Source: Ramazzottius varieornatus (lineage: Eukaryota; Animalia; Tardigrada). From it: 64,000 nucleotides of DNA. The stretch covers positions 879,226 through 943,225 of the forward strand of contig BDGG01000013.1 of assembly GCA_001949185.1 (NCBI GenBank), written 5' to 3'. Numbering within the stretch: the first letter of the stretch is position 1; the number at the start of each line of letters is the position of its first letter. The translations under genes were made by a program, and so were the position numbers. The notes beneath the pieces were generated by a model. That model ran no database searches. It had not been told where the DNA came from and was given only the letters and a program-made list of their open reading frames with translations. This document shows, one piece after another, positions 1 to 64,000 of the stretch.

Positions 1-473
1 AGAATGGACCTGGAAGAATTTGACCATTGAGAAAGGTACCACCATTGGCATCCCCATCTACGCTCTGCACCACGACCCCGAGTTCTGGCAAGACCCGGAG
101 ACTTTCGATCCCGACAGGTTCTCCGAAGAGAACAAGCACAAAATTATACCTTTTACGTTCCTGCCTTTCGGCCAAGGACCACGCAACTGTGTGGGCATGA
201 GGTTAGTGTTGTTCTAGGGGATCTTTGTCTTGATCGACGGATGGGGTTTGTCCTTTCCAGATTTGCCATTTACGAGATCAAGATGGTAATCGCGAGCCTT
301 CTCCAGCGATATAGGCTCATCCCGTCCTCGCGCACGGTAGGTCGCGTTGCAACACAAGGTATGATCCGTTCATGGGATCATATTCTTTGTTGTAGACTCC
401 ACCAATTGTCCAAGATCTGGGCCTCATCACGCCAAAGAACCCTTTGTGGATCAAACTGGAGAAACTCGATTAG
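1..473 (+). CDS. Cytochrome P450 (clan 3, CYP3A-like), copy 1, 3' end only
   Basis: PERF-like FDPDRF and heme motif FGQGPRNCVG. GT-AG introns 202-260 and 337-395. Last exon TPPIVQDLGLITPKNPLWIKLEKLD ends with TAG at 471-473. Confidence 0.93.
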
Positions 474-2936
474 CTTTGAGCAACCTAAAAAAGCGACTTT
501 CTATTGCTGAAATGTAATGACATACTGAGCAAAATTGTATCCCAATGTTATTTAACATTGCGCAAAAGCTGCAGAAACGGGGTTTTTAAGAAGTAAGAGC
601 AGAAACCTACAGCATTACGAATTTCAGGAGTCGCCCATGTTAAAAAACTGCAGATGCCCGATAGTCCAGGCGCTGAACTGCTGTGAGGAACTTAATCAGC
701 TTTCCTGCCACTGCCAAAAATGGCTGCACCATTCACGGTAAAGGGGTATTTCTGCAACTACGTTTTAATTGGCGATCGACGCTTCCGGTCGCGCGCCAAC
801 ATCGGAGAAAAACAGCAATAAAACGTCAGAAAAGTAGAATTATCATAAAAAACCCACAGATCTAACAATACCTTCACAATATACCGAAACAACTATCAGT
901 AACATTTCAGACAGCAACAGCAGCAGCTAACGCCTTTGCCTTTCGCTTCTTGCGCAGGCCGGAACTATGGTTGGCGATACTCTTGTTGATTTGGGCTTCT
1001 TTCGGGATGGGAATCTTTTTCCCCTCACAGAACATAGGGACCATTTCTCAAAAGGAACAGATTATTGGTGCTTGTCAATTAAAATGAGCTGAATAATAAT
1101 TTGATGGAATAGTGGTCTTTATTTCACTTAGAAATATCAGTTAGTCGAAACATATGCGTATGTATTTATTATAGCTAACAGCTAATTGCCTTAGAAAGTC
1201 TTACCATCACCAGCTACTCTAATGCATTCCATGGCATATTCTCGTCGACTTTAGCGTTGAGAGCCTCCTTTTCTCCGCAAAAGTTGTGTTCACCGCCTAT
1301 CCTAGTGAAAACCTCAGGGAAGAAGGCCTGTTGTTCCATTTGACGGTGCATATCGATCCAACCGTTTGCTCAAGCTCGTCATCCACGGGAACGTACCACG
1401 CAGCGTTTGCTACTTGAACCTTTGGAGGATGCTATGTGGAGATAAATTATCAGAGCAGGCGCTGGCTTGTCCATTCTTTTGTAGGGAAACTTAAGGAAGA
1501 AAGCTAGAGAAGAATGGGAAGATCAAGAGCGAAAGGAATAGCAACACGAACGAGCTCCAACTGACGACACTAAAATGCAGTAACTGCAAAACGCTCAGTG
1601 CCAGGACCGTTTATATTGACCAGGGTGCATGATCTTATCATGGTACTAGCTGCTGCTTAGCGAATCTCATCCAACGTTGATCTTCCTAGTTCTTACCCAA
1701 GAACGACTCAACAGAGGCTCGCTTTTATACGCACATGTTTTTACTGCGTTTCCGTTTTGGGCTGCAGATGTCACACTGCGACGTCATCGCATTACTTTAT
1801 GATTATTAGACACCAAGTTCGGTTCCGATCACGGAAAAATGGGATCCTTAAGAAGAACGTAGGTAGTATTGATGTGTATCGACGTGACTTACTCATATCG
1901 CTACACAGCAGACACTTAAAATTTCGTTCATGATCGGTTTCGTAAAAAGGATTTACCGTGTATTAATTACCTCATTGTTTATCAACTGTGCTGCACACCA
2001 GCAGGTGTCCAGTCGGTATCAACTAAATTATTTGACAACTGCAGAAATTAACTAAATTAGTTAACTAGATTATTTGAGAAGTACAGCAATTCTGACCATC
2101 TATATTAGTGGGCCCAATAGTTCTTCGCCACGGATGGCACTCCTCTTTCATCGTCACTTTCAAACTCCCAAGCTTCTACTTGCTGAAATAGTACAGAAAT
2201 TCCATGACAGAAGTTCTTCACAATTTCAGCGGCCATGGCTGCAGTTTCTCGGCGATTCTGTAGCCTTGGCAGAACTTCAGTAACGGTTCTACAGTGTAGA
2301 AGTTCTGCCTAGGCGTGTTAAATAGCATTGGGATGTCGGTTTTTGTGACGTTCTTCCGCGCAGTAGTCTGATTTTTGCTGAGAAAGTTACATGATCCTCC
2401 ATGCGAGAAACAGAACCAGATTGTAAGTTTAGGCGGGGAAGCCAGTTTCTGTAAGTCGAGAACTCGATTGTGTCTGAGCAGCTATTGTGCCCCACCGTGT
2501 ACCATCGGTGGTGCGTCCTGCAGAAATTTTCCAATACTTACAAACACATGAATACGTTGACGGTACACCGTAAAGCCTAACTAATGGAGGGTTTCTCGAT
2601 ATGGAAACCCATACTCGTATCCACTATCTAGCTATTTGTGTACCACGACATACAGTAAACGTGTACTCACTACTCACTTGTCAATACGCTGCGAGCAGTA
2701 CCGTAAAGCTGCTGAGTCAGCTGTTGCCACTGACTCAGTCTTACCGATCGAAGACTTTAGACGACTGTAAACAAGAAAGAGAAAGCTGCTTATCAGCAAT
2801 GCAAGGTATCTCTTTCGAGGTACGGCAACATATGCGAAACTTTCTTGTAGACTATGTACATGCATCCATCTCACTTTCCAGGGAACAGTCAAGAGAACAA
2901 CCTGGCCGACTACTGGAATAGTACGGTAGTGGGAAA

Positions 2937-5681
2937 ATGTTGATCTGGATTGTCACTCTATTTCTGGGGCTGGTTGCATACTCCGTCTAGTAAGTGGACG
3001 ACGCGAATCGATAGGGAAAAAGTTCCGTACCGCTTGCATCGGTTGTGGAAATGTTCGTTACTTTTTATCCTTTACTTGTATGTTTCAGTACAACGATTCA
3101 GAATTATGAGTACTGGAGAAAACGCGGTATTCCGGGACCTCGCCCCATGCTTTTCGTAGGGCAGATATGGAGGATCGGACGGGTAAGAGGATATTAGAAA
3201 ACGGGCTAGAACTCCATAATTAGTGCAAGCTATTGAATATGCAGATGGGATTTGGGCAATTCGATCTTCATTACATCAAGAAATTTGGTCGAGTGTTCGG
3301 GTGCGCGGTGCAACGCCGAGTCAACTACGGAAAGACATCATAAGTTATATGGCTTGCTTGACCGCAGGTACTATGATCAGAAGCCTGCGCTTCTTGTGGC
3401 TGATCCAGGTACTGCCCATTCTTGAATCGTCCTACAGACTGACCATGTAACTGGCAAGTTCTAAAATTGACCATGACTAGGTATGCTGAAGGAAATTTTG
3501 GTCAAGGACTTTTCAGTCTTTGTCAACCGCCGAGTATGACCTCTCTCCTTTATATTAGCTTTGTGGCAGAATCAGCGTTACGCCTTAGCCTACCGTACCA
3601 TCTTCCGCGAACTTTACAAAACGGCTGTGTTTCAGGATTTCGACCTACAGGGTCCCATTATGAACTTGGGACTTTTCTCCCTTCGAGACCACCAGTGGAA
3701 AGTTCGTCCAGATCGTTGATGACACTGAGAAAAATATGGTTAAAAATATATGAGCGATATAATTTTTAGAACGTTCGAACCGTCATTGGACCGGCCTTCA
3801 GCTCTGGAAAAATGAGACAGGTTAGCCGAAGAGGCTCCTCCATAGACAAGCAGTACCTTACCAATCCTTCATGAATGAGCTGTACTTATGTAGATGGAGG
3901 CTCTGATTGTTGACTGCTGTAAAACCATGGACGGTCATCTCGAAAAGACGGTAGAGAAGGGAGAAGAACTAAATTTCGAAGGGTATGCTTACCGCACTTG
4001 TACGTACTGTAATGTATATATATCCACCGATACGTAACGAAAACGGCTTTCAACGCTCTTTCCTCTGAAGATTCTTCAAGGCTATTTCGATGGACGTTAT
4101 CTGTTCGACGTTCTTTGGTACGAAAGTGGACTCGCAAAACAATTCGGACAATGAATTGATCAAGAACGGCAAGCAGGTGTTCGAGGTGTCTGCTACTAAT
4201 CCTGCGTTTCTAATCGCATGTGAGTTCCTTCCCCTAAGACTTGCCAAGTTCGCAGTTGCGCTATTTCTGAAACACAGATTTCCTGATGTACATGTAGTCC
4301 TGGCACCTCGTCTAATTCCGATTGCAAAGTGGATGGGCATACAGATGAGTCCAAAACGTCCGTTGAACTTCCTAATCTCCACGATGAAGGATATCCTACA
4401 CATGCGTCGTACTTCCGGACAGGTATATATTTATAACAGTCATAAACAGAGTGTGAAGCACCGGATCGAATCCTACTGCAGCAGACTAGCAGATCTGCAG
4501 AAGATCATTCTATTTCACTTCAGGTCCGTCGAGACTTCTTGCAACTGATGGTCAAGGCTCTAAATGAGAACGAGACTTGCAAACCTCAAGCTCATTCAAA
4601 ATCGTCAACTCGGTTTGCGAATGATCAGGTGTCGGAGGAGGATGAGAACGGCCCGGATGTCCTCTCTGATGTTCTTACATCGACCGAAGTCCCAGCTCAG
4701 TCGGGCGGTAATCGGCATGCTCAACTAACCAATCGAACACTGACCCTAGACGTAATGCCAATAAAATATTGGAAGAAAAATTAATATGCTGCTGTTCGAG
4801 GTCCAAACTGGTATTTTGTAGGAGGTGCTGGCACAGTCGATTATATTCTTCATTGGGGGTTTCGAGGTACCATATGCAGGCAGTCTTCATTCCTCAGAAA
4901 CATGACCGTGAACTGATCCCTTCTCGTAACAGACTACGGCAGCGACCCTGACTTTCATGGCGTACCACCTTGCCACTCATCCCGATATTCAGGAACGCCT
5001 GCGCAAGGAAATCGAGCAGGTCATCGGTCTAGACGGCGAACCCACTTACGATCTCATTGCCCAAATACCCTATCTGGACCAGTGCATCAATGAAACGCTA
5101 CGAATGCATCCTCCAGCGACACGTACCGAGAGGGAGTGTAGAGAGGAGTGGACCTACGCGAACTTGAGGCTAGACAAGGGGACCATCATCTCCATCCCTA
5201 TCTACGCAATCCAACACGACCCCGAATACTGGCCTGAACCTGACAGATTCAACCCTGACCGGTTCTCCGAAGAAAACAAACATAAGATTGTTCCCTTCAC
5301 CTTTCTGCCTTTCGGACAAGGACCGCGTAACTGCGTCGGAATGAGGTTTGCCGCCTAGAATTTCAGAACGATTACTGTACTTTCTCCAGAAACTGATTTC
5401 CGATGTTTTTTCCTAGATTCGCGATTTACGAAATCAAGATGGTCATCGTCAGTATTCTAAAGCGATATCGCATGGTTTCTACTTCCCGTACCGTAAGTTT
5501 CCGGTTAGGCGTAGATTATTGATATACTGTACCAGCCAATGTTAGTGTTCGTAGCAATCCGTTTGGGAAACGGTTCCCGAAATGAAACCGCAAATCTTTT
5601 CAGGTCATGCCAGTGACACAGGATGTTGGGCTTGCCATTCCAAAGAATCCATTATGGCTTAACGTGGAGCGGCTGCGGTAA
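2937..5681 (+). CDS. Cytochrome P450 (clan 3, CYP3A-like), copy 2, multi-exon
   Basis: ATG 2937 with hydrophobic anchor MLIWIVTLFLGLVAYS, then YWRKRGIPGP, I-helix GGFE/TTAATL split by an intron, ETLR, FNPDRF, FGQGPRNCVG. Stop TAA at 5679-5681. Confidence 0.92.
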
Positions 5682-5889
5682 CTTTGTTCCTGCCGTTATG
5701 GGTGCAATATTAATGAACTTTTCGGGTTCATATCTCTATGTAATCGATAATTGACACATGGCAGCAGCTAGCCGTATCGGCTCTAGAAAACATGGATGCA
5801 TGTTTTCGAGAGAAGTTTGTGATCATTTAATCGGTCCCATTGTCCATCGGTGGTACGTCAGTTTATCCTTCTGGAATTCTCGGAAAGCC

Positions 5890-7750
5890 TACCTAGTTTC
5901 CGAGATTGTTTTCACCAAGCAATCCAGCGAAGCAGCAATTTCTGTTTGGAATTTCCGAAGCGCGCTTTTAATCATGTCGACCGGAAAATTCGAACTGTTT
6001 CTGGTGAATAATCCGTGTTTCTTTCTTCGCTTGAAGAAATATTCATGCAACGCTGGTTGTGTGCATGCTCTGATGTGGAGTAATATCGTAAGACAGGGTG
6101 CGTCTAAACCGCGAGGAGATTCCGAGCTGCGGCATTGACCACTTGACTTAAGAAAAGGGAGGAAAGGAGGGTAGCGTCCGGTGCGACTCAATCGCTAGCT
6201 TATTTGTGAGTTCAACCGCGAAGCCCGCTGCGACATGATTGATTATACATATTTGGAAAAATTGATCCATCGTCCAGAATTTATTCTTCGTCGATCTTTC
6301 TTTTCGACCTCCTTCACCCATTAGGTACTCCACTGCCACAGTTAGTATTAAAGTCATTCAGCAAACAAGAGAGGTCACCATGAATTTCTTTTTATTCAAC
6401 TTGACGCCTTTTTCTCCCATCCGGAACGGATCATCCTGGGATTCCAGTAAAAGCCAGACGCTGGATCTGCCGGTTATTGGTCCACTTACAACTTAGTTTC
6501 CGAATCATGTCCTTGGTGCCAAATCTGCTACCGATCTATGTCTTCATCCCATATCGGTGCGCGCGAACCTCGTTCACCGTATACGTCATCGACCCATGCG
6601 CAGTCAACGTCATTGCAGTTTGTGTTGGCCAACCTCTCACAGTACTGGAGAGATGGGCAGTCTTCGGGCCTCTTCAGGCCCATCCGCTGCTTGAACCTCT
6701 GTTGGGAAGAGCCTCCGATCCATTATACCGACCATATAACATTTGGGATCAGTCCTGGTTTGCTACAGAGAATTTTGGGTGCATTTTGGGTTCAGTAAAG
6801 GTTCATATATGTGACATATATGTCTATCGGACATGAATGGTTCATGACGGGTTCACGTATGGTTCATATATGTAACATCCGTGTCCGATAGACATANNNN
6901 NNNNNNNNNNNNNNNNNNNNNNNNNNNNNNNNNNNNNNNNNNNNNNATATGGTCGGTATAATGGATCGGAGGCTCTTCCGAACAGGGAACGTAGTTTTCG
7001 TGGGCTGCGTCTACCACAGTCATTCCTTATCGCTATCAACGGAAATTGTGCTGTATTCTTCCCAATGTTTTACCGACGTTTCCATCTCCGCAACTGAGTC
7101 CTCCAACCATGGCTTCTGTGTGTCGGTATGGGATTCATGGTGGCTGCTCTGGCTCTTAGGGGGCCGATTCGCGACTTGGTCTGGGGAGGTAGCCCGGATG
7201 ACGGGGCCGAATGCTCCTGGACACAAAGCGGCTTTTTATTATTCCGGCTTCTCATCCAATATGTCGTCCACATTGGCTACATCTTGTTCACATTCTTACT
7301 CTATGTGGCCATTTGCTGTCAAGTTTTCCGCGCTTTTTCGAAGCGACGATTGGATGCCATCGGAATGGCTGTGCAGCAGAGGGAGCAGTCTCAGAGGCCG
7401 AACAATGTGGACCGTTCCGAACAAGTGGGGCGGAGTATGATCTTTACCGTGCCATTGCTGATCTGTACAATCTCGATCGCACTGCTCCCGGCTCATAGTT
7501 TTGTTGACGCTCGTTCATGACTTGTGGAAGCCAAGTTTTGACGTCGTTCGCGTTCTGAGCGCCCTGTGCCCTGTTTTCGATACAATTTTTTTCCTGGTTG
7601 CGGTGAAGCATCTATGGCAGCCTTTACGACGCTGTCGTTAGGACTATACGAGATTGGTCGTGGCTGAGTATCCACAAGCAGGACCTCGTCTGCAACTCGC
7701 ACAGTTTGGTTTTTCAAAAAATGTGCTTTGATTTTATTGGTCAAAGTGGC
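5890..7750 (-). mobile_element. Degenerate protein-coding remnant, possibly an old transposon
   Basis: Several short co-oriented protein-like ORF fragments (5889-6191, 6148-6357, 7020-7226, 7493-7744) with no recognisable motif, interrupted by a MITE. Confidence 0.25.
6697..6987. mobile_element. MITE with ~40-bp terminal inverted repeats (contains an assembly gap)
   Basis: ctctgttgggaagagcctccgatccattataccgaccatat ... atatggtcggtataatggatcggaggctcttccgaacaggg; flanking AAC/AAC is a putative 3-bp TSD. Confidence 0.7.
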
Positions 7751-7955
7751 TAATCGATCGTCTAAATAATTTTAGTCATTGTACCGATGTTTCGCTGACT
7801 TCATTTTTCGCAAGTAAACGGTTTAGATGGTGAGTCAGAATAATCACTAGTAAAGTTACAACAGCATGATGCAGAATTATCGAAAGTGGTTGTTGGACCA
7901 AAAATGTGCGTTGCCTGAGCCTCTGATATGCCGGTCGCTGGATTAATTCCCATCT

Positions 7956-9257
7956 TCAATACAGGAGTTTCCCGAAGCAGTTGCATGTTGCCTTACACTT
8001 ATCCTGCACATACAAAGACAAGACATGAAATAGCAGGATACTTTACCTTAGGGAGTTGAGAAATGGCAGCGAACACGCTCTAATGATTTTCGAAACGAGT
8101 TCGGCAAACATACCTTAAACTGCTGCAGATGTGCTGGTGCACTGGCGCAATTACCGTTTGGAAACAACGCTGCGCTACCTCCCGACGGAGTTTCACAGTT
8201 GGAGTACTCGTTCGTGTACGGGCAAGGATTAGCTGTTGAGGGTAAGAGTGTATCAGAAAAGGGTTAGAAAGTTAGGAATGCGAAGTACGCACTACACAGA
8301 CCGTTGTCACAGTCTTTTGGACATTTTCCGCACTTCGTTCCCGGCGTGTAGGGTTTGAACTGGTTTGGTACAATGCTGCCGCTGGAGCAAAACTTCTACT
8401 AGAGTCAGTCTTCATGGAGGGAGGCGAGAAGGCAGTACTTACGCTGGACCGTAGTCGCAGACCATGAAATGGAATTGCTTCGAGGTACCCGGTTTGCAAA
8501 GCTTGTAGCCACACCCGATCTTGTACGTTTTGGCCCAGACCATGGCAGTGTAATGGCCGACCATTGCATTTGTCGGCTTTCCCCACGTGAAATCTTTGAC
8601 CTCGTCATACCACAGTCTCATGGCTGTTGTCCAGTCGAAGTTTTCCCCAGTCCCCATTGCCAGATTCTGGCCCAGGTCGAAATCTACAGTAAGTGAAAAA
8701 CCAGAATTTCACCCTCGCTGTTTCATATACAGTATACCAATACAGAATCTTCGGATCTCGTACTTGCAGTTTTCAGGTAGGTTCGTCGTTCGGCTTCGGT
8801 GGACGGATGGCGAAATTCACACTCATCACCCAAAGTTGAGCTGGTCTCTGAATAGCCGGATCCTATGAAACGTGGAACATGACAGTGGCAGGCTCTATGC
8901 GACGATAACGGTTGTGCTCGTCGATGATGTGCCTTTGCATGGCTGGTGAACTTGTGTCCTGACCCGCTCCCATGGTGGACAGTTGTTCTTCGGGGTCTAC
9001 CGTGTCAGTGGCCTTGACTTTATCGTACACGTTTTCGTCCCTGTTCCTTCTTGAATCCACAATCGCTCCTTCCACAAGTGGCTCATCCTGCCGAATCGAG
9101 GGTGGGGTTTCCAAGGCGGGCAACGCCGACTGGTATACCGCAGCTGTAAGTGAAAACTGCGAGAAACATGCAAACCGCGAGCAGAGTTCGGTGGAATCAA
9201 CCTACCGTATGCCAGTCCCAGACACAGGCAGAAACCCAAAACAATTCTCAAAGCCAT
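7956..9257 (-). pseudogene. CAP/SCP (CRISP-like) secreted protein pseudogene with Cys-rich hinge and ShK/ICR-like tail
   Basis: Signal peptide MALRIVLGFCLCLGLAYG; HNRYR, GQNLA, GHYTAMVWAKTYKIGCG, MVCDYGPA; C-terminal CGKCPKDCDNGLCTNPC...NC...CKATCNC. In-frame TAG at 8863-8865 replaces the conserved W, and a 1-bp frameshift follows near 8828. Confidence 0.85.
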
Positions 9258-9584
9258 ATATCAAGCGTTTACCACAAGACGTGGGAAATGGTGAGGAATA
9301 TTCAACGTTAATAATTATTCCAGAGAAAACATCTTCTTTTCTATTACGCGAATCAATCAAGTGTGAGCAACCATCACATGCATTACTCAAGTTGCAATCT
9401 CGTACCCTGGATGCAGAGGCGTAACCGGGCAGTGTTCTGCCGATAGAAACGGCGCCAACTGTTTTGAAGTGTTCATCGATCTGCTCTTGTCGTGTCGATT
9501 GAGGCAGAATAGGCAGTGAAGGTTGCAAGCAGATTGTGTTACCCTCAGTATGGTGGGAGAACCATCGGCCCAAGAAGCGCAACG

Positions 9585-10026
9585 TATGGTGAGTCGCGCG
9601 ATTCAAAAGTCCACAGTACTTTTACCGCGGGTGCATGCGCGGAGAAACTGACTTTATCGGCGCATGCACGCGCGGTGAAATGCCTTTCTCCGTGGTAGTA
9701 CGCGCGGAAAACCTCGACGTTGTCCGCGGGTGCATGCGCGGATAAAAATACCTTACCCGCGCGTGGATGCGCGAAGAAATTCCATGCGCGGGGAAATACT
9801 TTATCCGCGCGTACACCCGCGGATAAAGTGAGTTTCACCGCGCAAGTGCCCGCGGATATGTAAAGACATTTCACCGCGCGTGCATGCGCCGATAAAGTCA
9901 GTTTCTCCGCACATCCATGCGCGGAGAAACAGTTAAACCGCGCATGGATGCGCGGAAAAAGTATTTCACCGCGCATGCACCCGCGGTAAAAGTACTGTGG
10001 ACTTTCGAATCGCCCGGCTCACCATA
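9585..10026. mobile_element. Non-autonomous DNA transposon with TATGG termini and 6-bp TSD (IS3EU-like)
   Basis: Long imperfect TIRs tatggtgagtcgcgcgattcaaaagtccacagtacttttaccgcgggtgcatgcgcgg / reverse complement at 9970-10026. TSD gcaacg at 9579-9584 and 10027-10032. Internal gcatgcgcgg repeats. Confidence 0.82.
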
Positions 10027-10443
10027 GCAACGCGACCAGTTGATGTTCTTCGTTGATGCAACCTGCCGGCTTTCCCTTATGGCCTGACATAGTTTAAAAG
10101 AGATATTCCGTAATAGTTGTACATGCAGGACGAGAAATTATGGTTCAGTAAAAACTATGGTACAGGCGGAAAGGACGACAAAATGGAAATTCGACCGTAG
10201 AAAAGTGTCGGAAAATGTGTTACTGTGAATCGGTCGCGTACGTACGTGCTCCCGTACCGCCATAGCGAAAAGACGTGTACCATAATTTCTCGTCCTGCGT
10301 GTACACCTCAAGTCAAAATGATTCCACACAAAAATTTATTTCTAGATAAATGAAGGACTGACTGCTTCACCTTGAAAACATCAGCGGATACCCTATAGAT
10401 GAAGAATCGTTGCCCATGCTGACCCCCGAGAAGCAATGATATA

Positions 10444-10600
10444 CTGTATTCTCCCGATATCTTCGCGAAGCCTGTTACCCATGGCGCCGCCTGCGGAACG
10501 TACGAGACGTACAGCGTGCACGGGGGATCGTGTGGATAACGTACGTCCTGCAGGTGGTGCCATGGGTAACAGACTTCGCGTAGATATCGGGGGAATACAG
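10444..10600. mobile_element. Short hairpin MITE, TA TSD (Tc1/mariner type)
   Basis: ~60-bp inverted repeats ctgtattctcccgatatcttcgcgaagcctgttacccatgg / ccatgggtaacagacttcgcgtagatatcgggggaatacag, flanked by TA. Confidence 0.75.
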
Positions 10601-13600
10601 TACATTTTACGGTGTTCGAATTTCTCGTGAACGCCAAAATGAAAATCTAAGTGTTTCTTCAGTTTCTCCCACATTCATAGCTTTCGAAAGGACTAGGTCG
10701 TACCGGTTGTCTTGGCGAACCCGCTGTCTGCCCGCATTGGAAAGCGAACATGGATCGAACGGTGGATTAGAAGCCTTTCGTGTGCTCTGATGTCTTCACG
10801 ACACCCTTCGTTCGCGTGGAGGAACTGGCCGTTTATGTAACAAGGACTCGACATTTTTTATCCGTAACATGGAAGTGGTACGGACATAAGGTGAAACCCG
10901 CTAAAACGCCAGCGCAGACCGCAAAAAAACGAACAACTTTCGAAAGAAGATGTCACTACTTCGACAAAGAAAAACAGCAGGAAGGACTTTTTTCCACCGA
11001 GAAATTCCCGTTTCAGTGTCAGACGGATCCTGTCACTTCAAAACAACAGGCAGATAGTTACCAGATCATACTAAGCGCAACACTTCATCAGGACAACCCC
11101 TCAGCACCGATGACACTGATCTTCACCAATCTCTTTGCCGGATGAAGGTCTCTTGATATGCTCGACGGCTGCTTCCACCCTTCACCACTCCGTCCGATTT
11201 TCGAGTATCTGCGTCAGTTCTTCCCTTCCGCTACTAGTCTCCGATCAGCAGTCCTTGGCCTGCAGGAGAGAAACCAGGACCAGAGTAGGGAGCGGCGAGC
11301 AAGGGCTTGACGCACGGCCCCCCAGCTCGGTCGAGGCTGTGCCGCGAATTTAGGCAAAATCAAAAATCAAACCCAGATTGTGGATCGACTGGACGGTAGG
11401 CAAGCGTGATCTAGAAACAGGTCTGGATGCTGAAGCTTACCTACTTCTCCCTCAAGACCCTCTAGCAGCCTAGCAGGGACAGGAACGTCCAGAGGCCTTT
11501 CATCTGTAACAGAAAGAAACATTGTTCGTTAACAAGCCTCAGTGAGGCCAGTAGAATGGTATGGAGCGCTTGAATTCTCACCGCTCGGTTCCGGTTCTGT
11601 CATCTTTGGCTGGTTTAATTATCTTTATGGCTGCTTTCTTTCTCTGCTCTGAACTCGACAGTCGGGAGAACATGCTCTGCAAGAAACAAGGCAGACGTCG
11701 ACAGGTCAAGACAAAGCAGGCAAGAAGCGCTTGCACTCTTGAACTTATGCCCCATTCGTGCTTCCGCGTCGGCGACAGGAGTCAAAGGCGAGAAGTTTGC
11801 AATCAAGTAATGCGGCTGCCAACAGTTCGAAAATTTCTGACGCAGGCATGATGTTACAACTTTTTCGCTAAGTTTAGACTCTCAGCACCTTTCCGTAAAA
11901 CTACCCGTCGTTCATACTCCGATGCGGCAGAAACGGAATGTCAGGTCAGGTCGTGTCATATGTTGTGGTGTCATGTCGTAGACCACAACCTGTCGGAAGT
12001 GACCGACTGCCTTTGCTCTTTCAAGATTCCTTTCATGCTTTCTTTCTTTCGTCAGCCTTCTGATCCTCAAATTCAAGTTCGAAAATGTTGACCAAAGCTC
12101 AAATCCTTCGCATTGGAATAAAGTACTGGATGTATCGACGTTGCAAACTTCTGAGACTGGCCAAGGCATATACCACGATAGATTCTATGCAAGAGATCCT
12201 GGGTGAGTACAGAAGGGGTTGTATTACAGGAAGATAGAGCACGCGCCAAAGTGAAAATCCGCCAGAAAAACATTTTCCGCAGGCTGCTCAACCTGATTCC
12301 CGTAGGTTGTGAAATATGGCACTGAACGAAAAAGTTAAGGCGAAAAACCGAGCGGAAAAAGTCAAGTAATGGACCGTTCGTACTCAAGAACTTTTGTTGC
12401 AGCTGCAGAGCTTTCTCCGCTGGAGGTGCGAACGATGACGTCACCAAAAAACCGTTTTTACTGCTGTCTTCTGTCGCCGACGCGTAGGCACGAATGGGGC
12501 ATCAAAAAAATCCCAGCAGATAGTTTTACCTGACATCAGCTGTACCATCTGGGGCGATCCCCTCAGCTCGCAAAAGCAGTTTCTCCTGCTCTTCTGTACC
12601 ATCGGTCTCCATTTCCAAGTTTTGTACTTCCGATTGTGGCAGGATAATTTGGAGAGAAGAGGGACAAACAAGAAGCAAACGAGAATAAGCGAAAAGCTGA
12701 GTCGTTGAAATTAAATTTCGGCAATGAATTTCCAAATTCAGCCGGGCTGCAGCCTGACTTGGTCAAGCTGAGCCAGCAGCCGTGAAGTCATATCGCGATC
12801 AGCATGATAGCTCGATCGAATTTGTTGGCCAAAAGGCCGTGTCTCGAAGATACACGGTGTCGAGTAGACTGCGCACCGCAGGCACTGGCCAATGTTTTTC
12901 GTAGTATGGATGGTTTCTGTTTTCGCTTTCCAATGAGGGCTGACTTCTGATGTAGAAAACCAGCATGCAAACAAGTCGACAGCTTCTATTGATTTTACTC
13001 CCTTTTTCGACACAGATTTTCTCCTTGGGTTTTTAAATCCCGAATAAAATTGTGAAACAAGAACTGTCAAGCAAAGTGATACAAAAATCACTCCTCCAGA
13101 AAGATATAGCTTGAATAGCCAACCGTGTACATTTCGGTTAGCTTCCACGCGCCTTTGCTTGCTACATATTTACAGAAGCTGCGTACTGTAGCCTTCCTGT
13201 ATTAGAGTGCTTTTGAACTTTTTCCTCCCTGTGCTCAGGTCCGGTCATTTTTTCGCTTGAAAGTCTTAGTTTTGGCGTGGAGTTACGGACTCATGGTTGC
13301 TCCACTTCTTGGTGTTGCACATCGACCTGAATCCGAGTTCTGTCCGTAAGTTAATTATTTCAGGCGCATTTGTTCTGCAGGATGTTTGATCAATTCTTTG
13401 GAGTTTTTGAAGCAACCTGTGGTTTGTATACAACCGGAGTTTTGCCGGTTATTTTTGGTTAATTTGAAGGTCATGTTCGGAACCTTCAGTTTTACAAACT
13501 CGACCTTTGGCCGTTCTGAATGGGCAGCTTTCCCAGGTACTATCGTTCCTTCCTGCTATGCGCGAACAGTATCACTATCTCCTTGGCAGGAGCATCCAGG

Positions 13601-15461
13601 TTCAAGCCAAACACATAGTCTCGCTACCATATCTTAAGGTCAGTCTTCATTCAGCTCAAGGCCAAGTTGCGAGATGAGTTCCCAAGAAAGAAAGAGTACC
13701 TAATAAAGTAATGACCGAAGTGTGTTCCGTACTTCCGTTTGGGGCGGACGGGTTCCCAGAGTGCACTTTTCTCAACCGGCGCATACGTGGTCGAGCGCAT
13801 GCTGTGCGCCCGTACATAGGTGGCTGATGAACGCGCAGAATTTTGGACTTAAAGTGTTCAGACGATTAAATTTCATCCTTAGTTGACTGATCTCGTCAGC
13901 ACTGGCCACTGTCAACCTTCCTCATCTCTCCTCGCTCTTTCCCAAAATCTTTCAAACGTTGTCAAACTTCGAAGAAGTCTGGGGGAACAACCCATTGACA
14001 GAAACGCAGACTTTGCTGCGCTGGATGCTGTTCTCTTGTTGCGGGATTCTACGTCTTTCGGATGTTGCTGGCTGCACCCGGCGGTAAGCAAAGCTCGATT
14101 AACTTTTTGAGCTGTCCGCTGGGCGCTGACGCCAACTAGGGATACCCAAGAAGATTTCGTTGTCAGACCTCAGCCAAGAGGATGTTTAGCATTTAGTTGC
14201 TGTTTGAGCACCTGTTTATTCGAACAGACTGAAAGCAGGGAACGAAAGCCTTCCCTTCCGATAGTTTTTGTTTCCAAACGCACCAAAGAAGCATGGGATT
14301 GTTCTTTAGCTGTTTGAATCTGTTGCGAACACAGGATATCAATCTTCCCGCGAAAGTCCAACGCTCCATACTGCAGTGGACATCGAAAGCTAAATTGATG
14401 CGTAACTGAATGTTTTAGTCTTCAGGTGGGCAGCTGACATCAGGACGAAGCCACCATCCAGCTGAACGAGACAGGATCAGGCGAGAGCGGCGGAAAGAGC
14501 TGTGGTTCTGGGAAGGGTGGCCGGAAGTCTAGGCTAAACGGGATAACTGAGTAGGCGTGAAAATGAACATAAGACAACTTATGATGTGTTTCCAATTGAC
14601 GCGACTGACTGTCAGACTGTCATGTCGGACCACCATCTGACATGACAGCAGTGTTGAACAAGTACTACCTGGAAGTACAGGTACTGGTGGCTGAGGCTTA
14701 GGTACTGGAAAAGTATTACCTAGGTATCACCGGTCCGATACTTAGGCCTGAGCTATGGGTACCTGTACTTTACCTGAAAAGTAATACCGACACTTTGTTA
14801 CCACACCCGGCCACCGACTTGGTCCGATCTTTCGACCAAAGACCGAACCAAGTCGGTCGTGTCGATCATCACTCCGGGTGGACCCAATCATCAATCCGAG
14901 TCCATCCCGACCATCAATCAGGGTGAGCCGGATTATCAGAAATCAATGAAGGTCAATCGAAGAATCAACTAAACAAGAATTCAAACGTCAGCAACAAAAA
15001 AGTTCAGGCAATCAATCGAAGAAGAAATTCAACGCCCATTCGATCAATCAAGCATTCAAATGCAGGTTTTGATTGATTAATTGGCTGGACCAAAACACAC
15101 ATGTGCTGTGCACACACGTGCAATTTGGTAGACTCGTAGTACATATTGCTACTAACACCCAGGATCCCCTAGTGCGGTGTACACCGAGCCTATGATTTTC
15201 TTTTCTTGGGTTCTGGTTGCAGACGCAGTGAGAGTTATGGTTACCTGGTCTGGGCCATCTGGTGGTCTCATACGACCAGGCGGTCCGATTGATTCGCTGC
15301 AAGGTCAGACAAGGACGAGAACCTTTTTTGCAACGGTACTAAAACAGCAAATATGCTTTGTTAGTTAAGTTCTCCAGGTCTTCTTACACTAGGTTGATCG
15401 CAAAGCACTCGCCCAGAATCACTATGGTTCGCTGCGTTGCCCAGATTCGCCCAGAATCACT

Positions 15462-16565
15462 ATGGTTCGCTGCGTTGTCTTACTTTTTGTGGCTTTTTCT
15501 GCTCAGCTGGTGGGCAGTGTTCCGGTTGTCCCAAGGCAGAACAGGCTGGAGGAAGTGGGTCAGCCCATCATGCAGCCGGAAGATCTCTTTGAGGGAGACA
15601 TGATGGGCATCGACTTGGAACTTCTTAAGACGCCTGAAGGAATGGTGACTTCCTACTTATTCTCTCAGAATCTCTCTGGCAACCCTACAAAGCGCGTCGT
15701 TTCCGATTTCGCACGACTTTCATTTATTGACGTCCGTGAAATTTTTCGCAGGCCGAATTACGTAAAGTTCGTAAAGGCTGATGTTCTGCCAGAACCAACT
15801 TACATGCTGGCAGACTACGTTCCAGCTGGAGATGATCCATTCGAGTTCGACATTTCAGAGTAAAATTGTCCTTACCGTTTGGCTGTCATTGATTGTTGAT
15901 AAAGCAGTAAAGCATCTGTAATTTCCGGTCGGACATCATTTACTGTGCACGTGGTCAAGTGCGCGACAATTTGGTAGCACTACAGTAATACCGCGTGGAG
16001 ACACTATTGCTTTCAGAACGTAACCCTAGCACACACAATAAAGCAATCAAGTCTGGAAACGAGTCGGGAAGATTTTCCGACACTGTGCATACACCGAAGA
16101 ATGTCAAATTAATGTCCTATAAATACCCTATCTACCACTCGAAAGGGAATGTTTGACAAAAATTCGACTACACATCCGTAAATCGGACGCTTCTCCTTCA
16201 TTTTCCACGGAGAAAAAGCTTGCTGTGGATCATATCTCTCCGTAGTACGCCCGACACCCTTTCTGCTCGATTTAGCGACCACCTGGTCAAAGCTGCCGGA
16301 TCAAGCCAAATCATGCCACTGAAGCAGTGAGGGGTTCGGGCATGCTTTCGCAGGCCAGTGAGGGTCACAAGTCGTGTGTAGTTCCCTGAGCAATCAGTAA
16401 AGAACTACCGATTCTAACTAGCTACAATTTTGCTCTTTTTACAGGTTGCCTCTATAACGGAATTGTTGTCCACGAGCTTTTGCACGCTGTTGGCTTTCTT
16501 CATGAACCGTCGCGCACTGATCGTGACATCTACGTTGACATAAACTGGAACAACATCAAAAAAAG
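15462..16565 (+). pseudogene. Astacin (M12A) metalloprotease, truncated/degenerate
   Basis: Signal peptide and pro-peptide LFEGDMMG. Exon from 16445 reads [38 protein letters not shown] (HExxHxxGFxHExxRxDRD). No Met-turn exon found; middle exons are disrupted. Confidence 0.82.
15948..15987. repeat. Solo end of the MITE family seen at 28745-28898
   Basis: cacgtggtcaagtgcgcgacaatttggtagcactacagta nearly identical to 28861-28900. Confidence 0.7.
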
Positions 16566-17128
16566 CAAGACGACGTTGCCATGAAAAGTCGCCGCATTTA
16601 AAATAGGAGGAGTTGTGCACGCGCTGGGTATAAGTGCAGCTAATGACTTGCCCGTGCACACGTTGAGTCATTAAACTGAGCTGTGACTCATATAGCCCGT
16701 ACCACTCAAGCGTCTCCTCGATCGAGTCGCGCATCCTGTTGGCTTACGGTTCCTTTTATTGCGCCACTGCACCATTACTCACTGCTCTAGTGAACTCGCG
16801 CACCGAGAAGGCTTGAGCAGTCTTCAAAGTCTAAAACATTCACCCGTTAACCTGCGTAGGGCCTCCCGATTCAATTCGACATTGCTGTAAGGGGACCGTT
16901 TTAATTACGAAAAGGGTTATATGTGTGAGAAGAAACTAACCTCGTAAATATTCCGCCATCAATAGCACTTCACAGGTGAAACCAGCTTATTTTATAGCAA
17001 AATAACGAAAAAAATCCGACTCTGGTGATATGACAAATTCAAAGATTTTCGAACTGTAGACAATATACGCGGATGAACTAAAACGGAAAGGCAACAATTT
17101 TTCGGTGGTACAACAGAACAAAAGCTAG

Positions 17129-17676
17129 TTAGGAAGAAAATCGACCTTTAGGCTTCCTGAAATTCGGCGGCAGCTTGGCCTTTCCTCCCTTCTTGCGGTC
17201 TCCACTACCAGCCGAGGCTTTCTCACCCTTGTCCTGAGCCATGGCCGAGTCTCCAGTCTTCTTGGGTAGAAGCGTACGTGCGATGTAGGTCAAGACACCA
17301 CTTTGAGCGATGGTCACTCCATATACAAGCTTGTTCAACTGCAAGTTGAACAAGGGTAAATATTAGAACAAATCCGGTCAACCGTTAGACCGGGTATATG
17401 TTGATTGAACTGAAACTAGCCTACCTCTTCGTCGTTCCGGATGGCGAGCTGCAAATGACGGGGAATGATGCGAGACTTCTTGTTGTCGCGAGCAGCGTTT
17501 CCAGCCAACTCCAGGACTTCGGCAGCGAGGTACTCAAGGACAGCAGCCAGGTAGACGGGAGCACCAGCAGCAACCTGTTCAGCGTAGTTTCTTTTGCGGA
17601 GCGTTCTGGATCGATCAACGGGCAACTGCAGTCCAGCGCGGCTGGATCGGGACTTGCCTTCTCCGCGTCCACTCAG
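17129..17676 (-). pseudogene. H2A: Histone H2A, intron-containing, with extended basic C-terminal tail; probable pseudogene
   Basis: SGRG...[12 protein letters not shown]...[47 protein letters not shown] | LNKLVYGVTIAQSGVL...LLPKKT. Intron ~17339-17424. Start codon position is CTG, and the VGRIHRLL segment is shortened. Confidence 0.85.
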
Positions 17677-17925
17677 GATGAACAGCGAAATAAGATCGCA
17701 CACCTAAAAGAAAAGAGCAGCAGCAACCGCGAAGAGGACAAAATTCCAAAAATTTTGAAACTAAATTTTTCATCCGCCGTTGGCAAGCTGTATGGCACAA
17801 ACCTCCACGTCACCATGCCGTACATAGGTGAAGTCAGCTGAATCATATCAGACACTGCGAACAAGTTGGTGATTTATTGATTGGTTGTTGTGATCGAGAA
17901 TAATACATTTTTTCATAGCGTGGGG

Positions 17926-17995
17926 CGACCGGCATCCGCTAAGTCCAAAGACTCACCCAGTCCTCGGCGCGTGCAGCCGCCAGTCGGAGAGGACC
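17926..17995 (-). ncRNA. Candidate HDV-like self-cleaving ribozyme
   Basis: Minus strand: P1 GGTCCTC/GAGGACT (G1-U wobble), P2 CGACTGGC/GCCGGTCG, P3 GGC/GCC, L3 TGCACGC, GG(G) for P1.1, P4 TGAGTC-TTTG-GACTTA, J4/2 GCGGA(T) containing the catalytic C. Elements are in canonical nested double-pseudoknot order. Confidence 0.72.
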
Positions 17996-18141
17996 ATGCC
18001 GCCGGTGCACCCTTTACACAATATTTCTATATTAAATTTAAATTCACTACCTACAGCACCGGCGCCCGGGTGGGACCAGAGAACTCTTGCACTTTGTTCG
18101 GATCAGAGTGCATAAGTTTTCCAGATCCACCCGAAAGGTAA

Positions 18142-18272
18142 GGCTTTCGCCCCTCCTTTCCTAGAGCTCAGCTTTCGCTGAACCCTTGATTGTTCTTTCT
18201 GTGGGGCAGGGCTTTCGCCCATCCCTTTTGCAATGTTCAACTTTCTTTGAATTTCATTCCTTCTGTGGGGGC
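18142..18272 (-). repeat. Two ~68-bp imperfect tandem repeats carrying GC-stem GAAA tetraloop hairpins
   Basis: Plus strand ggctttcgcc (18142), tcagctttcgctga (18168), gggctttcgccc (18209); ttctgtgggg occurs twice. Confidence 0.6.
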
Positions 18273-18302
18273 CTATGATTTGATAAGTCTGTTTGCAGTA
18301 GT

Positions 18303-19885
18303 CTAAAATAGGATAAAAAAGTCAGTACACTCTTTAAATATAAAACGCCTGATCACATCGTTAGAGGACCTGTCTCTAACATTAAAGCAAAACGACATTA
18401 AACACGCTATGTTCTTCTCAGTCAGCTGACCTCGCCTCGGTCCAAGAAACGTATTCATATAGCTGAAACCTCTTTCTACCTCAACTGAATTAACGGTTAA
18501 CCAGATGTTGAGTAACGCCACCTTTGAGAGGTTCGGAAATTCCACCGTCATTTCCTTCCAGTAACCACCTAAGTCGACGATCTCTGGCTTGTGATGTTTC
18601 GGGTGCTCTTTAATCATCCTGATGTAATCTGCCCACTCATCTGATGTCACTTCTTTCACACATTTCAAATGACCTTTCCAACGTTCTATATCTGTATGAC
18701 TGAGGCCTGAAAGCTTGTTCCTGAAGGCGATCGGACTAAAAATCTGAACGGCTTCAAGGAAGCTGGCACCAGGGTGGCGAAACATTGGATCCGTGCTTGT
18801 GAGATTCGAAAGTCTCTTCGAAGCCTTCATCAGCGCTGTTCTGAACTCTGCAAAGTCTTTGTGGACATTGTTCCACATATGTGCAAAACAAGTCATGTAG
18901 GTCGCGTTGGGAATGACTTTCCTCAAGTACAGATTGAAGGCCCTTCTGTTAGCTGAATGTCCATCGCAGACGAATTCAACGCAGTTGCTGGGTTCGAACT
19001 TATAGAAAGCCATGACGTACTTCATGAGACGAGCTATGTAATTCCCATCAATGGACTGTGTTTGAAAATCAAGATCGATGAGCATTCCCCTGGCTGACCC
19101 TTCTAAGATGATGACGGTGGACATGCAGTGCTTATGGGCAACCTTGGAAGCATCTACAGACAAAGTGAACTTATGCCTGAAAACAAACATAAGTAAGGGG
19201 CCGCCAAGATGCAACCATCACGGTTACCTTTGAACAAAACTCTTCGGCGTTCTATCTCTCCCTGGGCAAGCTTTGGTATATAATTTTTTCGTATAGTTTT
19301 GGCTTTCGGTATGCAGCCGCCACCTTCCATAAACGTGTGTAGGAAGTCTTGAAAATTGTTGCTGATCTCGAAAGCGTGACCAGTTTTCGCAAGAGAACGA
19401 ACCCAGCTTTCGATGATGGTTTGATTGGCCTTCTTTGGACGCATGGACCGCAAGGGCTCAACCGGATTTTTCTGTCGCTGTGCTACCATTGTCTGATGTT
19501 TCTTGGAAGCCTGGTGTCGAAGTATGGTCGCTGGAGATCTGAGAAGCACGAACATATTGCAATGCTCACAGAAAGCCTTTGATTTAGCTGGTGCTGATCG
19601 CTCAGGAGACTCCTCTTTCTGCGTTGAGATGTAGTTCGCGACATTCGCGTCATGTTTGGATGTTTTACAATGCCTCGTGACGGCGTAAGGCTGGAAGTAT
19701 TCCGTTACTTTGATCGTCTTTCCGCATGGCTTGCAGAACAAGTTCTGCTTACGCGGCGTCATATCCAATAAAACTCTGCAGGGATAATTTTCAAGGTACT
19801 CACGAGCTTTGCTTCTAGGCTCCTTTTGAGGCGTATTGTGAGGATCTGATGGCGAGCCCGTGATATCAGTTAATGCGCAAATCTA
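18303..19885 (-). mobile_element. hAT transposase of CGGBP1-like type, degenerate
   Basis: N-terminal zinc fingers LFCKPCGK...RHCKTSKH and AFCEHC...RHQASKKH; TLSVDAS, FVCDGHSAN, CFAH (CxxH); hATC dimerization region YWKEMTVEFPNLSKVALL...NSVEVERGFS. Probable intron 19177-19227 rejoins one base out of frame; TRW region appears deleted. Confidence 0.85.
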
Positions 19886-20119
19886 AAACAATATATTTGT
19901 CGGAAGAGACTGTGGGTAGTTTTCAAGACCTTACTGTTCGAGGTTCCCAGCAGAAATGAGTAATAGTTTCGTCACAGTTCACACACTGGTATGTGCAAGG
20001 AGTTGGGTGGCTGGAACTGGTTGCTGAGATCTTCCTTTTCTTAGGCTGCAAAACATTCGTGACTGTATGTAACAATACTGAGTCACCAACCATCCGCACA
20101 TACTGTCCGCCGTACATTA

Positions 20120-20740
20120 TTAATTATGGTTGCGCTTAAAAGAAGCGTAAACAACATCGCGGACCATATGAGCAAACAGAATCTTAGGCTTCTGCTCCAA
20201 AGGCCCGTTTCTCACTTGTTGAAGATGGACACCATCCATACCGGGCTGGAGCCCGGTAAGAATGAATTCACCCCCGAAACTCTCAATTAAGTCTCGCAAA
20301 TGAACATTGTACCGAGCGACAATGTGGTTGATCCGATCCGCCTTGTAACTGCTACCGACTGGCCCATACGCTGCGGTAACGGGGAAGATATCCGTGGCGA
20401 AAAGAGAGTTAAACTTGTGGCGATACTCCACAAGGAAGTCTCTTAGAGGTCTCATCATGAAGGTCAAATGGCGCTCCCACTCCTGATTTGTGAGGTGGAA
20501 GTGAGATGGATGGTTGTAGTGTTCGATAATATCATTTATGCCGAAAATGAAGATAACCGCCCGCTGGCCTACTCCCATGTCCAGGTATCTTTTTGTGAGG
20601 AAAATGGTTTCGTATGAGCCGCCTCCCGACCAACTGCTAACGAACACCGTGGACCCATCAATGCGGTTCATCTTGTATATTGATGGGCGCGCACGGGAGT
20701 CCCCAATTGCTAAAATCTGGTCCCCCGAAGTCCCATGCTC
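20120..20740 (-). CDS. SGNH/GDSL hydrolase-like ORF (5' end appears frameshifted)
   Basis: Reading upstream of the ORF-track Met gives ILAIGDSRAR (block I), then SWSGGG (block II), FIFGINDI (block III), MDGVHL (block V). Intronless. Confidence 0.72.
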   Translation of the reverse strand, partial: EHGTSGDQILAIGDSRARPSIYKMNRIDGSTVFVSSWSGGGSYETIFLTKRYLDMGVGQRAVIFIFGINDIIEHYNHPSHFHLTNQEWERHLTFMMRPLRDFLVEYRHKFNSLFATDIFPVTAAYGPVGSSYKADRINHIVARYNVHLRDLIESFGGEFILTGLQPGMDGVHLQQVRNGPLEQKPKILFAHMVRDVVYASFKRNHN

Positions 20741-21286
20741 GGCTCATTTTACGGTCTTGGTCTAACCTTTCACCGTGACTTCTTGAAGAATGGGGTCAGC
20801 TTCATACTGGTCTACATAGGGAAGCGTCTTGTAGACCGTATGAGCAACCACATAATATTCCCCCATCCAATGACCTAACATTGGGATATTGTCGGCCGGA
20901 AGACCAAAGGGCGGAAGGATGGTTTGATGATTCTGCAATTTCATTAGAATTACGTTCTTCAGTAGCCCTTTGGAGCACCCGAAATACAAGATACGGGCAC
21001 GTCTGCTGAACTTTTGGCTATTGGGAATTTGTCAAAAATTTGCGGCGGATTAAAGTTTTAAATATGTTCCGTTGGCTGACACGACGAATTCCGACCGCCG
21101 ACTTGGTGTATGGCCAAAAGTTTCACAGCATTAAGCGCCCCCGACAACATTACCATTACTTACTGCAGGTGGAGTAGGCATCATAAAATGATCACTGTAG
21201 AAAGACACAATAAATAGTTTTTTCCCGACTGTTTACTCGTGTCTGTTATGGTAGACCAGGTGGTGAAGGGCATGACATGATACAAC

Positions 21287-21622
21287 TTATGCCAAGCTTG
21301 GTTCGTCAATTGCTACTTTTTTTTCTATTTGGATGTTGATACTGACGTCACGCTCTGTACCGTATGACCTACCACGACAGGAGAAACAAATAGAGTTGCA
21401 TATTGCCAAGGCTTCCGAGGATATTTGATCGTACTGGTCCAAGACTCCTCGATTGTCTCTGCAAAAGAAACATATGGGATGAATATTGCAAAGAACCCGA
21501 ATGTGGAAGCTAGGCGAACAAACTGGACAAGATTTTTTTCCCAAGTGACGCATGTATTCAATATTATTACTGCCCGGAAGCGTGCGCCAAATGGGAAAAC
21601 GATTTTGTTCCTTCCAACCCAA
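21287..21622 (-). CDS. Cys-rich ORF of unknown function (possible zinc finger)
   Basis: CPVC...LCNIHPICFFC...ICNSICFSC, three CxxC pairs; co-oriented with the SGNH and hAT ORFs. Confidence 0.4.
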   Translation of the reverse strand: MGWKEQNRFPIWRTLPGSNNIEYMRHLGKKSCPVCSPSFHIRVLCNIHPICFFCRDNRGVLDQYDQISSEALAICNSICFSCRGRSYGTERDVSINIQIEKKVAIDEPSLA

Positions 21623-24600
21623 AATGACCCAAAATGACTTACAAACTGGCAGGGACTAAATGATCTCCCCCTTTCGAGCTTGATGAAGTGGAATATCCGG
21701 GTTCCGTCCGGAAGAGGCTGCCTTGATGTCGAGAAGAGAGGATAGCACAGGCTATCCGGCGTGGATGGTCAGCTGAAAACAGCCGTCCCGTGGTAATACG
21801 TAACTAGCAGTCGCTCGAGAAGACACGTCAATCTGTTCCGTTCTTAGTGACAACAAGATAACGTTTCAGAAGCGCAATGACGGAAGAGGAGAATCTAAGA
21901 GGCAAACTACAGTACTGTTGTACGGGAGAAAATCTCTTCGGAAAATTTGAAATTTCCCGAAAGCGGTAAATTTTTACCAGAAACGAATCAAGGTCTCCAT
22001 GTTAGGACTTCAATCAGCCGAAGACAATGTACCAACCTGATTTACTGGACTCGAACGATGAGTGCAAGCGTGGCTCGGCTCTGAGTTCAGCGAGTGTGTG
22101 TCACGAGGTTTCACTGGCCAATGTAGCAAACCACGTGACTTCGTCTTGTGCAAATCCCATCTGTAGTTTGGCATAAGTATTCATCGTGAGAGTGAGACTG
22201 ATTTCCCATGTGTATATATATACTGACGCACACTTCCTGGCAGACTCTACACGTAGCCGCACAGGCCAGCTGTATATTTCACGTAAAAGATGACTGACAG
22301 TTTCGAATTCTGTGTTCACTCTTGCCATCCAAGATGCTTTACAGCTTCGAAAATTTGTATCATGAAGTATCCCATCATTATACGGCGGACACCACTAACT
22401 TTCAGTCAGATTTGAACATCGAATGAGACTCTTAGCGATTACTGCCATTAAGCAACATGTATCATCGAGTCTGATATAGAGAGCGAATCAGTAAAATGAC
22501 GTACTGTGTAGGCATTCTGTTGATGTCGAAGAGTAACTAGACTGCTGAAGTCCCCTCGGGGCTTATCTACTTACTGAATACATCAAATCTAATCAAATCC
22601 GCAAAAGAACAATAAAATACTTTGCGGTCTTAAGAAAAACGACACTTGAAATCAGCTGAGCTTGAAGGCCGAACTCTTAGACAGTTTTTCCATTTTTACT
22701 GAACTGACGTGCACACGACCCGGCTCCCCAGTGTCCCGAACACGCAGAGCTTCCTGCATGGTCTCGCCAAACCAACGCGTAACTTGACGGCCTTGTTGGA
22801 TGTCGTTTCGACCAAACTCAGAGCTAGGCGAGCAATTTCGAAGGGACGGAGCTCTCCGTTGTAGTTCGCTAACCCGCTTGCCTCCTGCGAACGGCTCACG
22901 ATCACTGGACGCAACGGATGACAATAAGGCGAAGCACGATGGAGTAGCAGACGATCTTCTTACGCAGAATGCTCCTCCAGCGGTTTCTATCTTGCCAACG
23001 TCGAACTCCAACAGCACCTGGTCCAACGTTCTTTTCAAATAATTCGTCACCGCAATGACGTCACTTGCTGAAGGTCGATGGATCATTTAAGCCAGGTCGA
23101 GGAAATCACACAGCATAATCGTCACGCTGTCAGAATACTCCGGCTCGATCGCACGCTTTATCCGCAGCTGCTGCACAACGATGCTGAAAGCCAGACGAAA
23201 GTTTGACTATAATGTTCATCACTGGTATTGTTTGATCGGTAGATCATACCATCATACATGGGAAGTACTGTAGCTCAGTGAGTATCCTGTCCGTTATCTG
23301 CGCCTATGCTTCGATCTCGGCGGCTCACTCGGCTGCTATGCACTCCAGATCGAATGTTTGATGTGCCATCCGTCGAACGATATGCCTGACCAAGTTGGCG
23401 AACCGTGGACGAATCTCCTCCAACCTTCTTCTCGCTGTCCTCCGTAACGCCCGTTTGTTTCGGATGGAAGCATCCCGGAAGCATGGTTGTTACTTCCTTC
23501 GGTAAAATCACCCGCTCGTCCATCTTGATTGATCCATATTCCTCAATCGACCTCAACGTATCTGATAAAACCCTGATGATTTAACTGTGTACATGTATCA
23601 GAACGATATTGAAGATATTCCTTACGGATCACGGACTAGAGTGAGTCAAGGTCTACGTCATTCGGATATTGTCCCGTCAGAATTTCATAGAGGACCACGC
23701 CCACAGCGTACACATCGCAGTTAACAGTATTGCTTAGCTGCTGGAGGGTTTGGAGATTGGCGGACCGTCGATACTGTATCACCTCACCGGGTTTCCATAT
23801 CAGTTGCATGAGTTCAGGATCCAGCACAGCGGAATCACTGGTTCTGCGTAACGATGACGAGGGCGTTGTCCTATCAGCTATCTGGCTTCCGCAGCACGGA
23901 TCCGAAAACAACGCTGTTTAGGGGGTTCGTACGGCTGAGTACAGCCGGTTGTTTGTTGATTTGGTCTCACAAAAGTCACGTGATCGTGGGAACAAATGTC
24001 CGATCTTCACAAAGACGTTTGAAATATTAAAAACAGAAGAGTGTGAAGGAAGTTGTGAATTTTTGTATGAAGGTGGGGGTGGATAGATACTTATGAGAGA
24101 CAGTGTAGGTTGTTTGACGTCGGTTCATACGATACCGCAGTCAACGGAAGGAACCACCACAGTGTCTTTGGTGCCTGCAGCCAGGAGGAACAGCAAGATG
24201 AATGTGATCACAAGACTGATAGCGATTCCTTTTCCTTCCAAGCGAATAAACCCGAACGTCGATCAAATTCTGTTCTTGATCGAGCATTGCTGCGTCGGGA
24301 GACCTACCGACTTCGGAAGTCTCGCACTGATCGTTGAGGAATCCATACGGGGGTCGGTCGGGCGGCGGGCTGTTTCTATTGACCCAGTACCACAAGTCGT
24401 TTCGGATAGGTTGAAACTCTTTCATCTCCATATCGAAAATCGTGGCTTGCTGAAACAAGACACGCACAAAATAACCCCACTTTAACCGTATCCCGATTTT
24501 GTCCGTTTTGGTCCCTCTTGGATGTAATGACGTACCGCCATCGATTCAGTCATGGGGTCTTGACGCAACACGACGACCGGATTGATTTTCGACCCACTAC

Positions 24601-25219
24601 CGTCGGTCGTGTAATTCCGGTCGGCGAAAGAGAATGTAAGATTCGCAAACTTGGTCATCAGGGATGTGGTGGTCCAGCCCGAAAGTATGGCTCGATGATT
24701 CTCAGCAAACACCTTCAGAATAACCAAGGTAAAGCATAACGTAAGAGGTTATCATTCTCCTGGAGAGAGGAAAAAGTCACTTTTGGTTTTTCGACTTTCG
24801 GATGAATGTTACGAGATCGTCAAAGCGGGAGAAAGTCGGAAGTCTCGCCTATCGTACCTTGTCCTCTGGGGAATACTTGATGTTGTAATATGCCGTGGCG
24901 GTCCTGGCGATGCTCTTTGTGAGCTGTCTGATCCGACTCCACGTCGGTGTGATACCCGTCAGAATGATCAAAGACCGATAGGCTTGACGCGTTATCTGAA
25001 AATTAGGGGGCGCTCTTTCCCGTTGTTAATTTGGGAGCGAACTTCGGAACGGAAATTAATCCACAGGGAAATAATGCAATTATCCTTGTTGTTTTGTTCA
25101 TCGTCAGGTTGCTTCCAGGTTACGTCCTGTATACCGGGTCTCCGTGTTGGCTGAACGGACACAAAAACCTAAAATCAAACCAACAGAATGGGGCGGAAAG
25201 TCAAAAATTTCACTTACAA

Positions 25220-27830
25220 TCTCCAAAAAAAAACAAAAACGCAAGCCAATTTGCAAAAGCATAAAGAGGCCCGGTAGAACCAGACCCCAAAACAACGAAA
25301 CAATACAAATCCCCTAAAAATCTCGGTTATTGACATCGACGATAGAATAGATCTCCTCCAAACCTCTATGACTAGAAAAGGTTCCGAAAACAGAGGCAGC
25401 ATTACCACGTTGAATATATATACTAAGCTTTTGCTTCAAAAACGAGAGGGATCTTGTTTCGCCGGTGGCTTCTGCTATTCTTTTGCCTATCTGCTGGATA
25501 AGACTGGATGCTTCGTTCCCGAAAGGACCGAAAGTTTCGAACGCTACTGGACAGAACAGGTAACGACCATCCAGCTCGCGGTACTTGTGTCTCTTGATCT
25601 CTTCCGCCTTGTTGGCGGCATAACCAAGCTGCCCAGCTGATCCTCGCAGGTATTTTTCTGCAAAAGTGTCAACACAGGTTACATCCCAGACAAGAGCCTT
25701 ACCTTGTTGCCACGGGATGAGCGTCAGTCCGTCAAGTCGTTTCTGGTCGTCCCTGAGGATCCCGTTGGGCTCAAGGACGTTCGAGACTTTACAGCTGATG
25801 AGGGCACGGTGGAGGGAGTCATTGAGAGCGGAATGTCTAGAATGACGTCCGGCACTCAACTGACAAGACAAGCCGTGGCGCCCCAGCTCGTCGACAAGTT
25901 TTTTGCAACGACAAACAAGCGTTTAGTCATGATCTCAGCTTGTTGGCTCTTTTTCTCTAGGACCGGAGGGATCGCTTCGGGGAAGACTGGAGCTCCAAGT
26001 AGCGTTAGGGTCTCCTTGTCCGGAAATATTACGCCAGGGCAGAGGAGCTTCATTTTCTGGCGTGTAACTTGCTGTTGGGTAGGAGTACCTCCACAGACAA
26101 CAAACTCACATTTGGACGTATTGAGTTCGATGCCCAGAGAAGCGCCGATCTCCACAATGGTCTGGAAGTCCCTACTTACCAGTTCGAAGTCTCCACCAAG
26201 CGTGGCATTGTCAAGATACCATACATTGAAGGACGACTGAAGCGACTTGGACAGGTTCCGGGTCAGAAGACAGAACAACAATGGCCCTAGGAGGTCTCCG
26301 TGTTGAACCCCCCCCCCCCCCCCAACCCCCCCGGGGCCAAAGNNNNNNNNNNNNNNNNNNNNNNNNNNNNNNNNNNNNNNNNNNNNNNNNNNCCCCCCCC
26401 CCCCCCACCCCCCCCGGGCCGAAGGGATGACGTGCTCGCCGTAGATGAGATTTGTTGGCGATCTGTACATCTGAAAAATAAAAGGATAAATCTCGGGAAG
26501 GAACTTCTGGGCCTCCTCGAGTAGCCTGTCTCTGTGAACGGAATTGAAAGCATTCCTGAAGCCCAGTTTCAGCAAAGTTTGGCAGCCTAGTGGAAGGTAC
26601 TGCTGCTTCAGCGCCGCCTCTAGTGCCATAGCCGAGCTGTTGGGGTCGTACAAGCTTGCCTGTGGCTTCCATCACTCGTTTACTGACGATCTTTCCCGCT
26701 AAACGCCGAAGAGTGTTACCGACCGCAATGGGCCTTATTCACCCTGTCTTCTTCAGTGGAGCGATCAGCGAGGCACCATACAAGGCAGGGCAGACATCTT
26801 CTGGTACTTTGCCATCCAGCATCAAGCCGGCCAAGTCGGCAAGTGCTTGCGCCAGCTGTATCGACATAGGATCCCTCAGACCCCCTAGCAAGTCTTCCAG
26901 GTGCTGAAGGCGAAGACCATCAGGACCCCCAGCTGAGTCACAGGGGAAACTGCTTACAGCTGACATTAATTCCTCCGTGGTGACTGGTGGCGATGGAGGA
27001 CCAGAGCACTCTTTCGAGGGGAAATAGGCATCTTAATGTTCGGGGGGATGCTTTTTTCGCAGCTCTTCCAGAGTTGACATAGGGGCTATCACATCTTCAG
27101 AGACGAGGACCCTAACGGCACCGCTGATATCGTCGCCGTTCAACTTCAGCTCCACTCTTCTCTTCATCTGCGAGTCTTCGTCGATCGAGTTCTTCCTCTG
27201 CTTTGTATTATTGGTTTGCGTTTTCGCAGTAGTATCCACCGCTGCAGCTGGCCTAGTGATGTTTTCTTTGAGAGTGGTAAAATACTTCTTCTTAGAGAAC
27301 GGCTCTGGGAGTTTGAAAGCAACCGAGGGGAAAGTAAGTAGTTTCACATCATTCTTCCTAACACACTCTCTCAAAATATCGAGGAGGGCCGAAGATGCAG
27401 GTATTCTCGCGCCACGTGGTATTCTTTTGATAGTCGGGACAGATCGTTTGACAGGATTGACGGATCGGTTTTCGTCGTCAGCTGCTGAGGACTGGCTAAG
27501 GATGACTGTTTGATCACGTAGCTTTCTCTGGGCTTCTTGGCATGGTCTTTTTCCTCGATGCTTAGTTAGGAAACCTTCTGAGGCAGCTAAGAAGCCACAC
27601 AAGTCTCACTTTCCTTGAGATGCCATCGTGCTACAAAGAAACATACAGCAAGCAAAATATGCTCCACAAAATATCTGTCAGGCGAGGTGCGTAGGAAGCA
27701 ACCTACGTGCGATCCGGGGGAACGCGTACGTTCACCCCGGAGTCATCGTCAAAAGGCCTGAGGGAGCAACTCGTTCCTAGTAGGTCGTTTCTAGTAGGGA
27801 AGTTGAGGCGAGCGTGAAGAATAATTGTGT
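25220..27830 (-). mobile_element. CRE-clade non-LTR retrotransposon (RT plus restriction-like endonuclease), degenerate
   Basis: SAGGPDGLRLQHL, RPIAVGNTLRRL, QLGYG..GGAEAAV, FRNAFNSV, GVQHGDLLGPLLFCL, WYLDN; REL domain RHSALND...RLDGLTLIPWQQGKALVWDVTC...AFETFG...IQRGNA. Multiple frameshifts. Confidence 0.88.
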
Positions 27831-28744
27831 TGCGTTTTCGACAATCCGTGCTTGTGTAGGTGGTTGATTGTTGAAACACCTGAAAACTTCAAGGGACCAA
27901 TACTGTCCAGAAGAGAACCAATACTCATGTTACTTATTACATTCTAGACCTGCTCGAATTGATGACACTGCGGGCGACTTGAATGTCAACTCGGAGGACA
28001 ACTGGGGTAAGAAAGGAACTCGCGATGAAGATGGACGAATGGAGGAGGAACCCGAGGATGCAGAAGGAGATTCCGACCCGGAAGAAGACGAAATAAAACC
28101 GGAAGAAGCAGGAGGTTTCGATGAGGTGGCGAATGAAGACCAGGATGACGAGGACCAGCCAGGAGAAGACCATACGTAATTGTCACGCACACACTGAAGC
28201 AGAAACACCAGCAGAACGGAGTACAACGAAGCGAAGACTATCAGGAAGAATGAGCAGACAGACAGCGACAGTAGCAGGCAGTCAGGCGAGACGAGCGATG
28301 AAGGAGATGACGGGACGACTCAAAACTTCACTCTGACTTTCACCGCGTCCATTTTCTTTCTCCTAGTCATATACCACAACGAAAAAATAATCCAAAAGCC
28401 TGGGCATGTGGACCCAAAGATGGGAGAAAGCAGCTGTTTTGTTTTCTGCAGCTGTTTTGAAAAGATGATCTAAAGCTTCGTCTCCTGTCCAATACTACAG
28501 TCCTGCAACGAACAGGTTTGCATCAGCTTCAGTCGTATTGGCTACACAATCAACTTTCACTTTGGTTTGACGGTACGCGCTGACTCCGTAAATCAGCCAT
28601 TATTGACCCATCAACCAGCTTTTCCACTTACAAGATCACCCTTCGTCATTCCCAGCCTAGAAGCTTCGATCTGCAAACAACTCAGGTCTTGCGGGGTTAA
28701 TTATGAGGGCAAAAGGTGGCCTAGATAAAGGACAAGAAAAATTA

Positions 28745-28898
28745 CTGTAGTGCTACCAAATTATCGCGCACTCAACTACGTGAACAGTAAATGATGCCCA
28801 GGTGAGAGCCAGCGAGGCTAAACTGATAAAATCTGATCACACTGGGCAGCGATGACTCATCACGTGGTTCAGTGCGCGATAATTTGGTAGCACTACAG
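28745..28898. mobile_element. MITE, TA TSD, in an intron of the guanylyl cyclase pseudogene
   Basis: TIR ctgtagtgctaccaaattatcgcgcact / agtgcgcgataatttggtagcactacag, flanked by TA. Confidence 0.82.
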
Positions 28899-30780
28899 TA
28901 CCATCAATTGCCGCAAACAAATCGGTGTCGTCGGAATCAAGAAAACTAGAAGCGGAACCTCCATCATATTAGCTCACAAAGCACTGTTCGTAGTTACTGT
29001 GCACTTCGTACATCGCTACTACGAGCTTACTTCGGCTGCAGTTTTTGAGTCCACCAAGGTAGTTCGCAAACGCTCGGTACTTCGCCGAATCGAACTGGAC
29101 TTACTGTAACAGACTTGTGAAGCCATCCTACATTCCCAGAATGATGTATTACGGAAGAGATTGGTGTATCTGGGATTACTGAAATCCGTCATAGGTCGGA
29201 AGCTCACCTGATCAGAAAAGGCAGATCAAGCTCTAGGAAAGAATCTCATTAATACATTCTCAAGAAAAATTCAAGAAAGGCACGATGTACGCTCACCTCG
29301 TGAAAGGTCTCCCAGAGCGAGTACCTGATTCGTGCATTCTAAAGAAACGGGGAAGTTGAAATCCCAGCGCCAGCATATCTTATGGTTCCTGATAACATTA
29401 CAGTACCTGGACTGGCGAGAATAATGTAGACATTCTTCCTATCCACAGCGGCAGAATGTCGCAGATAAAAGTCGGCAAAACATTCGCCGACATGGTCGCC
29501 ACCGTCTTGGCATAAGTCATATCCAGGGAGATAGAGCGGTAAGTGGGTGATGTTGCCCAGCATCTCCGGGTACTGTTTGCGAATCATTCCTATAGCCACC
29601 GTATACACCGGCGCAGCAACGTAGAACCCATACAGCGGATTTGCGCCAACATGAACGGTCAAAAGAATCACTTGTTCAGTTCCATTCGCGAAAAAACCAC
29701 CAACATCGATACATAACAAAAGCTCCATAAATACAATTCTGACACACCCATGATTGAAACAGTACAGCCATACGGTGGCTAGTCGGGTTTCAGCAGACCC
29801 TCAGACGAAGAATGACATTGAGAAAGCGCGGGTATACGGTAGAGTGATGTGGTTATCTATCCAGGAAGGATACAGTATGCATCACAGGTTAATTTACGCA
29901 AAGTATCTCCATTAGGGTCGGCACGGAGGGAGAGTCAAGAGACTGCACTTGTGTTCCTCCATTGTAACGAACGTTCCACTTTCCACCTGGGGGATGTTAC
30001 ATTGTGCTTTCAAATCCGACCTGCGCTTGAGGTCATGATAAATTACGTGAAGTGGACGAGAAGCACTTCAGGGTGAAACGATCGCTTTGGCGGAAATGAA
30101 GGTTTAGTGAGTCTGCTGGCGGCATACTGCGTGTCTTCTGCTGCCACTCCTGTTATATTTTTTCTGTCCTCAAAACAGTTTTCGGGAGTGGATATGAATA
30201 ACCAAGGCAAACGTTCCACTTCCTGGTAAAAGTACATGCCGATCAATGGGCAACGGTTAAGTGCAGCAGGATGACTATGCGAGATGTACAAAAGTGGGTG
30301 CAAGGTCATCCATGAGAGGGAAGGATGTTATCCAGACTATCGTCTATCGTCCTGGGAATGACTGAGTACCTATTAATCTTGAGTGATCATCGGGGAAGGG
30401 GGACTGTCGCGTCATCCGGAACGCAGTCATAACCGGAGGACTGGGTCAGGACCTCCCAATGTTCTGCATGTATCAAGGGATGAAATTCTCGTCCAGACAG
30501 GTGTACTGAATACGTCACGAAATCAGAACCTGGCGGCCCCAAGTCCCTGGTTCAAGTTCGCCGCTTGCGCTGTCAGCTTGCAAAAGCTCAAGATTTACCA
30601 ACGACGCAGCCTCCCATGCGTAGTCTAAAAAACACTAGGGACTACCACATAAAAGTACTTGCTGCGTGTAGTATCGAAGTTTGAGTTGCAACACCACCTT
30701 TTTCATTCTATTACTTATTAATAACCCCCTTCCTGCACCGTTTCGTAAAGCGCACATGTTGTTTATGAGGTTTGATAAAT

Positions 30781-31268
30781 GGGTTTCGGCAGCCCAATTT
30801 TTGGCACATTATTTTTGGTACCAAATGATCCTTTTCTGACATGAAATTTGAGAGAATATTCAGGGGCATCGAATGGTAGCTTTGCCGTACCTCGCCATGC
30901 TCAAAGTCTCACAAAACTGTTCGCCTTTTTGGGATGAGATTGCAGGAAACTTCAGGGGCGATTAACCTCCAAAACACCCCAGCTTGGGAGTTTGGTGTCA
31001 GAACGATTGTATGTGTACTCTTACACTATATGACGTCATTCTGACGTCAGAATTTTTCGGACAAGAGTACTAACCCCTTTGGATGTTCCTGACGTGGCCG
31101 TTCGACAACTGGTCGGAGATCGAATCTGACTTCAAATTTGTGCTCCTCGATGTCTGTTTCGCGTTACCCCATCAGCATTTACAGAAAGCCCGTGGCTGCC
31201 AAAACTTCAAAACTGTTTCCTGAACAATCGCTATAGTCAATGTGCCAAAAACTGGGCTGCCGAAACCC
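30781..31268. mobile_element. Non-autonomous DNA transposon, GGG termini, 4-bp TSD (Sola2-like)
   Basis: TIR gggtttcggcagcccaatttttggcacatt / aatgtgccaaaaactgggctgccgaaaccc; AAAT at 30777-30780 and 31269-31272. Confidence 0.75.
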
Positions 31269-31439
31269 AAATGGCGACTAAGGTTTTCGAGAATCCCCAG
31301 CTGGTGCGTGAAAGACTTGCGCACTCGGTTCGAAGCGGTCTTAAAGGTGGTATTTACCATAAAGGATGAAGATGACTAGCGTTACCGCTTATCGGTGTAC
31401 CTTATGAATGTTATACGTCCTCTTTATTTCTGGGCGCTT

Positions 31440-33370
31440 CGCGTCAGGTAACGGAGAGGATATCCCGGATTGTGTCAGGAGGAGTACGAGGTCCTCGTGC
31501 GCAGATTTCGTGCGAAACCTGGTCCCGAACGGGAATCTTCAGCTCTAGCTCGTCTTGCACCATCACGGGAGGAATCCCCCAATGCACATCAAGGAGGTAT
31601 AGTGCAGATCGTTTGATCAATGATACGCGTGCTGGATTTTATAAAGTCATACTTCAAAGCGCGATTGGTTAATGGATTTCGTCTGTTTCTCCGGAAAGAA
31701 ACGATACCGTACTGTTACATATCACTCTCACGACTTTACTCTTTCCAGTTGACGGTGTTAATCGTTCCCCTCCTTAACATTTTTTTATTGACAAAATTCT
31801 TTTATCTTTAATGTCTTCTGTCATGTTCATTTATTATCTGTAAGACAGGTATTAGAAAATAAGCAAAGCTTATTTGCGGTTAACTGGAGCAACTTCTCCT
31901 TCTCCGAGTTTCCTTCTCATATTTCCCCTCGTACGTACTCGTTGTGAACTTTCGAGTTATCCTTTCTTGACCATGGCCATCGATGACCAAGTCATCTCTC
32001 GAGGATCTGGAATAACCATTCGCACTGCAGCACCGCGAGACGTGGAAAAGCTTAACCAGCTCGCGGAAAGGCTCATTCAGTACGGGGATGCGGTCGTCCT
32101 TCAGAAGTACCCGACGTTCAGGAAGATGCCATTTCCGACGCCTCTTCAAACTATTACGAAAATGTCTCAGACGAAGATGTTGTCCTTGCTATCCCTGATA
32201 GCTCCCCGAGTAAAGAGAAGCGTGCTCGACCTGACGACGGCCCTGCCACTATGAACAAGTTGTTGGATCAGTAACTGGAATTCCAAAAGGAAGCGGGGGA
32301 GCTACAGAGAGCTCAAGACCTCAAAGCTGAAAGAATTCGAGTACTCGCTTCCATCAGAGAGTCCCAACCTTCGACTTCACAAGCCGCAACCCAGCGCCAT
32401 TCCCTTTCCAATGTCTACGGCGGCGTCAAAGGCAAGTCCACCTTACAACCAGTCACTTCCCCTCTCGTTGTCTTCCCAGCTATCATCCCACCAGCGTTAT
32501 TATGGTCGCTGTACCCTCCTCGACTGCAGATGCTACCAGCCGTTGCAAAGACCTGGAAGAACATGTCCACTTGGGTGACTTACTACCTTACAATCGCGAT
32601 CTTGATCAGTCAATCCACCATCGCCGTTTTTCCTCCAATAGTCACCGAGAAGAAATCAAGAATATTATCGAATGGATCCGAGCTTTCATCGTGTTCGTCG
32701 CGTATCGTCAGTCGGAGATCCCACAGTTCTGTCTGGTGTTCCTGAATTACATAGACCTGATCACCAGCATGGCGGAACGTAATGAACCTTGGCTAATTTA
32801 TGACGAGAATTTCTTTCGCTAGGCCATTTCCAAGCCGCTTCATACTGCTATCTGGTGCAAAGTAGACAAGAGATCGTACTGAAGTGCCAAGCCCCGGCTG
32901 CCCGTGTCCGACCTTCTAGGCATTCGTTCGACCAGTAACCCCATTCCTCGAGGTTCGTGCTTCTCCTGTGGCGAGCCGAACTAGACAAGGGACCATCGCT
33001 GCAAACGCTCTTCTACCAGCCTTTCGGGCAGGAGCGGCTGCCGCAGCCGCGCCTGGTGAAGTCTGTTACAACTGGAACAGGTAATTTTCTCTTAACGGAG
33101 ATACCCCGTCATTACGTCTGCTCCCAATGTTATGCCAATGGTCTCCGCGTCACCATCCATAATCTCAAGAATCATCCCAAAGTACAGTATAAAGTCCCAA
33201 CTCACGAGCCCAACCGTAATTCTGTCAATGGAGATAAAAACTCCACTCAAGCCTAATATTTTCGGTCATTATCTCTCTCTTCATCCTAATCCCATATTCG
33301 CAAACAGTGTCATGGATATTCTTTTGCATGGCGCCGATATTGGTTATTGTGGTCCGCGCACTGCTCGGAA
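31440..33370 (+). mobile_element. DIRS/Ngaro-type retrotransposon 5' fragment (gag-like ORF plus RT N-terminus)
   Basis: EIKNIIEWIRAFIVF...LNYIDLITSMA...WLIYDENFFR, CFSCG knuckle, CYNWN; overlapping-frame TPLKPNIFGHYLSLHPNPIFANSVMDILLHGADIGYCGP typical of the RT start. Truncated. Confidence 0.72.
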
Positions 33371-34716
33371 TGGAAGGAGCTTTGTTCACCGGTTGACTGA
33401 TGGAAAAGCTGGCAAGTCTGTTACGTGATCGAATAGCCTAGAGCGTCTCCTGCGTGAAGGCGATTGAAATTTCTGGAATCGGACGTCGGGTTTGGAAAAT
33501 ATGGGAATTACAAACGAAAACCATGGGGTGGCGATGCCCCGTGACAGTGACTGTAAGCTAGATTACCCATAACCGCAGACTGTGCCATAACACTGGCTCA
33601 TTTTTGTCAATCCGGCTTTTACCTGCTTCTCCGCATGATTTTGTTCTATTTGGCATATTGTAGTTCGAAAAATCATAGTTCGTACCGCGTTGGCTGGCAG
33701 AGCATCCGCGGAAGGAATCTTTGATACCCACAGTTAGATTCGGTCGTAAGAATTTCTGCACAACACTACTACTGTATTGAGAATGCATCCCTTCCCGTGG
33801 TCACGTGGTCTCATAGCATCAATCAATAGTGGCCAACGTCGCCTGACCACCTGAAGGGATGCATTTTTAGCACTGGACGTCAGGGCAACAGGAGCGCCAT
33901 CTATCAGTCTACCGCCTGAGTCGGTACTGGGTGCGCCCCTGTGGGGTCCAAAGAGTTCTGTCCAAGTGCTGTCATTACAGCGTTTAGGTGCCTGTAAAGG
34001 TCTTTGGCTTGGCTTCGATGCTCTATGTAAACGCACGAAGAGAAAGTCTGGACCGGTAAAAACAATCTGGACCAAGCGAAAACGACGGCACCGTGAGATC
34101 CAACCGTAGAAAATTGTCCGAAAGTGCATTCGGTTTCACGCAGTTCTCGACAATTTTCTACGGTTGAATTTGGCGTTGCCGTCGATTTCGTGTAGTCCGG
34201 AATTTTTCTTCGTGCGTGTACCTGAACGAACGAAGGCAGGACACTCATCTTTGTGCGCTCATTGGTCGTTCAGCAGACTTCGAGTACAAAGTTAATGAAC
34301 GTTGGGGAAAGGAGGGCGCTCCGGTTGCATTTTTGCGAGCACATGGTGGGGGAACTGGTTTGGGGCCGTTCCAGTAACTAATCCAGGTATGTAAGGACAG
34401 GCAATCTGATCAATGTTGGCTGTCTACGTTGATCATGGGGTTATCTAATCGGTCAAGTTCATACGTGAACTTCTTACTTTGGATTGCTGATACGGCATTT
34501 CTTACTGCAAATCAGCATGCTAGACCATACCGAAGTTGCACCACCAAACTCTTAGGAAGTCAGCTGATCTGGTGATTACATTCTAATACCTTTCTGCATG
34601 GTTTCCCCTTCAGTATTTTTGGGTTGTGGTTTGAAAATTCTCAGCTTCGGGACTTGGGCTGTCTATTGTATCCAGCTTGCTGCACCGATAGTTTCTGTTG
34701 GTCTATACGTTGGAAA

Positions 34717-37211
34717 ATGCTGCTGTGGATTGCCAGTATTCTTGCTGGCCTGATTGGCTATTCCGTCTAGTAAGCGGGAATGCGTGTCTAGGAAGTCATC
34801 GAGAAACCGAAATTAGTCTTAAATTATCGTGCATCTGTGCTAATAAAAGAAATTTGCAGGGTTTTTTTCTGTTTTTCTTTCCAGTCAGTCAATCAAGAGA
34901 TATGAATACTGGCAAAAGCGAGGCGTAGCAGGACCTCGTCCAGTTCCTATTGTGAACCAGTTTCTCGACTTCAGCTGGGTAATTTAGAGAGGAGCATTTG
35001 TATCTCCGTCTAAAACTGATCTTTCGGTTTCACTTGGCCTATTTTGATCAATGAATGATTTTATTCGTGTAGAAAGGCATGGGGAAGTTCGACGTGGGTC
35101 TCATCAAAAAATTCGGTAGAGTATGCGGATATTATGACACAGGACCTATCCTGCTGGTTTCGGATCCGGAAATGCTGAAAGATATCATGGTCAAGGACTT
35201 TTCCGTCTTCGCTAACCGCCGAGTAAGTTACCTGATCAAATTCCCATCGAACTCCCATCGATCTGACTATGCACCACGTGCTGTCAGGACTTCGATCTGA
35301 ACGGCCCCATCATGGATCTTAGCGTGAGCGTCCTTCGGGATCAGCACTGGAAGGTGACTTTCTCTTCAAACAACATTAGACGGAATTAGACGGAATCGAA
35401 ACCACCGCGGATAGCAATTTCGTTTTCCTAGCACGTTCGAAACGTCCTGGTTCCGGCATTTAGTTCGGGCAAAATGAGGCAGGTTAGTATTGATAGGACA
35501 TTGATGAAAGAGAAAGCCTCCGAGGGACGATGTTTGGGTTTTGGGTAGATGGAACATCTCATCACTGATTGCTGTGAGACAATGGTGGCTCATCTGGACA
35601 AAGTGGTTAAGGATGGTGAGGACCTCGACGTCAAAGAGTAAGTAACTTTTTCTTCCATTTATCGATAGGCAGGTTGCAATGGGATTCGGACTCTTGTACC
35701 TTTCTTCTCGCAGGTACTTCAAGCGAATAACCATGGACGTGATCTCCTCGACCTTTTTCGGCACCAAGACTGATACACAAAGCAACCCGAATAGCCCCTT
35801 TGTGAAGAATGCTCTCAAAATCTTTGATATTTCGATCTTCAACCCCGCTTTCCTTGTGGTCTGTAGGTGTCAATCTTTAGAACTTCATTTTCGGCAGAAG
35901 TACAGTACACTGTATTCTTAAATCTGACTTTTCTGTTGTGTAGTCCTTGCTCCTCGGTTTGCTCCGTTCGCCAAAAAAATGAAGATGCAGTTGACTCCCC
36001 GTCGTCCCTTGGAGCACATTGTCTTGGTGATGAAGGAGATCCTGGAGATGCGGAAGAGCTCAGGACAGGTAAGAGAGAAAAAACGATCGAGACAGTGCCT
36101 CTTGTAGATTTGCTGCGATCTTCGATCGGGAGGTTTGCAGGTACGCCGTGACTTTTTGCAAATGATGGTCAAAGCCATGGATCAGAATGACAGCACCAAA
36201 AGACCGGCGAAAGACTACGAAGAAGATGGCCCAGATGTCCTTTCTGATGCCCTGTCGGTTGGACCTTCGTCTCAACCCCAAGCAAACCATCAGGAGCATC
36301 GAATCAACCGCGCTTTAACGCCTGACGTACGAAAACCTAGCGTTATCTCACTTGACACTTAAATCAGCACTCACCATGAGTTCTGTATTGTAGGAAGTCA
36401 TGGCCCAATCAGTCGTTTTCTTGCTCGCAGGCTTCGAGGTACATTCCGTCTGTCGTTCTTTGTGCTGGCAAGACCGACGAAATCTAGTATGCAGTGATTT
36501 CAGACTACGGCAAATACACTTACTTTCATGACGTACCTTCTGTCCATACACCCCGAAATTCAGGAACGCCTCCGCAAAGAAATCCAGCAAGTTATTGGCA
36601 GAGATGTCCAGCCAACCTACGACCTCATCGCGCAAATTCCTTATCTGGATCAGTGCATCAACGAAACCCTCAGACTATACCCTCCAGCCACCCGCGCAGA
36701 ACGAGAGTGTAGTGAGGACTGGACCTGGAAGAACTTGACCATCGAGAAAGGCACGACCATCGGCATCCCCATCTACGGCCTGCACCACGATCCTGAATTC
36801 TGGCCCGAGCCCGATTGCTACAACCCCGACCGCTTCTCCGAAGAGAACAAGCACAAGATTATTCCGTTTACCTTCTTACCTTTTGGCCAAGGACCACGAA
36901 ACTGCGTTGGCATGAGGTATGATGACAGCGAGTTTCCTGTTGAGTTACTCATACCAGTCTTGTTTTGGTCTTCCAGGTTTGCCATTTATGAAATCAAGAT
37001 GGTGATGGTTAGTATCCTTCTAAAGTATCGGATTGTGTCATCGCCCCGCACGGTAGGTGTAACTGTGTAGGGGTTCAAAAAGGAGGTTGCTCACTGAACC
37101 GTCAGTAGCCCGTTTAAATTTTTCTCTTTCAAGGTGACGCCGGTGCTGAAGGACTGGGGTCTTGTCACCCCGAAGGACCCATTGTGGGTCAAGCTGGAAG
37201 AGTTCAGTTAA
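34717..37211 (+). CDS. Cytochrome P450 (clan 3, CYP3A-like), copy 3
   Basis: ATG 34717 MLLWIASILAGLIGYS; AGFE|TTANTL, ETLR, YNPDRF, FGQGPRNCVG; TAA at 37209-37211. Confidence 0.93.
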
Positions 37212-38019
37212 GCTCTGCAGAAAGAATTGAAGAACTTAAGTCCAGAAAACCGAAGCCCACGGTGGCGTGAGATTGATCATTGGACTTTCGCCCGTTGTTC
37301 GTGAAAAATGCGAAACATTTCGCATGATCTTACGATCATCATCAGTGAAAGATATCAAACAGATTCTCATACTATAATACTGTACTCGCGTTCCGCAAGT
37401 ATTTGCCTTTTTTAGTGAATTCTTCCAGGTACCAGTATGAGTCTCAGAGATGATGCGCACATATACAGTGGCATCAAGAACAATGAAGGGATAAACCGGT
37501 ACGAGGTAGCCGGAATGGAGATATCCACGGAGCACTGTTTTGTAGACTTGATTGTTTGATCATAGTACGTCAAATAGGCTCTCTGACATTACTTCCGACC
37601 CACCTTCCTTCCAAGCCAGTTATCTCGTCAGCTCTGCCACCTCTGAGCTTTTGATTTGTTCTAGAAGAATGGAGACAAGTTTTTCTTGATTTAATCTAGT
37701 TTGATGCAGTATGTGTTGAGATCAGGCCTGGATATCTCCATGCCGGCTACCTCCTATTGGCATATTTCCACAGGCAGTTCGTACTTCGTCCTCTGACATC
37801 CCTGGAGCTGCGCAATCAACTATCTTATCAGTTGCACTCCCAGGCTTGCGATTACAACCAGCGGGTTTTCTCTGTTACTCCATGAAACATTTCACAAACA
37901 CCATGATCCCAGAAACCGCTATTGCACACTCGTGTCTGCCATTGAAGGCACCAGCTGTTGCTGTAGGTTCTTTCCTTGCGTAGTGCAATCAGTTCAGATC
38001 GATTGTGGACCCGCAAAGA

Positions 38020-40804
38020 ATGTTAATATGGATAGTTAGCCTGAGTCTGGTGCTCGTCGCGTATTTCATCTTGTAAGTGATCGCAGTTTTTCGTCACGTA
38101 TCGAAAAGGAAAAACCGATGCATATTATGCGGTCGGGATAAGGTTGTCAAACGACTGGTTACAATTTTCAGTGCAGCCAAACTCAACCATGAATACTGGC
38201 GAAAGCGCGGTATACCTGGGCCTTACCCGATGCCCTTCGTTGGACAAATATGGCGGATCGGAAAGGTAAGTCGACTAAGAACACCGTGTCAGTATACGTA
38301 CAACCCACCACCCGGCTGACCGGAATTGTTTCCTGTTGCAGATGGGATTTGGGCAGTACGATGTTCATTACATGAAAAAGTTCGGTCGGCTGTTCGGGTA
38401 TCTATCAAGCTGTCGAACGCAGTGCTGAAATTACCCACTCTATCGTAGCAATTAACTAGCAAGTAATGAGAGCTCTTGGCAGATATCACGATCAGAAACC
38501 TGTACTCGTCGTGGCAGATCCGAGTATGCTGGAGAACATAATGGTAAAGGACTTCTCCACTTTCGTCAATCGCCGAGTAAGCTCTCGCATCTCAAACTGT
38601 TCTTAAGCCAAATTTGAGCCACCCTAAAATGACAATGTCATTTCGATCTCAATGAGCCCAGGATTTCGATCTCCATGGACCTATCCTGAACCTCGGCGTT
38701 TTTGCGCTGCGAGACCAGCATTGGAAGGTACTGCAGTCCAAACCGTAGTCTCATTTGCGCGAAATGCCTGTGGCAGAACGGACGCTTTTCTTACAGCATG
38801 TCCGGACAGTCATCGCGCCAGCCTTCAGCTCTGGAAAAATGAGACAGGTATTCATCCGGTCTTCCTAGACTTCTCCTGTTCCCGTTCCGCCGGACGAATA
38901 AGCTCAGCCTTCTGCACAGATGGAAGAGTTGATTGCTGACTGTTGTAAAACGATGGTCACACATTTGGACAAAGTGGCGAAAAAGAGAAGCGAGCTGGAT
39001 GTCGTAGAGTAAGTCTGTGCTCGCTTTCCCACAGCGTAGAAACTCAAGGTTCTTCGTCGTCAAGGTACTTCAAAGAGATATCCATGGACATCATCACTTC
39101 CACCTTCTTCGGCACAAAAGTGGATTCGCAGTCCAACCCGAATAACGAACTGGTCAAAAATGGGAGACAGATTTTCGAAACTTCTGCTCTGAACCCTGCA
39201 CTTCTGATCAGCTGTAAGTTCCACCTAAAAGATTGCAGAGTTGACTGGGCAAAGAATTTGTTTGTTGTAGTTTTGGCGCCACGTTTGATTCCACTGGCAA
39301 AGTGGATGGGCATACAGATGAGCCCCAAATAACCACTAAACTTTCTCATTTCGACCATGAAAGAAATCTTAGACATGCGCAAGTTTTCCGGGCAGGTATA
39401 CGAAAATACACGTTTTCCATTTACGCGGAAAAGTCGACCGACGTGTGTGCAACGACTGTGTGCTTTAGGTCCGCCGGGACTTCTTGCAATTGATGGTAAA
39501 GGCGCTTGATGAAACCGAAGCTTCCCAGCAGCAGAGTACAAAACAGTCAATGCGTCCCACCGATAATTTCCCGGAAGACGAGGAAGATGGTGCAGACGTT
39601 CTGTCTGGCGTCTTTTCTCCGGCCGAAATCTCCTCGCCATCGGATGAGACCCACAGCTCGCCCATTAACCGAGCACTATCTATTGACGTATGACTCTATT
39701 CTTCATTGCATATTGCCCAACTCAAAACCGATGGAACCTTGGAATTCTATAGGAAGTTTTGGCGCAGTCGATTATATTTTTCGTGGCCGGTTTCGAGGTA
39801 CCCTTCAGCTCTTGGACGTGATCTCGCGAACTTTCCAGTTTCGGTGATACCATTCGAAACTATCGTTACGAATGTTTACTTGATACTGTACAGACTTCGG
39901 CGACGACATTGACTTTCATGACATACCTGCTGGCCATTCACCCCGAAATCCAAGAAAAGTTACGCAAGGAGATCGACCAAGCCATCGGGAAGGACGTACC
40001 GCCCACTTACGACCTCATCTCCCGGATACCTTATTTGGACCAGTGCATCAACGAAACTCTACGAATGTATCCTCCAGCAACTCGTACGGAGCGGGAAAAC
40101 AGCGAAGAATGGACATATGGGAATTTGACGCTTGACAAGGGAACCATCATCGCCATCCCTATCTACGCAATCCAGCACGACTCCGAATACTGGCCTGAAC
40201 CTGACAGCTTCAACCCTGACCGGTTCTCGGAAGAGAACAAACACAAGATTGTTCCCTTCACCTTTCTACCGTTCGGACAAGGACCGCGTAACTGTGCCGG
40301 AATGAGGTGTGACTGGCGGACGATACATCCCGTTGTTAGACTAATCGTCAACATTTGTTTCCCAGGTTCGCCATATACGAAATTAAGATGGTATTGGTCA
40401 GTGTGCTGCAGAGATACCGTCTGGTAGCAACTCCTCGAACTGTAGGTCATGGGTACACGCACGAAGGGCAAGTTTGGAACAGTAAAAAGTTTAGAACAGG
40501 CAGAAAGACGAAAAACTCAAAATTCAACCATAGGAAATTGCTAAAAATGCATTGGTATGAATTGCCCACGACGGCCACGTACCTTCGTACTTTCGTTCCG
40601 CGGTTTTGGAATCACCTGATGCAAACTGTTTACTGCGCTAAACCTTCCCTTCGTGTATGTACTCAGTTTTGGTCCCTACTGCAACAGACACCGCACGAGC
40701 TCGTTCTTGCACTCTTGTTTACGTAGGCTGCACCAGTCACACAAGATGTTGGTCTCGCCGTTCCGAAACACCCCTTATGGCTCACAGTAGAACACCTTCG
40801 TTGA
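38020..40804 (+). pseudogene. Cytochrome P450 copy 4 with a premature stop
   Basis: Complete exon set similar to copy 2, but TAA at 39330-39332 (MSPK*PLNFL vs MSPKRPLNFL in copy 2). Last intron enlarged. Confidence 0.85.
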
Positions 40805-41107
40805 AAGCGGAGAATTTGTGGATACTCCCGGCTTTTACTGAACTTTCCCTGCACTTGCGATAGGGATTTCAGAGACATTTTGTCTGTAACTGTTTCGAGT
40901 ACAAAAGCAGTCAATTGCAAGCTGTAGTCTTGCGATTTTCCCCATAGGATATTCTTGCGCCACCGTCAACAGTAGCCCACATCATTTTGGCGCGTCTTTG
41001 AATATTCGATATTCAGGTTTGATTAGGCTAGCTCTTGTGATATCTATGTATTAGCTGCTGAGACTCAGACATAATATTATGCAAAGTAATTTTTTTCACG
41101 GCATAGA

Positions 41108-41281
41108 ACACTGCCTTTCACTCCGCGCACTACCTTTGACACTACCCTTTCACTCAGTGCACGGCCTGGTACGCTGCCTCTCACTCCGTGCACTACCTTT
41201 GACACTACCCTTTCACTCAGTGCACGGCCTGGTACGCTGCCTCTCACTCCGTGCACTACCTTTGACACTACCCTTTCACTC
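41108..41281. repeat. 63-bp tandem repeat, ~2.8 copies
   Basis: Unit acgctgcctctcactccgtgcactacctttgacactaccctttcactcagtgcacggcctggt starts at 41171 and 41234. Confidence 0.9.
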
Positions 41282-44200
41282 ATCGAGGGTGCGGTCCATA
41301 AACTCTCGGTATACGGGGAAGACGTCTTTACTCTCGGAAGAATTTCTTAGCCAACGGCGATGATAGTCAGATCGATCGAAGAGGCCTCCTGTAGTTGCAA
41401 GGGTCTGCCTAACAGCAAATATGTGGGAGCATCCAACAGCTAGCGTGCAGTTGAACGTACATTCGCATCTACCATCAGACGTTAGCATCACATCATACGC
41501 CTTTCCATGTAGGTCATTCGTAACAGTGTAAGAGTCATCGCCCCAGTTCCTAACCTTCAGATGGTCTTCCTTTGCGTGGAATCTTTTCATTTCTTTATGG
41601 AGGAGTCGCACTGCAAAGTCGGTTAGTGTTTGACCGGCCACATCGAAGAATGCCTGGTATTCTGGGAAGTACACCTGAAGGTGGGTAGTTTCTTGAAGGA
41701 ACTGAATGAAGGTCGATCTACACACTTTGGTGTCGAGAAGGTCGAGCAGGATTCGAACACATTCAGTAATATGGCGTGTAGTCCTCCGGCGGTCCCGCAT
41801 TACCTGCTAGTACTGCAGGTTGAACCGTTCAATTCGGTTATTCGTTGTGTTACCCAAAGCAGGCAGGTTCTTTCGATGATGNNNNNNNNNNNNNNNNNNN
41901 NNNNNNNNNNNNNNNNNNNNNNNNNNNNNNNGCAGTGTACAAGTTAGTGCCCGGAGTCAAAAGCAGTGTGGGAGGCAGTGCACCGAGTCACTACGAACAT
42001 TGAAAGATCGGTACTTGCACATTTTATTAGACTCGTAATGTTTGATCTGATTTTGCCGCAGTAAGGTCTAACCGATAACTGTGTACACGCATAACTGTGA
42101 CCGTCGAAGAATGCGGTCACTGGTGGCTGTTCACGTCTACAGTCCTACCTGTGAGATGTGACAATTGCTTCTTCTGCAACCGAACAGCGTTTGTGCACGA
42201 GACTGCTGGCCATGCACTACGCAGCACGATCAGCTGATCGACGTCCGGTTGTCTTTTGACTGGCTCAAGTAATCAAGCGCGCGCCTGGTCAGCTGATCGC
42301 TCTCATGCGAATAGCATCACGAGCAAATCCGTGCACACATGAACCGTCCGGAACTGATTTCGGGCGTTTGAACTGTCACATCTCACACGCAGGATTGTAT
42401 ATCAATCACCGTAACTCGGCCTTTTTTCTCAGGATGCGCATTCCGTTTTCCGCTCCGTTCCTAATATCGCCTGGAAAACTGGCATTCCTTTCCTTTCCGG
42501 CTGGTCTCGATTCGAAGCACTGGAATTCCGAATCGGAGTACAATCCCAGACCGGAATTCATCTGGGTATGTCCATATGAGAATGCGTCCGAATACTGTCA
42601 GACCTAATTGTTCAGAAGATCGTGCCGAAGTTTCTGCACCCTCAGACCAAATTCAAACGCGACTTTTACCTACAATAAACAAACTCTAGGGAACTCAAAT
42701 CCGGAGTCAGATTTAACTTCCGACCACAGGTCAGAGAGTTACAAAGGAACAGATGAGAGCGTTGAAAACCTGTGCGCTGCACGGATCATTACGCACAACG
42801 GTCTTGTGTGCTGTGTGCTCTGATGTTTAATCGGTCAATCTAATGCAGAAACTGATACGAGTATGTGGACCGGAATTGATCGCTAGTGCACGTCTCCAGC
42901 TGAAGCACGTTGCAAACCCCTGCATTTTCTGAGTTGTAACGCCATAACTTTCGCCGTCCGTTCCGGTCCGATTACCGCGGCAAATTGCGGCAAATGGAAT
43001 CTTTGGTGCAGTTCGATATTTCCCAAAACATGATGTCACAAAAGTCAGGTCCGAAGCCAAAACACTTTAGACGCATTCTCATATGGAGATACCCATCTCG
43101 TCGAACGTCGGTTTGTCGCGATTTGTCCCGAAAACTGGTACTGTAATGCTTCATTAACTTCGCGAAGTGATGTCTTATTAAGCGTATGCTGTATGCATCA
43201 TCTTATCCGTAAACTCTGCGCGTACTGTGACATCACTTCTCGAAGTTCATGAAGTCTCACAGTAGCACTTTTCGTGACAACCGGCACACTTCCATTCACT
43301 GTTCGGGAGCTCGGCAAGCAAACTCGACGGGGTCCTTTTCCAAGTGGCGCAGATTCTTCATGTGACTGGCAGAAGGCGTTGCACCACTTGGAAAACCATC
43401 GTGCTGAGGTTGTCAGCCGCGGCCAAGCCAAGCTTCTGACTGGTTTTTCGCCTTCTGTACTGTAGTTTCGGAACTCCGATCTTTAATCTGGCCATTTTGG
43501 ATAACGTAAAATAGGAGCGGAGCGGAGTAGCACAGAATCACATGATTTTATACCATGTCAAATTCTATGCATAAATGGTTTCGCTCGTCCGCGTGAAAAC
43601 ATAGCATAAGGAACCGGAAATACGCGAGTTCTGCGGGGTAGATTTCCCGCTTTGAGTCGGGAACGTGGCTACGCATTCAAAATTTTTCTTTCGTTTCACT
43701 CTTTAGATCTTCCGCATTTGTTCTCTTCTTCGATTGTTGTTCAGCTATGGCTCAACGACGTAAGCTCATGAGACTCTTGGCTAGCGGCGTAGCGGTTGGA
43801 TTGCTGAAGTTTCCATTGAAAGCTCGTGCTCGAAACAAATTTAACTTCCGCTTCTCTTCGACCACGCGGGATGGGCTTGTTCATCAAGGAGTCTTGATGA
43901 ACGCTGCCTCTCACTCCGTGCACTACCTTTGACACTACCCTTTCACTCATCGAGGGTGCGGTCCATAAACTCTCGGTATACGGGGAAGACGTCTTTACTC
44001 TCGGAAGAATTTCTTAGCCAACGGCGATGATAGTCAGATCGATCGAAGAGGCCTCCTGTAGTTGCAAGGGTCTGCCTAACAGCAAATATGTGGGAGCATC
44101 CAACAGCTAGCGTGCAGTTGAACGTACATTCGCATCTACCATCAGACGTTAGCATCACATCATACGCCTTTCCATGTAGGTCATTCGTAACAGTGTAAGA

Positions 44201-47200
44201 GTCATCGCCCCAGTTCCTAACCTTCAGATGGTCTTCCTTTGCGTGGAATCTTTTCATTTCTTTATGGAGGAGTCGCACTGCAAAGTCGGTTAGTGTTTGA
44301 CCGGCCACATCGAAGAATGCCTGGTATTCTGGGAAGTACACCTGAAGGTGGGTAGTTTCTTGAAGGAACTGAATGAAGGTCGATCTACACACTTTGGTGT
44401 CGAGAAGGTCGAGCAGGATTCGAACACATTCAGTAATATGGCGTGTAGTCCTCCGGCGGTCCCGCATTACCTGCTAGTACTGCAGGTTGAACCGTTCAAT
44501 TCGGTTATTCGTTGTGTTACCCAAAGCAGGCAGGTTCTTTCGATGATGCATCACCCACTTGTCCGCTATGGGGTACCAGTTATCTCGGAAGTATTCGTTG
44601 AGGTGATCTGGGCAAACCTCTATCAACTCCCTCCACTTCGCTTCGAAAGCAGCTCTAGTGAAGGTATACAGGGCACGGCGGAATGCCGTCAAAATTTCTT
44701 GTTTATAGGCTACCAGGGGATCACTTCGCGCCACACGTGTCTTAACCACTTTAATGACGTGAAATACACAGAGTAGCCGACGCACGGGAAATTCTTCTTC
44801 TGCTAGCTTGAGCTTAACAAAATCCTTGTCCAACATCATCACACATAGAGATCTCCAGTCCCCGTGAGCAAGCTTAAACTGCTGTAGAAATATGCGAGTG
44901 TTCCCTTCCTTTTCCGATGCCACCCAGCACGCAGCTGCTACTTGCGAAACTCCGTTGCCATCTTGAACTAGGGCTAGCTACATCGCGTAGTTCTGTTTAT
45001 TTACCCGATACGTCGCATCATTAAACAAGATCTCCGGATTCTCCCGGAAAAAGATGATCATCTCAGATGTAATGATGACGATAAACTGAGTAGACTTTTC
45101 TTCCGATGTCTCTACATTTATTAAGCAATGTGGGTCTTTCTGCCTAATTTCCTCCAGAAGCTTCGCGATGTTGTCACCTTCCGTGGGTCCGCTGTTCAAC
45201 TTCCTGTCCAGTACGGCCTTTAGGTTGTGAAGGTCTTTTTCCCGGAGTGGCTTCTTTGTTCGGATGCGTAGTGCTGCACTCCGTTACGGACTAACTCGTC
45301 AGCTTGAACCTTTTCTTCGTTGTTCAAAAGGCGGTTCTCGCGTTCATGGTCATAGTTGTCCTTAGATATTTCATGGTTATGCTGTCCACTGTTAGGCGTA
45401 ATTTTTCCATCTGCTTTACTTCCAGATATACTGAAAGCTACGGGACATTTGATCTTCCTCGTATGGGTTGTTTCTCGTACACCAGTCCCATGATGGCGTC
45501 GAAGACCTCCATGAACACATCGATAAAATCGTTGGGCATAGATTGCTGAGTTGCAGTTTTCGATAGATTTGGCTGTCTTTCTAGGATCATCGCTTACTGT
45601 AGGTCTAAGTTTCCTGGATCGCCTCACGCTGCAGACTTGCAAAAATCGCATTCTGATAAGCCTTCAAGGCGACTTCAGAGGCAGCGTACGAGTTGAATGC
45701 ATCACCGTCTCTCATTCTTGATACCTGGTCGAGTAAAGAAACGGAATCCAAACTTGCTTGAAGACCTAATATCCAGCCTACACACTGATTTTTCAACTGG
45801 AAAGTAACGGTGGAAACAGGCACTTCTCAAAAGCAGTGCCCGCAGGTAAAGAACCGTGACAAAAGCAGCGCACGTAGCATAAAGGTCGTGTCGAAACCGT
45901 GCACCAAGTTAAAGGGCAGTGTACAAGTTAGTGCCCGGAGTCAAAAGCAGTGTGGGAGGCAGTGCACCGAGTCACTACGAACATTGAAAGATCGGTACTT
46001 GCACATTTTATTAGACTCGTAATGTTTGATCTGATTTTGCCGCAGTAAGGTCTAACCGATAACTGTGTACACGCATAACTGTGACCGTCGAAGAATGCGG
46101 TCACTGGTGGCTGTTCACGTCTACAGTCCTACCTGTGAGATGTGACAATTGCTTCTTCTGCAACCGAACAGCGTTTGTGCACGAGACTGCTGGCCATGCA
46201 CTACGCAGCACGATCAGCTGATCGACGTCCGGTTGTCTTTTGACTGGCTCAAGTAATCAAGCGCGCGCCTGGTCAGCTGATCGCTCTCATGCGAATAGCA
46301 TCACGAGCAAATCCGTGCACACATGAACCGTCCGGAACTGATTTCGGGCGTTTGAACTGTCACATCTCACACGCAGGATTGTATATCAATCACCGTAACT
46401 CGGCCTTTTTTCTCAGGATGCGCATTCCGTTTTCCGCTCCGTTCCTAATATCGCCTGGAAAACTGGCATTCCTTTCCTTTCCGGCTGGTCTCGATTCGAA
46501 GCACTGGAATTCCGAATCGGAGTACAATCCCAGACCGGAATTCATCTGGGTATGTCCATATGAGAATGCGTCCGAATACTGTCAGACCTAATTGTTCAGA
46601 AGATCGTGCCGAAGTTTCTGCACCCTCAGACCAAATTCAAACGCGACTTTTACCTACAATAAACAAACTCTAGGGAACTCAAATCCGGAGTCAGATTTAA
46701 CTTCCGACCACAGGTCAGAGAGTTACAAAGGAACAGATGAGAGCGTTGAAAACCTGTGCGNNNNNNNNNNNNNNNNNNNNNNNNNNNNNNNNNNNNNNNN
46801 NNNNNNNNNNTGTGACATCACTTCTCGAAGTTCATGAAGTCTCACAGTAGCACTTTTCGTGACAACCGGCACACTTCCATTCACTGTTCGGGAGCTCGGC
46901 AAGCAAACTCGACGGGGTCCTTTTCCAAGTGGCGCAGATTCTTCATGTGACTGGCAGAAGGCGTTGCACCACTTGGAAAACCATCGTGCTGAGGTTGTCA
47001 GCCGCGGCCAAGCCAAGCTTCTGACTGGTTTTTCGCCTTCTGTACTGTAGTTTCGGAACTCCGATCTTTAATCTGGCCATTTTGGATAACGTAAAATAGG
47101 AGCGGAGCGGAGTAGCACAGAATCACATGATTTTATACCATGTCAAATTCTATGCATAAATGGTTTCGCTCGTCCGCGTGAAAACATAGCATAAGGAACC

Positions 47201-47480
47201 GGAAATACGCGAGTTCTGCGGGGTAGATTTCCCGCTTTGAGTCGGGAACGTGGCTACGCATTCAAAATTTTTCTTTCGTTTCACTCTTTAGATCTTCCGC
47301 ATTTGTTCTCTTCTTCGATTGTTGTTCAGCTATGGCTCAACGACGTAAGCTCATGAGACTCTTGGCTAGCGGCGTAGCGGTTGGATTGCTGAAGTTTCCA
47401 TTGAAAGCTCGTGCTCGAAACAAATTTAACTTCCGCTTCTCTTCGACCACGCGGGATGGGCTTGTTCATCAAGGAGTCTT
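41234..47480. repeat. Near-identical ~4-kb tandem duplication containing the MULE
   Basis: 41276-41881 = 43943-44548, 41932-42779 = 45916-46760, 43227-43897 = 46811-47481; each copy contains an N gap. Confidence 0.85.
43943..45720 (-). mobile_element. Mutator-like (MULE) transposase with SWIM finger, degenerate
   Basis: KCPV...HNHE, LFNDATYRVNK, MMLDKD...LLCVFHVIK, GNTTNNRIERFN, SWIM CECTFNCTLAVGCSH. Stops and frameshifts; partial second copy at 41276-41881. Confidence 0.88.
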
Positions 47481-47735
47481 GGTCGTCCAACATCTTATCT
47501 ACCTTCAGCTGAGAGCTTCGTGCTTGTTCCGTAATCCCCCCTTCTGATCTCTCATTGCCTTTGCTGTCTCGTCCCACACCTTGAGCCGCGCAGCGTTACT
47601 CGCGAACTGGTAAGGGTTGTCAGCTGCAACCAGACCTAACAGGGCAATTAGATGGCGCGGGTTGTAGGTGCACCTTTCCTTCTTGCTCCGTTGGGACTTC
47701 TCAGGCTCCTTCTGGCTTCCCCCATCTTCTGACAT
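47326..47735 (-). mobile_element. Myb/SANT-like DNA-binding ORF remnant (transposon accessory type)
   Basis: RCTYNPRHLIALLGLVAADNPYQ...LKVWDETAKAM resembles Myb/SANT-like proteins of Harbinger-type elements; frameshifted. Confidence 0.4.
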
Positions 47736-48919
47736 TTCTGAGGACAGTGAATATCAACGATATCAGGTAGCTCAAAGGTATCGTAGTGAGAAACACCACC
47801 GGAAACACAGCAAGTCGGAAATATATTTTCGAAAATTGAAATTTGGAATTTCAAACTTAACAGGTCAACCGGGCAATCAACTCAGGTTGTACAGAATTAG
47901 AAATTCTATGCACAGATATCAGGAACAACATAAGCCGCGGATATCTGCACAGCATAATAAGTCTTATACATATGCTGTGATGGCCTTATGTTTGACGAGC
48001 GAAAAGCATCTAATGACTGGCGATAGAAAGCTTACATGTCGGCAAGGTACCGTGCGAGTATCGTACAAAACACAATGAATGCAGCGAGGGTGGGCGGACA
48101 AAACGCGAGCAGATCGTCAGCATGAAGAATAATCAAATTGAGTCAGAGAGGCAATTTTGCCGGCCGACAAGGTTGTAGGGTTAACATGGGCACATCAGAA
48201 CGTATCATATCGCAAAGTACTAGGCTATGAGAGTACGTACATAACGTTAATATAAGATAAGCACGCTTACTGTATTTATCAATGGCTAAATAGTGAGTTC
48301 ACTGCATTGAAAGGATACAGATTTTCCGGTCAATCAATGGGGACCAAAATCAAGGGCAAAACTCGAACTACAAAAGTCGGCTCGAGCCAATCAAGGGCGA
48401 ACCTTCGATCAACGACAACAACTCCGCCCTGAGAAACAAACAGTAATTAGCGTGTTGCTCTATGCTTGATTGTGACTGATTTTTCTCCACTGTACGGTAC
48501 ACGCGAAAATTAACCGTTGAAAGTGGGCTTTGGATGGAGCCAGATGGGAATAGCCAATGAAGTTTCCTCGTTATCAAGCCATAGCGGTCATTGGTTAGAC
48601 CACAATCAAGCTCCAGCTCGAGTGTTACGCCCATTATTGACGATTAATTTTCGAGTGCATTGTATCAACGTCCCTACACAGAGCCCTGCACACAGTGTTG
48701 TTCCGATACGACTTTTGCAGTTCAAGTTACAATTACGATTAATCGAAATCCTTCGCGTGGCCGTAAATCGAACTGCTGGTAGTTCGTCGTTACTGAACTG
48801 ACGATTACGATTAATTGGAATCCAGCTTTCGACAGCAATTTAAACTATTTGAATTACTAGGACGACATTTTGTAATTTCAGTATAGTATGCCCGTAAAGC
48901 TGTTACTCCAGTCGCAATA

Positions 48920-50590
48920 TTAACGAGCGTTTGGAGTGCGCGTCCGTGGTGCTACATCGATCATGCAGCGCCCGAGGCATCTTATCCTGGTGCGCAGATC
49001 AATTCTGGCACGGGTTCGTCCGGCGCTATCACATAGTGGTATGATCAGCCTTTTCGCATCAGAGGCGATTCTTACCAGCTTGAACTTCCCGAGGAACTTG
49101 ACCACTTCTTTCAACACGCGCTATTCTCCTTCAGTCAGATTGTCGGCTTTCACGATCTTTTCCACCACAATCATCGACTCGACTGCAGCCTGCACTCTGA
49201 CCAGTCCCTCAGTCATCATCAAAGTGCTCAACCACCGACTCTTATTCTCCGCAATTAGCTTCACGCCCGTACGACGTATTAGCTCGGGTGTTGCAATGCT
49301 CGACAAATTGAAATTCGTGACAAGAATGCGTACTTTCGTTATTACTGCTCTGATTGGGTCTTGCTACATCTCTATCTATCCTTGAACAGCATTACTATAA
49401 GCTTTAACGTATGTATGAAACATGGATATCGCTTGTAGTCTTCAAACAAGCTCTCGGCTTCCACCTCGAACTTCTCGAACGCCTCACTGTTTTCGCCGCT
49501 TCCTCGTCATCCTCCAGTGGGTCGTCCTCGTCCATCGTGCACTGCAGCACAGCCTCTTCGATTGCTTTGAGCTCATCCGCCTCGGTGACATACTGGTCAA
49601 GGTTCGCGTCGTCCATCTTGAACGCGGCCACCATATTCGAAGCATTGTCGGTCTGGACGGTCGACACGTTCTGCGGCTTGATGCCCCAGTTGGTCAGCTC
49701 TTGTTTGGACAACACTTAGATGTTTCCTGCCGAGTGGCGAGACAGCAATGACACACAGCTGAGTGTGATGTGATGTCTGACAAAATTCTTCCTGTTGGTG
49801 AAGTGTGCGGTGATCCGAGGAATGTTTCTGTCATACCCTTCTTGGTCCGGATATCTACGAGGACTAAACAGATTGGAAATCCAACATTTGAAATTCCAAA
49901 AAAACGAAAGTAAAACCTGAAGCTCACCCGTAGCGAGGTAGAGTTGGCCGGAATCCTTAAGCAGATCTTTAACGGTTTCTCGAAGTCGCTTCTCAGTTGA
50001 GTCTGTGAAGCCGCGTACAGTCCTGCGTGTTGGTAAAGGCGCTCGGTAGTCCAGATAATGGATCAAGTCGTGGAAGCTTTCGTTTTCGACCCCATTCAGC
50101 TTCATGGATGGTGACTGCAGAACATGAAGAGCAAATTTTTAGAGTGTACTGTCGTGCCTGCAAACAATGATCAGAAATCAGATTTTGCAAATCGGAGTGG
50201 CCGAATCAGTCGGTCAATCAATTTACCATGGATGGTTTTTATCGTACGGCTTTCTTGATTGAACCATCTCTTCGAGCGTTATTTGTTTGAAGGGAAGGCC
50301 CGAAACGGAATCCTTCTGCTTTTCAACTTTCTGTTTTGCCAACAGTTCCGGGTATTCCTTGTAGGCTGCTGGATGCTTCTGCAGATGAACTCAGATGAAC
50401 TGTTTTTTTCCTGCAGAGCAGCCGGTAAGCCGTTACGAGCAGCCCACAACCCTGCCCGTCGAATGATCGCCTTCTTCATTATATTTGGAGAAATTCCAAA
50501 CTGGCGAGTCCTTCTTCCTTCCCCCTGCGAACTGCTCGTTGTGTTTTTTCGTAAACAAAATCACGGTTAGCTTCTGACACCAGAACGGAG
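48920..50590 (-). mobile_element. hAT (Ac-type, BED finger) transposase remnant
   Basis: VENESFHDLI..LPTRRTV, LAT|DIRTKKGMTETFL, VQTDNASNMVAAF, CFIHTL, SRWLSTLMM. Frameshifted and 3'-truncated; cgattaa repeats at 48640-48820. Confidence 0.82.
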
Positions 50591-51054
50591 CCGCCATCTA
50601 GGTGAACGAGACGGGATCGGCAGAGAGCTACGGAAAAGATTGTGGTTCTGAGAAAGGTGTTCGGATATCTGGGCTTCAACATGAAATGAAGGCAATCAAG
50701 CAATCATCAAAAGAAAGCTTGGAAACGAAGTTGAGTTGATCAAAGCGATCGGCTGAAAATTTGAATGATTGATCGGTAAGATGGGTGTGCACACCCGATG
50801 GGCACAGATATGCATTTCAGTGGACTCAGCGTACATACGGCAGCGTAAACAGATGCGCCCAGACGGCACACTACTCCGAATCGACGTTTTTTTTCATGGG
50901 ATACAACACCCAAGTCTCGGGGGTGCTAGCCGCGGAAAGTCATAAAATCATACTCCTTTTCTGACTGACATTTAACCGAACTCTTCAACACACCGTTCTG
51001 TACAGTACTAGCCCGTTATCGACTTCGGATTTCGCTGGACCAGGACCATACGTA

Positions 51055-51794
51055 CAGGGCGCTCGCACCCACTTGCTACCACCTGTTACTTCCACGAGGA
51101 AAAAATCAGATTGCTCCTTTTCCGCCTGTTCTTCCACACTATCCATACAACTTTCCAGATTGTTTCGGTTGAGCTATAAGCCGTTTTATGATAATGAACA
51201 GCAGCTTGAAAAATTTGACTAGTGTGACTTCCGGTGGGGAAGACGTATCCTGACGACCAAAACTGTTGTCCACAGGACCACATGTTAGAGTTTCAATCCG
51301 ACATCTGCTATCAGCAGGCCAACAACTGTCTTGTTTGCACGTTAAAACTAAAAAGATCCAAGGAAACATCAAGATAACCCAGTAAATGATTGTAAACAGC
51401 AAATTCTGCCATTTTGCCGGGAAACCTTGCTCTATGAAAAAAATTCCCGCTTTTGACCTGATCGGCAGGTTCATGGTTTCGAACACTTTCCGAGGAACCC
51501 AACTCGTGGTCTAACTGTTTTAAATCGCAGTGCCACATGAATTGAACGGAAAACTGAAAAAATAATTTTTGAAAACGGCCCCGAAAAATGTGAAAGTTGA
51601 CAGAATTTTGGCTTCTCTCCTCCTTTAGCTTAATGTCAGCTACAACTCCTCCGGAAACGATTTCTGGTCGGTAGTTTTGTACGATGTTGCAATCAGGATT
51701 TCAGATCAGGAAAAACTAGTTTGGAAGTTGAGTAATGATCCAATCGAAAAAGCCATGCTTTCATGGGTGGTAGCAAGTTGGTCCGAGCGCCCTG
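51055..51794. mobile_element. Non-autonomous Tc1/mariner-type element
   Basis: TIR cagggcgctcgcacccacttgctaccacc / ggtggtagcaagttggtccgagcgccctg with TA on both sides. Confidence 0.85.
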
Positions 51795-51842
51795 TATACC
51801 AGTCTACTTTGACTTCAGACCTCCCTAAGAAATTACTACGTA

Positions 51843-53123
51843 CAGCCACTGGCAGCCAAGTGTTCACTTCTCATGAAAAAAGTTCTTACTTCCTTCAGAC
51901 AACAGATAACCTCTTCATTTAACTTCTACATGACCACCGTGTCTATCCAGCATCGTTTGGACATGACCTTGCCAAGAGGAAAGCGTACTCCGAATTTCAG
52001 CGATATCATAACTTTCACAGACTTTTTTGATAACGCTAATGAGGCCTTTTATGGTGGTCGCCTTCCGCTCAGACAAAATTCTCTTGAGATTCCCGTTGAT
52101 CCCGTAGTCCAAAGGGGCTAAGTCAGGGCTGTTCGCCATCCAAATCTCCTTCGGAAGATACTTGACACGATGATCATTGAGGTACTGGATGGTCAGCTTG
52201 GCCGTGTGAGATGGAGCACTGTCCATGTGGAAGATGACATCTTTCGCCGAATTCCCGTAGGGCCTGGGAATGTCTTCATGGATCATCTTCGACAGGATTT
52301 CATCAATGAAGTACTGGGCTGTCACCTTGGCAGAGCCGTTTACGACGTAGGCGCGCGACATTCCGAACCAGCAGATTCCGATGGCGATCATGACTTTCTT
52401 GGGCCACTGCTTGGTCGTCTTTTTCTTCCACTCTTCAGGAATTTCTGCCGATCCATCAGTCCAAAAGTGATCTGTATCCACATTGCAGTCATCAAGACTG
52501 ATCCAAGTCTCGTCCATAGTGAAGATATGACGGACTTTGAATGGACCTAGATACGAGATAAAAAGTTTCCCCCGCTCATACCTCTGTTTCTTCTGGGCTT
52601 CCGTGAGGTGATGCAGTTTCCTCTTCTTGCGCACTTCCAATCCAAGATTCTGGTGGATCATCCGGCCTACACTGCGGATGGATACTTGGAGCTTCTTCTA
52701 TAGCGAGTCAGGATTCTTCTTGACGACAGCTTTCTTGACTTTGTTGACATTGTCCTGGGTGCATGCAGAGGAAAGGTTTTGCGGAGGAAGACGTTTCGCC
52801 GGTTTGGTCCATCCATTTCTCTCCTTTTCTTTCTCCCGGCAAATCTTGAGCACTGTGCGACGACTCAGTGAAACCCCTTGGCTGGCAAGACTCTCAGAAA
52901 TTTTAGGGTAGGTGAAACCTTGATCGCGTAAAGCGATCACCAAGGAAGATGTTTCAAAAGAAGTTTTTCCAGGCATGTTGAAAGATTGTTCTTGGAAAAG
53001 TTCTTCAAACGATAATGGAAGGATCGTTTTTTGATTGATTAGCTGAGATGGTTGCGCAATAGGTACAGGGATTTTTGTTTTGAGTCGCGTTTTGAAAAGT
53101 GAACACTTGGCTGCCAGTGGCTG
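51843..53123 (-). mobile_element. Full-length Tc1/mariner element, maT (DD37D) family, one in-frame stop
   Basis: Perfect 27-bp TIR cagccactggcagccaagtgttcactt with TA TSD. Transposase MPGK (52977) to 51915 with MDETW, HMDSAPSH, NSPDLAPLDY (37 residues between 2nd and 3rd D). TAG at 52698-52700. Confidence 0.92.
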
Positions 53124-53316
53124 TAATCCACATTTCAATGGATCGCCAGACTGTGTCCTTGAAAGATAAAGTGTTCGTCATCTATCAACATTAATTTTAA
53201 AGCGGATCGAGCCTTTCCAGAAAATGTAATCAGTCGAAAAACACATGAGGTTAATGCCGGTAACGAGACCGGAAGACAATACCAGTCGAGACTGAGGTTC
53301 TTAAAAATACTTGAGA

Positions 53317-53722
53317 TTAACTCGCTATAGCTTGGCCGATTTCTTTTCCGCCCTGGCCAACCGCCTCGACAATTCCTTTCCCAGCATTACCGACAGCCTG
53401 TCCGACGGTTGCCACTTTAACGAAAGGCTGCATTATGGCTCGCCCAACGGTAATGAAAGGCTGGACAACTGCGTTGATGACAGGTTGGACCACAGCACGG
53501 AGCGCCGTCACTCCCGCGTGGCCGATCTGTTTTAGACCAGCGCCAGCTTCCTGCCGGGCGCCTTGCAAGGTCTGACCGTCAACGCTGGAAATCTACGAGG
53601 ACACACGGTGCGAGGTTAGTTATACTACCCTAAAAACTGAACACAAAGATCGACGTTCACACTCTACCTACGAGAAAACAAATAGAGATGGTAATCACCA
53701 GGCGAAGAAGTGATATGTTCAT
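53317..53722 (-). CDS. Small secreted Gly/Ala/Val-rich amphipathic repeat protein, unknown family
   Basis: Exon 1 MNISLLRLVITISICFL, phase-0 GT-AG intron, exon 2 ISSVDG-QTLQGARQEAG...GKEIGQAIAS*. TATA-like tataca ~85 nt upstream. Confidence 0.72.
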
Positions 53723-54649
53723 GTTGTAGGCACAAAAAACGAAGGTCTGGTTGCAGGCTAGTAGAAAATTCCAGACGGGTTGTCGTTTGAAGAGTAGCAT
53801 GCAATGTATAAGGTGGAAAGTCAACTTCAATAAGAGCTCCTAAAGATGTTGTGATTATGCTGTTCGATAACGGTTTGTGAAATTTCTGCAGTCGTCATTT
53901 ACAAAAACAAGCAGCGTGTTTTTCTTATGCATGCCACAGCGGGGGTGCAGCGCGAGCCGCGAAATTTGTTGTAACAAACACCGTCACACACTCTATTGAT
54001 GCGGAAAACTACGCGGAAGCTGTGTTATCAAAGTCACCAACTGAAGTACCCGTGTCTCGGGTACAGTCTGCCACACAACCACAACGCCATGTGAACAATC
54101 CCACTACCGACCACTGTGAAAAACGTAATGGGCGTGCGAGACCGAAACTTTGTTCTACTCTTATTTCGTATTTTTGCGAACTACCATGTGTTTTCCAGAC
54201 GGTAGTCCGCAACGCTCTTTGACCAGCAAGAAACCAATCAGTCTGTCTGCAGCAACCAATGTATCTAGCCAAAAGAAGGAGTCGCCGCCTGCAGGTTTCA
54301 GCCAACACGGTAAAAGTGCTCGTTCGTGAAGAAGCGTTATCCCTCCAGGTAATTACAGGCAATCTAATCGGTTTGATGTCGGTTATATCATGGCACTTTA
54401 GTCTCGTCATGCGGTTTCTGCACCAGTCATACCTTAGTACCCTTGAACTGCTGATACGATAAACGAAGACCCTAACTGGAAAACCAGTCTTCAATTAATA
54501 CAGCATCAGTGTCGCACCAGCAGCCTATGCAAAGTGGTTGCTTTTTCTTATTCCTACATTTACAGCCAGTAAACCACCGCTGGGAGCCTTTCTTCGTCCG
54601 TTTTTTTTTCATCGTTTTTCGCGCGTTGTACGGGTAGCAGTCCTGAAAG

Positions 54650-57062
54650 ATGCTGCTGTGGATTGTCAGTATACTTGCTGGCTTGATAGGCTATTCCGTC
54701 TAGTAAGGGCAAATCTCTGTTCGCAAAGTCAGCATCAAACTGTTGACAAACGAAAAAGTCATATCTCTTCGCTCTTTTCTTGTTCTGCAGCCTGTCTATC
54801 CAAAAGTATGAGTACTGGCGAAAACGTGGTGTACCGGGACCTCGTGCAGTTCCGATTCTCAACCAGTTTCTCGACTTTAGCAAGGTAAGACAAGGGTTTT
54901 GTACCCTCAGCTAAGTCACGCTGGTATCAGAGCAGACTCAGTCTGGTGTGCACACTTAATGGGTTTGTTTTATTCATAGAAAGGCATAGGAGGGTTCGAT
55001 CTCGGTCTTATAAAGAAGTTCGGACGAGTGTGCGGCTATTACGATACAGGACCAATACTGCTGGTGTCGGATCCGGAAATGCTGAAAGATATTATGGTCA
55101 AGGACTTTTCCGTCTTCGCTAACCGCCGAGTATGCAGTTTTCTTCCCCACTAATCGCTATTACGTATAACTTTGTCCCACGTATACTTTAGGATTTCGAT
55201 CTCAACGGTCCGATCATGGAACTGAACGTCAGCGTTCTTCGGGATCAACACTGGAAGGTAAAATTCTTTCACGACAGCATGGGCAGAAAGCAGCACGCAT
55301 GCTCCTTTTTATAGCACGTGCGCAACGTTCTGGTTCCCGCATTTAGTTCGGGCAAAATGAGACAGGTTAGTAGGACTTAGCAGATCATCTGCGAGAAGGC
55401 TTGTGAGGAACAATGTATGGTTCTTGGGTAGATGGAACATCTCATCACTGATTGCTGTGAAACAATGGGGGCTCATATGGACAAGGTGGCCAAGAATGGA
55501 GAAGACCTTGATGTCAAAGAGTAAGTAACTTATTTCGTCCATTTATCGATAGGAAGCTTGCAATGAGATTCGGACTCTTGTACCTTTCTCCTCGTAGGTA
55601 CTTCAAGCGAATAACCATGGACGTGATCTCCTCGACCTTTTTCGGCACCAAGACTGATACACAAAGCAACCCCAACAGCCCGTTCGTTAAGAACGCTTTG
55701 AAGATATTCGACATTTCCATCTTCAATCCTGCATTTCTCGTAGCCTGTAAGTACCTACGTTCAATAGGCAGAACTAGAATATATTATTATTACAATCGAA
55801 ATACTTTGTGTGGTCTAGTTATTTTTCCAAGTTTCATTCCTTACGCCAAGAGACTGAAAATACAGTCAATTCCTCGCCGTCCCATGGAGTATCTCGTGTC
55901 GGTGATGAAAGAAATTTTGGAGATGCGAAAGAGCTCAGGACAGGTGAATGCGCAGTCTTCGAGGGAACTGTCGATGACTCTCATCGCGTTGGTTGATCAC
56001 GCAGGTACGCCGGGATTTTCTGCAAATGATGGTCAAGGCCATGGATCAGAATGAAGGTGGCAAAAGACCAACGAAAGAGTACGAGGAAGATGGACCAGAT
56101 GTGCTGTCTGACGCCCTGTCGGTTGACTCTCCATCCCAACAGCAGCCTGCCCACCAAGAGCAACGGATTAACCGCACACTGACGGCCGATGTACAGTCTG
56201 AACCCTCAATGAGAAATGTTACTGTATGGTCAAACTCCATGTCTCTGTTGCAGGAAGTAATGGCTCAATCAATGATTTTCCTGCTGGCAGGCTTCGAGGT
56301 ACGCTCCGTCTGTCGTTTATGGTATTCGCAGGACTAAAGAAGTCTAGCTTGCACTGGTTTCAGACTACGGCGAGCACACTTACCTTCATGACGTATCTTC
56401 TATCCATACACCCCGAAATCCAGGAACGCCTCCGCAAAGAAATTCAGCAAGTTATTGGCAGAGATGTCCAGCCAACCTACGACCTCATCGCTCAAATTCC
56501 TTATCTGGATCAGTGCATCAACGAAACCCTCAGACTATACCCTCCGGCCTCTCGAACAGAACGAGAGTGTAGTGAAGACTGGACCTGGAAGAACTTGACC
56601 ATTGAGAAAGGCACGACCATCGGCATCCCCATCTACGGCCTGCACCACGATCCTGAATTCTGGCCCGAGCCCGATTGCTACAACCCCGACCGCTTCTCCG
56701 AAGAGAACAAGCACAAGATTATTCCGTTTACCTTCTTACCTTTTGGCCAAGGACCACGAAACTGCGTTGGCATGAGGTATGATGACAGCGAGTTTCCTGT
56801 TGAGTTACTCATACCAGTCTTGTTTTGGTCTTCCAGGTTTGCCATTTATGAAATCAAGATGGTGATGGTCAGTATCCTTCTAAAGTATCGGATCATGCCA
56901 TCTACCCGCATGGTGGGTCGCCTGAGACAGCTGGAAGCCGGCGTAACCCCTTACACCTTCAATGTCTAGTCTTTTTGTTTGTAGGGTTCGCTGGTACTCA
57001 AGGATTGGGGTTTAATCTCTTCGAAGGATGCACTGTGGATCAAGCTAGAAAAGGCGCACTAG
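54650..57062 (+). CDS. Cytochrome P450 (clan 3, CYP3A-like), copy 5
   Basis: ATG 54650 MLLWIVSILAG; AGFE|TTASTL, ETLR, YNPDRF, FGQGPRNCVG; TAG at 57060-57062. Closest to copy 3. Confidence 0.92.
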
Positions 57063-58365
57063 GTTTCCCATTACCGCAGATTGTGCCATAAGATTGGTTC
57101 ATTTGTCAATCCGGCTCTTCACCGCGCTTCTTTGCATGGCTTTGGCATATATATTGTACAGTAATTCAGAAGACAAAACTTCGTGCCGCGTTTAGCTGTC
57201 AAAAATTTACGGAGGAAATCCCTCCTGCAATATCCAGCGATCGTTGAAACTCTACTACCGTAGACGACTCCAGATCAACGCCATCCTAGTATTACCCTAC
57301 GCACCGCTATTGGGTGTGCCCCTGTGGGAACCAAAGAGTCTTCTTGTCGTTACTGTGCTTAGGCGCATACATAAAGTGCTTTGGTTTTGCTTTACCTGAA
57401 CGGACGAAGGCAGGAGACTTGTCTGTGCACGATATGTCGATCGTTTTGCAGCCATCAAGAACAAATTTAATGAACGTTGGGGAAAGGAGGGTGCTCCTGA
57501 TGCATGTTTGCGAGCACATGGGGGCGAGGACTGCCTTGTTACGGATCAATCACTTATCCACGTACCTCATACGAAAACAGTCCTGGCGGCCAGCCAAGCA
57601 GCTTGCTTAAATACAGGAATTTTCGAGCGACAAGAATCCTGGCCTCAAGCCTGGCAGCTCGAAGATCAAAAACCCACGCGGGTTGATACTTACAGTTACC
57701 CCCCGCCTTGAACCGTATCGTGCGCTCGCTGGTCGAGCGCGGTCCTAGCCGCCAGGTTTCCTCGATCAGTAGGTCCCAGCCTTCAAAACGCAAAAAAGAC
57801 GCGACGAGGCAGGTTTGACCGTGGATTCGACCACGAGCTGCAAGGCAAGGGTTAAAACACCTAATTGAGGACAACCGTTATATATACCACTGGGTCAGAA
57901 AGCACTTACCAACTTGAACAGGCAATTTTTTCCTCCGGAAATGAAACGTATTTTTTTAAACTTTGTGAAATTTTCGAAGTCTCAACCACACCTCTGGAGG
58001 CGTCACCAGACTGCTCGTGACGTATTCCTTGCCCGAACCTTTATTTAACCTGGAGTAGTGTCGTCCAGGCAGTGGCCTAGTGAAAACCTAGCGCAAACTG
58101 CTTGACTCATTTTCGTACGAATACAGTGACTATAGTCCCGGAAAAGGCGGAAACTGTACAACTACCTGAAAACGATGGCCATAATTATCTGTGGCATCTG
58201 GTGCATAATCCTCGCGTTTCATTAGTGTTCAATGAACTAACACACCACGCCAGTTCACAGCCCTGAGGTTGATCATAGCAATTCGAGAAGGGAACCGAAA
58301 ACCTCGAGGAGAAGATTAAAGAATCTGCTTTGCATGTTACTCAAAAAATTTAGACAAATTTCCTT

Positions 58366-59817
58366 TTACGACGTGCGATTCTTTTCCGCCGCTTGCATAG
58401 CACTGACGATACTTGACATCATGGCACTTAAAGCCTTGTCCCATGCCTGATGCACAACATCGGTCCAAGAATCTTTGAACACATCTGCTAGTAAAGCTGC
58501 AGTGGAGGTATCTAAGTCCTGCCAAGCACAAAAATACTATATGAATGAGCGAAAACAGAGAGTCACAAACGTCAATGTCGTCCCAGTTACAGGGTCTCTT
58601 GCCAAAAGAAACTGGAGCATATCCATACGGTACCTCAAAGGCTTGATGATTGAGTCCACGCCGATCGTGATCCTGACCAGTCTTCTCCAACAACAGAGCT
58701 ACAGTATCTGTTACAACATAACGCCACTACATACTGTATTTGCTCCTGGAAATCGTGCTCGATGCGAAACAGAAATCTTTGTAAATGATCGTACCAACAT
58801 CGTCCAAGTTTTCTGAGTTGGAAAGGAAACATCATGCGTCAGTGGTTGAACGATGGCGGTACAAAGTAAAATCGAAAGCAGCGCCACCTACCCACGATCG
58901 AGTCGAGCGCACTGGAAATTAAAGAGGAAGAAATGGTTAGGTTTCGGATACAGTATATGAATAGTTTGTAAGCTTTCACATGCTGGAAGCTTCCCACGGG
59001 CATACGCACTTGATATACCTACTTCAACACTGTGGTGCCATGAGCCTTTAGGCGCGGATGTGACTTGAGTTTTTCGACAGGAATATCCCGAAACTTCTTA
59101 AACGCTTGAATGTACTGTGGAAACATCGTAAAGTACCTGAAACAAGCGTTTCAATATTCACATGCAATAGCTACAGTGCGGCGAAGCCAAGTTGTCCCAG
59201 TTTTTCTGAAACGTCTGCCTGTCCCTTCGAGTGAGTGTCACGACATATCAGGATCACCGATGGATAGCGCCAACGTTTTCTCTTCCATTAGTCGACCGGA
59301 TAATCCTTGTTCGTCAAGGGTAACCGAAATTCTAATGCAAAACCTCAAGAGCAACGGATTAACCGATTTTTTCATTAATTTGCAAAATGAATTTTATATT
59401 TAGATATCCAAACGAAATGTAGAAAGTCGGAGAAGCATGTTTAGCGTTCCGAAAAACCGTAGTACGTCCGAAAAACATCAACCTGAATTCAATAAAAATT
59501 TGAAGCTCTCGGTTGCGAGAAACTAAAACTCGAGAAAAAATTTGCAGCAGGAACACGTGACATCCAGAAGGGATGCATTTCTTGCATATTGAGCTTACCT
59601 AAATACTATCAATAGCATCGGCCTTGACTCGGGCTCACCTGTCAAAAATCTCGATGCCGACGGTACTACGTCCCAGTTTCAGCAACTCCTGCCATGACCG
59701 CTGAACGAGTAGCCGTTCCCTGGTGGTCAAACCGGTGACCGGGTTAATTTCCTCCATCGAAACATTTTGCGCGGTGGTCAAAGCATCGAGATCCGCTTTC
59801 AGGGTAACTTGATCCAT
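58366..59817 (-). CDS. Globin (myoglobin/cytoglobin-like fold with N-terminal extension)
   Basis: GLTTRERLLVQRSW, YFTMFPQYIQAF (CD1 Phe), LKAHGTTVL (E7 His), KTGQDHDRRG (F8 His), HQAWDKAL; multi-exon. Confidence 0.88.
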
Positions 59818-60441
59818 GTCCGGATCGAAATCAGTTCGTCAAAGTGGGATCAACAAAGCAAAACTTTGTGGGAAATTCCCTGTCGTTCTAAGTCTGTTTT
59901 ACTTATCCGCGTTACTGAAACCAAGGGGAAAACCGAATGGTGGTAGTTTTTATGTGTGGTTAAAGCGCTAACTGATAACGAACCATGTCAGACGTTTATC
60001 TCTTTATTGAAGCCACTTAATGGCAAGCAGCGTTCGAGGCCGATTTTGTCGAGGATTAATGGCTGACACGTCGTGCTCGGACCGGTCGTCGTAACTGACT
60101 TGCGGATTGTTATCGTTCTAACTTCCTAAGCGAAACAAAAGTGCCGCGTATTCTTCTGACAGCTGTCAGCCCGTCACACAGATCGTGTCTTTATTGAGCC
60201 TGCATAATCTTTCAGACAGGACAGTGCTGCCTCCTATCAGTACGTCCTATCACTCTCTTATCAAAATCTTCACGATTGGAATCAAAGCAGAACACAACCA
60301 GTGTCAGTCAAAGCCCGAGAAATCACACAATCTCTCACACTGTTTCTGACCTTCTAATGCAATAACGACGATGCAACCTGCAAAATTTGCGCTGCGACTA
60401 ATCAAACTTTGAGCTCTCTTGACTCATCAAACTTCGGCAGA

Positions 60442-62739
60442 ATGGCACCGACTCCGGCGACGGGTCACCTTCAACTGTACACATATTTCCGAAGTTCGTG
60501 CTCCTGGAGAGTACGCATCGCCCTGGAATGGAAAGGCATTCCGTACGAGTCCATCTTCGTTCACCTGTTGAAGAACGAGCAGAATGACGAAGAATACGGA
60601 CAAGTTAATCCGATGCATCAAGTGCCGGCTTTGGTCATCGACGGTCAGTGTCTCACCCAGTCCCTGCCGATTATAGAGTACCTGGACGACAACTTCCCTG
60701 ATCGTCCATTGCTGCCTAAAGACCCTCTTCAACGCTTTCGTGTAAGGCAGATTTGCGAGATTATCGCTTCCGCCATCCAGCCTATGCAGAACTTGGCAGT
60801 TTTGAAAATGGTAAGATATGAAACACTATTTTGGTGCACGTTACGCCTGTTTCGAACACGGATGTGGGTGGCGGTGCTGAAAGGGGTCCTTTCATGCCTT
60901 TCATGTTATTCACAGGCATGCAAATCATGCCTGTGAATAGTGGCAAGGTTTTTCGGCCCCCCCCCCCCTCAGGCCACAACCCAAGAGGTCCAAATCGCTT
61001 GCGGGCTGCATCACAGATGACGTCAAAATGACGTAACCCTCAAGCGGACACCTAGGGGTTACGGCATTCTGACATCGATATTGCGCCAGCCACGAGCGGA
61101 TCTGGACCTCTGCGGCACACCAACAACCCTTCTTTATTAGCGCACCATGCCATATCACTCAAAAGCACGACTGACCTAATGTAACAATATCCGAATGAGA
61201 GGCATAACCGCGGTGAGCAGGCGCAGCAGGTCGGAAGTAACAGCTGTGTAACCGCCAATACCCGTGTCGCTCACCAACTTAGGTGTAGCGCTCAAGTCGC
61301 TAATACAAAGTTCTTTGTTTCTCTCCTCAGCCAAAATTTTTCCAACGTGAAACACGCAGAAAGCAAACCTTCGGCAAGTCATATATAGAAATCTGACGTT
61401 AGTTGAAATTAATAACAGAAAAACTTGTTCATTGTATGCGAGACGAAAAATACCGGCGCCTAGCCCACCTCAAAGATGTATGGTGAGACAAGAACGCGGT
61501 TCTAGAAATCATCAAAGGCGGATAAACATTTCCTCTTCCGGCAATTCTTTGTAATTCTTGGCAGGCTGAGGTTATTGAGCCAATATCTGGCCATCGCGCA
61601 ACAGTATCCTAATAGCTTTGCCCTGGCTCCTCCGACTTCGTCTACCTTCAGTTCAGGGAGCGAGAAGATTTCCCGAGGATGTACACGCACGACGGGAAAT
61701 CATGGGGCCAGTAAAAATTATGGGACCAGGCATTTCGCTGCGGCGNNNNNNNNNNNNNNNNNNNNNNNNNNNNNNNNNNNNNNNNNNNNNNNNNNCATAA
61801 TTTCCCGTCGTTCGTGTACTAGAAAAAAAGCACTGCTTGCAAAATCGGTTCAGAACGATATGATGGGCTTATGTAGCACTCGATGATGAGGAACTTACAA
61901 AGTACTGCAGATAGGATATCTGTCTATTGAGGCGCTGTAATCTTCAGCAATTTCGCTACACCAACTCCATGTCGCTTCTTGAAGGTCACGAGTCTGTCCC
62001 GTCCAATAAATTTCGCTTATCAATTCCCATCCATACCGCTGCCAGCCGGTCCCCTTATTGGACCCAGATGGATCAGCGCTTGGGCCAAACTTCTGCTTCA
62101 GCTCGACCAGCAGGACCCTTGAAACGAAGAAGGCTTCCTTTGGGCAGATCCGTTCCATATCTCGATCCGACACAGTGGACCAGCATGCAAATGCTGAAGT
62201 GATACCACAGTTGACCTCCATCATATCCGAGGAATAAGACAACTCCCAAGACACCTGAAGCAAAATTCGCTGATTAATCGATCGGATTAGAGTAATTTCG
62301 CTTGTTGAATGTGCGAGTTCTAACATCCGGGAACGGGTTATTTCGGAACGGCTTATATAGTTCGAGCAGGATATTAAGATAGGGCGAGATCTGTACAGAC
62401 ATAACGGCACGGGTAATCTGACATTTTGAGTTTTAGGTATCGGATTACGGAGGGAACAAGACGGACTTTGCGGCGTTTTTCATCAAGAAAGGCCTGGCTG
62501 CAGTAGAGGCCATCCTGAGAGAAACCAGCGGCACATATAGCGTCGGCGATGACGTCACGATGGCCGATGCCTGTCTGGTCCCACAAGTGGCTTCCGCGGA
62601 GCGCTTCAACGTCGACCTCGAACCTTACCCCAACATTCGACGGATCTGCGCGGCTTTGTCGGAGCTGGAACCTTTCAAGAAGGCTCACGCTTTTGCTCAA
62701 GATGACTGTCCAGACGAACTTCGCTGGTCAAAACTTTAA
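60442..62739 (+). CDS. GSTZ1: Glutathione S-transferase zeta / maleylacetoacetate isomerase
   Basis: LYTYFRSSCSWRVRIAL, NPMHQVPAL, QSLPIIEYL, IQPMQNL; exon 2 from 62437 with VGDDVTMADACLVPQV. Intron 60811-62436. Confidence 0.92.
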
Positions 62740-63180
62740 AGATTGTGTCTGGAACAGTATCATACTCCATTAAGCATAGACCAATTACCAGCTTTGTCAT
62801 TTTCTTTCGTGTGGAATATTGCTCGAACACACGGAGAAGGTGCGGTAACAGAATGACAAGAAACTTTTTGGGGTCCATACACATAAGACCATCGATCCAA
62901 GGGCGAACAACGCCATGTACTCTATCCTTTCTCGAAGATATTGTGTCATTATTAGAGACAAGCATCTTTTTCTGATCGCGATATGCCGAAGTAAGAATCA
63001 GATGTTGCTTCGCGGCTTTCCTGACTTGGTCTAGTCTTCCGGAACTCCTCCGTCTATCAGCTCGGTCGAAGTTCAGAACTTCTCAAATCGATTTACAGCT
63101 TTGGTCAAAAAAGTTTTCTCTTTATTGAGGTGACCCGGAGTCTTATTGCTGCAGTACCAGATCTAGACCGGCAGAACCGG

Positions 63181-64000
63181 ATGGCCTCCATCGACTCCTC
63201 GAACGGACCGACCAAGCTCTACACCTACTTCCGCAGCTCATGCTCCTGCTGCGTCCGAATCGCTCTTGAATGAAAGAAAATTAAATATGAGTCCATCTAC
63301 ATCGATCTGTACAAGGGTGACCACAACTAGAAAGAGTTTGAGAGGCTCAACCCCATGCAGCAGGTTCCGGCTCAACTCATCAACAAGCAGTGCTTAACAC
63401 AGTCCTTGGCCATCATCGAATATCTCGACGAAGTCTTCCCAGAACGACCATTGCTGCCCAAAGACCCTCTGCAACGCTTCATTGTCCGACAGATCTCGGA
63501 GACCTTCGCTTCGGGAATTCAGCCCTTGCAAAATCTCGGCTGTTTACTGAAAGTACGTAGTGGCAACTCACGTTACAACTGGAATGTTGGCAAACGAGAC
63601 GTACAAAATCGTTCCAGCAAGTGGCGCACGATCTCAGTGTATTCGGCTGAGCGCGTGCGCCACTTGGTGAACTCGACAAGGTGGCTTACCAAGTGGACCT
63701 AGTTTTCAGCCTTATTGGCTGGGAGTGTGCGCCACTCTAGAAAACGGTCTGGTTGGAGCTAGATGCTCACGTTCCCAACGTTATCCGTTCCCTGATTGAC
63801 ACATGATTGATTTTGTGATTTGTAGGTGTCCCATCAAAAGGAAAAGAGGATCGAGTTCGCGGCTTACTTCATCCGAAAAGGCTTTGACGCCCTCGAGAAG
63901 CTGCTGAAGGACACGAGTAGCAAGTACTGTGTGGGCGATTACGTCGCGATGGCCGACTTGTGCCTGATTCCACAAGCTGCCGCGGCTGAACGTTACAACG
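63181..64000 (+). pseudogene. Second GST-zeta copy, pseudogene (runs off the window)
   Basis: LYTYFRSSCSCCVRIALE*...DHN*KEF: two in-frame stops (~63270 and ~63328) in exon 1; exon 2 from ~63826. Confidence 0.88.

What the first reader, a model, noticed from the sequence alone, without database searches (positions are those of the whole stretch)
17926..17995. Candidate HDV-like self-cleaving ribozyme
Seen on the minus strand: GGTCCTC tc CGACTGGC GGC tgcacgc GCC GAGGACT gg g TGAGTC tttg GACTTA g cgga t GCCGGTCG. P1 (7 bp with G1-U), P2 (8 bp), P3, the 7-nt L3, P4 and C-N-R-A all fall in HDV order. Deviations are a single C in L3 for P1.1 and one extra U before P2', so it may be slow or decayed. 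Cleavage would fall 5' of G17995: about 300 nt downstream of the transposase stop and 320 nt upstream of the H2A remnant, so it could define either a 3' or a 5' end.
Basis: partly seen in the sequence, partly recalled or inferred. Interest (0 to 1): 0.8.

Follow-up and report, generated by a model that had tools for sequence, protein, structure and literature searches.

The report
HDV-like ribozyme behind tardigrade hAT transposase
A tardigrade family of "cut-and-paste" transposase genes carries, after the gene and a row of predicted RNA hairpins, a sequence with the layout of the hepatitis-delta self-cutting RNA that would likely trim the end of the transposase message; this copy is probably worn out, but sister copies keep the standard core letter, and such ribozymes are mostly known from retrotransposons, not DNA transposons.

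Summary
Every helix and core base is at 17926-17995 (minus). It is the only descriptor hit in the window, against 0 hits in 100 simulated 128-kb sequences and 0 complete folds among 156 viral sites with the same core. The host is the tardigrade Ramazzottius varieornatus.

The motif is not solitary. Contigs show about five haplotypes, none running into unrelated sequence just upstream of the cut site. It follows a hAT-family transposase gene, four hairpins (three with GAAA loops) and an 11-bp helix ending two bases before the cut. A contig chain ties it to a more distant transposase subfamily, likely the 78-80%-identical paralogues.

The odd L3 base is this copy's own: the others have U or C. 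At 6 of 13 variable paired sites the other allele repairs a weak pair (8% expected per site). This copy, with a frameshifted, internally deleted transposase, is probably decayed.

Best reading: the family's ribozyme makes a hairpin-protected, poly(A)-free 3' end on the transposase transcript. Cleavage, element ends and double compensatory changes are not shown. Six paper searches found no HDV-like ribozyme described in a hAT or other DNA transposon.

The parts
17926..17995 (-). HDV-like ribozyme core (P1, P2, P3, L3, partial P1.1, P4, J4/2); predicted cut between U17996 and G17995; putative catalytic C17938
17974..17974 (-). L3 position 2: G in this copy, U or C in the other haplotypes; breaks half of P1.1 and can pair with C17938 in a predicted misfold
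17998..18066 (-). Upstream helix (18066-18056 with 18008-17998) around a 47-nt loop without any C; 10 of 11 pairs here, with G.G at 17999 where the other haplotypes have C; P(-1)-like, ends 2 nt before the cut
   Evidence: (I25)
18068..18132 (-). Long hairpin H4
18133..18160 (-). Hairpin H3 with GAAA loop
18164..18185 (-). Hairpin H2 with GAAA loop
18204..18225 (-). Hairpin H1 with GAAA loop (83% like H3)
   Evidence: (D8)
17873..17878 (-). AATAAA, 48 nt after P2' and 117 nt after the cut; possible poly(A) signal (use not tested)
18303..19882 (-). hAT-family transposase gene (RvY_16332): zinc fingers, DUF659-like part, hAT dimerisation domain; inferred intron 19227-19177; broken here by an in-frame loss of about 168 codons and an inferred frameshift (11 extra bases near 19286 compared with other copies)
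   Evidence: (table 4)
20120..20866 (-). SGNH/GDSL-hydrolase reading frame with two in-frame stops; paralogue RvY_07098 on another scaffold; whether it belongs to the same element is not shown
17129..17703 (-). Histone H2A remnant that keeps an intron (about 17424-17339) and lacks a start ATG; shared, with its upstream flank, by about four haplotypes

Best explanation
This is a likely decayed copy of an HDV-like ribozyme that sits behind the transposase gene of a small tardigrade hAT family and, in intact copies, would cut the transposase transcript about 307 nt after the stop codon, likely leaving a poly(A)-free 3' end shielded by the hairpins just upstream. Shown: the fold and core bases; the position behind the transposase on the sense strand; several haplotypes; canonical L3 alleles in the others. 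Inferred steps: (1) transcription runs through four hairpins and an 11-bp helix that ties up the 5' flank so that P1 and P2 can form, as P(-1) does in genomic HDV; (2) C17938 and Mg2+ catalyse a cut at U17996/G17995, leaving a 2',3'-cyclic phosphate on the upstream RNA; (3) the upstream RNA then ends two bases after a helix and is cut off from the AAUAAA 117 nt further on, which fixes the transcript end, stops read-through into the flank and probably lowers transposase output. In this copy G17974 and G17999 would weaken P1.1 and the upstream helix and favour misfolds, so it is probably slow or dead, like its transposase.
For: Fold not chance: 0 hits in 100 simulations; 0 of 156 core-matched loci complete it. 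18300-17900 folds at z -6.7, 0 of 100 shuffles as good; GAAA loops lie on the transposase sense strand. About five haplotypes in 4 runs: L3 position 2 is U in all X2 and X4 depth shown and C in one divergent X1 contig. At 13 variable paired sites the other allele improves the pair at 6 (0.084 expected per site, binomial P about 3e-4; 5 of 10, P about 1e-3, without the upstream helix) and still pairs at 9. Contigs of equal depth (47.9 in X2; 9.67 in X3; 44.1 in X4) carry joints linking the end of a diverged transposase (18340) to H2, an H1/H3-type hairpin and 18073; X1 record 3 runs on through 17942. Paralogues at 78-80% amino-acid identity, one of whose alignments ends at 18339, fit that copy. 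No loose end just upstream of the cut in 4 of 4 runs; one loose end at 17916. Precedents: P(-1) activation (PMC4615214, passages); non-Watson-Crick second P1.1 pair tolerated (PMC13635239, passages); ribozymes in 3'UTR SIDER elements (PMC4035085, passages).
Against: No cleavage data. No double compensatory change is visible: 16 rows table 3 were not shown, and by their counts they are all X1 differences, mostly of the divergent copy. 5 of 15 alleles at paired sites break a pair (17979 A, 17993, 18000, 18002, 18150). The RNA-like run X1 (RNA is only a guess) holds two contigs that span the predicted cut (records 2 and 3), so uncut RNA or DNA is present; one has a damaged P1, the other (depth 3.2) looks canonical. 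J1/2 is 2 nt; in one engineered ribozyme 0-1 nt gave little or no activity and rates rose with 3-7 nt (PMC4908430, passages). A 9-bp rival helix between P1' and P4 competes in the folding model. No terminal inverted repeats or target duplication were found, so mobility is inferred from dispersed paralogues only. The link between the divergent contigs and RvY_02344/03331 rests on depth and end position. The AAUAAA is not in the copy that diverges at 17916. Haplotypes share ancestry, so the P values are indicative only.
Confidence: 0.45

Rival explanations
1. Pure damper: the ribozyme cuts the transposase mRNA off from its poly(A) tail so that it is degraded; the hairpins only steer folding and the 5' product is not stable.
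For: AAUAAA lies 117 nt after the cut. SIDER ribozymes in Leishmania 3'UTRs were proposed to act this way (PMC4035085, passages). Contigs spanning the site would fit partial cleavage.
Against: Four hairpins over about 160 nt, at least partly kept in the divergent copy, are more than folding control needs. One copy does not share the AAUAAA flank.
Confidence: 0.2
2. Passenger: the 5' head of a dead non-LTR retroposon or SINE that landed behind an ancestral transposase and was copied along; it once defined a 5' end and has no role for the transposase.
For: This is the usual setting of HDV-like ribozymes (R2: PMC3774820, passages and two sections; L1Tc/SIDER: PMC4035085, passages). All near copies seen are drifting.
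Against: No retroelement body follows: an AT-rich stretch, then an intron-containing H2A piece. No laid contig has the ribozyme with a foreign upstream flank (table 7). The upstream helix and hairpins show the same repair pattern as the core.
Confidence: 0.2
3. The ~300-nt hairpin array is a separate structured RNA whose 3' end is set by the ribozyme and which binds or steers the transposase, in the way omega-RNAs or seekRNAs serve prokaryotic transposon proteins.
For: Layout of ORF, ornate non-coding region and precise end-forming ribozyme; a variable 47-nt loop held by a helix right at the predicted 3' end (7 of the differences listed fall in it).
Against: No promoter or 5' end for a separate RNA was found. 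hAT transposases are known (recalled) to bind DNA ends through zinc fingers. The loop is AU-rich and C-free, and no target match was tested.
Confidence: 0.07
4. The HDV look is incidental; the hairpins act as DNA (for example stable GCGAAAGC mini-hairpins or transposase-binding subterminal repeats) and nothing cleaves.
For: No Rfam match. Native P3 has near-zero probability in pseudoknot-free folding. The 18140-18021 segment folds as well on the plus strand (z -4.6 against -3.9).
Against: 0 hits in 100 simulations and 0 of 156 controls. The one non-canonical L3 base is canonical in two different ways in other copies, which a DNA palindrome would not explain.
Confidence: 0.08

Closest known systems
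[quoted passage not shown]
   Same: Same nested double-pseudoknot order, G1.U, L3 and J4/2 core; multicopy; carried by a mobile-element family; decayed copies occur (the sow bug R2 case in PMC3774820).
   Different: Here it lies 3' of a DDE-type hAT transposase gene, with shared sequence upstream of the cut rather than downstream; no reverse transcriptase follows it.
Genomic HDV ribozyme with its P(-1) hairpin (PMC4615214, passages read)
   Same: A helix upstream of the cut could tie up flanking bases that otherwise pair with P2'.
   Different: Cellular and chromosomal; the helix ends at -3 instead of -18 and is preceded by four more hairpins.
CPEB3 and C. briggsae HDV-like ribozymes (PMC13635239, passages read)
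   Same: P1.1 with one Watson-Crick pair plus a non-standard pair.
   Different: In those passages the second pair is pyrimidine-pyrimidine (C:U, U:U); this copy has G opposite G and its sisters have U.G or C-G.
SIDER2 ribozymes in Leishmania 3'UTRs (PMC4035085, passages read)
   Same: An HDV-like ribozyme placed after a stop codon, with a possible role in mRNA fate.
   Different: Those are retroposon heads co-opted by host genes; this one stays with a transposase family and has its own upstream hairpin array.
hAT transposases with DUF659 and Dimer_Tnp_hAT domains (CGGBP/hAT-19-like group by recall; PMC8097297, PMC9004415, passages read)
   Same: Zinc-finger N-terminus, hAT catalytic motifs and dimerisation domain; 26-36% identity to relatives from sea urchin, fish and unnamed sources.
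   Different: No ribozyme or structured 3' RNA is described in the passages read; subgroup membership was not tested; no element ends were found here.

Membership tests
HDV-like ribozyme | Nested double-pseudoknot strand order P1-P2-P3-L3-P3'-P1'-P1.1'-P4-J4/2-P2' | tested here: met
HDV-like ribozyme | P1 of 6-7 bp opening with G1.U or G1-C | tested here: met
   7 of 7 pairs, G1.U; criteria from PMC6326823 and PMC3774820
HDV-like ribozyme | P2 of 5 bp or more stacked on a 3-bp P3 | tested here: met
   8 of 8 and 3 of 3 pairs; junction base varies C/U/A among copies
HDV-like ribozyme | L3 with conserved U...C-G (U19 C23 G24 of the descriptor in PMC6326823) | tested here: met
   U17975, C17971, G17970
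HDV-like ribozyme | P1.1 of one or two pairs between L3 and the G's after P1' | tested here: inconclusive
   One C-G pair plus G opposite G in this copy; U.G or C-G in other haplotypes
HDV-like ribozyme | Catalytic C in a C-R-R-A J4/2 strand | tested here: met
   C17938-G-G-A17935, then an extra U; not covered by the divergent contig, which ends at 17942
HDV-like ribozyme | Structure kept by compensatory changes among homologues | tested here: inconclusive
   One-sided repairs at 6 of 13 variable paired sites; no two-sided change visible; 16 difference rows not shown
HDV-like ribozyme | Mg2+-dependent self-cleavage 5' of G1, lost with C-to-U | not testable with these tools
   Only assembled contigs were offered, no raw RNA reads
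5' ribozyme of a non-LTR retrotransposon or SINE | Element body (RT ORF or shared tail) downstream of the cut; unrelated flanks upstream | tested here: not met
   Shared sequence lies upstream; no loose end upstream of the cut; one copy diverges at 17916; intron-containing H2A piece downstream
hAT DNA transposon | Transposase with hAT dimerisation domain and catalytic D, D, CxxH, E motifs | tested here: met
   PF05699 E 4e-6, above cut-off; DUF659 weak; H, D, D, C, E, R columns conserved in alignment A1; their naming as hAT catalytic motifs is recalled
hAT DNA transposon | Dispersed copies | tested here: met
   RvY_16332, RvY_03331, RvY_02344, RvY_11677 on contigs of 1.66, 9.33, 9.33 and 2.48 Mb
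hAT DNA transposon | Short terminal inverted repeats and 8-9 bp target duplication | tested here: inconclusive
   None found in the window; this copy may be truncated at 16564; no genome was held
CGGBP/hAT-19 subgroup | Match to the CGGBP1 domain model or placement in a tree | not tested
   Resemblance recalled only

The most novel reading that the evidence does not exclude
A eukaryotic cut-and-paste (hAT) transposon family makes a structured, ribozyme-ended RNA from its 3' region: either a poly(A)-free transposase mRNA capped by a hairpin array, or a free ~300-nt RNA that binds and controls or targets the transposase. The second form would be the first RNA partner of a eukaryotic DDE transposase, with an HDV ribozyme as its end-processing enzyme. 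The probability given is for the second, bolder form.
Probability: 0.07. Interest if true: 0.92.

Novelty: new variant of a known kind. Interest (0 to 1): 0.55.

Why it matters
HDV-like ribozymes in animal genomes are explained mostly as 5'-end makers for retrotransposons. A family that keeps one, with a hairpin array, behind a DNA transposase points to a different job: forming or controlling an mRNA 3' end without poly(A), or self-limiting transposase output. It would be the first tardigrade example and the first hAT link in the papers searched. The natural haplotypes (G, U or C in L3; intact or broken P1; intact or broken upstream helix) also form a ready-made series for testing P1.1 and P(-1) effects.

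Tried and rejected
Rfam: no HDV-family match at E<=5 over 16000-20000 (1 weak unrelated plus-strand match) and 0 matches at gathering score over the window. No second copy of the ribozyme or hairpin region in the window.

Sequencing runs: no RNA holder listed on record; only contigs could be laid, so RNA ends and strand cannot be seen. The window's own haplotype is missing across the cut site in X1, but also in DNA runs X2 and X4, so that gap says nothing about cleavage.

Relatives' DNA: none for the transposase in metagenome contigs or viral contigs; the 17-sequence alignment was too diverged for pattern search; the ribozyme core pattern found 0 stretches in viral and metagenome contigs. Whether hAT relatives in other animals carry the motif is therefore open.

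Element ends: no convincing inverted repeat. No acceptor explaining the short RvY_16332-3 isoform end was found between 18530 and 14000. The idea that the upstream CRE-like LINE owns the ribozyme was dropped: it is over 7 kb upstream, with a guanylate-cyclase/kinase gene piece between.

Other haplotypes were not folded as whole sequences; only single-site pair states were scored. Earlier-finding look-ups by sequence, place and the first word set were empty. Webb et al. 2009 was not held. No supplementary files were opened; ribozyme hit tables in supplements and Repbase/Dfam entries could already list this family.

Full report
OBSERVATION. The 70 bases are as described. Pair tables give P1 7 of 7 with G1.U, P2 8 of 8 with one wobble, P3 3 of 3, P4 6 of 6 with one wobble, L3 UGCACGC, GG after P1', and J4/2 C17938-G-G-A plus one extra U. 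These match the fixed positions of a published descriptor (G1-Y, U..CG in L3, C-R-R-A; PMC6326823, passages), except that the first P1.1 position is G, facing G. A loose descriptor finds this one site on both strands of the 64-kb window and nothing in 100 Markov sequences of 128 kb. Rfam has no matching model.

SURROUNDINGS. Protein hits name the host as Ramazzottius varieornatus. Upstream on the same strand is a transposase gene with zinc fingers, a weak DUF659 match and a hAT dimerisation domain. This copy is broken. About 168 codons present in RvY_02344 are missing in frame. It has 11 bases more than other copies near 19286 (table 4), which I infer puts the 5' exon out of frame with the exon after the inferred intron 19227-19177. 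Paralogues lie on other contigs: RvY_03331 and RvY_02344 at 78-80% and RvY_11677 at 91%. A search of 1.8 billion representatives gave 112 hits; beyond the three tardigrade ones the best are 26-36% identical, about 600 residues when whole. Further upstream is an SGNH-hydrolase frame with two stops and a paralogue elsewhere. Downstream are an AATAAA at 17878 and an H2A remnant that keeps an intron and lacks its ATG, so it was copied as DNA.

THE RNA IS LARGER THAN THE FINDING. The 401 nt from the stop codon through the ribozyme fold at -153 kcal/mol, z -6.7, with 0 of 100 shuffles as good. The signal is confined to 18260-18021 (120-nt windows at z -3.3 to -3.9; the 12 other windows at -1.2 or higher). 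It comprises three GCGAAAGC-capped hairpins (3 of the window's 5 copies of that 8-mer), one long hairpin, and a helix 18066-18056/18008-17998 that ends two bases before the predicted cut. The inverted-repeat scan had flagged that helix independently (I25). In genomic HDV an upstream hairpin, P(-1), activates cleavage by tying up bases that would pair with P2' (PMC4615214, passages); a like role here is inferred.

OTHER COPIES. Only assembled contigs could be laid. Matching depths and difference counts gives about five haplotypes (my assignment). W is the window (exact in X6). A has 9 differences, two of them in P1, one breaking a pair. B has 3 differences over 17949-18069 and an intact P1. C has 7. 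D has 27 differences and 4 gaps, in one X1 contig of depth 3.2, which could hold errors. L3 position 2 is U in A, B and C and is C in D. Position 17999 is C in all four, closing the G.G gap in the upstream helix. 17930 turns U.G into U-A in P2. Of 21 listed alleles between 17926 and 18225 that I scored, 6 are at unpaired sites, 10 keep or improve a pair and 5 break one; I left out the listed differences at 17916 and below and at 18235 and above, where no helix was assigned, and the indels. Per site, 6 of 13 improve a pair against 0.084 expected, and 9 of 13 still pair against 0.35 (17979 counted by its U allele); without the upstream helix, 5 of 10 and 8 of 10. A structure merely fitted to W would not be improved by other alleles, so the ancestor was better paired and W is drifting. 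The copies are related and no two-sided change is visible, so this is support, not proof. Sixteen difference rows were not shown.

WHICH END? If the motif were a retroposon head, copies should share sequence downstream and differ upstream. The loose ends are at 17849, 17916, 18187, 18204 and 18227, none just upstream of the cut, and one copy leaves the window's sequence 10 nt below P2'. Contigs of one depth carry joints from transposase sequence (18518/18733, 18781/18856, 18340) to H2, to an H1/H3-type hairpin and to 18073 (X2 47.9, X3 9.67, X4 44.1), and X1 record 3 continues to 17942. That depth is about twice that of single haplotypes, and the RvY_02344 alignment also ends at 18339, so D is likely the RvY_02344/03331 pair. 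If so, transposase, hairpins and ribozyme have stayed together across about 20% protein divergence.

IS THIS COPY ACTIVE? Probably weakly or not. Folded alone, its best pseudoknot-free form pairs G17974 with the catalytic C17938 and P1' with the P4 strand; U at 17974 would remove the first pair. A non-standard second P1.1 pair need not be fatal, but the fast cases in print have C:U or U:U (PMC13635239, passages). The 2-nt J1/2 is short (PMC4908430, abstract and passages). Against strong cleavage in vivo, the RNA-like run X1 holds contigs across the site from A (damaged P1) and from D; whether X1 is RNA is a guess.

MECHANISM. Best reading (0.45): in intact copies the ribozyme cuts the transposase transcript 307 nt after the stop and 117 nt before the AAUAAA, leaving an end two bases past a helix and behind four hairpins, that is, a protected end without poly(A). 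Rivals: pure mRNA damper (0.2), dead retroposon head (0.2), incidental or DNA-level structure (0.08), separate RNA partner of the transposase (0.07). Shown: fold, position, copies, alleles. Inferred: transcription through the site, cleavage, product stability, effect on transposase. Terminal repeats were not found, so 'transposon' rests on the protein and its dispersed paralogues.

KNOWN OR NEW. It works like, and by the testable features files as, an HDV-like ribozyme, with P1.1 doubtful in this copy and cleavage untested. It fails the test for a retrotransposon 5' ribozyme. Searches: HDV-like ribozyme + tardigrade, 0 papers; HDV-like + ribozyme + DNA transposon + hAT, 0; self-cleaving + ribozyme + hAT transposon, 0; ribozyme + Ramazzottius, 2 unrelated by listing; two broader searches, 13 listed each, none on this pairing by title and abstract start. 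Two recent preprints had no relevant passage for the terms tried. Subscription papers, supplements and repeat databases were not seen. An unchecked note of this scan reports an HDV-like motif in a Merlin DNA transposon of another genome (e1-7497013); it is a lead, not support, but suggests the pairing may recur.

VERDICT. Real feature, new setting for a known ribozyme class, decayed in this copy. Interest 0.55.

Noticed in passing
window 16564-16900: End of a higher-copy repeat: in other copies varied flanks ending in TA are followed by a shared CAGG-starting terminus (loose ends). The window lacks that terminus and joins straight onto an astacin exon, which seems cut off here. It may be this element's far end or a separate Tc1-like MITE.
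   Followed up: partly
window 15393-16581 (+): Astacin metalloprotease gene (PF01400), apparently interrupted at about 16560; a 28-nt direct repeat lies near its start.
   Followed up: no
window 20120-20866 (-): SGNH/GDSL hydrolase frame with two stops; a paralogue with a 343-nt internal deletion exists. Such esterases ride in several mobile elements (recalled).
   Followed up: partly
window 22655-23917 (-): Pieces of a receptor guanylate cyclase / kinase-like gene.
   Followed up: no
window 25317-27605 (-): Remnant of a non-LTR retrotransposon that looks CRE-like with a restriction-like endonuclease (motifs recalled; the two frames scanned gave no supporting Pfam hit); spans an N gap.
   Followed up: no
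window 51841-53125: Tc1/mariner-like DDE_3 frame (weak) between 33-nt inverted repeats at 51841-51873 and 53093-53125.
   Followed up: no
window 41097-47481: MULE/ZSWIM-type transposase pieces with 648-845-nt exact duplicates beside N gaps; may be an assembly artefact.
   Followed up: no
window 1-5500, 34700-40450, 54600-56970 (+): Cluster of about five paralogous genes, 72-78% alike, whose frames look like cytochrome P450 (recalled motif, not scanned).
   Followed up: no
window 60358-60933 and 63217-63699 (+): Two paralogous frames that look like zeta-class glutathione transferases (recalled, not scanned).
   Followed up: no
window 9585-10026: Imperfect palindromic repeat array of about 440 nt, possibly a MITE or satellite.
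   Followed up: no
window 18182-18335: One haplotype lacks these 152 nt, losing H1, the edge of H2 and the transposase stop.
   Followed up: no
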